Origin: Gammaproteobacteria bacterium
GTDB taxonomy: Bacteria > Pseudomonadota > Gammaproteobacteria > Ga0077536
Length of the DNA stretch: 64,000 bases
Reading direction: 5' to 3'
Assembly (NCBI GenBank): GCA_043744805.1
Contig: JAYTTZ010000131.1
Coordinates: 5,290 to 69,289 of the forward strand
Of this stretch, positions 1-64,000 are shown piece after piece. Each line of letters opens with the position of its first letter. Positions within the stretch are counted from its first letter, which is position 1. A program made the position numbers and the translations under genes. Under the pieces are notes generated by a model. The model was not told where the DNA came from. It made no database searches and worked only from the letters and a program-made list of their open reading frames with translations.

Positions 1-699
1 TCGCTCTGGTACAAGGACAACAAGCAGGAAACGGTAGACATGGCGCTTGACCAGGCGAAGCGTGCCGTCGCTTCGGTCGGTATCGAGCACGCCAACTTCC
101 GCATCCGCCTGGCGACCGGGGCGATTGCGCTCCAGCAATCCGTGAACGACGTGGTGCACCAGAACAAATGGCTTATCCTGGGCTGCCTGAACGTCATCAT
201 CCTGTTCGTGGTGAGCTTCGCCTACCGTTCGTTCGTGGCCGGTTTCATCCTCCTTATCCCCGTGAACCTGTCGAACGCCATGCTCGAAGCGGTGATGGTG
301 CTGCTCGGCATCGGGCTTGACGTCAACAGCCTGCCTATCGCAAGTATTGGCATTGGCGTGGGTATCGACTACGGCATCTACCTGGTCAGTCGCATGTGCG
401 AGGAATACCAGGACTCGCAGGACTACGGTAAGGCCATCCAGCACGCCATCCAGACTTCCGGCAAGGCGATCTTCTTCACCGCGACCATCGTGCTCATCAG
501 CATCATGCCGTGGTACTTCATGTCGAAGCTCAAGTTCCTGTCGGACATGGGCCTTCTGCTGGTGATGGTGATGACCATCAACATGATCGTCTCGCTTGTC
601 ATGCTGCCGCTGCTGGTGTGGTGGATTAAGCCGAAGTTTATCGCCGCCGAAGGCCATCTCATTTCCGAGAAGATGGACCTCACCGAACATCGGGCGTGA
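1..699 (+). CDS. RND/MMPL-superfamily exporter, C-terminal membrane domain (5'-truncated by the window edge)
   Basis: The ORF runs from the window edge to a TGA at 697-699. Hydrophobic helices such as ...LILGCLNVIILFVVSFAYRSFVAGFILLIPVNLSNAM... and ...IGIGVGIDYGIYLVSRM... resemble the last TM bundle of MMPL/HpnN-like RND permeases. Its stop overlaps the GTG start of the next gene. Confidence 0.55.
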   Translation, partial: SLWYKDNKQETVDMALDQAKRAVASVGIEHANFRIRLATGAIALQQSVNDVVHQNKWLILGCLNVIILFVVSFAYRSFVAGFILLIPVNLSNAMLEAVMVLLGIGLDVNSLPIASIGIGVGIDYGIYLVSRMCEEYQDSQDYGKAIQHAIQTSGKAIFFTATIVLISIMPWYFMSKLKFLSDMGLLLVMVMTINMIVSLVMLPLLVWWIKPKFIAAEGHLISEKMDLTEHRA

Positions 700-1775
700 T
701 TACACCCCGGTCCCAATCAGGAATTTCTTGCAAGATATCTGTGAACGAGGAAAACGTGGATAAGAGTAAAGTCATCGAGCGCCGCACAGCGCGCATCATT
801 TCGGGTTTGACGCTGTTGCTTGCGAGCGCGGCTCCTCTGGTTGGCGTCGCTGCCGAGCAGGCGCCGACCGTCCAGCTGGAAGTTGTCCACAAGGGCATTC
901 CACACGATGCGGTCTACGCCCTCAATTTCGCCGGCCAGTCGGGCCTTGCCGCAGGTGCGGCCGGCATCATCCTGGAAACCGCCGACGGCGGAGCGACCTG
1001 GAAGAAGATGGACTCACCGACGCAGGTGGGACTCTTCGGGATTACCCAGGTCGGCGACAAGAAGATCATCGTTGGCCAGCAGGGCACGGTCCTGCTTGAT
1101 CAGGGTGGCAAGTGGGTCGCCGCGAAGTCCAACAGTGACAAGCGCCTGCTGAACGTCCACTTGAACGCTGCCGGCCTGGCGATTGCGGTCGGGGAGTTCG
1201 GCACCATCTTGCGTTCCAGGGACGCCGGTACCACCTGGGAAGCCCTGACGCTCGATTGGGCCTCCTATCGGGACGACGGCTACGAACCCCATATTTACGC
1301 GGTCGACGTCCAGGACTCGGGCCGGATTGTCATCGGCGCCGAGTTCGCGTACGTGCTGGTTTCCGAAGATGGTGGCAACACCTTCAAGCTCACGAACAAG
1401 GGCGAAAAGTCCATTTTCGCGATGCACATGCTGGCCGACGGCACCGGCTATGCGGCAGGCCAGGAGGGCCTGATACTCAAGACCACCGACAACGGCAGCA
1501 CCTGGACCGCCCTGAAGAGTGGTTCCGACGCCAACCTTTTCGGCCTATGGGCTTCGCCCCAGGGCGAGATAGTCGCGACCGGCATGCGCGCGCTCCTGCG
1601 CAGCAGTGACTCCGGCAACACCTTTACCGCATCAGCGGACACCGAGGTCGTGCGCAACTGGTACGTGCCGGTAGCCATGGGTTCCACCGCGTCGAAAGGT
1701 GACGCGGGCGCGATGGTGCAGGACGTCGTTTACATCGCAGGCCATGACGGGGTCATTGCTCGCGTGTTGCGGTAG
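696..1775 (+). CDS. Ycf48-like BNR/Asp-box repeat protein (photosystem II stability/assembly factor-like), secreted
   Basis: Signal-peptide-like N-terminus (RRTARIISGLTLLLASAAPLVGVAA). Repeated S/T-x-D-x-G-x-T-W motifs (ADGGATWKKM, RDAGTTWEAL, EDGGNTFKL, TDNGSTWTAL, SDSGNTFTA) indicate a beta-propeller of the Ycf48/BNR type. GTG start at 696 overlaps the upstream RND stop; the true start may be the GTG near 763. Confidence 0.6.
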   Translation: MITPRSQSGISCKISVNEENVDKSKVIERRTARIISGLTLLLASAAPLVGVAAEQAPTVQLEVVHKGIPHDAVYALNFAGQSGLAAGAAGIILETADGGATWKKMDSPTQVGLFGITQVGDKKIIVGQQGTVLLDQGGKWVAAKSNSDKRLLNVHLNAAGLAIAVGEFGTILRSRDAGTTWEALTLDWASYRDDGYEPHIYAVDVQDSGRIVIGAEFAYVLVSEDGGNTFKLTNKGEKSIFAMHMLADGTGYAAGQEGLILKTTDNGSTWTALKSGSDANLFGLWASPQGEIVATGMRALLRSSDSGNTFTASADTEVVRNWYVPVAMGSTASKGDAGAMVQDVVYIAGHDGVIARVLR

Positions 1776-2052
1776 CACAACGGCATTAATGCCGCGTCGC
1801 ACCATAAACTACAGGAGGTTTATCCATTAAATGAAGGATAAAACCCGTTGATCATCCCTTGCGCATGGGCTAGATTCGGGGCGAAGTTCAGGTAAGTGGC
1901 GCCAATGCCGCAAACCTGCCTGATAAGAAGAACGGTTGTTGCATATCAGCAACCTAGGTGGCGGACGGGACTCAGTGGATAAAACCCCACCGGTCCTGAC
2001 CTACCGCTGGGGGACAGAGACGTAATCTCACGATTTATAGAGGAGAGCGGGA

Positions 2053-4296
2053 GTGGCCAAAAATAAACTCAAACATCTGATGCTCGCGGGCGGTACCGCC
2101 GCCTGCGCGCTCAGTGGCTCCGCGGCATACGCCGCGGATTTCAATATTTCCGGTTTTGTTCGGCAGGAAGTCTCGGTCTCCGTGTCGGATCAGGGTAACG
2201 AGTTCAACACCGCCAGCAACCCGTTCATGGGCAGGGCGATTCCGAACATCAACAATCCCGCCGTCAGCACTGGCAAGGGCTTTCCCTTCGATAACGGTGG
2301 TTTTACCAGCCCCATCGCCACGCCCACGAGCCTGACGGCTACCGGCGGCGTCCCCAGCCTCCCGTACGTTGTGGCGAACGCTGGCCGTCTCGCCGGCGCC
2401 GGCGCAGCTTGCGTTACCAAGGGCACCTGCGGCGCGACTGCCGCTGGCCTGCGTGACGACAACAGCTTCAACCTCTTCGCCACCCGCGTCGAAGTGGACG
2501 TCATGGCGCAGTGGAACGACAAGATCAAAACTTTCGTCAAGTTCCGCGCCTTCTCCGACTACCAGGAACGGTTCAACGACCAGATTTCCACTCCGGGTGG
2601 CCATTTCTCGGCTGACTATGGCTTCTACGGTCAGTCCGGCAACGTGCTGGAGTGGAACACCCCGAGCTTCATGGTCGACGTGCCGTCGGCCTATCTGGAC
2701 TACAACGACGGCCCGCTCTGGATCCGCGTGGGCCAGCAGCAGATTGCCTGGGGCGAAGCCTACTTCTTCCGCGTCTTCGACGTGCCGAACGGCCTCGACA
2801 CCCGCCGCCACTTCACCCTGGACGTGGCTGCCGAAGAGTTCTCCGACAAGCGCGTCGCCTCGCCGGCGGCCCGCGTGAGCTACACCTTCAAGAACGGCTG
2901 GGAAATCGACAGCTTCGTGCAGATGTCCGCCCCCACCACCATCGTCAACACCAACACGCCCTACAACGTCGTCGCTTCGGGTTTTACCTGGCGCGACACC
3001 GGCCAGAGCGCCATGCTCGAGAACGTGAACTACGGCGCGCGCATGACCATGCCGCTGACCGACAAGCTCACCATGGGCATGATGGCGGTGAACCGTGTGG
3101 CCCCGGAAGGCGTCGTGACCTGGACGGACGCCCCGAAGACGCAGGGTGACGGTTCGCCGAACCCCTTCTGCTTTGGTCCCCAGAACTATGCGGCGCACCT
3201 GCTGACCGGTCCCGGCACCGGCGGCTTCGACCTTCGTACCTTGGGCACTGGCCTCGACACCAACCAGAATGGCCAGAACGACGTCAACGAACTGCTGACC
3301 CCGCTGGCTAACGGCAAGTGCGGCGCCAACGCTTCGCCTGATCCGCTCGGCACGGCCTCCTGGCAGGAGTGGTATACCTTTGCCGGCAAGTCCCGCCTGA
3401 ACCCGATGGAAGGCACGCTCGGCTTCCTCAACGGTGGTGCGCAGAACTCTTCAGGTACCAATGCCTCCACCTTGACGACGGCCAACTTTGGCCTGGCCCC
3501 GGGCGGCCCGAAGGAAATCTTCAACAACATCGGTGGCAAGCCCAACAAGAAGATCCCGTTCAGCTATGCGGCTAACCGCAACATCCTGGACGCCTTCTTC
3601 AACGCCTTTGCCTTCCCCCGTGGCTACATCACCCGCAACTTCTATCGTGAGACGATTACCGGCCTGTCCGGCAATTACATCATCGATGCGACGCCGGGAA
3701 CGTGGCTCGACCAGTTGATCATCCGCGCGGAATTGAGCGTGACTCCTAACAAGAAGTTCACTTCGCTCGACCTGCGTGAAGGCACCTGGATTGAAGCCAC
3801 TGAAGTCAGCTCCGCCCTTATCCTCGAGAAGTACCACAACATCGTGCCGGGCCTGCCCGCCACCTACCTGGTGGCCCAGTGGATGCACAAGACGGAGTCC
3901 GACCTGTTCGGTCGCCACCTGAGCGGCAACGAGCATCAGTTCAAGAACGACCTCGCCTGCCTGCCGACCGCTGCCGGCAATACGGCGCTCCCGAACGCCG
4001 GCGCAACTCAAAAGGGTTGCGGTCGTCCGGAAGGTCAGGATGGTGCGGACTATGTGTCCTTCGCCTTCCAGCAGCCGTTCCCGAACCTCATCTGGCGTGC
4101 TGACTTCGCGATGCTGATTGATACCAGCGGCGGCCTGCTCCTGCAGCCTGGCGTGAAGTACAAGCCCAGCACCCACTGGCAGCTCGATGTCTACGCGAAC
4201 GTACTGCAGGACTTCACGCCAGGGCACAACGACGACGTGATCGAAACCCTGGACTTCGCGGATGAAATCTTCGCCCGGGTGAGCTACTACTTCTAA
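2053..4296 (+). CDS. Outer-membrane beta-barrel protein, DUF1302-like
   Basis: 747 aa. Signal peptide MAKNKLKHLMLAGGTAACALSGSAAYA|ADF. Gly/Asn/Thr/aromatic-rich alternating beta-strand composition and a C-terminal ...RVSYYF with terminal Phe, which is an OMP signature. A DUF1329-like gene lies downstream; DUF1302 and DUF1329 are usually neighbours. The family assignment is from memory, not a search. Confidence 0.45.
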   Translation: MAKNKLKHLMLAGGTAACALSGSAAYAADFNISGFVRQEVSVSVSDQGNEFNTASNPFMGRAIPNINNPAVSTGKGFPFDNGGFTSPIATPTSLTATGGVPSLPYVVANAGRLAGAGAACVTKGTCGATAAGLRDDNSFNLFATRVEVDVMAQWNDKIKTFVKFRAFSDYQERFNDQISTPGGHFSADYGFYGQSGNVLEWNTPSFMVDVPSAYLDYNDGPLWIRVGQQQIAWGEAYFFRVFDVPNGLDTRRHFTLDVAAEEFSDKRVASPAARVSYTFKNGWEIDSFVQMSAPTTIVNTNTPYNVVASGFTWRDTGQSAMLENVNYGARMTMPLTDKLTMGMMAVNRVAPEGVVTWTDAPKTQGDGSPNPFCFGPQNYAAHLLTGPGTGGFDLRTLGTGLDTNQNGQNDVNELLTPLANGKCGANASPDPLGTASWQEWYTFAGKSRLNPMEGTLGFLNGGAQNSSGTNASTLTTANFGLAPGGPKEIFNNIGGKPNKKIPFSYAANRNILDAFFNAFAFPRGYITRNFYRETITGLSGNYIIDATPGTWLDQLIIRAELSVTPNKKFTSLDLREGTWIEATEVSSALILEKYHNIVPGLPATYLVAQWMHKTESDLFGRHLSGNEHQFKNDLACLPTAAGNTALPNAGATQKGCGRPEGQDGADYVSFAFQQPFPNLIWRADFAMLIDTSGGLLLQPGVKYKPSTHWQLDVYANVLQDFTPGHNDDVIETLDFADEIFARVSYYF

Positions 4297-4321
4297 GCGC
4301 TGAACAACGAAGTAATCGTTC

Positions 4322-4355
4322 AAGGGCCGGCTTCATGCCGGCCCTTTCTTTTCTG
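4322..4355 (+). terminator. Rho-independent terminator after the DUF1302-like gene
   Basis: GGGCCGGC-ttcat-GCCGGCCC stem-loop followed by a TTTCTTTTCT U-rich tail. Confidence 0.55.
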
Positions 4356-4470
4356 CGCTGCGCGTCGTTAGACTCGCTTTTTACCGACCAACGACGGCTC
4401 GAACCTCCATGACGAATTCCTTTGCCGTCGCCGCGATCAACCCGCCCGAACGACAGAAAGCTCCAAGCCC

Positions 4471-5115
4471 GTGGATTTGATTGCCTACACTTGGGACTCC
4501 GCCCGAACCCTCGTCGAACTCGGAGGGCAGGTGGTCGCCGTCCAGTTGGTCATCTCAACCCTTGGCTTCGCGATCGTTCTGTACAAAATCCTGCAATTCA
4601 CCACGGTCGGCGATGGTCGTTTCAACGCCGCCAACCGCTCGGTCGACCTCTGGCTGGAAGGTGACCAGGAAACTGCCCTCGAGCAGCTTGGCAGCTCCCG
4701 GTTTACGCTGGCCCGCGACCTTAAATTTGGCCTGGAACACATCAAGACCGGAGACCGCGAACTCCTCCGCGACGAGCTCTCACGGCGTGGCATGTACTTC
4801 CTCCGCCCTTACGGTTCATTCCTGCGCGCCCTGGAAATCGTCTACTACCTCTCTCCCGTCCTGGGCCTCCTCGGCACGGTGCTCGGCATGATCGACGCTT
4901 TCCGCCACCTTGCCGCCGTCGCGGGAACGGAAAAGGGCTCGAGCGCGCTTGCGAACGGCATCTGGGAAGCCCTGGTGTGCACGGCCGTTGGTCTCGTCAT
5001 TGCCATCATCTTCACGGCGCTCCATGCCGTGCTGCAGACCCGCCTGGAGCGCGTGTCCGAAGAGACTTCGAACCTCCTCACCCGCGTGCTGACCGTCGGC
5101 GTGGGCCGTGGCTGA
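4471..5115 (+). CDS. exbB: MotA/TolQ/ExbB family proton-channel protein
   Basis: 214 aa with three predicted TM helices. The conserved C-terminal region ...YLSPVLGLLGTVLGMIDAF...ALVCTAVGLVIAIIFTALH... is typical of ExbB/TolQ. GTG start; overlaps the next gene by 8 nt. Confidence 0.8.
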   Translation: MDLIAYTWDSARTLVELGGQVVAVQLVISTLGFAIVLYKILQFTTVGDGRFNAANRSVDLWLEGDQETALEQLGSSRFTLARDLKFGLEHIKTGDRELLRDELSRRGMYFLRPYGSFLRALEIVYYLSPVLGLLGTVLGMIDAFRHLAAVAGTEKGSSALANGIWEALVCTAVGLVIAIIFTALHAVLQTRLERVSEETSNLLTRVLTVGVGRG

Positions 5116-5536
5116 ACCTGGCAAGATCTCGCTGAACCTTGGGCGTCGGCGGCGGCGTTCGATCCGGATCACGTTCGTGCCGCTGGTCGACTGTTTCATC
5201 ATCCTGCTCATTTTCTTCATGCTCCAGAGCAGCTTCGTGATCCCACATGGCATGGACCTTCGCAACGAGAAGAAAGAACAGCTGAAGGCAGGTTCAAGCA
5301 GCCAGGAATCCTCGATGGTGTACATCGAACTCCACCAGGATGGTGGCTTGTGGCTGGATGGCGAGCGTCGCGATTTGGCCGACCTGCCGCGTGCCCTGCC
5401 GAGGAAGCCTGACAAGTCCGTGATCGTGGCCAGCGATCCCGGCGTGCCGCTGCAGCGCGCCGTCGACGTCATCGACATCCTGAATGCGCATGGCCTGACC
5501 AAGGTGTCGTTGCGCGAAGCGCGGCAGTTCAAGTAG
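5108..5536 (+). CDS. exbD: ExbD/TolR biopolymer transport protein (copy 1)
   Basis: 142 aa. The N-terminal single TM with ITFVPLVDCFIILLIFFML matches the ExbD I-N-V-T-P-L-I-D-V-x-L-V-L-L-I-I-F signature, and a periplasmic domain follows. Confidence 0.75.
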   Translation: MAEPGKISLNLGRRRRRSIRITFVPLVDCFIILLIFFMLQSSFVIPHGMDLRNEKKEQLKAGSSSQESSMVYIELHQDGGLWLDGERRDLADLPRALPRKPDKSVIVASDPGVPLQRAVDVIDILNAHGLTKVSLREARQFK

Positions 5537-5540
5537 CAGG

Positions 5541-5993
5541 TTGGCCATGTCAGATCTGAGCAAACGGTCGACGATGGGTTTTGGATTCCAGCAGAGCGCG
5601 GAGGACGCGCGCGACCGCCGCTGGGAAAGCACCTTCTTCATGATCAACGTGATCTTCCTGTTGATCCTGTTCTTCATCGTGGCGGCGAAATTCGATGTCC
5701 ACCTCCAGGTGACCCCGCCCAAGTCCGCAGCCAGCAACACCTTGCCTCCAGCAGCCCCACAACTCGTGGTCCGAGCCGATGGTACCGTCAGCCTGAACGG
5801 CACGGACGTCCCGGCGAAGCAACTTGGCAAGGCGCTCAAGGCCGCAGGGGCACGGCAGGATCTCAAGATTGCCGCGGATGCGACGACGGATGCGGTGGTC
5901 GTCGCGAGGCTCATCGAGGAAGCGGGGGATTCCGGCATCACCCGCGTATCGGTCGAGACGCTGTCCCGCACGTCGAGCGACGCGGCGCCCTGA
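5541..5993 (+). CDS. exbD: ExbD/TolR biopolymer transport protein (copy 2)
   Basis: 150 aa. TM segment STFFMINVIFLLILFFIVAA followed by a periplasmic domain. Second ExbD paralog, as in exbB-exbD1-exbD2 clusters. Confidence 0.7.
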   Translation: MAMSDLSKRSTMGFGFQQSAEDARDRRWESTFFMINVIFLLILFFIVAAKFDVHLQVTPPKSAASNTLPPAAPQLVVRADGTVSLNGTDVPAKQLGKALKAAGARQDLKIAADATTDAVVVARLIEEAGDSGITRVSVETLSRTSSDAAP

Positions 5994-5998
5994 TCCCT

Positions 5999-7225
5999 TT
6001 GCCCATGTCCCGGCTGCTCCTCTGGTCCCTGCTCCTGGCAGTGTCGATTGCCCTGCATGCACTGGTGTCCTCCCGCGTTGGCAACGAGATCAAGGCTACG
6101 CAGGCGGCCACCGAGGCGCTGGCAGCGCTCGAGGCCAGGGAAAAGAAGCCACTGGTCGTGTTGGAGATCGCCAAGGCCAAGCCCGAGGAGGGCAAGCTCG
6201 AGGAGCCACCCACCGATGAGCCCCTGGATTTCGAGGAGGATTTCGAACTCCAGCCGCCCGAAGTGCTCATCGCGCCTCAGGGTGTAGTGCCGCCGCCCCC
6301 CAACGTCATGCTTTCACTTAGCGCCCAGGCGGGTGGGGCGGGCGAAGATACCCAGCCCGTCGAGATCGCACTCGCGGCCCAGAAAAGCGCCGGCGCAACT
6401 CTCGCGCGCCACGCCAACGTGCCCACCGTCGGCCTGCTTGCGCCCGGCAGCAAGGGCGGCACGGGCGGCGGTAGCGGGGGCGGCATTGCCGGCTTTGGTG
6501 TTGGCATCGGCAATGCATTGGGTGGGTCTTCCAACCAGTTCGCGGCCTACGTACAGGGCATGCGCGAAGGCGGACTCGACGTGCTCTTCGTGGTGGACGC
6601 CACGGGCTCGATGGGTTGGGTGCTGGAGGAAGTCAAAACGCGCATCCTCGACATCACCTCCGTGGTGCGTTCGCTCGTGCCGATCTCGCGCTTTGGCGTG
6701 CTGGCCTATCGCGACAAGGGCGATCCGGAATTCGTCACGAAGTTGCAGGACCTCACCTACAGCACCCTCAAGCTGCACGGCTTCCTTGCGGGGCTCAAGG
6801 CGTCCGGCGGCGGCGACATGTTCGAGGCAGTCCACCTTGCCCTGGAGCAGGGTGCCGAGCAGGCCGCATGGCGGACCGGTGCGCGGCGGATCATGATCCT
6901 CATCGGTGACGCGCCGCCGTCGGAGGACAACATAGACGCCGCCATCCGCGCAGTTTCCCGCTTTGCAGGCACCGGCGGCGTGGTGTCGGCGCTGGACGTC
7001 AGCGACCAGTCGAATCCGTCGGTGGTGGAAGCCCAGGTGGGCCGCAAGGTGAACCACGCGCTATATCGCAACGAGCCGATGTACCAGTTCCGCAATATCG
7101 CCGATGCAGGCAACGGGGATGCCGGGACCCTGGAAGGCGAGAATTCCGTCACGCGTCGGCTGGTCACGCTCATCATGGGCGACAAGTTCGCGCATGAAAT
7201 GAAAGCGCTGCTGGATCTCCTGTGA
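5999..7225 (+). CDS. TonB-like membrane-anchored protein with a C-terminal von Willebrand factor A (vWA) domain in place of the TonB C-terminal domain
   Basis: 408 aa. The N-terminal TM LLLWSLLLAVSIALHALVSS contains an S-x3-H motif (SIALH) like the TonB anchor. An acidic Pro-rich spacer (EEGKLEEPPTDEPLDFEEDFELQPPEVLIAPQGVVPPPP) and a Gly-rich linker follow. The vWA fold has a MIDAS-like DxTGS (LDVLFVVDATGSMGW), ...SGGGDMFEAV... and ...RRIMILIGDAPPSED. It sits fourth in the exbB-exbD-exbD operon, in the position normally held by tonB. Confidence 0.7.
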   Translation: MPMSRLLLWSLLLAVSIALHALVSSRVGNEIKATQAATEALAALEAREKKPLVVLEIAKAKPEEGKLEEPPTDEPLDFEEDFELQPPEVLIAPQGVVPPPPNVMLSLSAQAGGAGEDTQPVEIALAAQKSAGATLARHANVPTVGLLAPGSKGGTGGGSGGGIAGFGVGIGNALGGSSNQFAAYVQGMREGGLDVLFVVDATGSMGWVLEEVKTRILDITSVVRSLVPISRFGVLAYRDKGDPEFVTKLQDLTYSTLKLHGFLAGLKASGGGDMFEAVHLALEQGAEQAAWRTGARRIMILIGDAPPSEDNIDAAIRAVSRFAGTGGVVSALDVSDQSNPSVVEAQVGRKVNHALYRNEPMYQFRNIADAGNGDAGTLEGENSVTRRLVTLIMGDKFAHEMKALLDLL

Positions 7226-9417
7226 TGCGTAGCCGCCGCGCCACCTTCTGCATCGCCGCTTGCCTGCTGTGCTGTGGTTTACCGGCGCAGCCTGCCACTA
7301 CCGACCCCCTCGCCCGCGCCCAGTCGATGCTGGATGGCCTCACTGCCGCAACCCCGGCCCCGCAGTTTGCGGACACCGCACGCAACTTCGGCGCGCTGGT
7401 CGACGAATTGCGCCAGTCCGGGGCAGCCGACGAAGTCCTGACCAGGATGCGCAAGCTCGCGGCACGCATGCGCCAGCAGACCGAAGTGCGCTTGCAGGCC
7501 GCCGAGGCCGCAGCGGGCGAAGACGAAGGCGCCCTGGAACAGTTGTACCGATCGAGCGTCTGGGAAGACTTGAGCTTCTCGCTCACGGCCTTTCCGTTCT
7601 GGGGCAGCTGGCTCGATCTCACCATGGCCGACATCCCGGCGCGCGCGGGCGACCGAACGCAACTGCTGTGGCGGGCCAAGCGTGGCTTTCGCGCAGCGTC
7701 GATGCAGATCTACCAGCCGAGCCTCGTCTATGGCGGTTGGCTCGGCCTTGGTTTCGTGGCCGTGGCCGAAAAAACCCCCGACCGCGCGCGCGAGATTTTA
7801 AAAAGCCTGATCCAGTCGCTGTCCTTCGACGACCAGCACCCGGTGCGCAAGGCTGCGGAAGCCGAACTTGTCATCCTCGCGAAGGCGCCGGCACCCGGGG
7901 CACCCGTCGCGACGAGCACCTCCGGCTATGCCGGCGTCCCCAACCCCGTGCGTGACGAACTGCTGGTCCTGCTGGAGCAGCAGCGCAAGACCAAGGTCGG
8001 TGCGCGGGAAGCCGGCGCGAAACTGCGGGAACTCATCGCGGACGAACGCATCACCATGCCGCTCCTGGTCGATCTCATGCCCTACACGGCGGAAATCGTC
8101 AGCGAGAACACCGATCCCTACACGGATCTCTTCGCCGCCGAATTTGCCTTCCGCAACCAGCAGTGGGTGACGGCGGTGCAGAAGTACCAGAGCTTCTTCG
8201 CGCACCGCCGCGACAACCGGCAGCTCGATTTCAACCGTTTCCGCTATCGCTGGGCGGTGGCCTGCCTGAAGGCCGACCTCAACGACGCAGCCGCCAGGAT
8301 CGCGGACGACCTCGTCGACTCACCGCGCCTCGAAGCCGAAGTGGAGCGGGCGGCCGCCAAGCTCGCCTTCGTGGCACGCGCCAAGCGCCCCGACGCCAAA
8401 AACACCGGCAGTTCGCGCGCGGCGCTGAACGACGCCGCCAAGCGTTTCATCAAGAGCAATCCGTCTGATCCAGACGCCCTCGGGGCGCGCGTGCTGCTTG
8501 CACAGAACGCCGGGGATACGCAGTCAGCGCTCAAGCTGCTAGCGAACATCAAGGCGCCGGCGGGCGCCCAGGGCAGCATCGACACCACCCGCTACTTCGT
8601 CATCGCGCGGGAGTTTGCTCGCCAGGCCAACGCACCTGGTGCAAAGCTCGATGCCCTTGCGCGCGACGGCCTCAAGGTCTTCGAGGCGCTGCCCGAAGAA
8701 CAGAAGAAGAACCCCCGGAACCTCGAGTTCCTGCTGCAGCTGCGCGCGGTGGCCGATCCCGATCCTGCCGCCGTCCTCAAGGCCATCGCGCTCGCGGAGG
8801 CCAGGCCCGACGTGACGGTCAACGCCCGGCGCGCTTATTTCTGGGCCCGGCTGCGCTTGTATGACCGCCTGCATGAACCACGGCGGGCGCTTGGCGAAAT
8901 CAACGCGCTCGCGGGTGTCGTGCCAGCCTGGATGGCAGAGCAGCTCTATCCCTGGCTGAAGCAGCTCACGGACAGTGCCCTGCAAGTTGAGATTGCCACC
9001 ACCGTGGCGCCGCGCCTGAAAGCGCTGCCGGAGATGGAACGCCGTTTCCGCCTGCTTGGCATCGAGCTCCTGCTCACGGCGGAACAAGGTGAAGAGGCCT
9101 ACACCGCGGCACGCGCCTTCGTCGCCGACTTCCCGAAGGCCGGCGACGGTTATCGCATGCTGGCGCGGAGTGCGCAGGCGACGCAGCGACTCATCGAAGC
9201 CGACAATGCCTGGGCCGTGATTACCGGCAAGGTGCCGCCATCGTTTGAAATCTGGTGGGAGGGCATGTTGTCGCGCATCGAACTCCGTGCAGTGTCCACT
9301 CGCCCGGAAGCGGCCTGCGCGCTGGTGGCCAAGGTCGCCCGTCAGAAACCCCTGAACGCAGCGCTCGACGCGCGCTGGCAGGCGCTGCGCCAACGGGTGT
9401 CCTGCGCCCCAGGCTGA
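7222..9417 (+). CDS. Large secreted or lipoprotein alpha-helical-repeat (TPR-like) protein, function unknown
   Basis: 731 aa. Start overlaps the vWA gene by 4 nt. Signal peptide MMRSRRATFCIAACLLCCGLPAQP with a possible lipobox IAAC. Ala/Leu/Arg/Glu-rich helical composition throughout. It occupies the position of the TPR protein in exbB-exbD-exbD-tonB-TPR clusters. Confidence 0.5.
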   Translation: MMRSRRATFCIAACLLCCGLPAQPATTDPLARAQSMLDGLTAATPAPQFADTARNFGALVDELRQSGAADEVLTRMRKLAARMRQQTEVRLQAAEAAAGEDEGALEQLYRSSVWEDLSFSLTAFPFWGSWLDLTMADIPARAGDRTQLLWRAKRGFRAASMQIYQPSLVYGGWLGLGFVAVAEKTPDRAREILKSLIQSLSFDDQHPVRKAAEAELVILAKAPAPGAPVATSTSGYAGVPNPVRDELLVLLEQQRKTKVGAREAGAKLRELIADERITMPLLVDLMPYTAEIVSENTDPYTDLFAAEFAFRNQQWVTAVQKYQSFFAHRRDNRQLDFNRFRYRWAVACLKADLNDAAARIADDLVDSPRLEAEVERAAAKLAFVARAKRPDAKNTGSSRAALNDAAKRFIKSNPSDPDALGARVLLAQNAGDTQSALKLLANIKAPAGAQGSIDTTRYFVIAREFARQANAPGAKLDALARDGLKVFEALPEEQKKNPRNLEFLLQLRAVADPDPAAVLKAIALAEARPDVTVNARRAYFWARLRLYDRLHEPRRALGEINALAGVVPAWMAEQLYPWLKQLTDSALQVEIATTVAPRLKALPEMERRFRLLGIELLLTAEQGEEAYTAARAFVADFPKAGDGYRMLARSAQATQRLIEADNAWAVITGKVPPSFEIWWEGMLSRIELRAVSTRPEAACALVAKVARQKPLNAALDARWQALRQRVSCAPG

Positions 9418-9465
9418 ACCACGCAACGCGCCCGCCGGACTCAATGCAGGAGGAGACAAGGCCAC

Positions 9466-11028
9466 ATGCGGATTATCGATTTCTTCGACAAGGCAGCCGA
9501 TGCGCATCCCGCGCGCACCGCTTTCATCTCGGCCGCCGGCAGCTACAGCTATCGCGAGATGCAGGATCTCTCGCGCCGCATCGGCGGTGCCATTCAGCGC
9601 AGGGGCCTGTCGGAAGCCGGCCGCATTGCGGTCTACGCGCCCAACAATGTCCTGGCATTCGCCTGCGTGCTGGGGGCCTTCCGCGCCAACGCGACCTGGG
9701 TGCCCATCAACGCCCGCAACGCGCTGGACGCCAACATCGATTTCATGAACCTCACCGAATGCGAATGGCTGTTCTACCACGGCGTGTTCAGCGCGAACGT
9801 CGCGGCCATCCGCGCGCAAGTGCCCAGCCTGCGCCACGTCGTGTGCATCGACGCCAGCGAAGGTGGGATTGAGTCGCTCGACGCCTTCATGTGCGAAGGC
9901 GCAGGCCTTGAAGTGCCCGACATCCCCTACGACATGCATCGCATGACCACCATCCTCGGCAGCGGGGGCACCACGGGGCGATCAAAAGGCATCCTCTGGG
10001 ACAGCCTGACCTGGTCCACGCTCATCGCGGAAACCTCCATCGCGATGCCGCCGGGCAAGCAGCCGCCCGTCCATCTCTGCGCCGCGCCGATGACCCACGC
10101 TGCCGGCATCCTGGCTTTCATGCTGACCCCGCAGGCGCCCACCCACGTGGTGGTGGAGAAGGTCGATCCCCTGGAGTTGATGGAAACCATCCAGCGCCAC
10201 CGGGTGACCCACGTCTTCCTGCCGCCCACCGCGCTCTACGCCATGCTGGCGCACCCCAGGGTGCGGGAGTTCGACTACTCCTCGCTGACGCATTTCCTCA
10301 TTGCCGCATCTCCCGTCTCGCCGGACAAGTTGCGTGAGGCGGTAGAGATCTTTGGTCCCTGCATGTGCCAGTGTTACGGGCAGGTGGAAGTGCCCATGCT
10401 CGTCACCTACCTGCCGCCGGAAGAACTTGCCCGGGCGGCCACTGATCCGGCGCGCGCGCACCTGTTGAAAAGTTGCGGCAAGCCCTGCTCACTGACCCTG
10501 ATGGGCGTGATGGACGACGACGGTCAACTCGTCCCGCGCGGCGAACGCGGTGAAATCGTGGTGCGCGGTGAGCTGGTGGCGCCCTGCTACTACCAAAACC
10601 CGGAAGGCACCGCCGAGGCGCACCGCTTTGGCTGGCACCACACGGGCGACGTGGCCTGGCAGGACGACGAAGGCTATGTCTACATCGTCGATCGCAAGAA
10701 GGACATGATCATCACCGGTGGCTTCAACGTCTTCTCCGCTGAAGTCGAGAGCGCCATCAACGCGCATCCCGACGTGGAGAACTGCGCGGTGATCGGCGTG
10801 CCGGACGAGAAATGGGGCGAGATGGTCACCGCTATCGTGCTGCTGCGCCCGGGGCGTAGCGTGGCGGAGGCTGCACTCATTGAATTCGCGAGGGAGCGCC
10901 TCGGCAGCGTGAAGGCGCCGAAGAAAGTCGAGATCTGGGAGGATCTGCCGCGCTCCCCGGTCGGCAAGGTGCTCAAGACCGAAATCCGCAAGAAATTCTG
11001 GGCCGATACCGACCGCGCAGTCAATTGA
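9466..11028 (+). CDS. AMP-dependent synthetase/ligase (acyl-CoA synthetase, class I adenylate-forming enzyme)
   Basis: 520 aa. AMP-binding P-loop ILGSGGTTGRSKGI, ...GYGQVE..., and a C-terminal ...TGDVAWQDDEGYVYIVDRKKDMIITGGFNV... with a PVGKVLK tail. Confidence 0.85.
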   Translation: MRIIDFFDKAADAHPARTAFISAAGSYSYREMQDLSRRIGGAIQRRGLSEAGRIAVYAPNNVLAFACVLGAFRANATWVPINARNALDANIDFMNLTECEWLFYHGVFSANVAAIRAQVPSLRHVVCIDASEGGIESLDAFMCEGAGLEVPDIPYDMHRMTTILGSGGTTGRSKGILWDSLTWSTLIAETSIAMPPGKQPPVHLCAAPMTHAAGILAFMLTPQAPTHVVVEKVDPLELMETIQRHRVTHVFLPPTALYAMLAHPRVREFDYSSLTHFLIAASPVSPDKLREAVEIFGPCMCQCYGQVEVPMLVTYLPPEELARAATDPARAHLLKSCGKPCSLTLMGVMDDDGQLVPRGERGEIVVRGELVAPCYYQNPEGTAEAHRFGWHHTGDVAWQDDEGYVYIVDRKKDMIITGGFNVFSAEVESAINAHPDVENCAVIGVPDEKWGEMVTAIVLLRPGRSVAEAALIEFARERLGSVKAPKKVEIWEDLPRSPVGKVLKTEIRKKFWADTDRAVN

Positions 11029-11064
11029 GCGCATCATCCTCACCAAAAGCCACCAGGAGCCGCC

Positions 11065-12441
11065 ATGCACCTCCGCAAGTACGACGCTAACTACAGTCGG
11101 CGCTTTTTCCTGCAGCAGTCCGCGCGGGGCATTTTCGCCGCCGGGGTGCTGGGCTCGGTGTGGGATGCCGTCGCCGAAAACGGGGGCTTCGAGAACGCCT
11201 ACCCCGATGAACTGAAATCCATCGAGGTCTACACCAAGGGCAAGCTGAAGCCCGGCGACGTCATCGACGCCAGCAACGTGGACCTGGTGCAGGATCTACT
11301 CGATCCCATCCGGCTCATGCAGGTGAAGCAGATGGGCCGCAAGCTCGACCTGGTAGCGGCCACCACGGACATGACCAAGCTCTCGCCGGTGGACTACATC
11401 GAGGCGACCTTGCGTAACAGGGGCCAGGCGAAGCTCGACGAGAAAGGCAACATCTACACGCTGGACGGATCGCCGTGGATTGGTGGCAACCCGTTCCCGG
11501 AGCCCAGGTCCGCGCTGGAAGTGTTCGTGCCGATCACGCTGTCGTGGGGCAGGCACGACGTGTCCTTCTACATGGTGAAGGATTACGAGATCAATCCGGA
11601 CGGCGGCCAGGGTTACTACTACGAAATCGCCTGGTGCGAGATGGCCACCGTGGCACGCGTCACCCTCGATCCAAAACCCTACATGAAAGGCGCCGAGAAG
11701 CTGCTGCGCTACCAGTCGGTGTTCTTCAACTACCCCAACGATGCCAAGGGCACGTCCTTCCTCAACATCTGGTCCTATGACCAATCGCAGTTCCCCGAAC
11801 TCATGGGCTACCTGCCGGCTTTCAAGCGCGTGCGGCGGTTCCCGTCGAGCCAGCGTTTCGAGCCGCTGATCCCGGGCACCACCTTGTACCTCTCGGATGC
11901 CTGGGCGGCCGGCGATCCCTATCTCACCTGGGGCAACTTCAAGATCGTCGGGCGCGGGCCCTTCCTGGCCGGGCTGACGCAGAACTGGAACAGCGCCGAT
12001 CCGAACTGGGAAGGCAAGACGCACGGTGGACCCAAGGGCCTCACGTTCTGGGACACCAAGGTGGAACTCGTGCCCGAAGTCATCGTGGTGGATGCCGAGC
12101 CCACGTTCTATCCGCAGGCGCCGGTGGGCAAGAAGCGCGTGTGGTTCGATGCGCGCACCCTGCTGCCGGTGAACATGGTCACCTACGACCGCCGGGGCGA
12201 GCCGTTCAAATCCTTCGACGGGTGTTATTCGCTGTACGAAGACGGCGACAAGAAGGTGATGGACGGCAAGAACCCGTACTGGTCATGGGTCAACGTGCAT
12301 GCCCACGACGTGCAGAGCAATCGCATGACCCGTCTGGAGCAGACGCGAACGATCCGTGGTGGTTACGAGATGAAGGTCAACGACCAGGGCCTCTACGACC
12401 AGTACCTGACCGAAGCCGCCATCCGTCGTCTGGGTACCTGA
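11065..12441 (+). CDS. DUF1329-like (LolA-like fold) periplasmic protein
   Basis: 458 aa. N-terminal twin-arginine-like signal (YSRRFFLQQSARGIFAAGVLGS). The size and its co-occurrence with a DUF1302-like OMP and an RND/Ycf48 pair match the known DUF1302/DUF1329 association. Family call is from memory. Confidence 0.5.
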   Translation: MHLRKYDANYSRRFFLQQSARGIFAAGVLGSVWDAVAENGGFENAYPDELKSIEVYTKGKLKPGDVIDASNVDLVQDLLDPIRLMQVKQMGRKLDLVAATTDMTKLSPVDYIEATLRNRGQAKLDEKGNIYTLDGSPWIGGNPFPEPRSALEVFVPITLSWGRHDVSFYMVKDYEINPDGGQGYYYEIAWCEMATVARVTLDPKPYMKGAEKLLRYQSVFFNYPNDAKGTSFLNIWSYDQSQFPELMGYLPAFKRVRRFPSSQRFEPLIPGTTLYLSDAWAAGDPYLTWGNFKIVGRGPFLAGLTQNWNSADPNWEGKTHGGPKGLTFWDTKVELVPEVIVVDAEPTFYPQAPVGKKRVWFDARTLLPVNMVTYDRRGEPFKSFDGCYSLYEDGDKKVMDGKNPYWSWVNVHAHDVQSNRMTRLEQTRTIRGGYEMKVNDQGLYDQYLTEAAIRRLGT

Positions 12442-12448
12442 AGGCAGC

Positions 12449-12480
12449 GCGCGCCGGCCTGTATCGGGCCCGGCGCGTCA
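12449..12480. terminator. Putative bidirectional terminator hairpin between convergent genes
   Basis: CGCGCCGG...CCGGCGCG inverted repeat between the stop of the DUF1329 gene (+) and the stop of the thiolase gene (-). Confidence 0.3.
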
Positions 12481-12493
12481 TGGAACCAGCCTG

Positions 12494-13732
12494 CTAACGG
12501 CCCAGCACCGTCACCGCCACCACGGCTTCTTCCACGCCAATCACGCCGCCACCGTTCTGCGCCAGCGCGATCTTCGCGCCTTCCACCTGCCGTAAGCCGG
12601 CTTCACCACGCAATTGGGTCACCAGTTCGAAGATCTGCCCCAAGCCCGTCGCGCCGATGGGATGGCCCTTGCACTCAAGGCCACCGGAGACATTCACCGG
12701 CAGGCGCCCACCCAGCGACAGCTCCCCGCGCTCGGCTGCAGGGCCAGCATCGCCGAGGGCGCTTAGTCCCAGCGCTTCCACTTCGATGATTTCACCCATC
12801 GCCGTGGCGTCGTGCACTTCGGCCAACGAGATGTCGCCAGGACCAATGCCGGCCGCCGCCCAGGCGCGGCGCGCGGCGTGTGCGGTGGCGTGGTTGGCAT
12901 AGTCCTCGGGCTGCCGGTCGCTGCCGGTCTGCAGCACGCTGGCGAGCACGCGCATGGCGCGGCCCTGCCGGCCCTGCAACCTGGCCAGGCCCGCCGCATT
13001 GCAGACGATGGCCGCCGCGGCGCCGTCGCTCACGGGCGAGCACATCGGCAGGGTCAGTGGATAGACGATCGGCGCGGCGGCCATCACCTCGTCGATCGAG
13101 AACGGCTTGCGATACTGAGCCAGCGGATTGTGGACGGAGTGCTGGTGGTTCTTGGCGGCAACGGCGGCAAGCTGTCGCTTCGTGGTGCCGAAGGTCTTCA
13201 TGTGCAGCCTGCAGAAGCCGGCGTAGACGTCCATGAAGACGCTGTAGGGTTTGTCGGAGGTGGTGCCAGGCGGGACTTCGACGCCAGCGCCCATGCGGAC
13301 AAGCGTGTCCCGGTTGTGCTCCACGGTGTGGACGTCCCAGGCGCCGTCGAAGGCGCTGAACATGCGGGCCCGGTCGGGTGAGTACATTTTCTCCGCGCCG
13401 ATGGCGAGCACGATGTCGGCAGCGCCGGCCTGCACGTAGTTGACGGCAAGGTGGAACGCGGTACTGCCGGTGGCGCAGGCGTTCTCGACGTTGATCACCG
13501 GTACGCGCTGGATGCCACATTCCCGCAGGGCGATTTCACCACGCACCATGTCCTGGCCTTCCATGTGGCCCTGCACGCAATTGCCGTAGAACACCGCCTG
13601 GAGGTCGCTGGTCCCGGCGCCGGCGTCGGCCAGCACGCCGGCCAGTGCCTCGGCGGCCAGTTGTTTGATGGATCGATCGAGCTGCTTGCCGAAAGGCGTC
13701 ATGCTGACGCCGGCTACGAATACCGTATTCAT
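12494..13732 (-). CDS. Thiolase-family protein (SCP2-type thiolase / acetyl-CoA C-acyltransferase-like)
   Basis: Thiolase active-site context ...NVENACATGSTAFHLA... with the Cys nucleophile, and a C-terminal ...GGLECKGHPIGATGLGQIFEL... The chosen start is the internal MNTVFVAGVSMTPFGK; the ORF track extends to 13756. Confidence 0.85.
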   Translation of the reverse strand: MNTVFVAGVSMTPFGKQLDRSIKQLAAEALAGVLADAGAGTSDLQAVFYGNCVQGHMEGQDMVRGEIALRECGIQRVPVINVENACATGSTAFHLAVNYVQAGAADIVLAIGAEKMYSPDRARMFSAFDGAWDVHTVEHNRDTLVRMGAGVEVPPGTTSDKPYSVFMDVYAGFCRLHMKTFGTTKRQLAAVAAKNHQHSVHNPLAQYRKPFSIDEVMAAAPIVYPLTLPMCSPVSDGAAAAIVCNAAGLARLQGRQGRAMRVLASVLQTGSDRQPEDYANHATAHAARRAWAAAGIGPGDISLAEVHDATAMGEIIEVEALGLSALGDAGPAAERGELSLGGRLPVNVSGGLECKGHPIGATGLGQIFELVTQLRGEAGLRQVEGAKIALAQNGGGVIGVEEAVVAVTVLGR

Positions 13733-13821
13733 GTTTGGTTCCTCCCGTGCCAGCATGTTAACTGCTGGGCGAAAGCGTCGCGACGCACCCGCAACGATTG
13801 CCCCGTCCCCGGTGATGCCGG

Positions 13822-14466
13822 GTGTCCAGGAGACCCTGCTTGACTGCTCGCAAGACCCCTCCGCGCCTGCGCGCGCAAGACGAACCCGCGCTAGCCCCCG
13901 TTCCCGCGACGGACGATGGTCTCATCGGTGCCAAGCTGCGCGGCCTGCGTCACCGGCTTGGGCGCACCATGGCCGAGGTGTCGGCGTCCGCCGGGATTTC
14001 CGTTGGACACCTCAGCCAGCTCGAACGCGATCTCGTCTCGCCGTCCATCAAGACCCTGCACGATCTTAGCCGCGCGCTCGGGGTCACCATCTCCTGGTTC
14101 TTCACGCCACAGGCGCCGGTGGATCGCGTGGGCCAGTACGTGGTGCGGCACGGTGCACGCCGCCACATCAGCTTTGCCGAGGGCATCGACGACTACCAGC
14201 TTAATGCCCTCGCCGTCCGCCAGATTGGCCTCCTGTACTCCACCTTCGCGCCGGGATCTTCCAGCGGTGAAAGCCCCTACACCCACGAGGGCGAGGAAGC
14301 CGGGCTCGTGATCGCCGGCAAGCTTGAGCTCTGGATCGACGGCGTCACCGTCCTGCTGGAAGCGGGTGACAGCTTCGGCTTCCCGAGCACTTGCCCCCAC
14401 CGCTACCGCAACCCCGGCCGCCACAAATCGGTGGTGGTGTGGGCGATGACGCCGCCCACCTATTGA
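13822..14466 (+). CDS. XRE-family HTH transcriptional regulator with a C-terminal cupin domain
   Basis: HTH_XRE region LRGLRHRLGRTMAEVSASAGISVGHLSQLERD followed by a cupin fold (...GEEAGLVIAGKLELWIDG...GDSFGFPSTCPHRYRNPG). Divergent from the thiolase gene and upstream of the dehydrogenase/hydantoinase genes. The start codon is uncertain (GTG). Confidence 0.75.
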   Translation: MSRRPCLTARKTPPRLRAQDEPALAPVPATDDGLIGAKLRGLRHRLGRTMAEVSASAGISVGHLSQLERDLVSPSIKTLHDLSRALGVTISWFFTPQAPVDRVGQYVVRHGARRHISFAEGIDDYQLNALAVRQIGLLYSTFAPGSSSGESPYTHEGEEAGLVIAGKLELWIDGVTVLLEAGDSFGFPSTCPHRYRNPGRHKSVVVWAMTPPTY

Positions 14467-14596
14467 ACCCGGCGGCGAGCCGTCAGCCAGGCGCGGGAGA
14501 ATTTCTTTATTTGAAGAATTAACTACTTTTTTATTGAGATCTGAATACTCCTTGGCTATCGTGCCTCGAGCCCCTACCGACCACGAGTTCGTCCCC

Positions 14597-17047
14597 ATGA
14601 GCAAACCCCTTCCGTCCAGCGCGCGTGTCGTCATCATCGGTGGCGGGGTCATTGGCTGTTCAATCGCCTACCATCTGACCAAGCTCGGCTGGAAGGACGT
14701 GGTGCTGCTGGAGCGCAAGCAGCTCACGAGCGGCACCACCTGGCACGCGGCCGGGCTCCTTACCACGCTACGCGACACCGAAGCGCAGACCCGGCTCGCC
14801 AAGTACACCCAGGAACTCTACCGCCAGCTTGAGGCCGAGACCGGGCAGGCTACCGGGCTCATCCAGTGCGGATCCATCCAGCTCGCCATGACGCAGGAAA
14901 AGGCCCATGAAATGCGGCGGGGCTGCGCCATGGCGGCGTGCTTCGGCGTGCAGAGCCACGAAATCACGCCGGCCGAAGTAACCGCCATGTGGCCGCTGGC
15001 GGACGTCGGCAACGTGCAGGCGGCCTTCCATTTCCCCGACGATGGCCGCGTCAACCCGGCGGACGTGGCGATGGCGCTGGCCAAGGGTGCGCGCATGGGC
15101 GGGGCCCGCATCTTCGAGAACACCAAGGTCAGCGGCATCGAGAAGTCCAACGGGGTGGTGACCGGCGTGCGCACCGAGCAGGGCGACATCAAGGCGGAAT
15201 TCGTCGTGAACTGCGCGGGCATGTGGGCGCGGGCAGTCGGCAACCTGGCCGGCGTCGACGTGCCGCTGCAGGCCTGCGAGCACTACTACCTCATCTCCGA
15301 GGCCGTGGAAGGGGTGCATCGCATGCTGCCCATCCTGCGCGATCCCGGGAACTCGGCTTACATCCGCGAAGAGGCCGGCAAGATCATGGTCGGCTACTTC
15401 GAACCGGTGGCCAAACCCTGGGGTATGGACGGCATCCCGGAAGACTTCTGCTTCACCGACATCCAGGCCGACTGGGATCGCATGATGCCCGTCGTCGAGA
15501 AGGCCATGTCCCGTGTGCCGACGCTCCTCGACCACGGCATCAAGCTGTTCTTCTGCGGCCCCGAATCCTTCACCCCGGACCACAACTACCTGATGGGCCC
15601 GGCACCCCACCTCAAGAACTTCTTCGTCGCTGCCGGCATGAACTCGCTGGGCATCCTCTCGGGCGGCGGCGTGGGCATGGTGATGGCGCACTGGATTGCC
15701 ACGGGGCTGCCGCCGATGGACATGTGGTCGGTGGACATCCGCCGCACCCACGCCTGGCAGAACAACCCGCGCTACCTGCACGATCGCAACGTGGAAGCGC
15801 TTGGCATCGGTTACCAGGACCACTGGCCCTTCAGGCAATGGACCACCGCGCGCGGCGTCAAGAAAAGCGTTCTCCACGATCGCCTCGCGGCCGCCGGCGC
15901 GTGCTTTGGTGAATCCGCCGGCTGGGAACGCCCCAACTGGTATGCGCGTCCCGGCCAGGCGCCGGAATACGCATACGCCTGGGGCCGGCAGAACTGGTTC
16001 GACAACAACGCCGATGAACATCGCGCGGTGCGCGAGGCAGTGGGCGTGTTCGAGCAAACCTCCTTTTCCAAGTTCCTCGTGCAGGGTCGCGACGCCGAGC
16101 GCGTGCTGAATGCAATGACCACGGCCTCGATGTCGGTGCCGCCGGGCCGCGTGGTCTACACCCAGTTCCTGAATGCGCTGGGGGGCATCGAGGCCGACCT
16201 CACCGTGACCCGCCTCGACGCGGATCGCTACCTGGTGATGGCCGCGGCGTTCACGCATACGCACGTCGAGGCGCTCATCCGCAACCAGATCCCGGAAGAC
16301 GCCCGCTGCGTGATCACGGACGTCTCCGGCAGTTGGTCGATGCTGAACCTGCAGGGCCCACGCTCGCGCGCACTCCTCCAGGCGCTCTCATCGCACGATT
16401 TCTCCAACACGGCCTTCCCTTACGGCGCCGCGCAGGAAATCCAGATCGGTTACCAGACCCTGCTGGCCCAACGCCTGAGCTATGCCGGCGAGCTGGGTTA
16501 CGAGCTCTACATTCCCACGGCCTTCACCCTGCCTGTCTACGACGCGCTGGTGGAGGCGGGCGCGGCCTTCGGCCTGCGCCATTGCGGCTACCATGCGCTC
16601 AACTCGCTGCGCATTGAAAAAGCGTATCGCGAATGGGCGCACGACATCGGCCCGCAGGATTCCCCGCTGGAAGCCGGGCTCGATTTCGCCTGCGCGTGGA
16701 ACAAGCCGGGTGGCTTCGTCGGCCGTGACGCCTTGCTGCGCCAACGCGACGCAGGCCTGCCCAAGCGCCGACTGGTCCAGTTCGTGCTGGAAGATCCGGC
16801 ACCAATGCTTTACCACAACGAGCCGGTGTGGCGGGACGGGGCATTGAACGGCTATACCACTTCGGCGATGTACGGACACACCCTGGGCGCTTCCCTGGCG
16901 CTGGCCTATGTGTCCTGCGACGAGGGCGTGACGGATGCGTACATCACCGGCGCCCGGTATGAAATCGAAATCGCGGGCGAGCGCCATGCGGCGCGCGTCG
17001 CGCTCAAGCCGCTGTACGATCCGCAAGGCCTTCGCCTGCGCGGCTGA
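14597..17047 (+). CDS. FAD-dependent oxidoreductase fused to a GcvT-like aminomethyltransferase domain (dimethylglycine/sarcosine dehydrogenase family)
   Basis: Rossmann dinucleotide motif VVIIGGGVIGCSIAYHL at the N-terminus. The ~816 aa length and a C-terminal GcvT-like region (...AYREWAHDIGPQDSPLEAGLDF...) match the DMGDH/SARDH architecture. ATG at 14597 chosen over the TTG at 14534. Confidence 0.8.
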   Translation: MSKPLPSSARVVIIGGGVIGCSIAYHLTKLGWKDVVLLERKQLTSGTTWHAAGLLTTLRDTEAQTRLAKYTQELYRQLEAETGQATGLIQCGSIQLAMTQEKAHEMRRGCAMAACFGVQSHEITPAEVTAMWPLADVGNVQAAFHFPDDGRVNPADVAMALAKGARMGGARIFENTKVSGIEKSNGVVTGVRTEQGDIKAEFVVNCAGMWARAVGNLAGVDVPLQACEHYYLISEAVEGVHRMLPILRDPGNSAYIREEAGKIMVGYFEPVAKPWGMDGIPEDFCFTDIQADWDRMMPVVEKAMSRVPTLLDHGIKLFFCGPESFTPDHNYLMGPAPHLKNFFVAAGMNSLGILSGGGVGMVMAHWIATGLPPMDMWSVDIRRTHAWQNNPRYLHDRNVEALGIGYQDHWPFRQWTTARGVKKSVLHDRLAAAGACFGESAGWERPNWYARPGQAPEYAYAWGRQNWFDNNADEHRAVREAVGVFEQTSFSKFLVQGRDAERVLNAMTTASMSVPPGRVVYTQFLNALGGIEADLTVTRLDADRYLVMAAAFTHTHVEALIRNQIPEDARCVITDVSGSWSMLNLQGPRSRALLQALSSHDFSNTAFPYGAAQEIQIGYQTLLAQRLSYAGELGYELYIPTAFTLPVYDALVEAGAAFGLRHCGYHALNSLRIEKAYREWAHDIGPQDSPLEAGLDFACAWNKPGGFVGRDALLRQRDAGLPKRRLVQFVLEDPAPMLYHNEPVWRDGALNGYTTSAMYGHTLGASLALAYVSCDEGVTDAYITGARYEIEIAGERHAARVALKPLYDPQGLRLRG

Positions 17048-17098
17048 CGCGTTGTGTTTAACAGGACCAGAGACAGATAGCAGCAAAGGAAGCAACCC

Positions 17099-19138
17099 AT
17101 GTGGCGTGTAGGCATCGACGTAGGCGGGACGTTCACCGATTTGTACGCGTGGAATGACGAGACCCGCGAGCAGGTCACTTCCAAGGTCCTCACTACGCGC
17201 CCCGACCGCGCGTCGGGGGTCATCAACGCCATTCGCGAAGCAGGAATCTCCTTCCAGCAGATTTCGCACCTGATGCATGGCACCACCACCGCGACCAACG
17301 CGCTCATCGAACGCGACTATCCGGATCCGGCGATGGTCACCACCGAGGGCTTCCGCGACACCATCGAGATTGGCCGCCAGCATCGCGAGCACTTGTACGA
17401 TCCCTACCAGGTCAAGCCGCGCCCTATCATCAAGCGCCGCTTCCGCTACACGGTCAATGAACGCACCGACGCGCAGGGCGCCGTGGTAAGGCCGCTCGTC
17501 CGCGCCGATGCGCTGGCCGTGGCGGAGAAGATCAAGGCGGCCAACATCAAGTCCGTCGCGGTGGCCTTCATCAACGCCTACTGCAACGGCCAGCACGAAC
17601 GCGAGATGCGCGACATCATCCGCGAAGTGAACCCCGACACCTGGGTGGTGATTTCCTCCGAAACATGCCCGGTGTTCCGCGAGCACGGCCGCTTCTGCAC
17701 CACCGCGATCCGCGCGGCGATCATCCCCGTGATGGAAGTCTATTTCGCGCGGCTCGAGGCCGCATTGAAGGGCGAAGGTTTCGGCGGATCGCTCCTGATC
17801 CTCAAAAGCAGCGGTGGCATCACGGGCGTCGACTACGCCCGCCAGCATCCGGAAGAACTCATCGAATCAGGTCCTGCCGGCGGCGTGGCCTATGCGGGCT
17901 ACCTGAGCCAGCTCTGCGGTTACCCCAACATCATCCACACTGACGTCGGTGGGACGAGTTTCGACGTCTCCATCGTCGAGAACGGCAAGGGGCTCATCAC
18001 CCGCGACCACGAGATTGAATGGGAAATCCCCTGCATCGTGCCCATGCTCGACATCCACAGCGTGGGTGCCGGCGGGGGCTCCATCGGCTGGATCGACGAA
18101 GGTGGCTCGCTCCGCGCCGGCCCGCGCAGCGCCGGCTCAAGCCCGGGTCCGGCGTGCTACGGCCTCGGCGGCATCGAACCCACCATCACCGACGCCAACC
18201 TGCTGCTCGGTCGCATTGAGCCTACCCTGGGCGGCAAGATGACGCTCGACCATGCCGCGGCGGAAGCCTCGATGGCACGCCTTGCGGTGGAGATCGGACT
18301 GTCCACTATCGAGACGGCCGACGGCATGATCCGCATCGGTTGCGAGAACATGGCCCAGGCCGTCAAGAAAGTGCTGGTCTCGCGCGGCCGCGACCCGCGC
18401 GACTTCGTCCTGGCGAGCTTCGGCGGTGCCGGCACCATGCATGCCTGTTTCGTGGCCGAGTCGCTGAACATCCCGCGCGTCATCATGCCCATCCACGCGG
18501 GGGTTGCCTCCGCTTTTGGTGCGACGGCCATGGATCTCCGGCACGACCTCGAAGCCTTCTACTTCTCTCCGGTAGCCTCGGCCGACCTCTCGACGGTCAA
18601 CACCCTCTACGCGGATCTCGAGGCAGAAGGCGTACGCCTGCTCGAAGCCGACGGGGTGTCCCGCGACCGGATTGAAATCCGGCGCACCGCGCAGATGCGC
18701 TACGTTGGCCAGTCCTACGAAGTGGAAACGCCCATGCCCAGCCAGGCGCTGGGCGCCGGGGACATCCCGGCGGTCGAGGCGCTGTTCCACCAGTGCCACG
18801 AGCGGGAGTATGGTGTGAGCTCCAGCGACTTCGCGCCCGCGCTGGTGTCGGTGGCCGTGACCGTCACCGGCCGCATGGAGGCGCCACCGGCCGTAGAGAT
18901 CGGGGCGCAGGGCGGTGAGCAGGTCAAGGGCGAGCGGCAGATCTGGTTCAACCGCGCATGGCACGCCAGCACGGTTTACAACGGCCACGCCCTGCCGCCA
19001 GACGCCAAGGTGTCCGGCCCCTGCATCGTCGAGTACGAACATGCCTGCGCCGTGCTGCCACCGCAGGCAATCGCTACCGTCGATCGCTTCGGCAACCTCG
19101 TGATCGACCTCAGCCGCAACCTGGTTTCCAACGCTTGA
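17099..19138 (+). CDS. hyuA: Hydantoinase/oxoprolinase family A subunit (HyuA-like, ATP-dependent)
   Basis: 679 aa. N-terminal MWRVGIDVGGTFTDLY is the ASKHA/hydantoinase_A signature. ...DVGGTSFDVSIVENG... is a second nucleotide-binding motif. Confidence 0.85.
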   Translation: MWRVGIDVGGTFTDLYAWNDETREQVTSKVLTTRPDRASGVINAIREAGISFQQISHLMHGTTTATNALIERDYPDPAMVTTEGFRDTIEIGRQHREHLYDPYQVKPRPIIKRRFRYTVNERTDAQGAVVRPLVRADALAVAEKIKAANIKSVAVAFINAYCNGQHEREMRDIIREVNPDTWVVISSETCPVFREHGRFCTTAIRAAIIPVMEVYFARLEAALKGEGFGGSLLILKSSGGITGVDYARQHPEELIESGPAGGVAYAGYLSQLCGYPNIIHTDVGGTSFDVSIVENGKGLITRDHEIEWEIPCIVPMLDIHSVGAGGGSIGWIDEGGSLRAGPRSAGSSPGPACYGLGGIEPTITDANLLLGRIEPTLGGKMTLDHAAAEASMARLAVEIGLSTIETADGMIRIGCENMAQAVKKVLVSRGRDPRDFVLASFGGAGTMHACFVAESLNIPRVIMPIHAGVASAFGATAMDLRHDLEAFYFSPVASADLSTVNTLYADLEAEGVRLLEADGVSRDRIEIRRTAQMRYVGQSYEVETPMPSQALGAGDIPAVEALFHQCHEREYGVSSSDFAPALVSVAVTVTGRMEAPPAVEIGAQGGEQVKGERQIWFNRAWHASTVYNGHALPPDAKVSGPCIVEYEHACAVLPPQAIATVDRFGNLVIDLSRNLVSNA

Positions 19139-19162
19139 ACACACCGCTCCGGGAGAAGTGAA

Positions 19163-20959
19163 ATGAACGAGAAAGTAACCGTTGATTCCGCGATCGCGCA
19201 GACGAAGCTCGACCCGGTCACCTTCGAAGTCCTGCGCAGCATCTTCGAGTACGCGAGTGATCGCATGTCCACCGTGCTGCAGCGGGCGTCCTTCTCGCCC
19301 ATCCTGGCCGACATGGTGGATTTCTCGAACGCCATCTACGACTACGACTGCCAACTGCTGTCCCAGGCGGCCAACTGCCCGATCCACCTCGCCGCGATGA
19401 AGTTCAGCGCCGAGGCGATCATCGCCCGCTACGGCCTCGCCAACATCTACGAAGGCGATGTCATCTGCGTGAACGACCCCTACCAGGGCGGCACGCACAT
19501 CAACGACATGACGTTCCTCTCACCCATCTTCGTCGAGGGCGAACTGCTGGGCTTCGCGGTGAGCCGCGGGCACTGGATGGATCTCGGTGGTGGTGCCGCC
19601 GGTGGCCAGGCGTTCGCCGGTACCCACATCGCGGGCGAGGGCCTGCGCCTGCCGCCCGTCAAGATCTACGAGCGCAACGTGGTGCGCCAGGAAATCGTCG
19701 ATATCCTCATGAACAACACGCGCACGCCGCATTTCGTGAAGGGCGACCTCCAGGCGCATGTCGGCTGCCTGCGCGCAGGCACCCAGGAAATGCAGCGCGC
19801 CGCCGCCAAGTACGGCGTGATCACCCTCAAGATCGCGATGAAGCAGTTGCAGGAATACACCGAGCGCATCGTGCGCAAGAGCATCAGCGAGATCCCCGAT
19901 GGCGTGTACGAAGGCGAAGACTACGCGGATACGGACGGCTTCTCCGACAAACCCATCCAGATCAAGGTGAAGCTGATCGTGGAAGGCTCGGGCATCACGG
20001 TGGACTTCTCCGGTACCGACAGCGTGGTGAAAGGCGCGATCAATTCGCCCTATGCCAACACGGCGTCGGCTTCGCTGTACTCGCTGCAGTTCTTCCTCGC
20101 GCCGCATGCGCCGCAGAACCAGGGCATGTTCAACCCCATCACGCTGAAGATCCCCGAGAACTCCTGGCTGAACGCCAAATGGCCGGCACCGACCATCGGC
20201 TGCACCACGCTGACTTCCTCCAAGATCACGAGTGCCATCTGGCAGGCGCTGGCAAAAGCGATTCCGGAGCGCGTCACGGGTTCCACCAGTGCGGATTGCA
20301 ACTGGTTCGTGTCTTCCGTGGTGGCAACCAATGGCGCCACCGACGTGTTCTCCGACCTGCCGGCCGGTGGCTGGGGCGCGACACCCTACAGCGATGGCAT
20401 GAACGTCACCGAAGACCCGCTCGGCAACTGCATGAACATGCCGGCCGAAACGGCGGAAATCCTGTTCCCAATCGCCTACGAAGCTTTCGAACTGCGGCAG
20501 GACAGCGGTGGACCGGGACGCTATCGCGGTGGACTCGGTGCGATCTTCAAGGTGCGTTACCTCGCCGAAGGTGCGCTCAGCATGGAGACGGCCCGCACGC
20601 TCGAAGGCAGCCCTGGCGTTGCCGGTGGCGAGCATTCCGACGTGCAGCGCCAGACCAAGATCCACGCCGATGGCCGGAATGAAGTCATCGGCGGCCTCGA
20701 CACTGACGGTAGCTGGAAGAACCCGCTGCTCTGCGCGCATCCGTTCAGCCACGGCGAGACGTTCATGTTCGAGAGCACCGGCGGTGGCGGCTATGGCCTT
20801 GCGCTGGAGCGCGACCCGCAAGCGGTGCTCGACGACGTGCTGGACGAATACGTGTCGCTTGGCGCGGCCCGTGATCGTTACGGCGTGGTGATCGATCCAG
20901 CCTCCATGCAGATCGACGCGCAGGCCACGACGGCGTTGCGGCAGCGACTCGCCGCCTAG
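19163..20959 (+). CDS. hyuB: Hydantoinase/oxoprolinase family B subunit (HyuB-like)
   Basis: 598 aa. Hydantoinase_B features include DPVTFEVLRSIFEYASDRM, ...NDPYQGGTHINDM... and ...GGGGYGLALERDPQAVLDDV... It lies 25 nt downstream of the A subunit. Confidence 0.85.
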   Translation: MNEKVTVDSAIAQTKLDPVTFEVLRSIFEYASDRMSTVLQRASFSPILADMVDFSNAIYDYDCQLLSQAANCPIHLAAMKFSAEAIIARYGLANIYEGDVICVNDPYQGGTHINDMTFLSPIFVEGELLGFAVSRGHWMDLGGGAAGGQAFAGTHIAGEGLRLPPVKIYERNVVRQEIVDILMNNTRTPHFVKGDLQAHVGCLRAGTQEMQRAAAKYGVITLKIAMKQLQEYTERIVRKSISEIPDGVYEGEDYADTDGFSDKPIQIKVKLIVEGSGITVDFSGTDSVVKGAINSPYANTASASLYSLQFFLAPHAPQNQGMFNPITLKIPENSWLNAKWPAPTIGCTTLTSSKITSAIWQALAKAIPERVTGSTSADCNWFVSSVVATNGATDVFSDLPAGGWGATPYSDGMNVTEDPLGNCMNMPAETAEILFPIAYEAFELRQDSGGPGRYRGGLGAIFKVRYLAEGALSMETARTLEGSPGVAGGEHSDVQRQTKIHADGRNEVIGGLDTDGSWKNPLLCAHPFSHGETFMFESTGGGGYGLALERDPQAVLDDVLDEYVSLGAARDRYGVVIDPASMQIDAQATTALRQRLAA

Positions 20960-21130
20960 GCGTGCTGTTGGCGATCCGGGCTCGCGCCTGCATTGCTGTG
21001 GAACACCAGCACTGCAACCCGGGGACCGGATCGCCCCAAACTTCGGCACGCCTGCAGCGGGTAACGCGCGCCGGCAAGCGATGATCGAATCCACACCCGT
21101 GCCCGCCGTGCCGCCTGCCTTACCGCAACG

Positions 21131-22402
21131 ATGAACGTCCGGGCGCTGTGGCTGGCGCGTCATCGCCCCTGGGTGTTGCTGTGGCCGCTGGCCTTCGCCC
21201 AGGTGGTGTCCTGGGGCTCCCTTTACTACAGCTTCTCGCTCTTTGCCGGACCCATCAGTGCCGAACTCGGCTGGACGCTGCCGGCCTTGAACGGCGCGCT
21301 CACTGCGGGCCCGCTCGTGACGGGCCTGATGGCATATCCCATCGGGACCCTGCTGGATCGCAGCGGCGGACGCCACCTCATGAGCCTCGGTTCTCTGGGT
21401 GCGGGCCTGTTGTTGCTGGCCTGGTCGCAGGTGCAGTCGCTTGCGGGGTTCTACGTGCTGTGGCTGCTCCTGGGTGCGTGCATGTCCTGCGTCCTGATCG
21501 AACCAATGTTCGTCGTCATCCACCAGCAGTTTGGTGCCAATGCCCGGCGCGGCGTGATTGCAGCGACCTTGGTCACCGGATTTTCGGGCACGGTGTTCGT
21601 GCCGTTCATCGGCTACCTGCTGGCGCACATGGACTGGCGCAGCTGCCTGCTGGTGCTGGGTGCGCTGAATCTCGCATTCAACGTACCGGTGCATTTCGTT
21701 TTCAACCCGCCGCGGCGTTCGAACACGCGCAGTGCGCCGGTCGAAGACCCCGCTGCTGGTCGCGCCATACTGCGCGCGCGGCTGCGTAATCCCGTCTTCT
21801 GGGGGCTGGTGTGCTGGTACACCTCCTACAGCTTCACGGCCTCGAGCCTCATCTTCCAGCTGGTGCCCGTGCTGGGCGCTGAGGGGGTTGCGCGCGACGA
21901 CATCTATTTCTGCTTCGCGCTCATCGGCCCGGCGCAGGTCGGCGCGCGGATCCTGATGGTCACGCTCGGGCGTCGCGGGAGCACGGCGCGATTCGGGGCC
22001 ATGACCACGTCCATCGTGCCGGTGGCGCTGCTGGTATTGCTCTACGCACCGCCGACCACGACCTGGTTGAGCGTCTTTTCGGTCTGCTTCGGCATCGGGC
22101 ACGGCGTCACCACGATCCTGCGGGGCGTTGCCCCGGCCGAGTGGCTGGGCCGTGAACACCTCGCCCGGACCATGGGCGCCATCGCGCTGCCGATGATGTT
22201 CGCGATGGCGCTGGCGCCCTTGATCACGGCCTCGGTGTGGTCGGCGACCGGCAGCCCGCGCGCGGTCTGGACGCTGATCCTCGCCGGGTCCTGCATGGGT
22301 ATGGCGGGCTACGCGCTGGCCGTCGGCGCGCGCTATCGACAGCGTCGGCACGCCGTACTCCTGCCGACCGCAGAGCCCCCCGGGCCTGGCGCGTTTCCGT
22401 GA
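21131..22402 (+). CDS. MFS transporter
   Basis: 423 aa with about 12 predicted TM helices in a two-times-six arrangement. Confidence 0.7.
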   Translation: MNVRALWLARHRPWVLLWPLAFAQVVSWGSLYYSFSLFAGPISAELGWTLPALNGALTAGPLVTGLMAYPIGTLLDRSGGRHLMSLGSLGAGLLLLAWSQVQSLAGFYVLWLLLGACMSCVLIEPMFVVIHQQFGANARRGVIAATLVTGFSGTVFVPFIGYLLAHMDWRSCLLVLGALNLAFNVPVHFVFNPPRRSNTRSAPVEDPAAGRAILRARLRNPVFWGLVCWYTSYSFTASSLIFQLVPVLGAEGVARDDIYFCFALIGPAQVGARILMVTLGRRGSTARFGAMTTSIVPVALLVLLYAPPTTTWLSVFSVCFGIGHGVTTILRGVAPAEWLGREHLARTMGAIALPMMFAMALAPLITASVWSATGSPRAVWTLILAGSCMGMAGYALAVGARYRQRRHAVLLPTAEPPGPGAFP

Positions 22403-23640
22403 CGCCTCAGCGACACGCCGGCTGGCGCGACTACCTGGGACTCTGCTGCCTGGTGCTGGCCGGGGAGGCCATCTTCAGCCTGCCGTTCCATGTGCCACGC
22501 TTCTTCAAGCCGACGATGCTGGACGCCTTCGGGATCACCAACACGGCGCTCGGGGACGCCTTCGCGATCTACGGGCTGACGGCGATGCTGAGTTACGTGC
22601 CCGGGGGCTGGCTCGCGGACCGCCTGCCGGCACGCGGGCTCATCGTCGCCGCACTGCTGGCGACGGCACTCGGTGGCGCCTATCTCGCGAGCTATCCCGG
22701 CCCGGTCGGCCTGCGCTGCCTATATGCCTGGTGGGGCGTGACGACGATCCTCCTCTTCTGGGCGGCGATGATCCGCGCGACGCGGGAGTGGGGTGGGCCG
22801 CTGCGCCAGGGTCGCGCCTTCGGGCTGCTGGAAGCAGGGCGCGGACTGATGGCTGCCGTGTCGGCAAGCCTGGCGGTGCTCGTGCTTGCGCACGCGCTGG
22901 GTGGGCTTGCGCCGACGAGTGCGACGCGGATCTCGGCGCTCCGCGAAGTCATCCTCTTCTACACCGGCATTACGCTCGCCATTGCCGGGCTCTGCGCGTG
23001 GCTCATGCCTGCGCGCGCGCCGCACATCGAGACCCGTCCCGTAGCAGAGATCCGGCGTGGCACGGCAGTCAGCATCTGGTTGCAGGCGGCAGTGGTCGTC
23101 GCGGCGTACTGCGGCTATAAGGGCCTCGACAACTACGCGCTGTATCTTGTTTCGGCCTTCGGCATGGACGAGGTGCGCGCGGCCTCCTTCATGGCGGGTG
23201 CGGCGTGGTTGCGACCCCTGACGGCTTTGATCGCCGGCGTGCTGGCGGATCGACTGCGGCCCAGCAGCCTGCTCGTTGCAATCTTCGGCGTTTCCGCAGT
23301 GGCCGCGGCCTGCCTCGGACTCGTCGGACCAGGCCCTGCATTCAATGGCGTACTGATGGCCAACGCCATCACCAGCATCGCGATGGTCTACGCCTTGCGC
23401 GGGGTTTACTTCGTCCTCATGGAAGAATCCGGTGTCCCGGCCGCGCGCACCGGGTTTGTTGCGGGCGTGATTTCGGTGCTGGGCTTCTCGCCGGACGTGT
23501 TCTTCGCGCCGCTCGCAGGGCGTCTGCTGGATGCGCACGCGGGCATCGCGGGTTTGCAGCAGTACTTCCTGCTGCTGGCCGCCCTCGCGACCTGTGGCGC
23601 GCTGGTCGCCGGTCTGCTGGCACGCCAGTTAAAGAGCTGA
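22399..23640 (+). CDS. MFS transporter (second, paralogous)
   Basis: About 413 aa from the GTG at 22399, which overlaps the upstream stop (GTGA). Multi-TM protein. The ORF-track start at 22237 would overlap the previous gene by 166 nt and was rejected. Confidence 0.65.
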   Translation: MTPQRHAGWRDYLGLCCLVLAGEAIFSLPFHVPRFFKPTMLDAFGITNTALGDAFAIYGLTAMLSYVPGGWLADRLPARGLIVAALLATALGGAYLASYPGPVGLRCLYAWWGVTTILLFWAAMIRATREWGGPLRQGRAFGLLEAGRGLMAAVSASLAVLVLAHALGGLAPTSATRISALREVILFYTGITLAIAGLCAWLMPARAPHIETRPVAEIRRGTAVSIWLQAAVVVAAYCGYKGLDNYALYLVSAFGMDEVRAASFMAGAAWLRPLTALIAGVLADRLRPSSLLVAIFGVSAVAAACLGLVGPGPAFNGVLMANAITSIAMVYALRGVYFVLMEESGVPAARTGFVAGVISVLGFSPDVFFAPLAGRLLDAHAGIAGLQQYFLLLAALATCGALVAGLLARQLKS

Positions 23641-24085
23641 GCGACCTCGCATCAAGCCTCGACGGATTCGATCGGCAATGTTTCTCTGGCTGCTGTGCTG
23701 CCTGTCGCCACCGCGCGCCGGCGCCGCGACGCCGACAGGGTCCGGCATGGCGCGGCGCGAAGCGGCCGATGGCGTGGTGATCGGTGAACTGCTGGGGCCT
23801 CTTGCGGTGACCGGCGAGCACGGCAAGTCCGTGGGTGCCTATACCGTCCTCTCGGCGCAGGACTATCGCGCCGATGTCCTTCCCTCGGGCGAGCTTGCCG
23901 GCGTGTCGGCGCTGGTCTACCCGATGCCCGGTTGCAAGGGCGCCCCGTTCCCCGCTGCACGTCCGCCCACGAAGCCCCTTGACCGGACTTCGTGGGCAGC
24001 CCGGAGAAGCACGTCCCGGACTGCTTGTCTCGCCTGTTCTTGCCCGTGTCCTTGCGTGTGCAAGGCAGCCGCTGTCCCGCTGGCC

Positions 24086-25738
24086 TCAGCCCAGCCGGAA
24101 GCCGGCGTGATTCCCGGCTTTTGATTCGCGCCACTGCTGCAGGTAATCGGGGATCCCGCGCGGGTAGTTGATCATCTGGCGCGCCTTGCCGGGGACATTC
24201 GCCGACATGTACCAGGACTCCGCCTTGCCGAACAGGGTGCCCGCCGCGTACTCGTCGATGCGCTTTCGCCAGGCCTGGTCGGACTCCGGCGAAGACTCGA
24301 TGCGGGTGTGGCCGCGGGCGCGCAGGAAGTCGAGCAACTGGACGATTTCCTCGCCGTGCAGTTCCGAACTGCTCGGCCCGTTCGAAAGCCCCGCAGGCGC
24401 CTGCGGCCCATAGACGAAGAACATGTTCGGGAACCCGGTGGTCATGGAGCCGAGATAGGCGGACACGCCGTCCTGCCAGTGTTCCTTCAGCGTCTCGCCC
24501 CCGGTGCCGTGGATATCCATCTGGGTCAGCCCGCCCGTCACCATGTCGAAACCGGTGGCGAGGACCAGCGCGTCGAGCCGGTGCAACTGCCCATCGCGCG
24601 TCAGGACACCGTCGGCAGTGATGCGTTCGATGGGCGACGCCAGCAAGTCAACCAGCGTGACATTGGGCTGGTTGTAGACCTCGTAGTAGCGCTGTTCCAG
24701 AGAAATGCGTTTCACGCCATACGGATGTGGCGGCAAGGTAGGGGCAAGCTTTTCGGCGACCTGCGGATCGCGGATCCGCTGGCGGACCTTGTCGCGCCAG
24801 AACTCGTAGGCCACGGTGTTCAGCGTCTCGTCGGTCCAGATCTGCGCGAAGTTGCCGAGCCACGGAACGAATCCGCCTTCTGCCCAGTACTGCTCGTACT
24901 GCTCGAGGATCTGCGCGCGACTCAGGCCCTCTGCGGATTCGCCGGCATAGTCGTTGAAGTCGTACTCGTAGCCACCAAAGGTCCGGGCACGCTTTGCATA
25001 CTTCTCCTCCAGGCCAATCTTGAGCGCGTTGTTCTCGGCGTGGTCGAGCTGGCGTTGCCGCATGGGCAACGCCATGTTGGGCGTGCGCTGGAAGACCGTG
25101 AGGTGCTCGACCATCGGGCCCAGTTCCTGGATGACCTGAACGCCGGTCGCGCCCGTGCCGATCACGCCGACCTTCTGTCCCGTGAAATCGACGCCGCCCT
25201 GCGGCCAGCGCGCCGTGTGGTAGCACTGGCCCTTGAAGTCTGACAGTCCGGGGATCTCGGGCTGGTAGGGCCTGGAACCGATCCCGGTGCACAGTACGAG
25301 GTTCCGTGCGTGCGCGATGTGGCCGCTGTCGGTGCGCACGATCCAGCGGCGCGAAGCTGCGTCGAAGCGCGCCCCTTCCACGCGGGTCGAATAGCGGATG
25401 TCGCGGCTGAGGTCGAGCTTCTGGTCGACGTACTCGAAATACCTGCGCAGTTCATCCCAGCCCGGGAAGAGTTCGCTGAATTCCCAATCCTTCCAGAGAC
25501 CCTTCAGCGCAAGCTGGTACATCGGACCATGCGTATCGCAACGTGCGCCGGGATAGCAGTTCCAGTACCAGACGCCGCCGAGCCGCGGCGCGGCTTCGAA
25601 GATCTTGACCGAGAAGCCGAGGTCGCGCAGGCGATCCAGCTGGTAGAGACCCGAGAATCCGGCACCAACGACGAGGACATCGAGTGTCTCGATCGCGGAG
25701 TCGGGTGCTTCGCAGCCTTCTTTCAGAACGGCATTCAT
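24086..25738 (-). CDS. Baeyer-Villiger (type I flavin-containing) monooxygenase
   Basis: Two Rossmann motifs (VLVVGAGFSGL and VGVIGTGATGVQ) and the BVMO fingerprint FKGQCYHTARWPQ (FxGxxxHxxxWP). Start taken at the internal MNAVLKEG. Confidence 0.8.
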   Translation of the reverse strand: MNAVLKEGCEAPDSAIETLDVLVVGAGFSGLYQLDRLRDLGFSVKIFEAAPRLGGVWYWNCYPGARCDTHGPMYQLALKGLWKDWEFSELFPGWDELRRYFEYVDQKLDLSRDIRYSTRVEGARFDAASRRWIVRTDSGHIAHARNLVLCTGIGSRPYQPEIPGLSDFKGQCYHTARWPQGGVDFTGQKVGVIGTGATGVQVIQELGPMVEHLTVFQRTPNMALPMRQRQLDHAENNALKIGLEEKYAKRARTFGGYEYDFNDYAGESAEGLSRAQILEQYEQYWAEGGFVPWLGNFAQIWTDETLNTVAYEFWRDKVRQRIRDPQVAEKLAPTLPPHPYGVKRISLEQRYYEVYNQPNVTLVDLLASPIERITADGVLTRDGQLHRLDALVLATGFDMVTGGLTQMDIHGTGGETLKEHWQDGVSAYLGSMTTGFPNMFFVYGPQAPAGLSNGPSSSELHGEEIVQLLDFLRARGHTRIESSPESDQAWRKRIDEYAAGTLFGKAESWYMSANVPGKARQMINYPRGIPDYLQQWRESKAGNHAGFRLG

Positions 25739-26099
25739 ACGTGCTCCCCTCGAACCCGCTGTTCCCGTCACGCGGCTGCAGGCGATTATTGTTTTTCTGG
25801 ATTGGCTTCAGGCCAGGCACGGCGAACTGGGCGTTACGCGACGCTGGCTCTGGCGCCAACTTTCGTTTGCCGACGTGGCGCTGTCAACACGCCCTTGCCC
25901 GCTGCGCACGTTGGGATGCCGGTGTCCGGCGCGGCGCCATAACAGGCACGCATGTGCAGCCGAACCAGGCTCGACGACGGTTTACCCTGAATGGGGCAAA
26001 CGTCGGGCAAGGGCGATTCCGGCCGTCTACCGCTCATGGGACTCATGCGCTAAGGTCGATGCCCGCCGACCAGGTGTCCAACCGACCAGGAGTGCTGCA

Positions 26100-26480
26100 A
26101 TGCCAAAAAAATATACCTTCCTCGCTTTCACCAACCCGACACCCGGGAAGGAGGACGAATACAACGCGTGGTACGAAGAGCATCACCTGAAGGACGTGAT
26201 CAATTGCCCCGGTTTCGTCTCGGCGCGACGCTTCCGGCTTGCGAGCACGCAGTTCCAGTTCAACACGGTCACGCCGGCCTATCGCTACCTCGCGCTTTAC
26301 GAAATCGAGACCGACGACATCGAAGGTTCGCTGCAGGAAATCGTCAACCGTGCCGGTACGGCGGACATGGTGATGGTGGATGCGATCGACATGGGCAGCC
26401 TGAGTGCGCCGGTCTATGAAGAAGTCACACCCCTGATCCTCGCCAAGGACGTCAAGCGTCCCCGACGCGTTCAGGCCTGA
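26100..26480 (+). CDS. Small hypothetical protein (about 126 aa), possibly a dimeric alpha/beta-barrel fold
   Basis: MPKKYTFLAFTNPTPGKEDEYNAWYEEHHLKDV... with an ATG at 26100. The composition resembles small stress/EthD/Dabb-like proteins. No firm family call. Confidence 0.4.
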   Translation: MPKKYTFLAFTNPTPGKEDEYNAWYEEHHLKDVINCPGFVSARRFRLASTQFQFNTVTPAYRYLALYEIETDDIEGSLQEIVNRAGTADMVMVDAIDMGSLSAPVYEEVTPLILAKDVKRPRRVQA

Positions 26481-26677
26481 AGCTGGCGGCCATGACGGGT
26501 GTCGTCGCGCCACGCGCGCACGACCCCGTCGTGACCATGGGTGAAGAGGTGGCGCGCTTCCCGAAGATTGGCGACCTGCTGGAGCCCGCGTAGGACGGCT
26601 TGATCCAGATGCCCTGCGCTGCCGCTTCGCAAAAAGACACGGCCCCGCAAAGGGCCGTTCCAGCCCGGCGGGTGAAC

Positions 26678-28963
26678 TCAGCCGAGATTGACCTGGATAT
26701 CCTTGAGCACCCCGTCCTTCACCACCGCAATCTCGTTGTCGAGCTGCGCACCGCAGCCCGGGCAGAAAAACTGGCGGAAAGTCACGGCGTCGTCGATGAA
26801 GCGCATCGGATCGCCAATGAGCGGATTGCAGTCCTCCACCGGGTGGTCTTCGCGCAGGCATCCGTCCTTGTAGTTGCCATCGATCGGGCCGAGATCCGTC
26901 GCGCACTTGGCGCAGGCCCAGTGGGCGCCGTGTCCGGTGTGGCGTAAATGCAGGTTGACGCTCGCTTCGCACAGGACCGCGCCGTCGAGCGTGGAGGTCT
27001 GGCGCGCCCCCCTGGCGACGCGCGCGCTGCGCAGCGCCGCGCGATGCGTGGCGCTGGCTTCTTCGTCCAGCCTGCCTGCGTCGTCGAGCACCGCGCCGTA
27101 GAGGGTATGCGCGGCTTCCGGCGTGACGGCGTAGTGCTCCAGATCTTCCGCGATGTCTTCCAGCGCCCGGTCCATCGGATCGCCAAAGCCGCCGCCACCG
27201 GTCCAGCGCACGGCATAGACGTCGGACTTGTGCTGCAGGAAGTTCTCCTGGCGCAGGCCGAGCATTTCCTCCTTGCCGGTCACTTCGCGGATGTCATCCA
27301 CCATGTGGCTGGAGGACATCCTGGCGAGGATGTCGGTATCGCGCAGGAAGGTGTAGGCATTGGTGGTGGACGGGTAGCCGCCCATCATCCCGGTAGACGT
27401 GGGCGTGGCGTTGCCGGACGACAGGGTGTCCTGCGTGATGACGTCGGTGTTGTGCGGAATGAAGCAGCTCTCGGCCGAAAGCCCGCCGCGGTACTTGCCG
27501 GCGCCGCCGGAGTCCGGCAGTTCCTTGCGGTACAGGAAGAGGATCGGGAAGCTCTGTTCGGTGTGCTCGATGTTCGGCAGCTGGCAGATGGGCGTGCGTG
27601 ACTGGCCACCGGTATTGATGCCGTCGGCGTGCGAGAACGCGCCGATGGCGCCGCCGATGGGATCGATCAGCAGGTAGCCGTAGCGTTCCCCCCACTGGTC
27701 GGTGCCGCGGAACAAGGTCGCGGGCCACTGGCTGGTGCCACCGATGCACATGATGTCCTTACGCATCTCGGCGTCCGGGTAAATCATCTTCGACAGCACG
27801 TTGTAGGCGGGGTAGAGCGAAATCTCCATCGACTGGATCGGCGCGGTGGACACCGACGCCGGGAAATTCGCGCAGTTCAGCGTGCCCGGGACCGGATCGA
27901 ACTCGATGTGGCGCAGCGCACCGCCCACCGCGAAGTACTGGTCCCAGCACAGCAGTTCCGTCACCGCCACCATGATGGCGCCGCGCCAGCCGGAGTAGGT
28001 GGCGTTCATCGCGCCTTCCTGTTCGGCCGTGCCGTCGTTGGTGAACAGCAGCTTGTTGCCTTCCTTGCGCAGCTGGATCTGCACGCGATGGGTCCGGCGA
28101 TCGCCCGGACGGCAGGCTTCGATGTAAGTGCGGTCCTGCCAGAGGCCGTCGGGGATGCGGGTCATCTTCTCCAGGAAGGACTTCTCGGAATTGTCGATGA
28201 TCTGCTTCATCACGCCCTTGACCGTGGCCGGCCCGTAGCGGCGGATGAGTTCCAGCACGCGGTTGCGCGCCGTGGTGTTGCCGGCCATCTGCGCGCGGAA
28301 GTCGAGCGCCACCAGTTGCGGCTTGCGCGAAGCCCGCAGGTAGACGGCCTCGATGTCGCGGCGGATCTCGCCGTTCTCGATGATCTTGATCGGGGGCAGC
28401 ATGATGCCTTCGTCGTAGGCCGATTCCGCCGACGGGCAGAAGCTGCCCGGGGTGATGCCGCCGATGTCGTACTGGTGGAGGCAGTTGGTGACCCAGCAGA
28501 AGAGCTCGCCTTCCCAGAACACCGGGCACAGCAGCATCACGTCCTGCTGGTGCGCGGCGCCGACCCAGGGATCGTTGGCGAGGAACATGTCGCCGTCGTT
28601 GATGCCCGGGTTGTCGCTGCGGTTTTCAAGCGTCCATTTCACCTGGGTGTCCGTCACGCCGGACATGTACTGCATGTAGGGACCGAAGTAGACGAACTCC
28701 GCGTCCTCGGTCAGCAGCGAGGGATTGAGATCCAGCGCGTACATCGCCACCGGCGATCCCGACAGGCGCTGGATGGTGGCGCCATGTTCTTCGTTGATCT
28801 GCCAGAGGTTGTGGCGCACCACCTCGTAGGTGATCGGATCGATGTTCTTTTCCCAGTCGCGGTGCAGCTTCAACTTGGGCGAAATCCGCAGTTCCTTCGG
28901 CGGCACGTAGGGGTGGTTGACGCCATCGAAGTCGACGCCGGTGATTTCACTGATGCGGGGCAT
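26678..28963 (-). CDS. Hydantoinase B / acetone-carboxylase alpha-like subunit with a C-terminal Cys-rich zinc-ribbon extension
   Basis: 761 aa. The hydantoinase_B core runs from about residue 40 to 610 (IDPITYEVVRHNLWQINEEHG ... RWTGGGGFGDPMDRALEDI). A further ~150 aa tail carries CAKC ... C ... C ... CPGCG, i.e. two CxxC pairs. Confidence 0.8.
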   Translation of the reverse strand: MPRISEITGVDFDGVNHPYVPPKELRISPKLKLHRDWEKNIDPITYEVVRHNLWQINEEHGATIQRLSGSPVAMYALDLNPSLLTEDAEFVYFGPYMQYMSGVTDTQVKWTLENRSDNPGINDGDMFLANDPWVGAAHQQDVMLLCPVFWEGELFCWVTNCLHQYDIGGITPGSFCPSAESAYDEGIMLPPIKIIENGEIRRDIEAVYLRASRKPQLVALDFRAQMAGNTTARNRVLELIRRYGPATVKGVMKQIIDNSEKSFLEKMTRIPDGLWQDRTYIEACRPGDRRTHRVQIQLRKEGNKLLFTNDGTAEQEGAMNATYSGWRGAIMVAVTELLCWDQYFAVGGALRHIEFDPVPGTLNCANFPASVSTAPIQSMEISLYPAYNVLSKMIYPDAEMRKDIMCIGGTSQWPATLFRGTDQWGERYGYLLIDPIGGAIGAFSHADGINTGGQSRTPICQLPNIEHTEQSFPILFLYRKELPDSGGAGKYRGGLSAESCFIPHNTDVITQDTLSSGNATPTSTGMMGGYPSTTNAYTFLRDTDILARMSSSHMVDDIREVTGKEEMLGLRQENFLQHKSDVYAVRWTGGGGFGDPMDRALEDIAEDLEHYAVTPEAAHTLYGAVLDDAGRLDEEASATHRAALRSARVARGARQTSTLDGAVLCEASVNLHLRHTGHGAHWACAKCATDLGPIDGNYKDGCLREDHPVEDCNPLIGDPMRFIDDAVTFRQFFCPGCGAQLDNEIAVVKDGVLKDIQVNLG

Positions 28964-28975
28964 TGGGGTTTCCTC

Positions 28976-31093
28976 TCAGACCGTGCGCTGGGCGTCGGTG
29001 TCGATGACGAAGTTGCGGAGCGCGTCCACTTCCACGCGCTGGCCCGGATGGATCACGATGGACGTGGTGGTGGTTTCGATGACGCAGGGGCCGTCGATCA
29101 CATTGCCCGGCAACAGCGCGTATCCGTTGTAGATCGGGCTGGGAGCGGATTTCTTCCATTCAGCCCAGTAAATCGCACGTTCGCCGGTCCTGGCCTGTGC
29201 AGGGAGCTCCAGGGTGAGTTCGGTTGCGGCGACGAGGCTGGGCTTGCGCGAATGGGCGCTGGCCCTGACGCGGAAGGTCACGCATTCGAGGCGGGCGCCC
29301 GGCAGCGAAGCGCCACGACCATAGAGTTGCTCGTAGCGACGCACGAAACGTCCCCGCAGATCGTCCAGATCGGCGTCCGTCAGGTGGTCCTTGTCGACTT
29401 CAACTTCCACTTCGTTGATCTGGCCGCGGTGACGCATGTCGATCGAACAATGGTAGGTCTGTTCCGCTGCCGGCACGCCGTCTTCGTCCAGCTGCGCATG
29501 GCCCTTGGCCGCCAGTTCCGCCAGCACCGCATTGATGCTGCCGACCGCGAAGGGCGAGGACATGATCCGAACCTGTTCGTTGACGTGCAGGGTGTCGGCC
29601 GAGGCTGCGCCAAACGCGCACCAGGTCGAGGCCGTATCACCCTGTGGCACCACCACACGCTTGATGCCCGCTTCGCGGGCCGTCACCGCCATGTGCACGG
29701 GGCCCGCGCCGCCGAAGGCGAAGAGTACGAATTCCCGTGGGTCGAGGCCCTTCTGGATGGTGGCCTTGCGCACGAGGTCCGCCATCTGGAACTCTGCGAT
29801 CTGGGCCACGCCGCTGGCGAGTTCCAGCAGGCTCATGCCGAGTTCGTCGGCCAGCAGTTGCAGGCCGTGCGCCGCGCCTTTACGGTCGAGCTTCATGGTG
29901 CCGCCGGCGAAGTTCTCGGCGTCGAGGTAACCGAGCACCACGTCGGCGTCGGTGGTGGTGGGCACGTCGCCACCGCGGCCATAGCAGATGGGGCCCGGCA
30001 TGGCGCCCGCGCTCTGCGGACCCACGCGCAAGGTGCGGGTGGTCTTGTCGATCCACACCTTGCTGCCACCGCCCGTGCCCATGGTCTGCACGTCGACCTT
30101 GGGCAGGAAGTATTCGTACTGGTGTACCAGGCTCTTGTAGGAGACCACGGCCTTGCCGTCGTGGATGACGCCGACGTCGAACGAGGTGCCGCCCATGTCG
30201 GTGGTGATGATGTTGGGTTCGCCCATCACCTTGCCGAGGTAGAGCGAACCCGTGACGCCGGACACGGGACCGGAATCAAGCGTGAGCAGCGGCGCCTCGC
30301 GCGCAGTGCGGACCGCAATCGTGCCGCCCGCGCACTGGGTGATCTGCAGCGGCGGCTTGTAGCCCATGTCCTTCAGGCGCTGATCGAGGTTGGTCAGGTA
30401 GTTGACCGTCAGCGGGCCGATGTAGGCGTTCAGCGCAACTGCCGTCGTGCGCTCGTACTCGCCCCACTTGGGCGCGAGTTCGTGCGAGCAGGTGACGTAG
30501 AGCCGGGGCGCGATTTCCGCGGCGATCGCCTTCACCCGCGCTTCGTGCGCCGGCGCGAGGAACGACCAGAGGAAGCACACGGCCAAGGCCTCGATGCCGG
30601 CATCGACCAGCGAGAGGATCGCGGTGCGCACTTCGTCTTCGTTCAGTTGCACCACCACTTTGCCAAAGCAGTCCACGCGTTCCGACACGCCGCGGATGAG
30701 GCGCTTGGGGATGATCGGGTCGGGCTTGCTCGATTCCGGGATATGGACGATGAGCTTGATGTCCTGGCCGGACAGGCCGCGCGAGCCGCGCATGATGTGG
30801 ATGACGTCGTTATGGCCGCGGGTGGTGATGAGCCCCACCTTCGCGCCCTTGCGCTGGATGATGGCGTTGGTCCCTGCCGTGGTGCCGTGGGCGAGCATGG
30901 TAATCGAGCTCAGCAGGGCCGGAAGTTCGAGGCCCACGCGCTCGCCCGCACGGCGCAGGGCTTCCAGCACGCCATCGGCGAAGTTGCCGGGTGTCGAGGG
31001 CGCCTTGGAGATCGTAAGCCGGCCGCCATCGTCCATCAGGACGCAGTCGGTGAAAGTACCTCCGATGTCGAGGCCGCAAAGATAGGAAGGCAT
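28976..31093 (-). CDS. Hydantoinase A / acetone-carboxylase beta-like subunit
   Basis: 705 aa. N-terminal MPSYLCGLDIGGTFTDCVLMD and ...DMGGTSFDVGVIHDG... It lies 13 nt upstream of the B-like gene on the same strand. Confidence 0.8.
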   Translation of the reverse strand: MPSYLCGLDIGGTFTDCVLMDDGGRLTISKAPSTPGNFADGVLEALRRAGERVGLELPALLSSITMLAHGTTAGTNAIIQRKGAKVGLITTRGHNDVIHIMRGSRGLSGQDIKLIVHIPESSKPDPIIPKRLIRGVSERVDCFGKVVVQLNEDEVRTAILSLVDAGIEALAVCFLWSFLAPAHEARVKAIAAEIAPRLYVTCSHELAPKWGEYERTTAVALNAYIGPLTVNYLTNLDQRLKDMGYKPPLQITQCAGGTIAVRTAREAPLLTLDSGPVSGVTGSLYLGKVMGEPNIITTDMGGTSFDVGVIHDGKAVVSYKSLVHQYEYFLPKVDVQTMGTGGGSKVWIDKTTRTLRVGPQSAGAMPGPICYGRGGDVPTTTDADVVLGYLDAENFAGGTMKLDRKGAAHGLQLLADELGMSLLELASGVAQIAEFQMADLVRKATIQKGLDPREFVLFAFGGAGPVHMAVTAREAGIKRVVVPQGDTASTWCAFGAASADTLHVNEQVRIMSSPFAVGSINAVLAELAAKGHAQLDEDGVPAAEQTYHCSIDMRHRGQINEVEVEVDKDHLTDADLDDLRGRFVRRYEQLYGRGASLPGARLECVTFRVRASAHSRKPSLVAATELTLELPAQARTGERAIYWAEWKKSAPSPIYNGYALLPGNVIDGPCVIETTTTSIVIHPGQRVEVDALRNFVIDTDAQRTV

Positions 31094-31211
31094 AGGACTC
31101 TCTTGGTCGTTGGGGAGTGGTTGGAGGGTGCGTCGCGCGTGGGGAGCGAGGCACGGCAGGTGTCGCCCGGATTATACGGTCGTTCAAATTTCCGGCAAGA
31201 CGGGGTGTGGA

Positions 31212-32201
31212 TCAGAACTGCTTGTGCTCGAGGAAATCGTCGATCTGGAGCCCAAGCCCGAGGCGCCGGGCCTCCGCATAGATTGCGAAGCCTGCCACGA
31301 CGTCCTGCAGGCCGGTGCCGACCGACTTGAAGAGGGTGATTTCCTCGTCGCTCGTACGGCCAGGCGCGGCGCCGACGGCGAGCGCGGCCAGTTCGTGGAC
31401 CTTGTCCTGGTCCCACAGGCCCTGCGCCATCGTCTCCAGCACGTCGCCGCATTCTTCTTCGACCTGGTGCAGGGAGTCGACCACCACCCGCGCGGCGCGC
31501 GCGAAGGTGGTCGGGTCGATCTCGCGGAGCTTGCCGCCGGTGGAGCCGATGGAGTTCACGTGCTGGCCGGGCTCCATCCACGCGCCATGGTAGGCGAAGG
31601 CGTTGGCATGGCGGGTGGTGTTGGTGCCGATGACGACGATATCCGCGCCGCGCACCGCCGCTTCAGCGCTGGCGCTGGATTCGATCTCGATACCGAGCTT
31701 GGTGGACATCTCGCGCGCAAAGCGCTCCCGGTTGGCCGGGGTAGGAGAGAAGACGCGCGCGCTGCGGATTTCGCGCACCGCGCACACCGCCTCGAGGTTG
31801 GTGCGGGCTTCAAGTCCCGAGCCGATCACGCCAACGTGGTGGCTATCGGTGCGGGCCAGATAGCGGGTAGCGACACCGGTGGTGGCGCCGGTCCGGGCAC
31901 CTGTCAGCCAGGCAGCATCCATCAGTGCCAGCAGTTCGCCGCTGCGTTCAGCGTAAATGCCGATGAGATACCGCACGCCGTGTTCAACCGATCCGTTGAA
32001 GATCTTGAAGCCCATGAGTCCGCGCCCGCGCATCACGGCGGGCATCACCCGGAAGAAGCCGTTGCTCGTGGCGAGGTTCATGCGCGCCGGGACGTCGACG
32101 AGGTTCGCTGCCTGCTCGCGCACGCCTTCATCAATGAGGTCGACCATCTGGCGCATGTTGGTCGCCGCGCGCACGGCGTCGGGATTGAGGATCAGGGGCA
32201 T
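31212..32201 (-). CDS. Ornithine cyclodeaminase / mu-crystallin family protein
   Basis: About 330 aa from the ATG at 32201, which is preceded by an AAGG SD. Rossmann motif VGVIGSGLEARTNLEA and a C-terminal ...GDV...G......DEEITLFKSVGTGLQD... are typical of the OCD family. Confidence 0.75.
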   Translation of the reverse strand: MPLILNPDAVRAATNMRQMVDLIDEGVREQAANLVDVPARMNLATSNGFFRVMPAVMRGRGLMGFKIFNGSVEHGVRYLIGIYAERSGELLALMDAAWLTGARTGATTGVATRYLARTDSHHVGVIGSGLEARTNLEAVCAVREIRSARVFSPTPANRERFAREMSTKLGIEIESSASAEAAVRGADIVVIGTNTTRHANAFAYHGAWMEPGQHVNSIGSTGGKLREIDPTTFARAARVVVDSLHQVEEECGDVLETMAQGLWDQDKVHELAALAVGAAPGRTSDEEITLFKSVGTGLQDVVAGFAIYAEARRLGLGLQIDDFLEHKQF

Positions 32202-32215
32202 GGGCTTACCTTGTG

Positions 32216-33259
32216 TCAGCAGGGATTGCGGCCAACGAAGAACTCGGCGTCTTCGGATTCGGTGCAAGGCAGGCCGGCGGCGACGAGGCCACCGCGCAGG
32301 CCTTTCATCTGTCGATCGGTGAGTCGCATGGTGGGCGCGCGCAGCGGACCACCATTGAAACCCTGCAGCCAGCCCTGGTACTTCCACAACATGCGATGCA
32401 GGAAATTGCTGCCGGCCAGCACCGCCATCGCGGCGCCGTTGGCGACGCGCGCAGGGTGCAGCGCCCAGTACTTCGCCATGGCCGCGTCATGCTCGCCGCG
32501 CTGGATGAGGGCGAAAATCTCCGGGATGGCCCCGCCGTAGTACTCGTAGTTGCTGGTGCCCATGAAGGGCATCGGCAGCACGGTGGCCAGTGGCAGGCCA
32601 TTGCTTTCAATCGGCTCGATGACGAGCACGCGATCATTGAAACGCCGATAGACGTCCACGAAGCCCCCAACGCTCGGCATGCCGCCTTCGGCCTTGATGG
32701 CGACGATGTTGGGGCAGTCATCCAGCAGGCGCGCAATCAGATCCGGACCGAAGCCGGCGGACGGATGGATGCGTTCGAAGTTCCACAGCGGCACCGGGAA
32801 CAGGATGATGCCGAGTTCGGTCGCCGCGCAGAACTGCTTGGTGTACTGGTAGAGGTCTTCTTCCGAGCGGGGATAGAAATTGGGCGGATAACCCAGCAGC
32901 ACCAGCGTCGCACCGGCCTGTTCACTGCGCTGCACGGCGTCGATGTTGTCGGCCAGCGTGTTGAAGCTCGCGTGGTGGATGAGATGGAACCGACCGGCCG
33001 CCTCGTTCGCTGCGCAGCGCATCAGCCGTTCGTATTCGGGAATGGTGTTGGCGGTTTCCGAGACCAGCAGCGCACCCCAGAACTTGAGCGCGATCTCCAG
33101 CCGGATGTCATGGCGCAGCGCCGCTTCGTTGACAGTGGAGAGATCGGCCGAGCAGGTGGGGTTGACGACGTTGGCCACGCCTTTCATGTGTGCCTGGGCC
33201 CAGGCCCGGGCGGTGTGGCGATCAAAGGCTTGGTGGGGCACGAGAGCGTTCCTTGTCAT
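32216..33259 (-). CDS. DHDPS/N-acetylneuraminate-lyase-family aldolase (possible hydratase-aldolase)
   Basis: 347 aa. TIM-barrel aldolase family with the Schiff-base lysine context ...CPNIVAIKAEGGMPS... The NahE/PhdJ-type hydratase-aldolases belong to this family. Confidence 0.6.
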   Translation of the reverse strand: MTRNALVPHQAFDRHTARAWAQAHMKGVANVVNPTCSADLSTVNEAALRHDIRLEIALKFWGALLVSETANTIPEYERLMRCAANEAAGRFHLIHHASFNTLADNIDAVQRSEQAGATLVLLGYPPNFYPRSEEDLYQYTKQFCAATELGIILFPVPLWNFERIHPSAGFGPDLIARLLDDCPNIVAIKAEGGMPSVGGFVDVYRRFNDRVLVIEPIESNGLPLATVLPMPFMGTSNYEYYGGAIPEIFALIQRGEHDAAMAKYWALHPARVANGAAMAVLAGSNFLHRMLWKYQGWLQGFNGGPLRAPTMRLTDRQMKGLRGGLVAAGLPCTESEDAEFFVGRNPC

Positions 33260-34068
33260 TACAGCGTGAGTTTCAGGCCACCGTCGACGTAGATCGTCTG
33301 GCCGGTGATGTAGCCCGCAGCAGGCGTGGCGAGCAGTAATACGGCTTGGCCAATCTCCTCCGGCGAGGCCCAGTGGCCCAACGGGATGCGGCTCGCGAAC
33401 TCGGCGTCCACCTGTTCGGTAGTGCGCTCGCCGCGCTGTTGCGCCAGGTTGTTGCGCACGCTGAATGATCCCGGGGTTTTCACCGCACCGGGCGCGATGA
33501 CATTGGCGGTGACGCCATGGGTCGCGAACTCGAGTGCAAAGGAGCGCGTGAAAGCTTCGAGGCCCCCTTTGCTGGCGTCGTAGTGCGCCATGCCGACGTA
33601 GCTCTTGGCCGTGTTGATCGAGGACACGTTGATGAGGCGCCCGTGTTTGCCAGCTTTGGACAGCCAGGGGGCTGCGGCGCGTGCGGCGGCGAAGGCGCCG
33701 CGCAGATTCACGTTGATGACGCGGTCCCAGAGTTCCAGCGACATTTCGGAAATCGGGCTCATCGGGTAGATGCCGGCGTTGTTCACCAGGATATCGAGCC
33801 CGCCGAGCGTGCTGGCGGTGAAGGCCACCGCAGCCTCGACATCGGCAGCGTCAGCCATGTCGCAACGTCGCGCCGTCGCCTTCAATCCCCGGCTGCAAAG
33901 GCGCGCGGCAGCTGCCATGGCGGTGGCGTCGTCCACATCTGCCAGGACGACCGTTGCGCCGGCGCCGGCGAGGCTCGCGGCAATGCCTTCGCCGATGCCT
34001 TTGGCGGCGCCCGTCACGAGCGCGACGCGGCCGGTGAGATCCAGCAGTTTACGGGTGGATTCGTCCAT
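33259..34068 (-). CDS. SDR-family oxidoreductase (candidate cis-dihydrodiol dehydrogenase)
   Basis: TGAAKGIG dinucleotide motif, ...NNAG..., and the catalytic YxxxK (MAHYDASKGG). Start at MDESTRK. Confidence 0.85.
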   Translation of the reverse strand: MDESTRKLLDLTGRVALVTGAAKGIGEGIAASLAGAGATVVLADVDDATAMAAAARLCSRGLKATARRCDMADAADVEAAVAFTASTLGGLDILVNNAGIYPMSPISEMSLELWDRVINVNLRGAFAAARAAAPWLSKAGKHGRLINVSSINTAKSYVGMAHYDASKGGLEAFTRSFALEFATHGVTANVIAPGAVKTPGSFSVRNNLAQQRGERTTEQVDAEFASRIPLGHWASPEEIGQAVLLLATPAAGYITGQTIYVDGGLKLTL

Positions 34069-34076
34069 GGCGTGCC

Positions 34077-34574
34077 TCAGAAGAAGAGGGTGAGGTTCTC
34101 GACCACGTCGTGGTCGAACAACACGAGACGCTGTTCGCAGCGCCAGCCCGTGGCTTCCCGACGCCACCAGTCGCGGCGCTCGGCGACGAAAAGGTGTTCG
34201 TCCTGCCCTTCGCGGCTGCGGAACACCATGAGGTTGGACGTGACCCGGATGCGCGCAGCATCCTGCTGGTCGAGCAAACGCACGTTGGACACGCAGTGCC
34301 TGACTCGCGACGGAGGCTCTTCCGCGTGCGCAGCACCAGTGCGCAGGCGCTTCACGCGCAGGTCCAGGGTGAACTTGCTTTCTTCGAAGTGGGTGAGCCG
34401 GGCGGGATTATCGAGGTCCTCCTCGGCGCGTCCGACGTTGGCTCGAACCGGCGCACGGTAGATCACGTCGTCGGTGAAGAGCCCAAGCCAGTCTTCCAGC
34501 CGGTCATTGTCGAGCAGCCAGGCTTCCTCGATCAGCAGTTCCTCGAACTCGAGCCGCAGCGCCGAGAAACTCAT
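34077..34574 (-). CDS. Aromatic ring-hydroxylating dioxygenase beta (small) subunit
   Basis: 165 aa NTF2/SnoaL-like protein (...EEAWLLDNDRLEDWLGLFTDDVIYRAP...). It lies immediately downstream of, and overlaps by 4 nt, a Rieske alpha subunit gene. Confidence 0.8.
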   Translation of the reverse strand: MSFSALRLEFEELLIEEAWLLDNDRLEDWLGLFTDDVIYRAPVRANVGRAEEDLDNPARLTHFEESKFTLDLRVKRLRTGAAHAEEPPSRVRHCVSNVRLLDQQDAARIRVTSNLMVFRSREGQDEHLFVAERRDWWRREATGWRCEQRLVLFDHDVVENLTLFF

Positions 34575-35839
34575 GGGTCCTCCCGCGTCATCACCTCGCG
34601 CCAGAACTCGTAGAAGCCGAACACGCCGATCTCGGTGGACGGCGGATGGATGAGCCCGGGCTTGTTGGCCATGTACTTGCCGTGGCCGGCGCCTTGCTGG
34701 TAGTTGAGCGGATAGTCGCGTCGCACCACGCCGTCCATGGCTTCCACTGCGGACTGCCAGGCGACGCCGTCATCCTGCTCGTAGATGCCGGAAGGCGAGA
34801 AGGTGAGGACCTGCGTCTTGCGTACGATGGCCTCGACTTCCGGAGGGGCGTCGTTCTCCACCAGCCCCCAGGCCCAGGCGTGCATCTGGTGGGTCCCCAT
34901 CGGGTGCCAGACGCGGATGGAGGTGAAGCCGAGGAAGGACAGGATGGAGAAGTTCGGGAACACCGTGCCCACGTGCACGTTGTGCACCAGCTTCTGCTGC
35001 TCAGGGCTCAGGGTTTCCCGGGCTTCTTCCTTGATGCGGGCGAAGAACTCTGCCTGCTCGGGCGGCATCGGCGGCGCCGGGATGTCGAAGTTGATCCAGC
35101 CATGCCCGTTCGGGCACTTCACCTCGAAGTCCTTCTCCCACGGCGAGTCGCCGCGGAAGTCGCCGTCGGTGGGCCCGAGGCCGATCAGCAGCATGCTGCG
35201 ATGGAGCGTGCTGGTGTGGTAGTTGTCGCCGAGGAACTGCTCAGCCGCCAGCTTCCAGTTGCCGCCCAGCCGCCAGCGATGGGTACCCGGCATGCACTTC
35301 ATGCCGTTTCGTGAACGGTTGAGCACGAGGTCGAGGTACCAGCGGAAGTCGCCGAGATAGTCGTCCAGGGAGACGCTGTGCGCATCGAAGTTGGCGAACA
35401 CGAGGCCGCGGAAGCGCTCGACGCGCGGAACTTCAATCAGTCCCCAGGCCGACTTGTCGAGCTCCCCGTGGTAGGCGGTTTCGAACTGCGGCACGCCGCG
35501 CAGCTGGCCTTTGCAGTCGTAACTCCAACCGTGGTAAGGGCAGACGAACAGCGGGTTGTTACCGTGGTCGACGCGGCAGATCTTCGCCCCACGGTGGCGG
35601 CACGAATTGATGAACACGCGGATCTCGAGGTCTTCGCCGCGCACCACGATGACCGGCTCCTCGCCCATGAACGTGGTTAGGAAGTCGCGCGGGTTCGGCA
35701 GCTGGGTTTCGTGCGCGACGAACAGCCAGCACTTGGTGAAAATCTTCTTCTGCTCCGCGCGGTAGACGTCGGCGTCGACGAACACGCGTGGACTGACCGT
35801 CTTTTGGTTGAGGTCGACCAAATCTCCATAGGCGTCCAT
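34571..35839 (-). CDS. Rieske non-heme-iron ring-hydroxylating dioxygenase alpha (large) subunit
   Basis: Rieske 2Fe-2S motif CRHRGAKIC ... CPYHGWSY. Mononuclear-iron region ...DNYHTSTLHRSM... (His-His-Asp ligands). 422 aa from the ATG at 35839. Confidence 0.85.
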   Translation of the reverse strand: MDAYGDLVDLNQKTVSPRVFVDADVYRAEQKKIFTKCWLFVAHETQLPNPRDFLTTFMGEEPVIVVRGEDLEIRVFINSCRHRGAKICRVDHGNNPLFVCPYHGWSYDCKGQLRGVPQFETAYHGELDKSAWGLIEVPRVERFRGLVFANFDAHSVSLDDYLGDFRWYLDLVLNRSRNGMKCMPGTHRWRLGGNWKLAAEQFLGDNYHTSTLHRSMLLIGLGPTDGDFRGDSPWEKDFEVKCPNGHGWINFDIPAPPMPPEQAEFFARIKEEARETLSPEQQKLVHNVHVGTVFPNFSILSFLGFTSIRVWHPMGTHQMHAWAWGLVENDAPPEVEAIVRKTQVLTFSPSGIYEQDDGVAWQSAVEAMDGVVRRDYPLNYQQGAGHGKYMANKPGLIHPPSTEIGVFGFYEFWREVMTREDP

Positions 35840-35859
35840 TGTCGTGGCTCCCTGCCGGG

Positions 35860-36750
35860 TCAAGTCGGGTGGCGGTGACCCCAGATGCTGCCGTTGGTGT
35901 GCAGTTGCGTGCGCCAGGTGCGGTCGTCCACTTCGTTGGCACCCCAGCCATACTCCACGCTGAAGCCCGACGGCGACTGCAGGTAGAAGCTCAGCGCCCC
36001 GTCGTTGGTGTGGCGGCCGAGCGTGAGTTCGATAGGAACCTGCTGGTCCTGGCACAGGTACCAGGCCTGACCCACGTCATCGATGGATTCGACCTGCAGC
36101 ATGAAGTGGTGAAGGCGCTTCGGGAGCTTCATTTCCATGAAGGCAATCGAATGGTGACGGGCATTGCAGCGCAGGAAGGCCAGGTTGATGTTCGCCTCGA
36201 TGCCGCGCTCGGGCTGCGGTCGCACCCAGTCGCTGAGTCGCAGGCCCAGCACGTCGCGGTAGAAGTGGAGGCTGCGATCCAGGCTGTCGACGGTCATGGT
36301 GATGTGTCCAAAGCCGAGATCACCGGTCACGAAGCTCGACATCGCCCGTGGGGAGCGAAACGGATTGGCGCGATCAACCAGCGGACCGCAATAAGCTTCG
36401 GACTTGACGCCGTTGGGATCCTCGAACTCGATTAGCGCCACCACTCGACGGCGATGCAGCGCGCCGCGATCGCCCCGTCGCACGCTGGTGCCGTTGGCTT
36501 CGAGCCTCGCGGCCAAGGCATCGAGTGCGGCCGCGTCGGGCATCTCCCAGCCAAGCAGGCTGAGATCGTCGCGCTCGCCGCGAGTGAGGCAGATGCGCCA
36601 GCTGTAGTCGTCCATTCGCAGGTAGGTCAGGTCTTCGACGGTCTCGGCGCGCAGTCCCAGGATTTCGCTGGCAAACTGCTGCCATCGAGCGGGGTCCGAA
36701 ACGTCAAGGCCAATGTAGCCCAGTTGCGCGGGGCAACGGAAATCGCTCAT
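35860..36750 (-). CDS. Extradiol ring-cleavage dioxygenase (catechol 2,3-dioxygenase / BphC-like, VOC superfamily)
   Basis: 297 aa from MSDFRCPAQLGYIGLDV. Two glyoxalase-like modules, with ...GFGHITMTV... and ...HHFMLQVESIDDV... (metal-binding His). Confidence 0.8.
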   Translation of the reverse strand: MSDFRCPAQLGYIGLDVSDPARWQQFASEILGLRAETVEDLTYLRMDDYSWRICLTRGERDDLSLLGWEMPDAAALDALAARLEANGTSVRRGDRGALHRRRVVALIEFEDPNGVKSEAYCGPLVDRANPFRSPRAMSSFVTGDLGFGHITMTVDSLDRSLHFYRDVLGLRLSDWVRPQPERGIEANINLAFLRCNARHHSIAFMEMKLPKRLHHFMLQVESIDDVGQAWYLCQDQQVPIELTLGRHTNDGALSFYLQSPSGFSVEYGWGANEVDDRTWRTQLHTNGSIWGHRHPT

Positions 36751-36876
36751 GGTGTTCTCCCCTCGGTCAGCGAGGCGAGGCTGCCGACGTGCGCCGCTCA
36801 TCCGGGCTGCCCTCCGTGGAGCGACCCTGGAAATTTTAATGCTTGTACGACTCTCCAGCGCGAAGCTAGCACCCGG
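36751..36876. promoter_or_regulatory. Divergent promoter/operator region between the dioxygenase operon (-) and the TetR operon (+)
   Basis: 126-bp gap. It contains an AT-rich GGAAATTTTAATGC block and partial palindromes (CTGGAAA...TCTCCAG, TTGTACGA). Confidence 0.3.
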
Positions 36877-37554
36877 ATGGATACCCAACAATCCCCCATA
36901 TCAACGAAAAATCGAATCCTCGACGCAGCCGAACGCCTGTTCGCGGAGTCGGGATACGATGGCGTGTCACTGCGCCAGATCACGAAGGAAGCAGGGGTCG
37001 AGCTCGCATTGGCCAACTATCACTTCGGCCCGAAGAGTGCACTGTTCGTTGCGGTAGTGCAGCGGCGTGCGGCCGAACTCAACGCCGCGCGGATGGCCCT
37101 GTTCGAAGCATTGCCGTCACCTCCGACGCTGGACGGCCTCATCGATGCCTTCGCGCGGCCGTTCATGGAGCAGAGCCTGCGCGGCGGACCGGGCTGGAAG
37201 AGCTACGCGCGGCTCATCGCGCAGATTTCGACATCGTCCCGCTGGACCACCGAAGTCATGTCGTCGCAGTTCGACGTAGTGGCGGCGGAGTTCGTGAAAC
37301 GTGCTGGCCTGGCCCTGCCCGGCGCCGACGTGAAGGATCTCTACTGGGGTTTCCATTTCATGCTGGGCGCGATGGTGATTGCCTTCGCTGAAACTGGCAG
37401 GCTTGAAGTGCTTTCGCGCGGCCGCTGCAAGTCGTCCCAGCTCGACCGCCTTTACCAGCGCATGGTGCCGTTCCTCGCCGCCGGCTTCGAACGCATCGCA
37501 CCACCCCGGGCCGCCCCCAAACCAACGCCCAGCAAGCGAGGAAAGAACCCATGA
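36877..37554 (+). CDS. TetR/AcrR-family transcriptional regulator
   Basis: The N-terminal HTH ...ILDAAERLFAESGYDGVSLRQITKEAGVELALANYHF... is the canonical TetR_N domain. ATG at 36877. Its stop overlaps the start of the next gene (ATGA). Confidence 0.85.
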   Translation: MDTQQSPISTKNRILDAAERLFAESGYDGVSLRQITKEAGVELALANYHFGPKSALFVAVVQRRAAELNAARMALFEALPSPPTLDGLIDAFARPFMEQSLRGGPGWKSYARLIAQISTSSRWTTEVMSSQFDVVAAEFVKRAGLALPGADVKDLYWGFHFMLGAMVIAFAETGRLEVLSRGRCKSSQLDRLYQRMVPFLAAGFERIAPPRAAPKPTPSKRGKNP

Positions 37555-38354
37555 ACGGAGCTTTTGCAGCGTCCGGCGTGATCAGCATCACGACCGATTT
37601 CGGCCATCGCGGCGCCTTCGTGGGCACCATGAAAGGCGTGATCCTCCGACGCCTGCGCAACGCGCAGATCGTGGATCTCACCCATGAAATCCACGTGCAC
37701 TGGCCGGCGGAAGCGGGCTTCTGGCTGGAGCGTTCCTATCGCTATTTCCCTGAAGGCAGCGTGCACCTCGCCGTGGTGGATCCCGGGGTGGGGACGGACC
37801 GCAACGTGCTCCTCGCAGTGGGCAACGGGCACGCCTTCCTGGCCCCCGACAACGGGCTGCTCGCGGGTGTCATCGAGCGCAGCCATGCTCAGGTGTACAA
37901 GGTCGACCCGGATCGGCTGCGCGGCTTTGGCATCGACAAGCTGAGTGCCACGTTCCACGGCCGGGACTTGTTTGCGCCACTGGCGGCGGAACTCGCGGCA
38001 GGGAAGATCAACCCAGCGCAGATTGGCACGCTGACCCGCGATTACGTGCCCGAACTCACGGACGCGGCCCATCGCCGCGGTGGGGAGATCCACGGCACGG
38101 TGATCACCACCGATCACTTCGGCAACCTCATCACCAACATCGAGGCCGAGATGCTGGCGCCGCTCAAGGTGCTGGCAGTCCGCGCCGCCGGCCATCGCAT
38201 TCCCTTTCGCCGCACCTACTGCGACGTTGCGCCCGGCAGCCTGCTGGCGCTGGTGAATTCCTGCGAGGTACTGGAAATCGCTGCAGCGGAACAGAACGCG
38301 TCGGCGCTGATTGGCCTCTCGCGAGGTGGACCGGTGGTGGTGGAAGTACAGTGA
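37551..38354 (+). CDS. SAM hydroxide adenosyltransferase family protein (DUF62; SalL/FlA chlorinase/fluorinase-like fold)
   Basis: 267 aa. The N-terminal GVISITTDFGHRGAFVGTMKGV matches the conserved DUF62 start. ...LAVVDPGVGTDR... The size is typical of the family. Confidence 0.75.
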   Translation: MNGAFAASGVISITTDFGHRGAFVGTMKGVILRRLRNAQIVDLTHEIHVHWPAEAGFWLERSYRYFPEGSVHLAVVDPGVGTDRNVLLAVGNGHAFLAPDNGLLAGVIERSHAQVYKVDPDRLRGFGIDKLSATFHGRDLFAPLAAELAAGKINPAQIGTLTRDYVPELTDAAHRRGGEIHGTVITTDHFGNLITNIEAEMLAPLKVLAVRAAGHRIPFRRTYCDVAPGSLLALVNSCEVLEIAAAEQNASALIGLSRGGPVVVEVQ

Positions 38355-38968
38355 GTCCGGAAGCCCTGGCGGCCCAGACGGTCGCGCACTATGAGCGCAA
38401 CGCGGAAGGTTATCGCGACGGCACGCTGGACCACGACGTGGGCCAGAACATTCGCGCGCTGCTGGACGCGATCGAAGCGCAAGGTCCTTGCACGGTGCTC
38501 GACTTTGGCTGCGGGCCCGGGCGTGATCTCAAGGCTTTCAGCGCCCTGGGCCACCAGGCCATCGGCCTCGACGGTGCCAGCCGCTTCGTGGCGATGGCGC
38601 GCGAGTACAGCGGCTGCGAGGTCTGGCAGCAGGACTTCCTCGCGCTGTCCCTGCCAGCGGCCCGGTTCGATGGCATTTTTGCCAACGCGACCCTGTTCCA
38701 CGTACCGCGCAGTGCGCTCCCCGGGGTGCTGGCGCAGCTCCACCAGGCCCTGAAGCCGCGCGGCGTGCTGTTCGCGTCAAACCCCCGCGGCGACGACCGC
38801 GAGCAGTTCAGCGGGGCGCGCTACGGTGCCTATTTTTCCTTGCAGGGCTGGCGGCAGCTGCTGCTGGCCGCCGGCTTCGACGAAATCACGCATTACTTCC
38901 GGCCCAGCGACGCGCCACCGGCCGAGCAGCATTGGCTCGCCAGCGTCTGGCGTCGGCGCGAGGCCTGA
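38351..38968 (+). CDS. Class I SAM-dependent methyltransferase
   Basis: Motif I VLDFGCGPGRDL and post-I ...GLDGASRFVAMAR... It is translationally coupled to the DUF62 gene by a 4-nt overlap. Confidence 0.75.
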   Translation: MSPEALAAQTVAHYERNAEGYRDGTLDHDVGQNIRALLDAIEAQGPCTVLDFGCGPGRDLKAFSALGHQAIGLDGASRFVAMAREYSGCEVWQQDFLALSLPAARFDGIFANATLFHVPRSALPGVLAQLHQALKPRGVLFASNPRGDDREQFSGARYGAYFSLQGWRQLLLAAGFDEITHYFRPSDAPPAEQHWLASVWRRREA

Positions 38969-38972
38969 GTTC

Positions 38973-39473
38973 TCAAAGCTTGCCGAGGAAGTCGAGCTTG
39001 CCGATCGGCACGCCGTTGTGGCGGAGCAGGTTGTAAGCCGTGGCGCCGTGGAAGTAGAAGTTCGGCAGCGCCCACTGCTGCAGGAAATCCGCGCCGTTGA
39101 AGCTGAACTCACCGGCCGGCGTCTTGAGTTCGATCCGTCGCGTGGCGGCCTGTTCGAAAGCGGCCGGGTCGCGGCTGGCCAGGAAGTCGATGGTTCGCGC
39201 GAGGCGCGCCTTCAATTCCACGAGGTTCGTTTCCTTGTCTTCCCAACGCGGCACTTCCTGTCCCGCGAGTCGGGCGGCGCCGCCCTTGGCGAAATCCGTC
39301 GTCAGCTGCACCTGGCGGATCAGCGGGAACATGTCCGGGAACAGTCGTGCCGCGAGCAGGGCCGAGAAATCGAAGCCCACGGACTCGGCGTGGGTATGCG
39401 CCTTGTCGAGCAAGGTGCCCAGGTTGACGAGGCCGCGCGTGAACACGGGAATGGTCAGGTCGTAGAGGTTCAT
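38973..39473 (-). CDS. DUF1993-family protein
   Basis: 166 aa starting at the internal ATG MNLYDLTIPVFTRGL... The composition and length are typical of DUF1993 four-helix-bundle proteins. Confidence 0.55.
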   Translation of the reverse strand: MNLYDLTIPVFTRGLVNLGTLLDKAHTHAESVGFDFSALLAARLFPDMFPLIRQVQLTTDFAKGGAARLAGQEVPRWEDKETNLVELKARLARTIDFLASRDPAAFEQAATRRIELKTPAGEFSFNGADFLQQWALPNFYFHGATAYNLLRHNGVPIGKLDFLGKL

Positions 39474-39492
39474 GGGACGTCGCTCCAGGCGG

Positions 39493-39831
39493 TCATTCGC
39501 ATTGGTAGGATTCGATGAAGGCATTGCCCACCAGCATCGCGGCATTGAAATCCAGTTCTTCGGAATGCCGCTTGAGGTAGTCCAGCAGGGTCGCTCGCAG
39601 TTGCACCACGGTCACGCCCTGCGGGATGCAGAACAGTGACTTCTGCATGCGCCAGGCTGGCGCCGCGTTGTCGGTGTCCGCGACACCGGCGAGATAGCCA
39701 AGGCAGGTGTTGACGTAGTCCGCGCGTTCCGAAGTGCAGCGGGACACCAGATCGACCCCGTCGAGCAAGTTGGCGTTGGCTAGCAGCGGGGCGCAGAGCA
39801 GGGAAGCAAGCAGCGGGAGTCGTCTGGACAT
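39493..39831 (-). CDS. Small periplasmic Rap1a/Tai4-like immunity-family protein (orphan)
   Basis: 112 aa. Signal peptide MSRRLPLLASLLCAPLLANA. Four Cys residues. The pattern ...CLGYLAGVADT...FCIPQGVTVVQLRATLLDYLKRHSEE...AFIESYQC resembles the conserved core of Rap1a-type T6SS immunity proteins. Confidence 0.4.
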   Translation of the reverse strand: MSRRLPLLASLLCAPLLANANLLDGVDLVSRCTSERADYVNTCLGYLAGVADTDNAAPAWRMQKSLFCIPQGVTVVQLRATLLDYLKRHSEELDFNAAMLVGNAFIESYQCE

Positions 39832-39950
39832 CGGGTTCGGCGGGTACTCTGGACGCGGTCGGGAAACGGCCCGTCTAGTCTCAAGCCCGCCCCCGATCCG
39901 GTCAATCGCCGCGAGGCCCGCCACCAGCAGCGGCCGACGGGCCGCGTTTT

Positions 39951-41579
39951 TCACGCAGATTTGAACAGGTTGAGTGTTTCAGCCATCCGCTGGGTCAGGC
40001 CGCGCAGTTCCTCGGCCGTCCGGTGGGAGGCCTCTGCCGCTGCTGACGTTTCAATCATGTTGTTGTGCATTTTCATGACCGTCTGTTGCACGGTGGAAGT
40101 AACGTTGCGCTGCTCGTCGGTAGCACCGGCAATCTCCGCGTTGAGGCGGCGATTCTCGTCCACGGCCACGCCGATTGCGGACAGCGCAGACTCTGCCTGG
40201 TTGGCGGTATCGGCCGTGGAGACGGCCTGTTGGCGGCTCTGTTCCATGGACGTCGACACACGGCGGATGGCAGTCTGCAGGGCATCGATCATCTTGTGGA
40301 TTTCTTCGGTCGATTCGCCCGTGCGCTGGGCCAGGGTGCGTACTTCATCGGCGACCACCGCAAATCCACGGCCCTGGTCACCGGCGCGTGCGGCTTCGAT
40401 GGCGGCGTTCAGCGCCAGCAGGTTGGTCTGCTCCGCGATGGCCCGGATGACCTCGAGCACCCGGCCGATATCGGTGCTGTTGCGTTCGAGGTTGAGGATG
40501 GCGTTGGTCGCGTCCTGCATGTCGGCGGCCAGCCCCGAAATGGAATTCATCACCGTGCCGATGACGCTGCGGCCATGCACCGCCCGTTCCTGGGAGCGAT
40601 CAGACGCCGTGTTGGCCACCGAGGTGGTGTCGGCGATGGACTGCGCGCTGCTGGCGAGTTCATTGATGGCGGTCGCGATGTGGTCGGTTTCATGCTGCTC
40701 CCGGTCAATGTTCGCACTGACCGATCTCGTAGCCTGGGAGAGCTGGCCGCTGGCGACCGCGACGTCTGCACTCAGCGCGCTTATCGACCCGATCGTCACC
40801 CGGAGCCTGCCCACGAAGGCATTGAAACCGGCCGCGAGCTCGCCCACTTCGTCCTTGGAATCGATGTCGAGGCGGGCGTCGAGGTTACCCTCGGACAGCG
40901 CGAATTTCTTCAAGTGTTCGGCCACTTCGGCGATGGGCCGTGCGACGGTCCGCGAGAGCAGTGAGGTCAGCAGGACGCTGACGATGACTCCGGCCACGAC
41001 GGTGGCGATGAGGATGCGCGAAACCATGGACTGGAGCTCGCTGATGGCTTCGGACTGGCCTTCGATGGCGCGGTCGCCCAGCGCTTCGAGTTCGGTCAGG
41101 ACGGCCAGGGCGTTGTCCACGCCCTGGCTGAAAACATCGCGCTGCGTGCCGAGGACTTCGGGTGTGGCGAGTGGGTCCTTGATGGCCGACAGGAGGGAGT
41201 CCCTTGCAGCCCCCAGCGTGGCAGCCGCGCTCGCCAGTCGCTGGCGCGCTTCCATCGGCAGCAGTTCGGATTTCACTACGCGGTCCAGGCCGGCCTTGAC
41301 CTGTACTTTGGTCTTGGCCAATTCACTCGACTGGAAAGTGAGGTCGGCGCCGGGCTGCAGCGCCTGGAAAACCTCGATGGCGTCTCTTTCGATGGCAATC
41401 TGGGCTTCCATCATACCGTCCGCCGTGTCCCAGGCTGGACCCGTGATGTAGGCCAGCTTTTGCACGAGCTGTTCCTTGGCGTACCAGCCGACGCCGCCGG
41501 TGATCACGATGAGGCCGCAGAGCAGCCCGAAGGCAAGGCCAAGCTTGGTGCCAAGACGCATTGAATTGAACCAGGACAT
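39951..41579 (-). CDS. Methyl-accepting chemotaxis protein
   Basis: 542 aa. An N-terminal TM, a periplasmic region, a second TM, a HAMP domain, and the highly conserved signalling domain (...[31 protein letters not shown]...). Confidence 0.85.
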
Positions 41580-41711
41580 GGGCAACCTCTCATCGCGCAC
41601 AGGCACGCACAGTTTTACATTTTTACATTCGATTCCCTTAGCGGCGCCCGGCGGGGAATCCTTGACTGCATGCGGTCGTGGCGATTGGGTAGGTCCAGGC
41701 TGGTGGGCGAA

Positions 41712-42279
41712 TCAGTCCTCGAAGTGCGGTGTCCGGTGTTCGCCCAGGGCGGCGATGGCCTCGGCGACGTCCGGTGCAAAGAGGAGGGCGGCGTTGCGCG
41801 CGGCGACGAACTCGAGGCCCTCGCCAACGGGGTGGTCACGGCTGTAGTTAAGCGTTTCCTTGGTCCCCCTCAGCGCCAGGGGGGATTTGGCGGCAAGCTG
41901 TCGCGCAACGTCGAGCGCGTGGGCGCGCAGGCTCTCGAGGTCGGGCAGCACCGCGTTGAGGAAGCCGCGGCGCTCAGCTTCCGCCGTTTCGAACCGACGC
42001 CCGGTCATCGCAAGTTCACGCGCGATCCCATCCCCGATAAGGCGCGGCAAGCGCTGCAGGGTGCCAAGATCCGCGATGATGCCGACGTCGATCTCCTTCA
42101 CTGAGAAATAGGCATCGCTGGCGGCGAAGCGGATCCGGCAGCGTGTCCACGGCGCGCATCACGTCGGCCAGCTCTTCCCACATTTCCTGATTGAACGCAT
42201 TGGCGCGTTCGGGGCGGTTGAACTCGACGTGGGCGATGCCGTCGGCCAGGGTGGCGATGAGCGTTGAGTACTCATTCAT
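41712..42279 (-). pseudogene. Enoyl-CoA hydratase/isomerase remnant (internal deletion plus frameshift)
   Basis: The N-terminal 49 aa (MNEYSTLIATLADGIAHVEFNRPERANAFNQEMWEELADVMRAVDTLPD) are in one frame and the crotonase C-terminal ~129 aa (...KEIDVGIIADLGTLQRLPRLIG...) in another, joined near 42100-42130. The central ~75-80 aa that carry the oxyanion-hole/catalytic Glu segment are missing. Confidence 0.55.
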
Positions 42280-42790
42280 GCAGGGTGCCTTGTTCGGTTT
42301 GTTGGCAATCGCGACACTCGCCCGCCACTTCGATGGTTTCGCGGACCACCTTGAAATGGAGTCGTCGCGCACACTCGTCGACGTATGCCGACAGTTGGGG
42401 AGCTGCCAGTTCCGCGACGGTCCCGCATTGGGTGCAGATGAGGAACTGGCTGACGTGGCCTTCAAGGGGTTCGCCGCAGCCGATATAGGCATTGAGTGAA
42501 GTGAGCCGATGGATAAGGCCGGCTTCGAGCAGGAAATCGAGCGCGCGGTACACCGTGGGCGGCGCGGCCTGTGCGCGTTCCTGGCCGAGCAACGCCAGCA
42601 GGTCGTAAGCCTTGACCGGCAAATGGCTGGCCCAGATGAGTTCCAGTACGCGGCGCCGCAGCGGGGTGAGGCGGCGGCCGCTCGCGGCGCAGGCGCGCTC
42701 AGCCTTGGCGAGCGCGGTTTCCACGCAATGGCCGTGGTCGTGGCTGCGGGCCGCGAAGCTCTTGAGGACGGTGGGTCGGGTGCTCGGCAT
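42272..42790 (-). CDS. zur: Fur-family transcriptional regulator, likely Zur
   Basis: 172 aa. Winged-helix DNA-binding region (...RLTPLRRRVLELIW...VKAYDLL...) and a C-terminal metal-binding site with CxxC pairs (CTQCG ... CRDC). It is divergent from a ZIP zinc transporter gene. Confidence 0.75.
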   Translation of the reverse strand: MPSTRPTVLKSFAARSHDHGHCVETALAKAERACAASGRRLTPLRRRVLELIWASHLPVKAYDLLALLGQERAQAAPPTVYRALDFLLEAGLIHRLTSLNAYIGCGEPLEGHVSQFLICTQCGTVAELAAPQLSAYVDECARRLHFKVVRETIEVAGECRDCQQTEQGTLHE

Positions 42791-42806
42791 GGGTGGGTCT
42801 ACTTTC

Positions 42807-42830
42807 GCACTGTTACTGTGTAACGTCAGT
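42807..42830. promoter_or_regulatory. Putative Zur box in the zur/ZIP divergent promoter
   Basis: CACTGTTACTGTGTAACGTCAGTG, with a perfect GTTAC-N3-GTAAC core. This resembles the proteobacterial Zur-box core GTTATA-N-TATAAC. Confidence 0.4.
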
Positions 42831-42888
42831 GTTTAGTATGGCGTGTCCGTCGTCGCAACTCACGCGACGCGCCGTCGCGGAACCCCTG

Positions 42889-43677
42889 ATGACCACGCCC
42901 GACCCGCATCTGCTCTACTGGATTCTCGGCTTCACCCTGTTGGGAGCGGTGCTGAGCCTTGCTGCGGGCGGTGCCTACCTGCTGTTGCCACCGCACTGGC
43001 GGGAAAAAACCGTAGCACACCTCATCAGCCTCGCGACCGGCACCTTGCTGGCCGTGGCGTTCATCGATCTCCTGCCCGAAGCGGTGGAGCACAGCAAGGA
43101 TGGCCACCCCGAGCGCGTGTTCGGGACGGTGCTCGCCGGGATCTTCGTGTTCTTCCTGCTGGAAAAGACGCTCATCTGGCGCCATGCGCACCAGGTCGAT
43201 TCCCACGGCCACGCCCACCCTAACGGCCTGCGCACCGCAGGGGCGCTGGTGATGGTGGGCGACACCTTCCACAACTTTCTCGACGGGATCCTGCTCACCG
43301 CCACTTTCATCGCCGATCCGGCGCTGGGCATGGTGACCGGCCTGGCCATCGTGGCCCATGAAATCCCGCAGGAAGTGGGTGACTTCGCGATCATGCTCGA
43401 AGGCGGTTACTCGCGCTGGCAGACCTTCGGCCTGAATGCCATCGCGAGCCTTGCGATGGTGGTGGGTGCGCTGCTCGCGTGGTGGCAGTTGCCGTTGCTG
43501 GAAGGCCATCTTGCCTACGTGCTCGCGTTCACTGCGGCAAGCTTCATCTACATCGCCATCGCCGACCTCATCCCGAGCCTCCACCGTGGCGTCACCGCAC
43601 GTGAGACTTTCGCGCAGGTGTTCTGGATCGGCGTTGGCGTGGCGCTGGTGTCGATGATCCAGCACCAGCACGGCTAA
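42889..43677 (+). CDS. zupT: ZIP-family zinc transporter (ZupT-like)
   Basis: 262 aa from the ATG at 42889. Eight predicted TM helices. ZIP signature HEIPQEVGDFAIML and a His-rich loop (HAHQVDSHGHAHPNG). Confidence 0.8.
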   Translation: MTTPDPHLLYWILGFTLLGAVLSLAAGGAYLLLPPHWREKTVAHLISLATGTLLAVAFIDLLPEAVEHSKDGHPERVFGTVLAGIFVFFLLEKTLIWRHAHQVDSHGHAHPNGLRTAGALVMVGDTFHNFLDGILLTATFIADPALGMVTGLAIVAHEIPQEVGDFAIMLEGGYSRWQTFGLNAIASLAMVVGALLAWWQLPLLEGHLAYVLAFTAASFIYIAIADLIPSLHRGVTARETFAQVFWIGVGVALVSMIQHQHG

Positions 43678-43725
43678 GGTGGGCCCTGGCCTGCAACGCT
43701 CAAGTCGCCCTTCCGGAGGCCACGC

Positions 43726-44904
43726 ATGACCGCACCCAATCTCCTGCTGCCGCTTGACCAACTGCGCGCCCGCCAGAGCGCCAAGTGGACGGTTTACGCC
43801 CCCGACGTCCTCCCGGCCTGGATCGCGGACATGGACTATGCGGTGGCGCCGCCCATCCGGGAGGCCCTGCAAGCGCGACTGGCGCGGGAGGATCTGGGCT
43901 ATCCCATGAGGTATCCGCGTGCCGGTCTCGATGCCCTGTTCGCGGACCGCATGGCTGCGCTGTACGGCTGGACTGTGCAGCCCGCGCAGGTCGAGTTCTT
44001 CAGCGATGTGGTACAGATCATCCACGTCGCCCTGCAGACCCTGCTGGCGGAAGGCGAGGGCGTCATCATCCAGACGCCCATCTATCCGCCGTTCCTGCAG
44101 TCGGTGCAGGAGACCAGCCGCCGCCAGGTGCTGTGTCCGCTGGTGCGGGGCCCAGCGGGCTACGAAATTGATTTCGACGCGATGGACGCGGCCTGTGATG
44201 CGGGCACGCGCCTGCTGCTGCTGTGTCATCCGCATAACCCGACGGGGCGGGCGTTCACCCGGGAGGAACTCGAAGGTCTTGCCGAACTGGTCAGGCGCCG
44301 TGACCTCATCGTGCTGTCGGACGAAATCCACGCGGATCTTATGCTCGACGACCGGCCGCATATTCCTTTCGCCGCGCTGGGCGACGACATCGCGAGCCGC
44401 ACGATCACGCTGACCTCGCCCAGCAAGGCCTTCAACATCGCGGGGCTGTGCCTCGCGGTCGCGGTGTTCGGCTCGGCCTGGCTTCACCAGCGGTTTGGCA
44501 AGCTCACTGCCCACGTGCGCGGCGGGCGGAGTGCATTTGGCATGAGCGCCACGGCGGCCGCGTGGACCGATGGCGCGGCGTGGCTCGCTGCCGTGCGGGC
44601 CCAACTGCGGGAAAATCGCGCAACGGTTACCGAGTTCCTGCGCGCACGCTGGCCGCAGCTTGGCTACTTTGCGCCCGAGGCCACTTACCTCGCCTGGATC
44701 GATTGCCGCGCCCTTGGGCTTAGTGAGGAGCCCTACCGATTCTTCCTGCGGGAAGCGCGCGTCGCGCTGAGCGAAGGGCCAAGTTTTGGCACCGCGGGCG
44801 AAGGCTGCGTGCGGCTCAATTTCGCGACCTCGCCGGAAATCCTGGCGGAGATCCTGCAACGAATGGATGGTGCGCTACTGATGCAGGGAACGATCGGGCG
44901 ATGA
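43726..44904 (+). CDS. PLP-dependent C-S lyase (MalY/PatB family cystathionine beta-lyase-like aminotransferase)
   Basis: 392 aa. N-terminal ...SAKWTVYAPDVLPAWIADMDYAVAPPIREAL... is typical of MalY/PatB. PLP-lysine context ...TSPSKAFNIAGL... Confidence 0.8.
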   Translation: MTAPNLLLPLDQLRARQSAKWTVYAPDVLPAWIADMDYAVAPPIREALQARLAREDLGYPMRYPRAGLDALFADRMAALYGWTVQPAQVEFFSDVVQIIHVALQTLLAEGEGVIIQTPIYPPFLQSVQETSRRQVLCPLVRGPAGYEIDFDAMDAACDAGTRLLLLCHPHNPTGRAFTREELEGLAELVRRRDLIVLSDEIHADLMLDDRPHIPFAALGDDIASRTITLTSPSKAFNIAGLCLAVAVFGSAWLHQRFGKLTAHVRGGRSAFGMSATAAAWTDGAAWLAAVRAQLRENRATVTEFLRARWPQLGYFAPEATYLAWIDCRALGLSEEPYRFFLREARVALSEGPSFGTAGEGCVRLNFATSPEILAEILQRMDGALLMQGTIGR

Positions 44905-45116
44905 CGCTTCCACCTCAAGCGTCATACCACCGCATTCAGACCAAACCTGTCGCCGATGCCATGGTATGGCTGAGCAAGCCGCGATGCCCTTTCAAGACCT
45001 CCTCAAGATCCGTTTGCGGAATCGCCTGATACAAGACTGTTAGGGTGCCAAATCATGGCGGAGGGGTGACCGAGTTTTGTCACAGTGCGCTGGCAAGCTG
45101 ATTCAGTCTGGGTTAA

Positions 45117-45767
45117 TTGGCTGAACTCCACGCTTGTGCAGCCTCGATAATAAAAGTCTGCACGGAGAACTTGCATGAACACGAAATCCGCGACATTCCT
45201 GCTGATCGCTTTGTGGGGGGGGGGGCGCAGGCTGCTAACTGCATACTAGATACGTCCACCCCCGCCAAGACAAAAGCCGCGCTCACCTGCTTGCAGAACC
45301 GGCTCGCGGCGCTTGAAGCGTTGAAGAAGCTAGGTTCTCCGGTAATTCTCTATGAGGACCAATTCACGCGCTTTGACCTCATCGGTAAAAGCCGCATCCC
45401 GACCACCTTCCCCGGGCCGAGCATCCGGATGTCGGTGCGGATTACGAACAAAACGGCGTCGTTGCTTAGGCTGGCGACCGATCATCAAAATGCAGGTGGA
45501 CGTCCACTCGTTACCGATGACTCGGCGGTGTCTATACGCGCAGGCTATTCGGGAATCGCTAATGCTTATAGTGCCAGTCAGCCAGGCTCCTACTCCCCGA
45601 TCAGTCCCAGCAAATCGATAACAATTTCACTGCAGGCAGATTCGGTGGCTAGCGCCGTCTTCACCGGAAAATACTTTGATGTTTCTTTTCAGCTCCTGCG
45701 CTACAACCCTGCGACCTTCCAGGGTGAACCCTTCTCGGTGTCGTTCACCGATATTCCGATTCCCTGA
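45117..45767 (+). CDS. Hypothetical secreted protein in a low-GC islet, candidate phase-variable gene (ATG 45175 and signal peptide are out of frame at the current poly-G length)
   Basis: A long ORF with no ATG start as sequenced. An ATG at 45175, preceded by a GGAGA SD, would encode a signal peptide MNTKSATFLLIALWGGGAQAANC... in frame with the long ORF if the G11 tract were G10 or G13. No family recognised. Confidence 0.4.
   Translation: MAELHACAASIIKVCTENLHEHEIRDIPADRFVGGGAQAANCILDTSTPAKTKAALTCLQNRLAALEALKKLGSPVILYEDQFTRFDLIGKSRIPTTFPGPSIRMSVRITNKTASLLRLATDHQNAGGRPLVTDDSAVSIRAGYSGIANAYSASQPGSYSPISPSKSITISLQADSVASAVFTGKYFDVSFQLLRYNPATFQGEPFSVSFTDIPIP
45215..45225. repeat. Homopolymeric G11 tract inside the 5' end of a coding region
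   Basis: Read directly from the sequence as ...gctttgt + 11 G + cgcagg... Confidence 0.85.
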
Positions 45768-45966
45768 GCTCAGCGGCTGTCGCGCCCATCGGAGCGAGTC
45801 CTGATCATGTGAACCGCTGCGTGGTCAGGTCGCCGTGGCTGGCAAATACACCAAGGGCCACGACGACACGTTGAAATTTCAGCGGGAGGGGACCGCCGCG
45901 GCTTCTCGTGGCCGACTTGATGTTCGGTACCCGAGATGCAGCCACTGATTCCGGATTTGCCGCGGG

Positions 45967-46137
45967 CCTAGCAGCCTGTCGGACTTGGGGAGCGTCGGCT
46001 GCGAACCGATCGCAGCCGTCCATTCGGCACCGTCTTTTTGCCCCATAGCCGGGCTATGGGCCTGCAAATTCGGCACCAACTGTCCTGGCTGGGGCCGATT
46101 CTCGCTATCGACGCCCCAAGTCCGACAGGCTGCTAGG
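45967..46137. mobile_element. MITE-like element with 24-bp perfect terminal inverted repeats
   Basis: CCTAGCAGCCTGTCGGACTTGGGG at 45967-45990 and its exact reverse complement at 46114-46137. The ~123-bp core carries nested palindromes (GCTGCG..CGCAGC; CCCATAGCC-G-GGCTATGGG). No coding capacity. Confidence 0.45.
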
Positions 46138-46975
46138 TCTTGGGCGGACCCCGTCGAATTCGCGCGAGTACGCTGTCCGGCGAGGGTGCGAGGTTGGTCA
46201 GCGTTACGCCCAATTCGACCCACCACGTCACGCCAGCATCACGGTAGGCAGCGATCTCCGCAGCGTTCTCCGGTCCAGTCGTGCTGCCGTACTGGATGTA
46301 GTCGTAGCGACGCCCAGCATCGCGCAGGCCGTCGATATAGGACTTCACCTCGGCGAATTCCGCAGGGGAAAACGTGCCGCCCTCCATCAGGTTGGGCGGC
46401 AGCGGAACGACGCCATCCCACAGTGCCGCCCGCCGGAATGGTCGTTTGGTAGGCCAGACGCCGGCCACCCAGACTGGAATCCCGGGCTTCTGCACGGGCG
46501 GGGCGAAACCTTCGCAGCGGATCGTGTAGTGGGTTCCCGCATGGTCGACGGGCTCGCCACTCCAGAGCCGCGCCAGCAGCGCCAGGCCTTCATCCAGCAT
46601 GTCGCCCCGTACGGCCTTGTCGCTTTCGTGGCCGAAACCCGACCATTCGGGAATCACGGGAAATCCCAGTCCAACGCCAAAAATGAGGCGTCCGTCGGAG
46701 AGGCGGTCGATTGAAATCGTTTCCCGCGCGAGTTTGGCCAAATCGCGCCGGGGCAGCGGCGTCACCAGCGGGCCGAGCTTGATGGTGCTGGTCTTGACGC
46801 TTATCGCCGCCAGCGCTACCCACGGATCAACGCAGGGTTCGATGCCCGGGAACTGGAGGTGGTCCCAGATGAAAAATCCGTCCCACCCTGCCTGTTCGGC
46901 TTCTAGCGCAAAATCGGCGAGGAGGGCGGCGGAACCGAAGGCCCCGAAATTCGGCAGATAGAATCCGTACATCAT
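46133..46975 (-). CDS. Luciferase-like (LLM class) flavin- or F420-dependent oxidoreductase
   Basis: 280 aa from MMYGFYLPNFG. The ...FDGFFIWDHLQFPG... and ...RLIFGVGLGF... segments are characteristic of the LLM TIM-barrel family. Confidence 0.7.
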   Translation of the reverse strand: MMYGFYLPNFGAFGSAALLADFALEAEQAGWDGFFIWDHLQFPGIEPCVDPWVALAAISVKTSTIKLGPLVTPLPRRDLAKLARETISIDRLSDGRLIFGVGLGFPVIPEWSGFGHESDKAVRGDMLDEGLALLARLWSGEPVDHAGTHYTIRCEGFAPPVQKPGIPVWVAGVWPTKRPFRRAALWDGVVPLPPNLMEGGTFSPAEFAEVKSYIDGLRDAGRRYDYIQYGSTTGPENAAEIAAYRDAGVTWWVELGVTLTNLAPSPDSVLARIRRGPPKT

Positions 46976-47337
46976 GGTGTGTGCTCCGGGCTCGGCAGGG
47001 GCGTGTGTGCGGCTTGGCCAGCCTCTACCACAGGACGCCTGCCAATGCCAGCCCCCGGTGATAGCAGGCGCAGAGGCCGGGCTGCCCGGTTGTTCAGCCC
47101 GGTGCGCGGGACCGCGCACCCGTGCGCATCCCCAGCCCGACCACGACTCGGGCCGCCGCGAGGCGCGCGTCGGCATGAGCTGGGAGCGCTTCGGGAACGT
47201 GGCCATTTCGCGTCAACGCGACGGCGGGCGCCAGCGCGTCCTCGGTCGCCGTTCTTGCTCCAGAGCCCGTGATTGAACTCGCCTTGTGCGCCACGTCGCC
47301 AGCCCGTTCATCGATGCATCAACGGAATCAACGTCGT

Positions 47338-47556
47338 TCAGGCTGCGTCGGTTTCGACAGCACTCGGCAGGCTGCTCAACACAAGCTTTTCCAGCGCGAC
47401 TTTCGTGGTCGCATTGTCGATGTCGATGCCGACCAGGTTTCCCTGATCGTCGTAATCCAGAACGACACCTTCAGAAACTTCCCTGCTTTCGGAACTCGGG
47501 TTCCCTGAAAGATCGAAATACAGGGAGTCGGTGTCTTTGTAATACGTGAGTTTCAT
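47338..47556 (-). CDS. DUF2283-family protein (putative antitoxin)
   Basis: 72 aa. MKLTYYKDTDSLYFDLSG... matches the DUF2283 start (MK.TYD...D.LYI.L). It overlaps the upstream DUF4258 gene by 4 nt. Confidence 0.6.
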   Translation of the reverse strand: MKLTYYKDTDSLYFDLSGNPSSESREVSEGVVLDYDDQGNLVGIDIDNATTKVALEKLVLSSLPSAVETDAA

Positions 47557-47825
47557 GGTTTGTAGCCTCGATCAGGGAACGCGTTATGGATGGTCTTGCG
47601 ATCTTCAAGCGTGACCACTCGAAGGTAGCGATTGCCCAGTTCCTCAATGCGCGCCCAGAACCGGAATCGATTGTGTTCCTGGGGCTCGCTGTGCTCCGCA
47701 TTTTCGACAACTCGAACGCACCCCTCCTTTCTCAGGTAGGTGCGCTTGCTCAAGACTTCGTTCTCGAAGTAGTCAGTGAATCGGTAGTCCTGCATGTCAA
47801 GAGCATATCTTGCCAGTGGAGCCAT
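47553..47825 (-). CDS. DUF4258-family protein (putative toxin)
   Basis: 90 aa. It pairs with DUF2283 in the canonical two-gene arrangement and sits in a locally AT-richer segment. Confidence 0.55.
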   Translation of the reverse strand: MAPLARYALDMQDYRFTDYFENEVLSKRTYLRKEGCVRVVENAEHSEPQEHNRFRFWARIEELGNRYLRVVTLEDRKTIHNAFPDRGYKP

Positions 47826-47920
47826 ATCGAGAATTCAGGTGTTGGTCAGGAATGGAATTCGTAGTCAGATGGCGCGGGCGGTGACATCGCAATCCGCTGC
47901 GAATACCGCCTGACAGCTTG

Positions 47921-49345
47921 TTACTGCCGAAACACCCACCCCAACAGCCCGTTGATGAGTTCACTCCCCACCGCGAGGTTCGCCGTCGGGTGATTGACCA
48001 GCAAGGTCACCGCGTAGGTTCGTCCGCTCTCGGCCAGCACGTAACCCGCGACCGCCGTGACGTCGCCGAGGTGACCGGTCTTGAGATGCATGCGCCCGTT
48101 CTCGGGCCCCTTGCGGAAGCGCTTGCGCATGGTGCCGTCCTGGCCTGCAAGTGAGAGCGAGGCGAGGTACTCCGGCATGTAGGGGCTGCGCCAGGCGCGT
48201 TGGAGCATCTCGCCCATGGTGCGCGCGCAGATGCGGGTATGGCGTGAGAGGCCCGAGCCGTTTTCCATCACGAGGCCTTCGATGGGCACGCCAAGGGCCT
48301 TCAGGTGTGCCGCGATCACCGGCATGCCGGCTTCGGCGCGTAGCGGTGGCGCGGCTTCCCGATCGGCCAGCGCGTACATCAGCGCGTCCGCCATCACGTT
48401 GTTGCTCCACTTGTTGAGCGGACGGATGAGTTCGGCGAGCGGTGGCGAATACCAGCTGTGGAAAGGCGTGGAGCCGGGCGGCATCACGCCGCGACTCACG
48501 CCGCCCTCGATCTCGCCGCCCCACTGGCGCCAGAGCATGCTGAAGAGTCCATAGGCGTAGGTCGCCGGCGCCATCGCCGTACGGGGCAGGCTCTGCGTGC
48601 CGCAGGCGCGGGGATAGTGGCCGCTGAAGATCACGCGATCATCCGGCTGGTCTTCCGGCGTACGCAGGTTGATGAGGCTGCGTACCTCGCCACAGGGTCC
48701 ATCCACCAGCTTGAGCTCATTGATGATCACGAGATTGGGCAGCGGCGGATCGGCGGTGATGGCGATGCTGCCATCACCGCGCGGCGTGAACGTGAAGGTG
48801 AACGCCTTGAAGTTCACCATCATCGCGTTGGGCTGCACGTTGTAGAGCCGCTCCGGCTGCTGGTCGAACTCCCCTGCATCATGCGGGGGTGGCGCAAACA
48901 TCGAGTCATCGATCACCAGCCCGCCCGTGATGTGCCTGAGGCCCCGGGCGCGGAGTTCGCCGGTGAACTTCCAGAGTTCTTCGGCAATGAGGTAGGGATC
49001 GCCATGCCCTTTCAGCAGCAGATCACCTTCGAGCACGCCGTCCTTCAGCGGGCCGAGCAGGTGGGCATCCGTCCGCCAGCGGTACTGGGGGCCCAAAGTC
49101 TCCAGCGCCACGAACGTGGTGACGAGTTTGATGGTGGACGCCGGATTTCGCGGCACGTCGAGGTTCAGCGCGAGCAGCGGCGTGCGGGCGTCCACGGCCT
49201 GCACCATCACGCTGATGGCGCTGTCGGGCAGGTGGTGCTGGCGCAGGATGCGATCGAGCAGCGCGGGCAGTTCGGCATGGGCTGGTACGAAGCTGCCAGT
49301 GAGCAGCAATACGCCAACCAGCAACCGGCTGGGACTCAGGCGCAT
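47921..49345 (-). CDS. dacB: D-alanyl-D-alanine carboxypeptidase/endopeptidase (PBP4, peptidase S13)
   Basis: 474 aa from MRLSPSRLLVGVLLLTGSFVPAHA (signal peptide). The SxxK active-site context NPASTIKLVTTF and the overall S13 architecture. Confidence 0.8.
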   Translation of the reverse strand: MRLSPSRLLVGVLLLTGSFVPAHAELPALLDRILRQHHLPDSAISVMVQAVDARTPLLALNLDVPRNPASTIKLVTTFVALETLGPQYRWRTDAHLLGPLKDGVLEGDLLLKGHGDPYLIAEELWKFTGELRARGLRHITGGLVIDDSMFAPPPHDAGEFDQQPERLYNVQPNAMMVNFKAFTFTFTPRGDGSIAITADPPLPNLVIINELKLVDGPCGEVRSLINLRTPEDQPDDRVIFSGHYPRACGTQSLPRTAMAPATYAYGLFSMLWRQWGGEIEGGVSRGVMPPGSTPFHSWYSPPLAELIRPLNKWSNNVMADALMYALADREAAPPLRAEAGMPVIAAHLKALGVPIEGLVMENGSGLSRHTRICARTMGEMLQRAWRSPYMPEYLASLSLAGQDGTMRKRFRKGPENGRMHLKTGHLGDVTAVAGYVLAESGRTYAVTLLVNHPTANLAVGSELINGLLGWVFRQ

Positions 49346-49893
49346 TGCCCACCTCCGAACAGGCCATCCTGCACGTGGCGGTCGTAGCGAAGCGCCGTGT
49401 CCACCACCCGCAGCGCAGGGTGCAGGACATGGGGCGCGGCGGTGGCGCTGTCGAGGATGTGCCGCACTTCGAGCCCGCGCAGGGTGAGGGCGTCGGCGAT
49501 GAACTGACGATGGCAGTGCGTGGGACTGGCCTCGGCGCACATGAGCGCAATGCCGAGGCGCGTGGCGCCGTGACACACCCGCTCGAGGGTCGCCTGGAAG
49601 GCCTCGCTTTCCATGTGCGTGGCATAGGCCTGGAAGGCGGGTTCCGCCAGCGCTGCGTGGGGGGAATCCTGCGGCGCCTGGCGCAGTCCGCCCAAGGCTT
49701 CGCCGAGCCAGCGGTAACGCAGCCCCGCCTGGCCCAGCGCGGCCTCCAGGGCCTCGCGATTGAACTGGGGATGGCGGCGGGACCACGGCGAAGCGCGGAC
49801 GTCCGCAAGGACCTGCACGCCGTGGGCCAGCAGGCGTCCGCGGAAGTCGGCAAAGGCCAGGTTGCTGTGGCCAACGGTAAAAATCACAGGCAC
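49336..49893 (-). CDS. DUF488-family protein
   Basis: 185 aa. MPVIFTVGHSNLAFADFRGRLLAHGVQVLADVRASPWSRRHPQFNREAL matches the DUF488 N-terminal consensus (IYTIGHSN...LVDVRS.P.SR..P.F). Confidence 0.6.
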   Translation of the reverse strand: MPVIFTVGHSNLAFADFRGRLLAHGVQVLADVRASPWSRRHPQFNREALEAALGQAGLRYRWLGEALGGLRQAPQDSPHAALAEPAFQAYATHMESEAFQATLERVCHGATRLGIALMCAEASPTHCHRQFIADALTLRGLEVRHILDSATAAPHVLHPALRVVDTALRYDRHVQDGLFGGGQCA

Positions 49894-49988
49894 GGCGCGC
49901 AGTTTGCTCCGTTAAAGTGGGGCACCGGAATCGGTTTGATTGTCCACCAGCCCGCCCGCGCTGTCGCGGGTTTCGAGGAGGTATCGCC

Positions 49989-50846
49989 ATGGCCCTGCTC
50001 ACCGTTGCCGCCACGCAGATGGCCTGCGTCGACGACCCGGCAGTGAATCTCCGCGCAGCCACGCAGTTGGTGCGGGTCGCGCATGCGCAAGGCGCGCAGC
50101 TCATCCTGCTGCAGGAGCTGTTTGAATCGCAGTACTTCTGCCAGGAGCAGCACCCCCGTCATTTCGCCCTGGCCCACGAGGCCGCGACGAGTCCCTTGCT
50201 GGGGGCGATGTCCGGGCTGGCCCGCGAACTTGGTGTAGTGCTGCCCGTGAGCTTCTTCGAGCGCGAGGGGCAGGCCTACTTCAATTCGCTCGCGATGATC
50301 GATGCCGATGGGACGTGCCTTGGCATCTACCGCAAGTCGCACCTCCCGCAGGGGCCGGGCTACGAGGAGAAGTACTACTTCTCGCCGGGCGACTCCGGCT
50401 TCCGCGTGTGGGACACCCGCTGCGGCCGCGTGGGTGTGGCGATCTGCTGGGACCAGTGGTTCCCCGAAGCCGCGCGCGCCATGGCGCTGATGGGCGCTGA
50501 AGTCCTGCTCTATCCCAGCGCGATTGGATCCGAGCCCGCCGACCCGTCCAACCACAGTTTCGGGCACTGGCAGCGCACGATGCAGGGCCACGCTGCGGCC
50601 AACATGCTGCCCCTCGCGGCGTGCAACCGGATCGGGCGCGAATGCTTTGGCGGCAGCGAAATCACCTTCTATGGAGGATCTTTCATCGCGGACGAGACGG
50701 GTGCCGTCATGGCCCAGGCCTCTGCCGATCAAGCCGAAGTGATCACGGCTTCGTTTGATCTTGCAGCGCAACGGGAGCGTCGCGCGGCGTGGGGCCTGTT
50801 CCGCGATCGACGGCCCGAGCTTTATGCCCGCCTGATGCACAACTGA
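49989..50846 (+). CDS. aguB: Carbon-nitrogen hydrolase, N-carbamoylputrescine amidase-like
   Basis: 285 aa. Nitrilase-superfamily E-K-C triad context (...LLQELF..., ...YRKSHLP..., ...GVAICWDQWFPEAAR...). The CWDQWFPE motif is typical of AguB. Confidence 0.7.
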   Translation: MALLTVAATQMACVDDPAVNLRAATQLVRVAHAQGAQLILLQELFESQYFCQEQHPRHFALAHEAATSPLLGAMSGLARELGVVLPVSFFEREGQAYFNSLAMIDADGTCLGIYRKSHLPQGPGYEEKYYFSPGDSGFRVWDTRCGRVGVAICWDQWFPEAARAMALMGAEVLLYPSAIGSEPADPSNHSFGHWQRTMQGHAAANMLPLAACNRIGRECFGGSEITFYGGSFIADETGAVMAQASADQAEVITASFDLAAQRERRAAWGLFRDRRPELYARLMHN

Positions 50847-50949
50847 GCGGCTCGCCAGCTCCGGAGTCTGACGTTAGCATGCGGTGGCCTGGCACCAACA
50901 AGACAAGCGCGCCGCCGTTCCGGCAGGCGCGTGGAGAAGGGGAGAGCGC

Positions 50950-51330
50950 ATGACCAAACCTGCCCGTGGGAAGCCCCCGCTGCTGCCCAAAGGATTCAAA
51001 TCCCTGTCGCCACTGGTCGAGGACTGGGTGCTACCCGATTCCCGCGCCCGCCTCGAAAAGCGACTCATCACCCCGCCACAGGAGATCCGCAAGTTCTACG
51101 ACGCGATGCTCGCCAAGGCGCCGCAGGCACTTGCCTACCTTGGCACGCGACAGCTTGGTGAACTCGACGCAGCGGAGGAGCGCCTGCTGAAGCTGCTGCT
51201 CTCGCTGGCGGAAATGGGACCAGCCGTCGAGTGGTACGGCACTGGCGAGTACCCCGATGGCTTCGACGCCCGCCGCTTCAAGCTCATCGAGCAAATCCCC
51301 GACAACCAGGCCCAGGGGGTGGTCGCATGA
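50950..51330 (+). CDS. Hypothetical protein (126 aa)
   Basis: ATG at 50950 preceded by a GGGGAGAG SD. Its stop overlaps the Rieske oxygenase start (ATGA), which suggests co-translation. No recognised family. Confidence 0.35.
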   Translation: MTKPARGKPPLLPKGFKSLSPLVEDWVLPDSRARLEKRLITPPQEIRKFYDAMLAKAPQALAYLGTRQLGELDAAEERLLKLLLSLAEMGPAVEWYGTGEYPDGFDARRFKLIEQIPDNQAQGVVA

Positions 51331-52583
51331 ACGTGCAACAGAAACTTACCGATGATTCCCTGGCCGCACGCTACCCCGAGCTTGGTACCGGCCCGATTCC
51401 CACCGACGTCTACCGCGATCCGGCCTTCTACGAGCGCGAGCTCGCCGCCATTTTCCGCCGCACCTGGCAGTGCGTAGGCCGGGTGGAGCAGGCGCCGAAG
51501 GTCGGTGATTTTTTTCAGAAGGCAATGCCGACCTTTGGCTTTTCGGTACTGGTCGCGCGTGCCCGCGACAACCAGCTCCATGCTTTCTTCAACGTCTGCC
51601 AGCATCGCGGCAACCACGTGGAGTTGCGCCAGAAAGGCCACTGCGTGGGCTTCACCTGCCCGTTCCACGGCTGGACGTATGGCCTGGACGGCAAGCTCGT
51701 CGGCGTGCCGGATGCGGGCGGGTTCTTCGACCTGGACAAGAAGAAGCTCGGCCTGCGCGAACTGGCGCTCGAGACCTGGCAGGGCTTCATCTTCGTCAAC
51801 CTCGATCCATCCCCCAGCCAGACCTTGGCCGAAGCCATGGGGCAGCAGGGCAAGGATCTCGAAGGCTATCCCTTCGAGAGTGGCAAGGCGGTCTTCGAAT
51901 ACGCAGGCACCATCGACTGCAACTGGAAGTGCATGGTCGATTCTTTCTGCGAGACCTACCACGTGCCGGTGCTGCATCGCCATTCCGTGTCGGACACCCT
52001 GGCCGGCCCCGACAACCCCTTCGGCCGCCTCATCGATTGCCGCCTGAAGGGCCCGCATCGCACGCAGTCGGTGTGGGGCAACATGGCCTACAAGCCCAAT
52101 CCCGTGCAGGGCCTCGCCTGGCAGAACGCACCGGGACCGGCCGTCACCAGCGGCGTGGTGGACAGCAGCGTGACCTTGCCCAAGGGACTCAACGAAACCC
52201 GCGCCGCGCACTGGTCGCTCGACGTCACGGTGTTCTTCCCCAACTGGCTCATCGTGATGGGCAGCGGCATGTACTTCACCCACCAGATGTGGCCACTCGC
52301 CGCCAACCAGGTGGTGTGGCAGATGCGTGGCTTCCTGCGGCCGGCCACCAACGCCGCGCAGCGCTTCGGGCAGGAGAACTCGATGGTGGAGTTGCGCGAT
52401 GCGGTGCTGGAAGACTGCAACACCCTGGAGCGGATCCAGGTGGCGCTGGACCAGGGCCTCCTCACCGAGATGCAGTACCACGATCACGAAATCGCGCTCC
52501 GCCACCAGTACCACGTGGTGAAGCAATGGGTTGAAGACTTCGAAGCACAACCGGCCGCCAAGGCCGGCAAGGGGAACACCTGA
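51327..52583 (+). CDS. Rieske [2Fe-2S] non-heme-iron oxygenase alpha subunit (alpha-only type; no beta partner adjacent)
   Basis: 418 aa. Rieske motif CQHRGNHV ... CPFHGWTY. The catalytic domain has a ...DSFCETYHVPVLH... iron-ligand region. Confidence 0.8.
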   Translation: MNVQQKLTDDSLAARYPELGTGPIPTDVYRDPAFYERELAAIFRRTWQCVGRVEQAPKVGDFFQKAMPTFGFSVLVARARDNQLHAFFNVCQHRGNHVELRQKGHCVGFTCPFHGWTYGLDGKLVGVPDAGGFFDLDKKKLGLRELALETWQGFIFVNLDPSPSQTLAEAMGQQGKDLEGYPFESGKAVFEYAGTIDCNWKCMVDSFCETYHVPVLHRHSVSDTLAGPDNPFGRLIDCRLKGPHRTQSVWGNMAYKPNPVQGLAWQNAPGPAVTSGVVDSSVTLPKGLNETRAAHWSLDVTVFFPNWLIVMGSGMYFTHQMWPLAANQVVWQMRGFLRPATNAAQRFGQENSMVELRDAVLEDCNTLERIQVALDQGLLTEMQYHDHEIALRHQYHVVKQWVEDFEAQPAAKAGKGNT

Positions 52584-54661
52584 TGAAGCGTTTGACGCGC
52601 GCGGCAGTGGCCGTGCTGGGGCTGGCTGCGATGGGTGCCGCGCTGGCGACCACCGTGGTGGACGACAAAGCGCTCGCCAACCCCGACCAGGGGGGTAACT
52701 GGCTCAGCTATGGCCGAACCTACTCCGAGCAGCGCTACAGTCCCCTGCAGCAGATCACCGACAAGAACATCGGCAAGCTGGGCGTCGCCTGGACGCTCGA
52801 TCTCCCCAATGACCGCTCGCTCACCGGCACGCCGCTGGTGGTGGACGGCGTCATGTACTTCAACGGCAGCTTCAACACCGTAAAGGCCGTGGACGTCCGC
52901 ACCCGCAAGATCCTGTGGGAATACGATCCGAAGTCCATCGACCACGCGGGCGATCGCGCCACCATCATGTGGGACTGGAATCGCGGTATCGCCTTCTGGA
53001 AGGGCCAGGTCTACCTGGCCACGGTGGACGGCCGCTTGATCGCGGTGGATGCGAAGACCGGCCAGGAAACCTGGAGCGTCGAGACCATAGATCCCAGGAA
53101 CCCGCTGTTCATTTCAGGCGCGCCCAAGGTGTTCCGCGACAAGGTGATCATCGGCAACGGTGGTACCGAGTGGGGGCCGGCGCGGGGCTATGTCACGGCC
53201 TACGACGCGGCGACGGGCAAGCAGGCCTGGCGCTTCTACGTGGTACCCGGCAATCCGGCGGACGGCTTCGAGGACGAGACCCAGGCCATGGCGGCCAAGA
53301 CCTGGACGGGCGAGTGGTGGAAACACGGCGGCGGCGGTTCGACCTGGAACGGCATCACGTTTGATCCCGAGTTCAACCGGGTGTACATCGGCACCGGCAA
53401 CGGCTCGCCGTGGAACCAGAAGATGCGCAGCCCCGGAGGCGGCGACAACCTCTTCCTGTGTTCCATCGTGGCGCTCGATGCCGATACCGGCAAGTACGCC
53501 TGGCACTACCAGACCACGCCGGGCGAGGCTTGGGACTACAACTCCAACATGGACATCGTGCTGGCCGATCTCAAGATTCACGGCAAGGTGGTGAAGGCGA
53601 TCCTGCACGCGCCCAAGAACGGCTTCTTCTACGTCATCGACCGCGCCACCGGCAAGCTGCTGTCGGCGGAGAAATTCGGCAAGGTGGACTGGGCCGAATA
53701 CATCGACCTCAAGACCGGCCGCCCGGTGGAGCGCAAGGGCGCCCGCTACGAAGACGGCGAGGAACTCGTGTGGCCAGGTCCCTTCGGCGTGCATAACTGG
53801 CCGGCGATGTCCTACAACCCGGTCACGGGGCTCGCATACATCCCGTCGATCGAAATGGCCGGCATGTTCAGCGACAAGTACACCAAGCCCAAGGCCTGGC
53901 AATCGCCCAACTTCAAGTTCGATCCCGGCGTTGATTTCCTGCGCGCCGACGGCCCGGCCGACTGGGGCACTTCGTTCCTGCGCGCCTGGGATCCCCGCAC
54001 GCAGAAGCTGCGCTGGGAAGTGCCGACGCCGGGGGTCTGGAACGCCGGCACGCTCACCACCAAAGGTAATCTCGTGCTGCAGGGACGGGCCGATGGCGTG
54101 TTGGCGGCCTATTCGGCAGACACCGGCAAGGTGCTGTGGCAAAAGCCCTTGGGCCTCGGGATCTCGGCGCCGCCGATCACCTACGAGATCGACGGCAAGC
54201 AGTACATCGCGCAGCTGGTCGGCTGGGGCGGTTCGGTGACGGCCACCGGCGGATCGCTTGCCGCCCAGCATGGCTGGACGTATGGCGCGCAGCCGCGCCG
54301 GCTCGTGGTGTTTGCGCTGGACGGCACGGAGAAGCTCAGCGCGCTGCCGCCGCCGAAGTTCGCCAAGCCACTCAACGCGCCGGAGTTCACGGTATACGAG
54401 GAACTCGCCGAACGCGGCAGCCATGTGTGGAGCCAGTCCTGCGGCATGTGCCACGGCCCGGCGGGTACCGCCGGGGGTTACGCCCCGGATCTTCGCGCGT
54501 CGAGCGTCCTGCTGGACGAAAAGGCGCTCCACGCGATCGTTTTCGAGGGTGTGTTGAAGGAACGCGGCATGCCGCAGTTCAAGAACATCACCAAGGACGA
54601 TCTGGAAGCCGTGCGCCACTTCATCCGGCGCGAGGCCAGGAAGCAGAACCTGACGCCGTGA
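52583..54661 (+). CDS. PQQ-dependent quinohemoprotein alcohol dehydrogenase (type II, with C-terminal cytochrome c domain)
   Basis: 692 aa. Signal peptide. The N-terminal GNWLSYGRTYSEQRYSPL is typical of the PQQ-ADH propeller, with repeated W-containing blades. C-terminal CGMCHG heme-binding CxxCH. Confidence 0.85.
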   Translation: MKRLTRAAVAVLGLAAMGAALATTVVDDKALANPDQGGNWLSYGRTYSEQRYSPLQQITDKNIGKLGVAWTLDLPNDRSLTGTPLVVDGVMYFNGSFNTVKAVDVRTRKILWEYDPKSIDHAGDRATIMWDWNRGIAFWKGQVYLATVDGRLIAVDAKTGQETWSVETIDPRNPLFISGAPKVFRDKVIIGNGGTEWGPARGYVTAYDAATGKQAWRFYVVPGNPADGFEDETQAMAAKTWTGEWWKHGGGGSTWNGITFDPEFNRVYIGTGNGSPWNQKMRSPGGGDNLFLCSIVALDADTGKYAWHYQTTPGEAWDYNSNMDIVLADLKIHGKVVKAILHAPKNGFFYVIDRATGKLLSAEKFGKVDWAEYIDLKTGRPVERKGARYEDGEELVWPGPFGVHNWPAMSYNPVTGLAYIPSIEMAGMFSDKYTKPKAWQSPNFKFDPGVDFLRADGPADWGTSFLRAWDPRTQKLRWEVPTPGVWNAGTLTTKGNLVLQGRADGVLAAYSADTGKVLWQKPLGLGISAPPITYEIDGKQYIAQLVGWGGSVTATGGSLAAQHGWTYGAQPRRLVVFALDGTEKLSALPPPKFAKPLNAPEFTVYEELAERGSHVWSQSCGMCHGPAGTAGGYAPDLRASSVLLDEKALHAIVFEGVLKERGMPQFKNITKDDLEAVRHFIRREARKQNLTP

Positions 54662-54687
54662 CGGCAGCGGGGATGATTCGCCGGCCC

Positions 54688-56049
54688 TCACACCGTCTGC
54701 AGGTACCAGTCGTAATCCTGTGAGCCCACTTCGCCCATGAACTGCCGGCACTCGAAGCGCTTCACGGCGCAGAAGATCTCCACCAGGCGCGGCGTGAGAT
54801 AGCTGGCCGCGACGGACGACTGCGCGAAGCGGGCGATGGCGTCCGGCCAGAAGTGTGGCAGCACCGGCGCATGGCTCGCGGCGTAGCCGTTGCCCACCAC
54901 CGGCAGACCGGGATCGATTTGCAGCGTGAGGCCGTGGTGCACGCCAGCCAGCACGGCTGCGGCAGCCAGGTAGGGATTGGCATCGGCGCCGCAGACGCGG
55001 TGCTCGACGTGGCGACTGTGCGCAGGGCCAGTGGGAATGCGCAGCGCAACGGTGCGGTTGTTCACGCCCCAGGTGGGCTTTAGCGGCGCATAGCTGTTGG
55101 CGCAGAAACGGCGATACGAATTACCGTGCGGCGCGAACAGTGCCATGAAGTCCGCCGCGGTCGCGCCCATCCCGCCGATGGCGTGGCGGAGCGCCTCGGT
55201 ACCGGCGGGATCCTCGCTGGCGAAGATATTGTTGCCGTGGAGATCGTTCAGGCTCAGGTGCAGGTGCATGCCCGAGCCCGACTGCGCGGCGAAAGGCTTG
55301 GCCATGAAGCAGGCGAGGTAGCCGTGTTGTTGCGCCACGCCCTTGATGAGCCGGCGGAACATCACGCCTTCGTCCAGCGCACGCATCGCGTCGGTGCGGT
55401 ATTTGAGGGTGATTTCGAGCTGTCCGGGGCCAAATTCAGAAATCGCGGTTTCCGCCGGCAGGCCCTGCACGTCGCAGGCGTCGTAGATGTCGCGCAGGAA
55501 TGGTTCCAGCGCTTCGAGTTCTTCCATGCAATAGACATGCGGGTGTTGTCCACGCGGCGCCACCGGCACGGGTGGGCGCGCCGTCGCATCGCCGTCCAGC
55601 AGGTAGAACTCAAGCTCCACCGCCATGGCGGGTACCAGGCCGTCCGCACGGTAGCGCTCGACCAGGCGCAGTGCGGCGAGGCGCGGGTCCGCAACCGCCG
55701 AGGGCATGCCGAGTTCCGGATCCAGCATCACCATCACCTGTGCCGTGGGCGATTTCAGCCACGGGCAGCGCACGAGGGTGCCGGGGATGGGGAACAGCAG
55801 GCAGTCCATGTCGCCCACTTCCCACAACAGCCCCGTGTTTTCCACGTCTTCGCCGCGCAAGGTCAGCGCGGCGCTGGAACTCGGCAGGGGACGCCCGTGT
55901 TCGTACAGTTCCAGCAGTTCATCCGCCCGCAGTGCCTTGCCGCGCTGCACGCCGTTGAGGTCGGCGTGGAGGATGTGGACGTAGCGGATGTCCGGATTGC
56001 GCCCAAGGAATTCGAGGGCTTCAGTGACGGGGGCTCGGTGCGAGGTCAT
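54688..56049 (-). CDS. Glutamine synthetase family protein (gamma-glutamyl-polyamine synthetase, PuuA/SpuB-like)
   Basis: 453 aa. GS catalytic-domain motifs (...GMHLHLSLND..., ...NSYRRF...). Neighbours are polyamine catabolism genes. Confidence 0.75.
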   Translation of the reverse strand: MTSHRAPVTEALEFLGRNPDIRYVHILHADLNGVQRGKALRADELLELYEHGRPLPSSSAALTLRGEDVENTGLLWEVGDMDCLLFPIPGTLVRCPWLKSPTAQVMVMLDPELGMPSAVADPRLAALRLVERYRADGLVPAMAVELEFYLLDGDATARPPVPVAPRGQHPHVYCMEELEALEPFLRDIYDACDVQGLPAETAISEFGPGQLEITLKYRTDAMRALDEGVMFRRLIKGVAQQHGYLACFMAKPFAAQSGSGMHLHLSLNDLHGNNIFASEDPAGTEALRHAIGGMGATAADFMALFAPHGNSYRRFCANSYAPLKPTWGVNNRTVALRIPTGPAHSRHVEHRVCGADANPYLAAAAVLAGVHHGLTLQIDPGLPVVGNGYAASHAPVLPHFWPDAIARFAQSSVAASYLTPRLVEIFCAVKRFECRQFMGEVGSQDYDWYLQTV

Positions 56050-56069
56050 GGGGATACTCCAGTGGCGGG

Positions 56070-57464
56070 CTAGCGGGCCGTGGTGCGCGCGAGATCGCCA
56101 AGTTCGGTCAGGCAGGCGTCGAGGCCGTCGAGGAGGGCCTCGACGTCGTCCAGCGCGGTGGCAGGACTCATCAACATCATGTTGTGGAAAGGCGTGAGGA
56201 CCACGCCGCGGTTGAGCAGATACAACTGGAGCAGCGCTTCCAGCGGCGCATCAGTCGCTGCCGCGGCTTCGCGTGCGGTGCGCGGTGCGCGTTCGGAAAA
56301 TTGCAGTTCGCTGCGGGCGCCCAGCATGCTGAGCCGCCAGGGCAGATCGTGGCGTTCGAGGACCTCCTGCAGCCGACCCGCAAGATGCGCCGTGCGGTCG
56401 AGCATGTGCCCGTAATGGGCGTCCGTGATGAGCGCGGTCAAGCTCGCCTTGAGCGCGGCGATTTGCAGCAGGTTGCCTGACAGCGTGGTCCCGATGCCGG
56501 TACGTCCCGGACCCGCCGCGTGCCAGGCTTCCAGCATGCGTTGTCCGAGTTCCGCACTCACGCCATAAACCGCGCAGGGCAGGCCGCCGGCGATGGCCTT
56601 GCCGATTACTAGTCCGTCGGGCTCCAGCGCGTGGGCGCCGCCATACCCGTTGGGAGCGGTGGAAAGCGTGTGGGTTTCATCCAGCAGCAAGAGGGTGCCG
56701 TGGTGGCGTGTGAGTGCGCGGAGTTGCGCATGGAAGCCCGGATCGGGCAGCACCATCCCGCAGTTGGTCATGGCGGGCTCGCACAACACGGCAGCCACGT
56801 CGCCCGGTGCAAGGGCTTTCGCGAGGGCCTCGACGTCGTTGAATTCGACCACGCGCGTCGTGCGCGTCATCGCGTGGACCTGGCCGACCAGTCCGGACTG
56901 CATCACGGTGACGCCGTCGTGCAGGATCACTTGCGTGTCGTCGACGGCGCCGTGGTAGCAACCATCGAACACCACGATGATCTCGCGCCCGGTGGCGGCG
57001 CGCGCCCAGCGCAGCAGGAAACGGTTGCCGTCCGAGGCGGTGTTAGTGATCTGCCAGTATTCAAGCTTGAAACGTGCTGAAAGGAGTTCGCCGACTTCCG
57101 CGGTCGCCGCGCCCGGCAGCATGGCGGAAAGTCCTGAGTCGACTTGCGCATGGAGCGCCGTGCGCAGGGCTTCAGGGCCGTGGCCAAACATCGCGGCGGT
57201 ATCGCCGAGGCAGAAATCCGCGTAGGGCCTGCCGTCCACGTCGACCAGTCGCGCGCCCTGGGCGCGTTCAATGACCAGTGGAAACGGCAGTGGCCAGTCC
57301 TTGAGCCAGTGCAGCGGTGCGCCCATGAACCAGTGCTGGCTCCGGGCGGCATGCGCTGCAGAGCCGGGATGCGTCTGGCGGAAAAGGGCCGTTTCCCGTT
57401 GGTGGAGGCTGGCGAGGATTGCTGCCGGAAACGTCCGGTGCTCGTTGGTGGTCGGGGAAGGCAT
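56070..57464 (-). CDS. Class III (omega) aminotransferase family protein
   Basis: 464 aa from the ATG at 57464. PLP-lysine context ...DGLVIGKAIAGGLP... and ...LLLLDETHT... are typical of fold-type I class III aminotransferases. Confidence 0.7.
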   Translation of the reverse strand: MPSPTTNEHRTFPAAILASLHQRETALFRQTHPGSAAHAARSQHWFMGAPLHWLKDWPLPFPLVIERAQGARLVDVDGRPYADFCLGDTAAMFGHGPEALRTALHAQVDSGLSAMLPGAATAEVGELLSARFKLEYWQITNTASDGNRFLLRWARAATGREIIVVFDGCYHGAVDDTQVILHDGVTVMQSGLVGQVHAMTRTTRVVEFNDVEALAKALAPGDVAAVLCEPAMTNCGMVLPDPGFHAQLRALTRHHGTLLLLDETHTLSTAPNGYGGAHALEPDGLVIGKAIAGGLPCAVYGVSAELGQRMLEAWHAAGPGRTGIGTTLSGNLLQIAALKASLTALITDAHYGHMLDRTAHLAGRLQEVLERHDLPWRLSMLGARSELQFSERAPRTAREAAAATDAPLEALLQLYLLNRGVVLTPFHNMMLMSPATALDDVEALLDGLDACLTELGDLARTTAR

Positions 57465-57672
57465 GGCCGCATGATAAACCGCCGGTGGACGCGGGGCGGC
57501 ATTGGGGCGGTAGGCAGCGTCCTGCGCGGGCTGCAAAGGAGGGTTTCGAGGCCGGCCGGGTTCCTGCTTGCGCAGGAATGAAGCTAAGAACGTCGGCGGC
57601 CGCCTGCGGCACGCGCGATTCCGTCGCTCCGGGTTTCGTTCGAGAATCACGTTTTCTCCCTGGAGCGACCCC

Positions 57673-58767
57673 ATGAGCAAGCGCCTGACGACCCTGCCCC
57701 GCCTCGATGGCTTCGCGATGCCGGCCGAATGGTCGCGGCAAGCCCAGGTGTGGATGGCCTGGCCGGAGCGGCCGGACAACTGGCGTCGCGCAGCGGCGCC
57801 GGCACAGGCCGCGTTTGCCGCCGTCGCCAACACGATTGCCGAACACGAGGCCGTCAGCCTGCTGGTCTCGGCTGCCCAGTACAACAACGCCCGCACCGTG
57901 CTCGACGCCCGCATTCGCCTCATCGAGACCAGCACCAACGACGCCTGGTTGCGCGACACCGCGCCGACCTTCGTACGCAGCGCGGCCGGCGAAGTGCGTG
58001 CGATCGACTGGGTCTTCAACGCCTGGGGTGGGCTGGACGGTGGGCTCTACCACCCGTGGGACGCGGACGACGCGGTGGCCGGGAAAATCGCCGAAATCGA
58101 GCGGCTTGACTGTTATCGCGCGCCGCTGGTGATGGAAGGAGGCGCCCTCCACGTGGACGGTGAAGGCACCTGCCTGGTGACCGAGGAATGCCTGCTCAAT
58201 CCCAACCGCAACCCGAGGTTGACGCGTGGCGACATCGAACGGCACCTGCGGGATTACCTTGGCGTCGACACCGTGCTGTGGCTGGGACGCGGCATCCTGA
58301 ACGACGAAACCGACGGCCACGTCGACAACCTCTGCTGCTTTCTCCGGCCCGGCGTGGTGGCCCTGGCCTGGACGGACGACCAGCAGGATCCGCAGTACCC
58401 TCTTTCACTCGAGGCGCTGCAACGGCTGGAAGCCGCCCGCGACGCCCGCGGACGTGCACTGGAGGTCATCAAACTGCCAGTGCCGCGAAGCCCGGTGCTG
58501 ATGGGCGCGGACGCTGCGAGCGAAGTGCTGGCGACGCCTGGCACCCTGGTGCGACCGGCGGGTTTCCGGCTGGCCGCGTCGTATGTGAATTTCCTCCTCT
58601 GCAACGACGCGCTTATCCTGCCGGCCTTCGATGACCCGCACGATGCGCTGGCACGCGACATCCTGGCCGAGCAGTTCCCGGGGCGGGTCATTCGCCAGGT
58701 GCCGGGGCGCGAGATCCTCTATGGCGGCGGCAACGTCCACTGCATTACGCAGCAGCAGCCGGCATGA
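57673..58767 (+). CDS. aguA: Agmatine deiminase
   Basis: 364 aa. N-terminal ...GFAMPAEWSRQAQVWMAWPER... and C-terminal ...GGGNVHCITQQQP (catalytic Cys) are typical of AguA/PAD-fold porphyromonas-type deiminases. Confidence 0.8.
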   Translation: MSKRLTTLPRLDGFAMPAEWSRQAQVWMAWPERPDNWRRAAAPAQAAFAAVANTIAEHEAVSLLVSAAQYNNARTVLDARIRLIETSTNDAWLRDTAPTFVRSAAGEVRAIDWVFNAWGGLDGGLYHPWDADDAVAGKIAEIERLDCYRAPLVMEGGALHVDGEGTCLVTEECLLNPNRNPRLTRGDIERHLRDYLGVDTVLWLGRGILNDETDGHVDNLCCFLRPGVVALAWTDDQQDPQYPLSLEALQRLEAARDARGRALEVIKLPVPRSPVLMGADAASEVLATPGTLVRPAGFRLAASYVNFLLCNDALILPAFDDPHDALARDILAEQFPGRVIRQVPGREILYGGGNVHCITQQQPA

Positions 58768-58792
58768 CTTCAGGGCGAGCGGCCTTGAGCCC

Positions 58793-59179
58793 TCAGCCCG
58801 CCTCGACTCGCCTCAACACCGGATTTGCCGCGATGGACTTGCTCACCGGGCACTGCGCGGCGGTGCTGGCCAGACGCTTGCGTTGGGTGTCGTCCAGCGG
58901 GCCGTCCAGCTTGAGCGTGTACTCGAAGGCATAGGCATCGGGCACGCTGCGGTCGAGCGTTACGGTCACTTGCGCTTTTTCCAGCGGATAGCCGTATTTT
59001 TCGGCGGCGATGCGGATGGTCATGCTCATGCAGGCTGCAAGTGCAGCTTCCAGCAGTTCATGCGGGCGGAAGCCGTCACCGTCGCCGCCCTTGTCCGCGG
59101 GCATGTCGGCCTGGGCGGAAACGCGCTCGTTGCCGATCGTGTTGCGATAGCCCTTGCCGAGTTCGCGCGCGGTGATCAC
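58793..59179 (-). CDS. OsmC/Ohr-family peroxiredoxin-like protein
   Basis: 128 aa. The ...GFRPHELLEAALAACMSMT... and ...AAQCPVSK... two-Cys arrangement is typical of OsmC. Confidence 0.75.
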   Translation of the reverse strand: MITARELGKGYRNTIGNERVSAQADMPADKGGDGDGFRPHELLEAALAACMSMTIRIAAEKYGYPLEKAQVTVTLDRSVPDAYAFEYTLKLDGPLDDTQRKRLASTAAQCPVSKSIAANPVLRRVEAG

Positions 59180-60036
59180 GGCTTGGGTTCTGGTAGGTCG
59201 TCGCCAGCCAGCGCCATCTGTTCGTCGCGCAGCCTGGCATGTTCGGCGCGGCGCATCAGGATCCCGGCCACCACCACGCCGATGCTGACCACGCCCAGCA
59301 TCAGCGCGGCGAGCGCGTTGATTTCCGGAGACAGCCCGAGTCGCACCTTGGAGTAGATGACCATCGGCAAGGTAGTTGCGCCCGGGCCGGAGGTGAAGCT
59401 TGCGATCACCAGATCGTCCAGCGACAGGGTGAAGGCCAGCAGGAAGCCCGAAACCAGCGCGGGCATGATGAGCGGCAGGGTGATGACGAAGAACACCTTG
59501 CCCGGCGGCGCGCCCAGATCCAGCGCGGCTTCTTCAATGGAGGGATCCATGCCCGTCAACCGTGACTGCACGATGACCGCGACGTAGGCGAGGGCAGAAG
59601 TGGTGTGGGCGATGACGATGGTGAGCGCGCCGCGCCCCGCCGGCCAGCCGAAGGCCTGCTCCAGGGCGACGAACAGGAGCAGCAGCGACAGGCCGGTGAT
59701 GACTTCTGGCATCACCAGCGGCGCAGTCGAGAGTGCCGTGAGCAGTGCACGTCCACGAAACGGCCCAAAGCGGGTCAGGGCCACGCCAACGAGCGTGCCC
59801 AGCACCACCGCAAGCGAGGCGCTGATGAGCCCGATGCGCACCGACAGTCCCGCTGCCGAGAGGATCTGGTCGTTCTGCAGGAGCGCGGCGTACCAGCGGG
59901 TAGAGAAGCCCGCCCAGACGGTGACGAGTTTCGACTCGTTGAAGGAAAAGACGACGAGCGAGGCGATGGGGATGTAGAGGAAGGCGAAGCCAAGGCCCAG
60001 CCACACCCACAACGCGCGGGGCAAGCGCTGGCTCAT
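59176..60036 (-). CDS. potC: Spermidine/putrescine ABC transporter permease (PotC/PotI/SpuH-like)
   Basis: 286 aa, six TM helices, and an EAA-like loop ...EEAALDLGAPPGKVFFVITLP... Confidence 0.8.
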   Translation of the reverse strand: MSQRLPRALWVWLGLGFAFLYIPIASLVVFSFNESKLVTVWAGFSTRWYAALLQNDQILSAAGLSVRIGLISASLAVVLGTLVGVALTRFGPFRGRALLTALSTAPLVMPEVITGLSLLLLFVALEQAFGWPAGRGALTIVIAHTTSALAYVAVIVQSRLTGMDPSIEEAALDLGAPPGKVFFVITLPLIMPALVSGFLLAFTLSLDDLVIASFTSGPGATTLPMVIYSKVRLGLSPEINALAALMLGVVSIGVVVAGILMRRAEHARLRDEQMALAGDDLPEPKP

Positions 60037-61034
60037 TTTCCGGCCTCGGCGCGCCGGGCGAGCCAGGACTGCAGGCCCATGATCACCAGCACCATCGACA
60101 GCATCACGATGGCCACCGCCGAAGCGATGGGCCAGGCACGGTTGGAGAAGAACTCATCCCACAGCACCTTGCCAATCATCAGCGTGTCGGTGCCGCCCAG
60201 CAGGTCGGGGATCACGAATTCGCCCAGGGCCGGAATGAACACCAGCGAGAAGCCCGCAATCACCCCCGGCATCGACAGCGGCAGGGTGATGGTGAAGAAC
60301 GCCTTCAGTGGCCTGCAGCCGAGGTCTTCGGCCGCTTCCAGCAAGGTCAGGTCCATTTTCTCCAGGGCGGAGTAGAGCGGCAGGATCATGAACGGCAGGT
60401 AGCAGTAGACGATGCCGACATACACCGCGAAGTTGGTGCGCATCATCACGATGGGCTCGTCGATGATCCCGAGCCACATCAGCAGGTTGTTGATGACACC
60501 GCTGTTGTTGAGCAGCCCGATCCACGCATAGATGCGCAGCAGGAAGGACGTCCAGAACGGCAGCACCACCAGCATCAGCAGCACCCCGCGCCACGCGGGT
60601 TCCGCGCGCGCTATGGCATAGGCCATGGGATAGCCGACCACGAGGCAGATGAGGGCGGAGAAGAACGCCACCTTCACGGAGTTCAGGTAGGCGTTGAGGT
60701 ACAGCGGATCGCTGGTGAGGAAGGTGTAGTTGCCGAGGTTGAGCTTGATCGAGAGGTAGCCTTCGGTGGCGAGGTCAACCAGCGACGAATAGGGCGGCTG
60801 GGCGATCAGCTGGTCCGCGAAGGAAATCTTCAGCACGATCACGAAGGGGACGAGGAAAAACAGCGCCAGCCACAGATAGGGCATGCCGATGACCGCGTCA
60901 CGTCCGGTGAGGGGCAGTCGCGTGACCAGGTTGAGCAGCAGGCGGATCGGCGCGAAGCGCGCCAGGGTCGTGGCCAGGCCATGGTGGCCGGCCGCGAGCC
61001 GATCGCCCAGCGGGAGCTGGCCGGCGCGACTCAT
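60033..61034 (-). CDS. potB: Spermidine/putrescine ABC transporter permease (PotB/PotH/SpuG-like)
   Basis: About 333 aa from MSRAGQL. EAA loop ...LEAAEDLGCRPLKAFFTITLP... It overlaps its neighbours by 4 nt. Confidence 0.8.
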   Translation of the reverse strand: MSRAGQLPLGDRLAAGHHGLATTLARFAPIRLLLNLVTRLPLTGRDAVIGMPYLWLALFFLVPFVIVLKISFADQLIAQPPYSSLVDLATEGYLSIKLNLGNYTFLTSDPLYLNAYLNSVKVAFFSALICLVVGYPMAYAIARAEPAWRGVLLMLVVLPFWTSFLLRIYAWIGLLNNSGVINNLLMWLGIIDEPIVMMRTNFAVYVGIVYCYLPFMILPLYSALEKMDLTLLEAAEDLGCRPLKAFFTITLPLSMPGVIAGFSLVFIPALGEFVIPDLLGGTDTLMIGKVLWDEFFSNRAWPIASAVAIVMLSMVLVIMGLQSWLARRAEAGK

Positions 61035-62179
61035 GAACTCAGGACCACGCCGCTGGCCGCGTGCCAGTGCAGCCACACTGCGTCGTCCCAGGTCAGGGCG
61101 TCCTCGGACTGCCGGAAGAGATTGGGGCGGGTCACTTTCACCAGGGCGCCATTGGCGAGCTTCACGTTGAAGACCGAAACGTCGCCCATGTAGGCGATGC
61201 CGTCGATGATGCCTTTGACGCAGTTGTCGCGGGTGTCGGCCGGTGGCTCCAGGGTGATGTTGATCTTTTCCGGCCGCAGCGCCACCCACAGCCGGGCGTT
61301 CGGCGAAGCCGCCACGCCATGGTTGATGTAGATGGAGAAGCCGGCGTCTGCGGTGTCGATGCGCACGAAGCTGCTGTCCTCGTCGATGATCCGACCGGCG
61401 AACATGTTCACCGAGGCGATGAAGTCGGCCACGAAACGGTTGACAGGGAATTCGTAGATTTCACTGGGCGTGCCCACCTGGGCAAGCTGGCCGAGGTTCA
61501 TCACGCCGATCCGGGAGGCCAGCGTCATGGCTTCCTCCTGATCGTGGGTGACCACGATGAACGTGACGCCGAGCTTGTCCTGCAGGTTCATCAGTTCGAA
61601 CTGCGTGGATTCGCGCAGCTTGCGGTCCAGCGCGCCCAGGGGTTCGTCGAGCAGCAGCAGCTTGGGCTCCTTCACCAGCGAGCGCGCCAGCGCCACGCGC
61701 TGCCGCTGCCCGCCGGAGAGCTGGTGCGGCTTGCGGCGCGCGAAGGACGAGAGCTTCACCAGATCCAGCATCGAGGCCACGCGCTCGCGGATCTCCTTCG
61801 CCGGCGTGTGGTCCTGGCGCAGCCCGAAGGCCACGTTGTCCTGCACGGTCATGTGCGGGAACAGCGCGTAGGACTGGAACATCATGTTGACCGGACGGCG
61901 GTAAGGCGGGATGCCCGCCATGTCCTGCCCGTCGATGAAGATCTGGCCGCTGGTGGGATCCTCGAAGCCCGCCAGCATGCGCAGCAGAGTGCTCTTGCCG
62001 CAGCCCGAGCCGCCCAGCAGGCAGAACAGTTCGCGGCGATAGACGTTGAGCGAGATATCGTTCACGGCGACGAAGTCGCCGAAACGCTTGCTGACGTTGC
62101 GGATGGAAATGTAGGGCTGCGCGTTCGGGTCCCGCCAGGGTTCGTCTACCGAGACCTCTGATTTCCTGCCGTCGTGCAT
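61031..62179 (-). CDS. potA: Spermidine/putrescine ABC transporter ATP-binding protein (PotA/PotG/SpuF-like)
   Basis: Walker A GGSGCGKST, ABC signature LSGGQRQRVALAR, Walker B LLLLDEPLGALD, and a C-terminal TOBE-like regulatory domain. ATG at 62179 with a GGAG SD. Confidence 0.85.
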   Translation of the reverse strand: MHDGRKSEVSVDEPWRDPNAQPYISIRNVSKRFGDFVAVNDISLNVYRRELFCLLGGSGCGKSTLLRMLAGFEDPTSGQIFIDGQDMAGIPPYRRPVNMMFQSYALFPHMTVQDNVAFGLRQDHTPAKEIRERVASMLDLVKLSSFARRKPHQLSGGQRQRVALARSLVKEPKLLLLDEPLGALDRKLRESTQFELMNLQDKLGVTFIVVTHDQEEAMTLASRIGVMNLGQLAQVGTPSEIYEFPVNRFVADFIASVNMFAGRIIDEDSSFVRIDTADAGFSIYINHGVAASPNARLWVALRPEKINITLEPPADTRDNCVKGIIDGIAYMGDVSVFNVKLANGALVKVTRPNLFRQSEDALTWDDAVWLHWHAASGVVLSS

Positions 62180-62216
62180 CTCCGGGCCTCCAGCGCGCCT
62201 GTGGTGCCTGCCGTGC

Positions 62217-63335
62217 CTACTGGTTGGTCTTGATGCGCGTCCAGGTGCGCGTGAGCACCCGATCAAAGGTGGGCGTGTTGGTCACGTTGGGGAAGAGCTT
62301 GGCCTTGGTCGCAGGGTCCGGGTAGATCGCCGGGTCGTTCTTGACCTCGTCGTTGACGAACTCGGTGGCCGCTGCGTTGCCGTTCGGGTAGCTCACGACG
62401 TTGGACACCGCTGCAATGACTTTAGGACGGAGCACATAGTCGATGAACTTGAGGGCGTTCTCGACATGCTTGGCGTCCTTCGGGATGGCCATGGTGTCAA
62501 ACCACATGAGCGCGCCTTCCCTGGGGATGAAGTATTTGATCTCGACCCCGTTCCTGGCCTCCGCAGCGCGACTGGCTGCCTGGAAGACATCGCCGCTCCA
62601 GCCGAGCACGAGGCAGATTTCGCCGTTGGCGAGGTCGTTGATGTACTGCGAGGAGTGGAAGTACTTGATGCTTGGCCGCACGCCCATGACCAGCGCTTCG
62701 GCTTTCTTCAAGTCTTCCGGTGATTGGCTGCCCGTTGGCAGGCCGAGATAGCGCAGCGCGGTGGGGATGACCTCGACCGGCGCGTCGAGCAGCGTGACGC
62801 CGCAGTCCTTGAACTTGGCCACCACTTCGGGCTTCAGCAGCATGTCCCAGCTGCCCAGGGGCGCGTCGGGCATCCGTTCCTTGATCTTCTTGACGTTGTA
62901 GCCGACGCCCGTCGTTCCCCACAGCCACGGCACCACATGCTGGTTGCCCGGATCGTAGCCCTCCAGGATCTTCATGATCTCCGGGTCGAGGTTCTTGTAG
63001 TTGGGCAGCTTGCTCTTGTCCAGTGCCTGGAAGATCCCGGCCTGGATCTGGCGGGACACGAAGCTCGCCGAGGGCACCACGAGGTCATAGCCGGTGTTGC
63101 CGGCCAGCAATTTGGCCTCGAGGACTTCGTTGGAATCGAAGACGTCGTAGCGCACCTTGATCCCGGTTTCTTTCTCGAAATTGGCAATGGTGTCTTCGGC
63201 GATGTAGTCCGACCAGTTGTAGATGTTGAGGACTTTGTCGCCAGCGTCGGCGGCTTGCGTCACGTTGAGGCCGAGACTCGCAACGAGCATGGCGACGGTG
63301 CGCAGGACGCGGCGAAAGGGGGATTGAATCAGCAT
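62217..63335 (-). CDS. potF: Polyamine ABC transporter periplasmic substrate-binding protein (PotD/PotF/SpuD/E-like)
   Basis: 372 aa from MLIQSPFRRVLRTVAMLVASLGLNVTQA (signal peptide). ...VLNIYNWSDYIAEDTIANFEKETGIKV... is the typical PotD/F start. Confidence 0.8.
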   Translation of the reverse strand: MLIQSPFRRVLRTVAMLVASLGLNVTQAADAGDKVLNIYNWSDYIAEDTIANFEKETGIKVRYDVFDSNEVLEAKLLAGNTGYDLVVPSASFVSRQIQAGIFQALDKSKLPNYKNLDPEIMKILEGYDPGNQHVVPWLWGTTGVGYNVKKIKERMPDAPLGSWDMLLKPEVVAKFKDCGVTLLDAPVEVIPTALRYLGLPTGSQSPEDLKKAEALVMGVRPSIKYFHSSQYINDLANGEICLVLGWSGDVFQAASRAAEARNGVEIKYFIPREGALMWFDTMAIPKDAKHVENALKFIDYVLRPKVIAAVSNVVSYPNGNAAATEFVNDEVKNDPAIYPDPATKAKLFPNVTNTPTFDRVLTRTWTRIKTNQ

Positions 63336-63576
63336 GGACGGCACTCCTGGGTAGCACGGCGATCGTTGCGACAGTGGGGGCTTGCACAGCACGGGCCAGC
63401 GGGCACTTTGACGATAACCATTCACTTACGGCCCCGCAACCGGCGCAGGCAAGCGCAATCTGGTGCAGCCTGCCCCGCGCTGGAGCGCCTCGACGGTGTG
63501 TTGGCGTGGATGGGCCGGCACCTCCAGGTGTCGGAGGGCTTGGACATCACGCCGTGCCGTTCGACGCGTCGTGGGG

Positions 63577-64000
63577 CTAAGCGACGCCCAGCGTCCTGGC
63601 CGTCAGGTCCAGGCAGCGCCGCGCCAGCGAGATGAATTCGTCAATCTCTGCGCGGCTCATCACAAGCGGTGGCGACATGATCATCGTGTCCCCTACCGCG
63701 CGCATCACCAGCCCGTTCTGGAAGCAGAAGTCGCGGCAGACAGTGCCAGCTTTGCCCGCCGGCTCGAAGCGGGCGTGCGTGGCTTTGTCCTTCACGAGTT
63801 CGAGTGCACCGATGAAGCCAATGCCGCGGGCTTCGCCCACCAGCGGGTGGTCGGCGAGTTCGTGCCAGCGGGCCTGCAGGTAGGGGCCGGTGTCTTCGCG
63901 CACCCGCTCCACCAGGCCTTCGTCGCGGATGATGCGGATGTTCCGTTCCGCCACCGCGCAGCAGGTCGGGTGCCCGGAGTACGTGTAACCGTGGAAAAAC
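63577..64000 (-). CDS. Class III aminotransferase (SpuC-like putrescine-pyruvate aminotransferase), C-terminal part; the gene continues beyond the window
   Basis: The reading frame stays open to the window edge (...FFHGYTYSGHPTCCAVAERNIRIIRDEGLVERV...). This is the characteristic C-terminal region of omega-aminotransferases. It lies upstream of potFGHI, as spuC does in spu operons. Confidence 0.7.
   Translation of the reverse strand, partial: FFHGYTYSGHPTCCAVAERNIRIIRDEGLVERVREDTGPYLQARWHELADHPLVGEARGIGFIGALELVKDKATHARFEPAGKAGTVCRDFCFQNGLVMRAVGDTMIMSPPLVMSRAEIDEFISLARRCLDLTARTLGVA

Follow-up and report, generated by a model that had tools for sequence, protein, structure and literature searches.

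The genes for an RND transporter, a BNR propeller, a DUF1302 protein and a DUF1329 protein show cofitness (10.1101/072470), and the system made up of these four genes is needed for growth on Tween 20 and butyl stearate (10.1101/2020.07.04.188060) as well as on monoterpenes, where it is represented by AmeABCD of Castellaniella defragrans and was interpreted as efflux (PMC6394551). A DUF1302-DUF1329 complex and a DUF1329-BNR-RND complex have been predicted (PMC10866462; PMC13499233), and the DUF1302 family has been modelled as an 18-stranded barrel (PMC13499233). The literature on this system is divided over import versus export. Separately, a class of vWA force transducers was described in 2025, with its function reported there as unknown; as set out in the main text, its loci combine a TPR gene with a tolQ-like gene and paired tolR-like genes (PMC12204202). 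Our literature search found no paper with both DUF1329 and ExbD.

The locus examined here is the first 12,441 nt of a 64,000-nt window, the whole stretch of DNA that was analysed, on contig JAYTTZ010000131.1 (assembly GCA_043744805.1) of a Ga0077536 gammaproteobacterium. An earlier note had described it as an RND/Ycf48/DUF1302...DUF1329 cluster interrupted by an Exb-vWA operon, a description with which both gene order and HMM searches (Pfam/NCBIfam) agree. The coordinates and gene calls held on rechecking, as did all family assignments, the proteins of 2053..4296 and 11065..12441 being matched as DUF1302 and DUF1329, respectively. The features are as follows.

1..699, + strand: 3' part of an MMPL/HAE3-type RND inner-membrane transporter, truncated by the window start (Pfam MMPL, E = 2.4e-23)
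696..1775, + strand: Ycf48/BNR-like periplasmic beta-propeller, COG4447 type (Pfam PSII_BNR, 7.4e-15; BNR, Sortilin-Vps10; NCBIfam Ycf48, 1.1e-15)
1848..1876, + strand: candidate sigma70-like promoter of DUF1302 (TTGATC at 1848-1853, 17-nt spacer, TAGATT at 1871-1876)
2053..4296, + strand: DUF1302 outer-membrane beta-barrel, 747 aa (Pfam DUF1302, 1e-16, 61.5 bits against a cut-off of 23.2)
4322..4346, + strand: intrinsic terminator closing the DUF1302 transcript (10-bp stem, 8 GC pairs, T-run)
4471..5115, + strand: ExbB/TolQ-type proton-channel (stator) subunit (Pfam MotA_ExbB, 6.1e-24)
5108..5536, + strand: ExbD/TolR paralog 1 with the canonical transmembrane Asp, D28 (Pfam ExbD, 3.6e-17)
5541..5993, + strand: ExbD/TolR paralog 2 with Asn, N36, replacing the proton-binding Asp (Pfam ExbD, 3.3e-15)
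5999..7225, + strand: predicted TonB/TolA-like force transducer with a vWA head (Pfam VWA, 1.4e-07; VWA_2 and VWA_4, about 1e-07)
7222..9417, + strand: periplasmic TPR-like alpha-solenoid, 731 aa (AF2, Foldseek, weak TPR matches in homologues)
9466..11028, + strand: cytoplasmic medium/long-chain-type acyl-CoA synthetase, ACS (Pfam AMP-binding, about 1e-57 (1.2e-57), and AMP-binding_C)
11065..12441, + strand: DUF1329 (LolA-like) periplasmic protein, last gene of the Exb operon (Pfam DUF1329, 7.7e-54, full length; LolA_like, 6.9e-10)
12494..13756, - strand: SCP2-type thiolase, a neighbour outside the operon (Pfam Thiolase_C_1, 2.4e-36; Thiolase_N, 1e-23)

We read the locus as two modules. Module 1 would be the four-gene system, with an RND (HAE3/MMPL) pump, BNR propeller, DUF1302 barrel and DUF1329 LolA-like protein. 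Module 2 would be a PMF-driven set of ExbB, ExbD(Asp), ExbD'(Asn), an anchored vWA transducer and a periplasmic TPR solenoid, apparently inserted exactly between DUF1302 and DUF1329 so as to leave DUF1329 co-transcribed with the motor. Like the systems of Price et al. (10.1101/072470), AmeABCD (PMC6394551) and P. putida PP_0765/0766 plus PP_2018/2019, the locus has all four families, with signal peptides, an OMP beta-signal and coupled RND-BNR genes, and genes of fatty-acid and CoA metabolism lie nearby, as in Pseudomonas. In contrast to those systems, DUF1302 and DUF1329 are non-contiguous here, lying 6.8 kb apart with six genes between them; DUF1302 appears to be monocistronic, with a candidate promoter and a terminator of its own; and DUF1329 is transcribed with a PMF motor and bears a Tat signal. 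The DUF1302 protein is also long, and of the 541 positions of the Pfam model it matches just the first 234.

In module 1, the RND fragment was matched by NCBIfam HAE3 (TIGR00921, 5.8e-22) and more weakly by HpnN and BstA, and it is 80% identical to the C-terminus of the full-length 802-aa RND of locus L001. The propeller start overlaps the RND stop by 4 nt, the two genes being translationally coupled, and a propeller after the RND gene is kept in 33/44 related loci. When 290 nt upstream of DUF1302 were aligned for 7 genomes, both hexamers of the candidate promoter were nearly invariant, and they are followed by a partly conserved leader of ~175 nt that includes an inverted repeat, GTTGC-N6-GCAAC. 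A strict consensus scan did not pick up this promoter, and no Rfam family matched the leader. We infer that 1848..1876 acts as the DUF1302 promoter. The DUF1302 protein has a signal peptide and a C-terminal ...ARVSYYF beta-signal, and its Pfam match spans only residues 10-296, the N-terminal third. The family was matched by 26/26 orthologues (best 1.6e-29), all of which terminate in a beta-signal of the form ...R-x-[ST]-[YF]-[YF]-F. The strong terminator reported after DUF1302 was recovered as the hairpin at 4322..4346 (-22.4 kcal/mol, z = -4.6; 0/200 shuffles folded equally well), and a hairpin with a T-run lies between DUF1302 and exbB in 29/35 related loci, with compensatory changes in the stem.

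As read from the sequence, exbB and exbD1 overlap by 8 nt, exbD1 and exbD2 are separated by 4 nt, exbD2 and the vWA gene by 5 nt, and the vWA stop overlaps the TPR start by 4 nt. Gaps of 37-48 nt had been given for the later junctions; the 48 nt between the TPR and ACS genes is correct, but the ACS-DUF1329 gap is 36 nt, not 37. AGGAG ribosome-binding sites precede both ACS and DUF1329, and with no terminator between these two genes DUF1329 is indeed the final gene of the Exb operon. The convergent thiolase reported just downstream was confirmed by its Pfam domains. The true start of the vWA gene may be the ATG at 6005.

The operon had been called TonB-like, which holds in the strict sense, as the vWA protein has the S-x3-H membrane anchor of TonB/TolA and a Pro-rich spacer. 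Its N-terminal anchor (W9, S16 and H20, giving S16-x3-H20) precedes a Pro/Glu-rich disordered linker at about residues 48-174, whose Pro-rich segment is conserved, and a vWA domain at the C-terminus whose MIDAS is complete (D200-x-T202-x-S204, T253, D304). Among 36 vWA sequences, W9, S16, H20, D200, T202, T253 and D304 are invariant and S204 is conserved in at least 90%. AF2 predicted a helix at residues 3-47 (pLDDT >90 over the first 30 residues, 84 and 73 beyond), pLDDT <60 for residues 48-174, and a vWA fold at about 90 for residues 175-408. The best Foldseek match of the head was BatB (3ibs, TM 0.71), followed by integrin beta-I and anthrax-receptor vWA domains, and Pfam TonB_C was not matched. 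With its anchor, Pro-rich disordered linker and MIDAS-bearing head, the protein is thus predicted to be a TonB/TolA-type transducer. As for the motor, the NCBIfam TolQ and ExbB equivalogs matched ExbB only below threshold. D28 of ExbD1 aligned to E. coli ExbD D25, this site being Asp in every locus examined, and N36 of ExbD2 falls in the same column; the Asp-then-Asn order was found in 56/61 loci. This split, like the twin-arginine signal on DUF1329, is absent from the earlier note.

What had been called a "helical" protein is a periplasmic TPR solenoid of a rare family, with 144 cluster representatives at E<=1e-3 among 1.84 billion. Nothing matched it in Pfam or NCBIfam; its homologues match TPR weakly, and Foldseek returned generic TPR solenoids only (TM 0.15-0.27). 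The protein, all-alpha in AF2 (mean pLDDT 90.8), comprises a signal peptide, a helical domain at the N-terminus (29-221) and a superhelix at the C-terminus (242-725), and contains an invariant C699 and a nearly invariant C728. Together, the five-gene set ExbB-ExbD-ExbD'-vWA-TPR matches the vWA force transducer class as the main text of PMC12204202 describes it, and the "helical" gene is the TPR partner within that class; both points had been missed. Common to both are an inner-membrane anchor with a Ser/His motor-binding motif, a Pro-rich disordered linker, a C-terminal vWA domain and a co-occurring TPR gene. However, the TPR gene lies downstream of the vWA gene here and upstream of the motor there, the TPR protein here is of the rare family, and of the SHLS motif no more than S-x3-H can be recognised. 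Furthermore, the fixed Asp/Asn pair of ExbD proteins and the location of the cassette inside an RND-BNR-DUF1302-DUF1329 cluster, co-transcribed with DUF1329, are unmentioned in that main text.

With the Ton system (ExbB-ExbD-TonB and TonB-dependent transporters), the cassette shares ExbB/ExbD homologues, an S-x3-H anchor, a Pro-rich periplasm-spanning linker and, presumably, the logic of passing inner-membrane PMF energy to an outer-membrane barrel. It differs in having a vWA domain in place of the TonB C-terminal domain and two unlike ExbD proteins, one without the Asp; there is neither a 22-stranded plug-containing TBDT nor a TonB box here, and the proposed partner is the DUF1302 barrel, modelled with 18 strands, together with a LolA-like protein. 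A PMF motor or a membrane-anchored vWA protein is also joined to envelope TPR partners in Agl-Glt of Myxococcus (TolQR-like motor, TonB-like GltG/J, vWA adhesin CglB) and in the Bacteroides Bat operon (BatA/BatB vWA, BatC/E TPR), the source of the best structural match of our vWA head. However, the vWA domain of Agl-Glt is on a separate surface adhesin and not on the transducer, ExbBD genes are absent in Bat, and neither system is linked to DUF1302 or DUF1329.

DUF1329 carries the twin-arginine signal S-R-R-F-F-L, with predicted cleavage after AVA at residue 37, and its structure matches in the PDB are weak and LolA-like (9tp6, 3bk5, 4z48). Among the DUF1329 orthologues listed, [SGT]-R-R-x-[FLV] is near-universal, with K-R in two; conservation reaches at least 97% at 135 positions, H164, H320, H412 and H414 among them. 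For the ACS, the best NCBIfam match was long-chain-fatty-acid-CoA ligase, under the cut-off, and the nearest solved structures were FadD8, FadD5, FadD13 and feruloyl-CoA synthetase. An ACS gene occupies this position in only 14/58 related loci; it is a variable accessory gene of the operon rather than a core part, and vectorial CoA activation is therefore at best a lineage-specific add-on. The FadL-FadD route for vectorial acylation of long-chain fatty acids likewise combines an outer-membrane barrel for hydrophobic molecules with a substrate-trapping cytoplasmic ACS, but a FadL-family barrel is absent here, the ACS is FadD8/FadD5-like and confined to a minority of related loci, and the RND pump, propeller and PMF motor have no counterpart in that route. 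Catabolic genes (ACS, thiolase, acyl-CoA dehydrogenases) recur beside related loci, with a convergent thiolase after DUF1329 in 16/58.

Linkage was counted in 81 species-level related loci (vWA identity 44-82%, TPR identity 26-75%), all from one group of uncultured Gammaproteobacteria. The TPR gene adjoins and follows the vWA gene in 73/73 loci, ExbB/ExbD lie upstream of the vWA gene in 61/68, DUF1329 is downstream of the TPR gene in 46/58, and DUF1302 is upstream of the cassette in 33/44. A CobW/COG0523 GTPase gene, of which there is none in the 64-kb window, separates the TPR gene from DUF1329 in 22/58 loci, with or without ACS. That DUF1302 and DUF1329 are normally contiguous, as the earlier note supposed, is backed by the literature and by Nevskia soli (DUF1329-RND-BNR-DUF1302-DUF1329), in which the pair is contiguous and module 1 lacks the cassette, indicating that the cassette is an insertion. 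In Porticoccaceae MAGs, ExbB-ExbD-ExbD-vWA-TPR-DUF1329 stands between a LysR gene and housekeeping genes, with RND, BNR and DUF1302 all absent nearby. Haliea-like MAGs have an additional DUF1329 within module 1 and a 6-nt gap between DUF1302 and exbB, with no terminator. In five of the 37 fully covered loci, DUF1302 and DUF1329 are both absent within 10 kb of the cassette; such stand-alone cassettes adjoin, for example, a nucleoside hydrolase and a sugar ABC transporter, or Mo-hydroxylases. In two loci the cassette follows DUF1302 and DUF1329 is missing downstream. The interleaving is conserved well beyond the source genome, which, on the evidence of gene order, argues for functional coupling of the modules.

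We propose that the motor drives movement of a hydrophobic substrate by working on the outer-membrane complex of DUF1302 and DUF1329, a reading to which we give an even chance. Judging by homology, proton flow would be turned into movement by an ExbB pentamer and an ExbD/ExbD' heterodimer. The vWA protein would take up this movement through its S-x3-H anchor, a contact expected from TonB/TolA and from AF3 models in the main text of PMC12204202, and the Pro-rich linker, given its disorder and composition, would span the periplasm. As conserved gene linkage suggests, the vWA head, aided by the TPR scaffold, may use its metal site to bind the DUF1329/DUF1302 complex at the outer membrane and so gate or unload it. 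The hydrophobic substrate would thereby pass the outer membrane and periplasm, with the RND/BNR pair serving the inner-membrane side. In the source genome only, and not as a general property of the system, a fatty-acid-like compound would be imported and then converted to a CoA ester; this is plausible, and import of such a compound is favoured because of the co-operonic ACS and adjacent thiolase. From the original idea of energised import followed by vectorial CoA activation, the TonB-like PMF operon thus stands, the ACS as a core part does not, its rarity counting against that step, and the import direction is tentative. HAE3/MMPL RND proteins typically export, and together with the efflux reading of AmeABCD this makes the direction uncertain. 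The conserved cassette-transport arrangement in dozens of uncultured Gammaproteobacteria is nonetheless a first clue to the motor's target.

It is doubtful, by comparison, that the modules are two independent neighbours, the cassette having landed between DUF1302 and DUF1329 in an ancestor and been vertically inherited while serving another target (e.g. Tol-Pal-like outer-membrane tethering, or a surface/adhesion function), with DUF1329 borrowing the Exb operon promoter. The conserved strong terminator and probable separate promoter between DUF1302 and exbB, the stand-alone cassettes beside unrelated genes and the two loci without a downstream DUF1329 all count against coupling, as does the fact that many bacteria have module 1 without the cassette, the four-gene system working cassette-free in Pseudomonas, Shewanella, Castellaniella and Nevskia. 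The main text of PMC12204202 does not mention DUF1302/DUF1329 beside the cassette in other phyla. Since the loci all come from one uncultured gammaproteobacterial group, the synteny may be largely inherited rather than independently selected. However, the linkage outlasts deep divergence (TPR identity down to 26%) and at least four rearrangements, a cassette-DUF1329 operon exists without the rest of module 1, the 6-nt DUF1302-exbB junction occurs, and DUF1329 is retained behind two come-and-go cytoplasmic accessory genes.

We regard it as unlikely that the same coupled machine works outward, exporting or inserting a hydrophobic envelope component or expelling toxic hydrophobics from RND via BNR/DUF1329 to DUF1302, with the PMF, by way of the vWA transducer, powering release or membrane stabilisation at the outer membrane and the ACS an unrelated metabolic passenger. 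The HAE3/MMPL relatives HpnN, MmpL3 and BstA are lipid exporters (NCBIfam matches), Price et al. proposed "export of a cell wall component" (10.1101/072470), AmeABCD was read as monoterpene efflux (PMC6394551), and ACS is missing in 44/58 loci. Yet the known PMF transducers built this way power import, as TonB does, or tethering, as TolA does, and not efflux. Moreover, P. putida mutants cannot use fatty esters as a carbon source for growth (10.1101/2020.07.04.188060; PMC10866462), in keeping with uptake or processing, and catabolic genes recur by the locus.

It is very improbable that a metal such as zinc is acquired or delivered across the envelope by the cassette, a CobW/COG0523 GTPase and a Tat-exported His-rich DUF1329, the vWA MIDAS serving as a clamp that depends on metal: a CobW with a GCLCC motif and His-rich tract does occur in the 22/58 loci, and DUF1329 has its twin-arginine signal and four His conserved in at least 90% of sequences, but the window is without CobW, the Tat signal and N-terminal features recur in cassette-free Nevskia, the locus has no metal transporter or regulator, and CobW may merely load a cofactor into DUF1329 ahead of Tat export. 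For the motor proposed to act on the DUF1302/DUF1329 complex, the Asn that one ExbD has at the proton site could point to an altered or even non-rotary mechanism.

Ten genes lie on the + strand of 1..12441, and HMM searches against Pfam and NCBIfam bore out each family assignment that the earlier note had made for them from sequence alone. All four families of the DUF1302-DUF1329-BNR-RND system were found (PF06980, PF07044, a COG4447-type BNR propeller and a COG1033-type RND protein), interleaved with an Exb motor cassette and followed by a convergent gene:

1..699, + strand, MMPL/HAE3 RND gene, truncated by the window edge (MMPL, E = 2.4e-23)
696..1775, + strand, Ycf48-like BNR propeller (E = 7.4e-15)
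2053..4296, + strand, DUF1302 protein (E = 1e-16, 61.5 bits against a cut-off of 23.2)
4471..5115, + strand, ExbB (E = 6.1e-24)
5108..5536, + strand, first ExbD paralog, ExbD1 or ExbD (E = 3.6e-17)
5541..5993, + strand, second ExbD paralog, ExbD2 or ExbD' (E = 3.3e-15)
5999..7225, + strand, vWA protein (Pfam, E = 1.4e-07)
7222..9417, + strand, 731-aa protein without a Pfam or NCBIfam match, here called the TPR protein
9466..11028, + strand, acyl-CoA synthetase, ACS (E = 1.2e-57)
11065..12441, + strand, DUF1329 protein, matched over its full length (E = 7.7e-54)
12494..13756, - strand, thiolase, convergent neighbour of the DUF1329 gene

The DUF1302/DUF1329/BNR/RND system is nearly universal in P. 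aeruginosa, and in several bacteria it has a marked effect on fitness when fatty esters or terpenes are supplied. Its four genes cofit (10.1101/072470), they form the AmeABCD cluster of Castellaniella (PMC6394551), and P. putida PP_0765/0766 are required together with PP_2018/2019 on Tween 20 and butyl stearate (10.1101/2020.07.04.188060); DUF1302-DUF1329 and DUF1329-BNR-RND complexes have been predicted (PMC10866462, PMC13499233). The earlier note took the four genes commonly to form one conserved cluster, and DUF1302 and DUF1329 are contiguous in the published examples and in the cultured bacterium Nevskia soli. The window, which contains all members of the system, lacks this contiguity, its DUF1302 and DUF1329 genes standing 6768 nt apart with a terminator and six genes between them. 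Because the window opens within the RND gene, a DUF1329 paralog may lie upstream, as in Nevskia and in one related locus (L014).

The Pfam DUF1302 match covers the N-terminal third of the protein only, the family match was recovered in 26/26 extracted orthologues, and all 26 terminate in an outer-membrane beta-signal (...R-x-[ST]-[YF]-[YF]-F), so that a barrel fold is predicted from Pfam, the beta-signal and the literature. Upstream of the gene, a conserved promoter-like element (TTGATC-17 nt-TAGATT, 1848..1876) precedes a leader of some 175 nt that is conserved in part and may be a regulatory 5' UTR; an Rfam scan of the entire window, and of 1700-4600 at a permissive threshold, returned nothing credible, leaving this leader unexplained by any known riboswitch or sRNA. 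Within the 277-nt spacer before DUF1302 (1776..2052), this leader contains conserved blocks: GTGGCG..AATGC, GGGGGAC and an inverted repeat, GTTGC-N6-GCAAC.

Downstream of DUF1302, the strong terminator noticed at first reading was recovered at 4322..4346 (-22.4 kcal/mol, z = -4.6) and is kept in 29/35 loci with compensatory stem changes. About 20 nt 3' of its T-run, within 4347..4470, a TAnACT box (TAGACT, ~4371..4376) is kept in 6/8 aligned genomes, the window included, and may be the -10 element of a promoter for the exbB operon that would overlap the tail of the terminator. The genes from exbB through TPR are tightly packed: neighbours either overlap or are separated by no more than 5 nt, and no overlap or gap exceeds 8 nt across exbB-exbD-exbD'-vWA. 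ACS and DUF1329, after gaps of 48 and 36 nt, are each preceded by an AGGAG ribosome-binding site, and neither gap contains a terminator, which agrees with the proposal that DUF1329 belongs to the Exb operon behind ACS. We infer three transcription units: RND-BNR, DUF1302 by itself, and exbB through DUF1329. Separate expression is common for abundant porin-like proteins.

The locus is a member not only of the DUF1302/DUF1329/BNR/RND class but also of the vWA force transducer class, whose reference family is that of Tichowtungia and whose function its authors state as unknown (PMC12204202). Judged from sequence and structural model, the window cassette has every defining feature checked: the motor genes exbB-exbD-exbD' before vWA, a Ser/His membrane anchor, a Pro-rich, disordered linker, a C-terminal vWA domain replacing the C-terminal domain of TonB/TolA, and a co-occurring TPR gene, the last recognised by the fold of its product. 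Among 36 aligned vWA sequences, W9, S16 and H20 of the N-terminal membrane helix are invariant. The S-x3-H of this anchor (consensus S16xxxH20xxxS24) is the established signature by which TonB and TolA bind ExbB/TolQ motors, as restated in PMC12204202; it is the only clear element, the later Leu/Ser of SHLS having no obvious conservation. AlphaFold2 (AF2) modelled a helix at residues 3-47 (pLDDT >90 over the first 30 residues, then 84 and 73), a disordered region at 48-174 (pLDDT <60) containing the conserved Pro-rich segment PPExLIAPQAVxPPPPDV, and a vWA fold at 175-408, which also matches Pfam VWA, VWA_2 and VWA_4. The MIDAS is complete, with D200, T202, T253 and D304 invariant and S204 present in at least 90% of the 36 sequences. 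Foldseek ranked BatB, integrin beta-I and anthrax-receptor vWA domains best (E = 1e-9), a PDB sequence search with the vWA profile gave marginal integrin I-domain matches only, and a Pfam search for TonB_C in this protein found none.

The TPR protein carries a signal peptide, and its model is an all-alpha, two-domain solenoid (pLDDT 90.8) that retrieved generic TPR superhelices only in a structure search and nothing in a PDB sequence search; weak TPR Pfam matches occur in some of its homologues. C699 never varies and C728 hardly does, as would fit a disulfide in a periplasmic scaffold. The family is rare, with 144 cluster representatives among 1.84 billion (83 at E<=1e-30), and its named members are all from uncultured Gammaproteobacteria.

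The two ExbD paralogs differ at the key transmembrane position. ExbD1 has the canonical Asp (D28), and ExbD2 has Asn (N36) in the alignment column of D25 of E. coli ExbD. A pairwise BLASTP of the two paralogs puts their transmembrane segments out of register, and the equivalence was therefore set by the family alignment and Pfam profile coordinates, which concur. The Asp-then-Asn order was found in 56/61 related loci, the ORF and motif filter giving no valid second ExbD in the remaining five. The fixation of this pair across loci suggests that the stator is probably an obligate ExbD/ExbD' heterodimer with a single protonatable site. As both Asp residues are thought to alternate in the 5:2 rotary-motor model, the Asp/Asn pair offers a natural experiment on that model. 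The words Asn, asparagine and heterodimer are absent from the main text of PMC12204202.

To follow the linkage, the contexts of TPR-protein homologues were collected together with 80 species-level loci bearing a relative of the vWA protein, which occurs in 167 genomes, all MAGs. The window proteins were mapped to these loci by tblastn, and each count covers only loci with enough flanking DNA, in MAGs of one broad gammaproteobacterial group. The TPR gene lies immediately 3' of vWA in 73/73 loci and ExbB/ExbD lie upstream in 61/68; DUF1329 is downstream in 46/58, and DUF1302, BNR and RND are upstream in 33, 33 and 31 of 44, respectively. The order DUF1302-vWA-TPR-CobW-DUF1329, with no exbB or exbD detectable upstream of vWA, was seen in five loci (L036, L052, L055, L082 and L021, the last on the contig of L003); the motor for their transducer may be supplied from another part of the genome, or the exb genes may have been missed or lost.

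The order in Nevskia soli (DUF1329 63% identical) is DUF1329-RND-BNR-DUF1302-DUF1329, with no cassette; this marks the cassette as inserted precisely at the point where DUF1302 meets the downstream DUF1329. In Haliea-like MAGs the order is RND-DUF1329-BNR-DUF1302-ExbB-ExbD-ExbD-vWA-TPR-DUF1329, with a DUF1302-exbB gap of 6 nt and no terminator, and in Porticoccaceae MAGs ExbB-ExbD-ExbD-vWA-TPR-DUF1329 is an operon on its own, with a LysR gene on one side and housekeeping genes on the other. Two loci carry the RND, BNR and DUF1302 genes and the cassette without the downstream DUF1329. The link between cassette and DUF1329 has thus outlived several independent rearrangements, which argues for functional coupling more strongly than single-clade synteny would, short of proof. 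The cassette stands alone in 5/37 loci covered on both sides, four adjoining a nucleoside hydrolase and sugar ABC transporter and the fifth (L002) flanked by Mo-hydroxylase genes; no neighbour is common to all five, and no outer-membrane protein is among the neighbours shared by the four. Weighing these loci and the cassette-free Nevskia against the persistent DUF1329 link, we consider it unlikely that the two modules are independent neighbours. In L074, L081, L083 and L084, the nucleoside hydrolase (IU_nuc_hydro, ~7130..8290) is directly 5' of exbB on the same strand, with an N-terminal extension of 40-60 residues ahead of the Pfam domain.

A working of the two modules as one machine seems to us an even prospect. 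PMF-driven motion of an ExbB5-ExbD/ExbD' motor would be handed to the vWA protein via H20, the vWA linker would bridge the periplasm, and the MIDAS head with the TPR protein would engage the DUF1329/DUF1302 complex, gating or unloading it, while the RND/BNR pair would handle the inner-membrane side. Tentatively, and with less confidence, we suggest that the vWA transducer energises the DUF1302/DUF1329 complex as a TonB-independent, PMF-driven outer-membrane route for hydrophobic compounds, in which a metal-dependent vWA 'hand', positioned by the TPR protein, would draw its force from an asymmetric ExbD(Asp)/ExbD'(Asn) stator and pull on a LolA-like carrier docked beneath an 18-stranded barrel. 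The locus would resemble the Ton system in its working without being one: the TonB C-terminal domain, TonB-dependent receptor and TonB box are all absent here (no PF03544 TonB_C, Plug or TonB_dep_Rec match in the proteins of 1..12441 at E<=0.01). Our literature search found no paper naming both DUF1329 and ExbD, and papers naming DUF1329 and TonB showed no link between the two in the passages checked.

The import of a hydrophobic substrate followed by CoA activation, as the earlier note proposed, is favoured in this genome by the ACS, which resembles FadD8/FadD5, and by the thiolase, and a fatty-acid-like compound might be so imported. The wider form of that proposal fares less well: an ACS (>=60% identity) lies between TPR and DUF1329 in 14/58 loci and is missing from 44/58, the convergent thiolase is downstream in 16/58, and RND proteins of the HAE3/MMPL type are usually exporters. 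Transport may therefore run in either direction. The usual export role of such RND proteins counts toward the same machine running outward, which we regard as improbable, on a par with independent neighbours. The locus shares the ACS with the FadL/FadD route but has no FadL-family channel, no FadL/Toluene_X match being found in the locus proteins.

The DUF1329 N-terminus (11065..11175) encodes a twin-arginine Tat signal, S-R-R-F-F-L; [SGT]-R-R-x-[FLV] is near-universal among the DUF1329 orthologues listed, two having K-R, and the conserved form across L001-L086 is S-R-R-x-F-[LMIV]. Both DUF1329 paralogs of cassette-free Nevskia soli carry the signal too, and the N-terminal YP[DE]EL and Tat signal were rejected as cassette-specific ligand motifs since both occur there. 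Four His are kept in at least 90% of DUF1329 sequences (H164, H320 and H412-x-H414). A gene for a CobW/COG0523 GTPase metallochaperone (GCLCC, His-rich HSHEHDHHTH) lies between TPR and DUF1329 in 22/58 loci (13883..14872 in L001), and none was found within the 64 kb of the window, where ACS occupies that place. This position hints that DUF1329 may be loaded with metal in the cytoplasm before export; a metal-centred role for the locus is nonetheless very improbable in our judgement. Anti-phage defence with a MotAB-like motor, such as Zorya, was rejected, as seven proteins gave no PADLOC match and a sub-threshold NCBIfam ZorA2 match (E = 0.0016) was the sole trace.

Motor and DUF1302/DUF1329 genes are physically joined in ~30-45 species-level genomes, which gives a motor whose function is unknown a specific, concrete partner and the transport system a possible source of energy, and suggests outer-membrane energisation of some DUF1302/DUF1329 systems. 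If true, the coupling would give the vWA force transducer class its first function and first outer-membrane partner, and the long-orphan DUF1302/DUF1329 system a mechanism. Such systems are candidate routes by which uncultured Gammaproteobacteria, abundant in fresh water and the sea, could take up carbon sources of low solubility (lipids, esters, hydrocarbons, plastics-derived compounds).

At 12.5-31 kb, the window carries an HTH-cupin regulator, a DAO-GCV_T oxidase, two hydantoinase A/B pairs, MFS transporters and a flavin monooxygenase, without a clear link to the cluster, though hydantoinase pairs recur near related loci. The pairs, of the acetone-carboxylase/oxoprolinase family, lie at 17099..20959 and 26678..31093 (- strand), with counterparts by L001, L003, L005 and L087, and one of the B subunits carries a fused acetone-carboxylase gamma domain. 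Directly after the thiolase, at 13822..17047, stand the HTH-cupin regulator and an 837-aa DAO-FAO_M-GCV_T fusion resembling dimethylglycine/sarcosine oxidases, and the same order is found on two Logan contigs (L088 and L089) that carry an identical DUF1329.

Follow-up and report, generated by a model that had tools for sequence, protein, structure and literature searches.

A predicted vWA-headed Ton/Tol-like transducer and its ExbB/ExbD motor genes within an AmeABCD-type transporter locus of a gammaproteobacterium

The Ton and Tol systems are the only well-understood routes by which energy is delivered to the Gram-negative outer membrane. This picture would be widened by a third type of transducer, one whose head is a metal-dependent adhesion domain and which has so far been a sequence-based proposal made in 2025. 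The locus described here raises the question of what such a transducer might do. On the forward strand at positions 4471-9417 of the window (the whole 64,000-nucleotide stretch of DNA that was analysed, to which all coordinates refer), five adjoining genes encode an ExbB-like protein, two ExbD-like proteins (ExbD1 and ExbD2), a 408-aa vWA protein and a 731-aa TPR-like protein. An ORF check recovered all five reading frames of the initial annotation, which was made from the DNA alone and read the fourth product as a TonB-type anchor fused to a vWA domain.

Organisation of the module and its motor subunits

The exbB-exbD1-exbD2-transducer-TPR layout that had been proposed agrees with the Pfam domains and with the TPR-like model of the last protein (Table 1). 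The genes had been described as overlapping by 8, 4 and 4 nt; the 8-nt overlap between ExbB and ExbD1 and the tight packing in general stand, and the remaining lengths were partly wrong. Between ExbD1 and ExbD2 lie 4 nt if the start is TTG and 10 nt if it is ATG, the gap between ExbD2 and the vWA gene is 5 or 11 nt, and the vWA and TPR genes share 4 nt with a GTG start or 1 nt with an ATG start. The terminator-like hairpin ahead of exbB suggests that the module may form a transcription unit of its own.

Table 1. Features of the module and its surroundings, in window coordinates
Feature	Coordinates	Strand	Basis and remarks
HAE3/MMPL-type RND transporter (AmeD-like), C-terminal part	40..699	+	MMPL; NCBIfam HAE3 TIGR00921, 6e-21; gene continues past left window edge
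BNR/Ycf48-like beta-propeller (AmeC-like)	696..1775	+	PSII_BNR
DUF1302 outer-membrane protein (AmeA-like)	2053..4296	+	Pfam PF06980; unusually long, 747 aa
Terminator-like hairpin	4322..4346	+	10-bp stem with 8 G-C pairs, T-rich tail; between DUF1302 gene and exbB
ExbB/TolQ-like proton-channel subunit, 214 aa	4471..5115	+	Pfam MotA_ExbB, 6e-24
ExbD1/TolR-like subunit, 142 aa	5108..5536	+	Pfam ExbD, 4e-17
ExbD2/TolR-like subunit, 150 aa	5541..5993	+	Pfam ExbD, 3e-15
Predicted TonB/TolA-like transducer with vWA head, 408 aa	5999..7225	+	Pfam VWA/VWA_2/VWA_4, AF2, motifs
Secreted TPR-like alpha-solenoid, candidate partner, 731 aa	7222..9417	+	Sec signal peptide, structure model, motifs
Acyl-CoA ligase, fatty-acid-CoA ligase type	9466..11028	+	Domain searches
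DUF1329 LolA-like protein (AmeB-like)	11065..12441	+	PF07044; twin-arginine-type signal SRRFFLQ
SCP-x-type thiolase (Thiolase_C_1)	12494..13756	-	Position kept in many related loci

Functional positions of the motor subunits are strongly conserved. The pore-lining residues T136 (4876-4878) and T171 (4981-4983) of the ExbB-like protein, whose best NCBIfam match is TolQ, far under the family cutoff, are invariant in 64 of 64 homologues. ExbD1 has its transmembrane aspartate, D28 (5189-5191), at the proton-binding position, and all 67 homologues keep it. At the same position ExbD2 carries an asparagine, N36 (5646-5648), which is also found in 65 of 66 homologues. This asymmetry between ExbD1 Asp and ExbD2 Asn is new relative to earlier descriptions. 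The Zorya ZorA/ZorB defence motor was considered and rejected: the only PADLOC matches were marginal ones for ZorA (E 0.006), confined to the generic MotA/ExbB core, and the other four module proteins had none.

The 408-aa protein: anchor, linker and vWA head

The HMM and structure checks called for by the initial annotation bear out a complete C-terminal vWA domain in place of the TonB C-terminal domain. Matches to Pfam VWA, VWA_2 and VWA_4 cover residues 194-320 at about 1e-7, above cutoffs, and a Pfam search of the protein gave no TonB_C or TolA match at E<=0.01. The AF2 model comprises a transmembrane helix (residues 3-48), a disordered stretch (50-176, pLDDT <50) and a vWA fold (173-407, pLDDT ~90); as a domain, the vWA head is placed at about residues 190-408. 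In Foldseek comparisons the best PDB matches of this fold are BatB and integrin beta I-like domains (E 1e-10 for both) and TEM8/CMG2, the closest structures being BatB from Bacteroides thetaiotaomicron (3ibs, E 1.5e-10) and an aerotolerance protein from Bacteroides fragilis (4jdu). Because no TonB C-terminal domain is present, TonB-box strand exchange is not expected.

The TonB-type anchor motif AVSIALHAL is in place, with S16 (6044-6046) and H20 (6056-6058). W9, S16 and H20 are invariant in all 24 close homologues (47-82% identity). The S-x3-H pattern is also invariant in 20 of 20 distant representatives, is present in ten of ten distant loci, and is found in 56 of the 80 representatives that are 300-520 aa long (shuffle expectation 7%). 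The N-terminal flank is Arg-rich, pointing to an N-in topology. Comparison of the N-terminal profile with PDB sequences did not retrieve TonB or TolA chains, so the similarity of the anchor rests on a short motif and its context. The acidic Pro/Glu-rich spacer of the original description corresponds to residues 49-110 (19% Pro, 16% Glu), and the second part of the linker, residues 111-190, is 26% Gly. A candidate "motor box", PLVVLEIA (residues 51-58), has an alternating-hydrophobic pattern that aligns across homologues; it forms no strand in the AF2 monomer model.

The MIDAS-like DxTGS motif was likewise confirmed as VDATGSM, with D200, T202 and S204 in the loop D200-A-T-G-S204 (6596-6610). 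Among the 24 close homologues D200, T202, G203 and D304 (6908-6910) are invariant and D-x-T-x-S is kept throughout, and D-x-T-x-S-M is invariant in distant vWA members (20 representatives and the distant loci). The loop reads D-x-T-x-S where D-x-S-x-S is canonical, and the second loop has Asp (GGGD) in place of its usual Thr.

With TonB the protein shares the S-x3-H transmembrane helix, the Pro-rich periplasm-spanning spacer, the position of its gene directly after exbB-exbD-exbD and, as proposed here, pulling driven by the proton-motive force (PMF); unlike TonB, it has no TonB C-terminal domain and no TonB-dependent transporter nearby. Resemblance to TolA and Tol-Pal lies in the S-x3-H anchor, the TolQ-like motor and an operon-encoded TPR protein, a part played in the Tol-Pal operon by CpoB (YbgF). 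However, the linker here is not a long alpha-helix and the TPR protein, at ~730 aa, is far above CpoB size. No Pfam or NCBIfam match to the TolA C-terminal domain, tolB or pal was found in the 408-aa protein or among the Pfam-scanned window genes.

Proteins of this kind have been proposed in silico under the name "vWA force transducers" (Mol Biol Evol 2025, PMC12204202). They are encoded beside tolQ, two tolR genes and a TPR gene, and consist of a transmembrane helix with an SHLS motif, a linker and a vWA domain; the reference locus is that of Tichowtungia aerotolerans. An AF3 prediction docks the helix on the motor pentamer via the His, and the suggested role is gliding motility, through movement of surface adhesins (PMC12204202). 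The initial statement that no transducer of this architecture had been characterised holds as to characterisation, but the architecture had already been described. The locus has the transmembrane Ser and His, the vWA fold and the neighbouring tolQ-like, two non-identical tolR-like and TPR genes of the class, and shares its three-domain layout, disordered linker and large TPR gene; in the full SHLS motif Ser and His are kept (S16, H20), and the L and S positions are V27 and I31. The five genes very probably belong to this motor-plus-vWA-transducer class. Judging by its sequence, the 408-aa protein is a member of a broad family and not a one-off chimera: profile homology links it to many proteins that have the same layout and neighbours, the Tichowtungia reference being likened by description only.

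There are also differences. The gene order is motor-vWA-TPR here, as against TPR-motor-vWA or vWA-motor-TPR; the locus has a single gene for the transducer, where that of Tichowtungia has two; ExbD2 has Asn for the transmembrane Asp; and the module lies inside an AmeABCD-type cassette of uncultured Gammaproteobacteria, a context suggestive of hydrophobic-substrate trafficking, whereas gliding was suggested for the class (PMC12204202). Another class from the same study, TPH-vWA, comprises vWA proteins that have a pore helix of TolR type and are encoded beside tolQ only (PMC12204202). It was rejected as an assignment, the transmembrane helix here having S-x3-H and no Asp, with two adjoining ExbD genes.

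Conservation of the gene set and its transporter neighbourhood

The same gene set is found in 80 related genome loci, with vWA identity down to 43%. The motor, vWA and TPR families occur together in some 60 of the 65 related loci and likewise in nine of ten distant metagenomic contexts, where their order is permuted and two contexts have a single ExbD. The five-gene arrangement is far beyond chance, and this survey of related and distant neighbourhoods effectively excludes the accidental fusion that the initial annotation had allowed for. The 80 related loci represent one clade, so part of the synteny is inherited and not independently selected. In five related loci (L016, L029, L044, L047 and L071) the vWA gene has no adjoining motor genes.

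The downstream product is indeed a large secreted helical protein, as first described: a Sec-type signal peptide is present in all 25 homologues examined, and the model is an all-helical, TPR-like solenoid (pLDDT 88.8). Pfam gave no match for it. The family aligns with the TPR protein encoded at a distant locus (hhalign 96%, E 3.9e-9), with homology across 671 columns. The TPR partner is thus a conserved family in its own right, which is new in this analysis. The idea that it is the partner of the transducer gains from its being conserved, co-inherited, periplasmic and TPR-like, and we keep it as a candidate.

A complete AmeABCD-type HAE3-RND set (DUF1302, DUF1329, BNR/COG4447 and HAE3/MMPL RND) surrounds the module and is kept in related loci; DUF1302 upstream and/or DUF1329 downstream is present in 35 of the 40 related loci with both flanks. 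AmeABCD has a role in monoterpene tolerance and transport in Castellaniella defragrans (PMC6394551). Cofitness links the genes for DUF1302, DUF1329, BNR and RND proteins (10.1101/072470), and on two fatty esters, Tween 20 and butyl stearate, effects are seen in DUF1302/DUF1329 and BNR/RND mutants (10.1101/2020.07.04.188060). Here the module has all four families on its flanks, as its proposed client. The cassettes as described are without motor, vWA and TPR genes, whereas here the cassette is split by the module and the acyl-CoA ligase. Insertion of the module in an AmeABCD-type cassette with acyl-CoA ligase and thiolase, in this gammaproteobacterial clade, is new.

Similar associations are seen further afield, as independent arrangements in three distant lineages. 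In one distant locus (L082) the vWA gene lies beside DUF1302-BNR-MMPL genes, with a thiolase and an AMP-binding enzyme, and in two others (L086, L089) a LolA-like TP_0789/DUF1329 gene is immediately 3' of the TPR gene. In five related loci (L063, L070, L072, L073 and L079) the module has unrelated surroundings, and most distant members are without Ame-type neighbours; the transport link may therefore be specific to the clade.

Proposed role and competing explanations

We favour, with a probability of about 0.6 for the statement as a whole, the reading that the module is a PMF-driven, Ton/Tol-like vWA force-transduction machine that energises an outer-membrane or periplasmic step in the movement of hydrophobic or acyl substrates. 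An ExbB-like pentamer would surround an ExbD1/ExbD2 heterodimer with a protonatable Asp on ExbD1 only. The 408-aa protein would dock outside the ExbB ring via its S-x3-H helix, in the fashion of TonB and TolA, and its disordered Pro/Glu- and Gly-rich linker would carry it across the periplasm. There the vWA head would grip an acidic residue on a partner through its metal-ion (MIDAS) site, and the secreted TPR-like solenoid would serve as a dedicated periplasmic adaptor or as that partner. The energised step would proceed via the HAE3-RND protein, the BNR protein, the DUF1302 barrel and the DUF1329 carrier. Since the module sits inside an AmeABCD-type transporter and near an acyl-CoA ligase and a thiolase, energising that system appears to be its most likely job; taken by itself, the specific link to hydrophobic-substrate trafficking has somewhat less than an even chance of being right. 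RND pumps of such type are described as exporters, so the energised step could run in either direction.

A more far-reaching version, which we consider rather unlikely in its entirety, makes the module a third functional type of Ton/Tol-like system, with a single-Asp asymmetric motor. PMF would drive an outer-membrane step of the DUF1302/DUF1329/BNR/HAE3-RND system. Such a step could be the opening of the DUF1302 barrel, say, or a pull on a LolA-like carrier that bears lipid or another hydrophobic substrate. The MIDAS would hold on to an acidic residue, either in the TPR adaptor or in an outer-membrane partner, replacing TonB-box exchange.

The machinery might work as described and yet have a general job, such as Tol-Pal-like tethering, envelope upkeep or gliding adhesin movement, the Ame neighbourhood being an accident of insertion in one clade. 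The module does stand alone in five related loci and in most of the distant contexts, the hairpin parts it from the DUF1302 gene, vWA genes without an adjoining motor recall orphan tonB genes, and gliding has been suggested (PMC12204202). We nevertheless regard this explanation as unlikely: the DUF1302/DUF1329 flanks persist despite rearrangements around them, three distant arrangements again show links to LolA-like, DUF1302, BNR and MMPL genes, and no gliding or adhesin genes were found among the Pfam-scanned window genes or the neighbours in the ten distant loci.

It is less probable still that the vWA protein and the TPR protein make up a Bat-like static periplasmic scaffold or a metal- or stress-related complex, with ExbB/ExbD serving only as stator or anchor and no force passing via the vWA protein. 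Bat operons typically combine a membrane-anchored vWA protein with a TPR protein, as in BatA/BatB-BatC of Bacteroides and Leptospira; BatB and 4jdu are the best structural vWA matches, and the fold matches of the TPR protein include 9hmf_K, a periplasmic scaffold of the Campylobacter flagellar motor. However, none of the neighbours in window 1-21 kb codes for a MoxR ATPase, DUF58 or a BatA-type domain, and there are no BatD/E genes here. To our knowledge no ExbB/ExbD link or S-x3-H anchor has been reported for Bat proteins. An invariant S-x3-H and a constant ExbB/ExbD pairing would be unexpected of a passive scaffold, and in its long disordered linker the protein is similar to TonB and TolA with their domain II. 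That the vWA and motor genes are functionally unrelated, their adjacency being fortuitous or an annotation artefact, is hardly credible and effectively refuted by the synteny survey. The five related loci without motor genes beside the vWA gene are all that speaks for it, against the co-occurrence of four families in differing orders and the tight packing or overlap of the genes.

The locus and its relatives provide a first concrete functional lead for such transducers, in their repeated wiring into the DUF1302/DUF1329/BNR/RND system, a poorly understood transporter implicated in terpene and fatty-ester handling. The module may also help to explain how hydrophobic substrates pass the outer membrane in abundant uncultured aquatic Gammaproteobacteria. 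In the candidate partner, the 731-aa protein, an acidic block, GEDEGALExLY (about residues 98-109), is invariant, as are two C-terminal cysteines, C699 (9316-9318) and C728 (9403-9405).

Domain architecture of the module

All five plus-strand reading frames of the module were confirmed, with Pfam matches to MotA_ExbB, ExbD, ExbD and VWA, and the five-gene unit described in the initial annotation is thus real. The nearest NCBIfam models of the ExbB-like protein are TolQ and ExbB, with scores far under the family cutoffs. Searches with Pfam and NCBIfam models at E<=0.01 revealed no TonB_C or TolA domain in the module proteins, in keeping with the lack of a TonB C-terminal domain first noted for the 408-aa protein, and the vWA assignment of that protein was upheld by both the Pfam models and the fold predicted by AlphaFold2. 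The description of the junctions as overlaps of 8, 4 and 4 nt was only partly right: ExbB/ExbD1 overlap by 8 nt and vWA/TPR by 4 nt with a GTG start (1 nt with the ATG start used in database entry P0121), but ExbD1/ExbD2 and ExbD2/vWA do not overlap and lie 4-11 nt apart. A promoter scan upstream of exbB, uninformative at this G+C content, returned no sigma-70-like site.

Features of the module and of other genes in the window
Feature	Position	Strand	Annotation
DUF1302 protein, 747 aa	2053-4296		Pfam model (541 positions) covers residues 10-296 only (model positions 5-234)
Terminator-like hairpin, strong	4322-4346		between upstream DUF1302 gene and exbB
ExbB-like	4471-5115	+	Pfam MotA_ExbB, 6e-24
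ExbD1	5108-5536	+	Pfam ExbD, 4e-17
ExbD2	5541-5993	+	Pfam ExbD, 3e-15
ExbD2 residue N36	5646-5648
vWA protein, 408 aa	5999-7225	+	Pfam VWA/VWA_2/VWA_4, ~1e-7, residues 194-320
TPR-like protein, 731 aa	7222-9417	+	no Pfam assignment
DUF1329 (LolA-like) protein	11065-12441
Hydantoinase A/B gene pair	17099-20959	+	oxoprolinase or acetone-carboxylase-like
Baeyer-Villiger-type flavin monooxygenase	24086-25771		between the hydantoinase pairs
Hydantoinase A/B gene pair	26678-31093	-	oxoprolinase or acetone-carboxylase-like
Hydantoinase B subunit	26678-28963		acetone carboxylase gamma domain at C-terminus
Peptidase_S13 ORF, 727 aa	47921-50104	-	Peptidase_S13 (D-Ala-D-Ala carboxypeptidase) domain at residues 282-708 only

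The 408-aa protein begins with MPMSRLLLWSLLLAVSIALHALV. Across 24 aligned homologues (47-82% identity), W9, S16 and H20 are invariant, and so are D200, T202 and G203 of the DATGS loop, D304 of GDAPP and the linker block F78...PP...PPP...GG. The serine, the histidine and D-x-T-x-S-M are also invariant in 20 distant proteins (alignment, 24-50% identity). Arg-rich N-terminal flanks of the homologues fit an N-in, C-out topology as in TonB. The AlphaFold2 model shows a confident helix (3-48), a disordered region (50-176) and a confident vWA fold (173-407). The linker is rich in proline and glutamate at residues 49-110 (19% and 16%) and in glycine at residues 111-190 (26%). Structural matches of the vWA domain are BatB (3ibs, E 1.5e-10), integrin beta I-like domains and the anthrax-toxin receptors TEM8 and CMG2. 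Right behind the TM helix lies a conserved alternating-hydrophobic segment (PLVVLEIA in the window; QVVIEI, EVEIAI and similar in homologues), which resembles the "motor box" strand of TonB/TolA, although the AlphaFold2 monomer model predicts no strand there. A search of PDB chains for TonB/TolA TM helices with an N-terminal profile (residues 1-75, 20 homologues) gave only chance matches; this region is too short for sequence homology, and the anchor claim is therefore based on the motif and on how well it is conserved.

Motor residues were counted in ORFs extracted from 80 related genome loci. Both pore-lining threonines of the ExbB-like protein, T136 and T171, are kept in 64/64 sequences, and the TM aspartate of ExbD1 (D28) in 67/67. 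ExbD, TolR and MotB proteins carry an essential TM Asp at the site where ExbD2 has asparagine (N36; 65 of 66). Since ExbD1 keeps the Asp and ExbD2 carries Asn, the stator is most likely an asymmetric heterodimer with a single protonatable Asp and one proton-binding site. Distant family members usually retain Asp in both ExbDs; in the distant locus L089 an Asn substitution has arisen independently, in the first ExbD (PLINV).

In all 25 aligned homologues of the 731-aa protein a Sec-type signal peptide leads into a conserved DPLxRAQ motif, and the C-terminal cysteines C699 and C728 are invariant, consistent with a disulfide-bonded periplasmic protein. A lipoprotein reading, suggested by IAAC near the N-terminus of the window protein, was rejected: the Cys is unconserved in homologues, and the signal peptide is an ordinary Sec one. 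The confident AF2 model (pLDDT 88.8) comprises 37 helices in hairpin repeats and matches TPR superhelices in the PDB (IFT-A subunits, Ctr9, TTC7B, Ski3, APC/C subunits) as well as the Campylobacter flagellar motor periplasmic scaffold; a few homologues have faint TPR Pfam matches. The 731-aa profile aligns with the TPR proteins of two distant loci, L084 (671 columns, hhalign 96%, E 3.9e-9), spanning the acidic GxLExLY...W.D block and the C-terminal W.VIT.K..P..WW.GML.RI motif, and L088 (332 columns, 72.5%, E 3e-5), restricted to the N-terminal part with the acidic block included. Because of these alignments we regard the TPR partner, on profile evidence, as a conserved family that accompanies the motor genes and the vWA gene.

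Genomic context in related and distant loci

The 80 related loci came from a scan of species-representative genomes, and all belong to uncultured Gammaproteobacteria or Pseudomonadota MAGs, some labelled Haliea or Porticoccaceae. In tblastn searches with the window proteins, scored for loci with enough flank and vWA identity down to 43%, a near-universal order was found: RND - [DUF1329] - BNR - DUF1302 - ExbB - ExbD1 - ExbD2 - vWA - TPR - [acyl-CoA ligase] - DUF1329 - thiolase(-). The module order itself is conserved in nearly all of these loci, so chance adjacency of the module genes, which would have made the unit an accident of one genome, is excluded by synteny. ORF-based synteny undercounts motor genes in L001, L014, L028, L062 and L077, where ORF-to-family assignment failed and tblastn finds them. 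The true exceptions are L016, L029, L044, L047 and L071, where the vWA and TPR genes directly follow DUF1302 and no ExbB/ExbD genes lie within 10 kb. The L029 vWA protein (P0074) retains S-x3-H without adjacent motor genes, and by analogy with orphan TonB these motor-less transducers may rely on a motor whose genes lie elsewhere. DUF1302 upstream and/or DUF1329 downstream was present in 35 of the 40 loci with both flanks available. The remaining five have just the five-gene module; L063, the one whose surroundings were examined, has unrelated neighbours (nucleoside hydrolase, sugar ABC transporter, NAPRTase).

A profile search of 1.84 billion representatives identified 333 proteins at E<=1e-30 and 5,767 at E<=1e-10. 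Among the best 150 matches, 80 are 300-520 aa long; an N-terminal TM segment is present in 70/80, and S-x3-H falls inside it in 56 of the 80, against a shuffling expectation of 7%. We sampled ten genomic contexts of distant members. Seven have the order vWA-ExbB-ExbD-ExbD-TPR, two have ExbB-ExbD-vWA-(x)-TPR with a single ExbD, and one (L082) is an orphan vWA gene near DUF1302-x-BNR-MMPL-DUF3108-like genes, a Thiolase_C_1 thiolase and an AMP-binding enzyme. A LolA-like TP_0789/DUF1329 gene immediately follows the TPR gene in L086 and L089, and an SCP-x-type thiolase and a ChsH2-like OB protein are encoded upstream of the module in L085 and L088.

Several further observations concern these relatives. 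At L082 (contig ctg322050_22x_c, 5785-9122) the genes ahead of TMH-vWA code for an ECF sigma factor, a zf-HC2 anti-sigma factor and an unannotated 285-aa protein; the sigma/anti-sigma pair hints at envelope-signal-dependent regulation of the system. CDP-alcohol phosphatidyltransferase and PD40/Tricorn-like beta-propeller genes lie on the minus strand downstream of the TPR gene in the distant loci L083, L085 and L090, possibly another lipid or envelope connection, the propeller recalling TolB. The same vWA subfamily also occurs in a second architecture of 550-710 aa (e.g. P0243, P0252, P0254, P0265), with N-terminal FHA-looking sequence patterns, a central vWA domain and no N-terminal TM helix, probably an unrelated cytoplasmic use of the domain.

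Relation to known systems and proposed function

The vWA force transducers proposed in silico combine an SHLS-bearing TM helix and a C-terminal vWA domain with a disordered linker that contains a motor box, and AF3 models place the transducer His on the motor (PMC12204202). Their function is given there as unknown, with gliding motility suggested and no deletion phenotypes reported. The window module shows the conserved Ser and His of the TM helix, the disordered linker, the vWA fold and the neighbouring motor and TPR genes of this class, with a candidate motor box in the linker; it does not fit the second class of the same study, a vWA protein with a TolR-like pore helix and without tolR genes. 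The architecture was already published in 2025, as a purely computational proposal. Overall, the interpretation in the initial annotation is sound and the finding real.

The genes on either side of the module correspond to the tetrapartite HAE3-RND system of AmeABCD type in Castellaniella defragrans, a system with a role in monoterpene tolerance and Nile-red efflux (PMC6394551). The same four families cofit in RB-TnSeq data (10.1101/072470), and in Pseudomonas putida DUF1302/DUF1329 and BNR/RND mutants are affected on two fatty esters, Tween 20 and butyl stearate (10.1101/2020.07.04.188060). Literature searches pairing DUF1302 with TonB, ExbB, ExbD, TolQ and MotA returned no paper linking these systems to Ton/Tol (ExbB/ExbD-type) motors, and none was found linking DUF1302 systems to vWA transducers. 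To the published class we add a strong, repeated genomic link to the DUF1302/DUF1329/BNR/HAE3-RND system, a predicted Asp/Asn ExbD heterodimer and the finding that the TPR partners form a conserved family, which together give this orphan class a hypothesis that can be tested.

Our data establish the domain architecture, the invariance of key residues in the anchor and the MIDAS loop, the intact motor residues, the secreted TPR partner and the conserved co-occurrence. By analogy with Ton/Tol systems and their cryo-EM structures, the S-x3-H helix would dock on the ExbB pentamer, proton passage through the ExbD1 Asp would drive rotation or a conformational cycle, and the linker of the vWA protein would carry the force. 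The MIDAS site would hold an acidic residue of a partner, candidates being the TPR protein, via its invariant acidic GEDEGALE block (residues 98-105), or the DUF1302, DUF1329 or BNR components. At the system level, the module may power an outer-envelope step of hydrophobic/acyl-substrate trafficking via the Ame-type system. The adjoining acyl-CoA ligase and thiolase speak for a carboxylated lipid-like substrate that is taken up and activated, although transport in either direction is possible.

A general envelope-tethering or motility role, with the Ame linkage incidental, is also plausible, as the module occurs alone in some loci and is preceded by a terminator-like hairpin in the window. Less probable is a passive vWA/TPR scaffold of the Bat type, given that no MoxR or DUF58 genes occur among the neighbours at window 1-21 kb and the motor-docking motif is invariant. 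A Zorya-like anti-phage defence role has no support, a PADLOC scan having given nothing significant.

Other genes in the window

The DUF1329 protein has a twin-arginine-type N-terminal motif, NYSRRFFLQQSARG, which suggests a Tat-exported folded periplasmic carrier, possibly cofactor- or ligand-loaded. The C-terminal two thirds of the DUF1302 protein are strongly diverged or expanded relative to typical members such as AmeA (605 aa). A steroid catabolism context had no support, no diagnostic steroid genes being found among the ORFs scanned; the other window genes are mixed catabolic and include hydantoinase/acetone-carboxylase-like pairs, Rieske oxygenases, a PQQ dehydrogenase and a Baeyer-Villiger-type monooxygenase. 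The unannotated N-terminal extension of about 280 aa in the Peptidase_S13 ORF may reflect an over-long ORF call.
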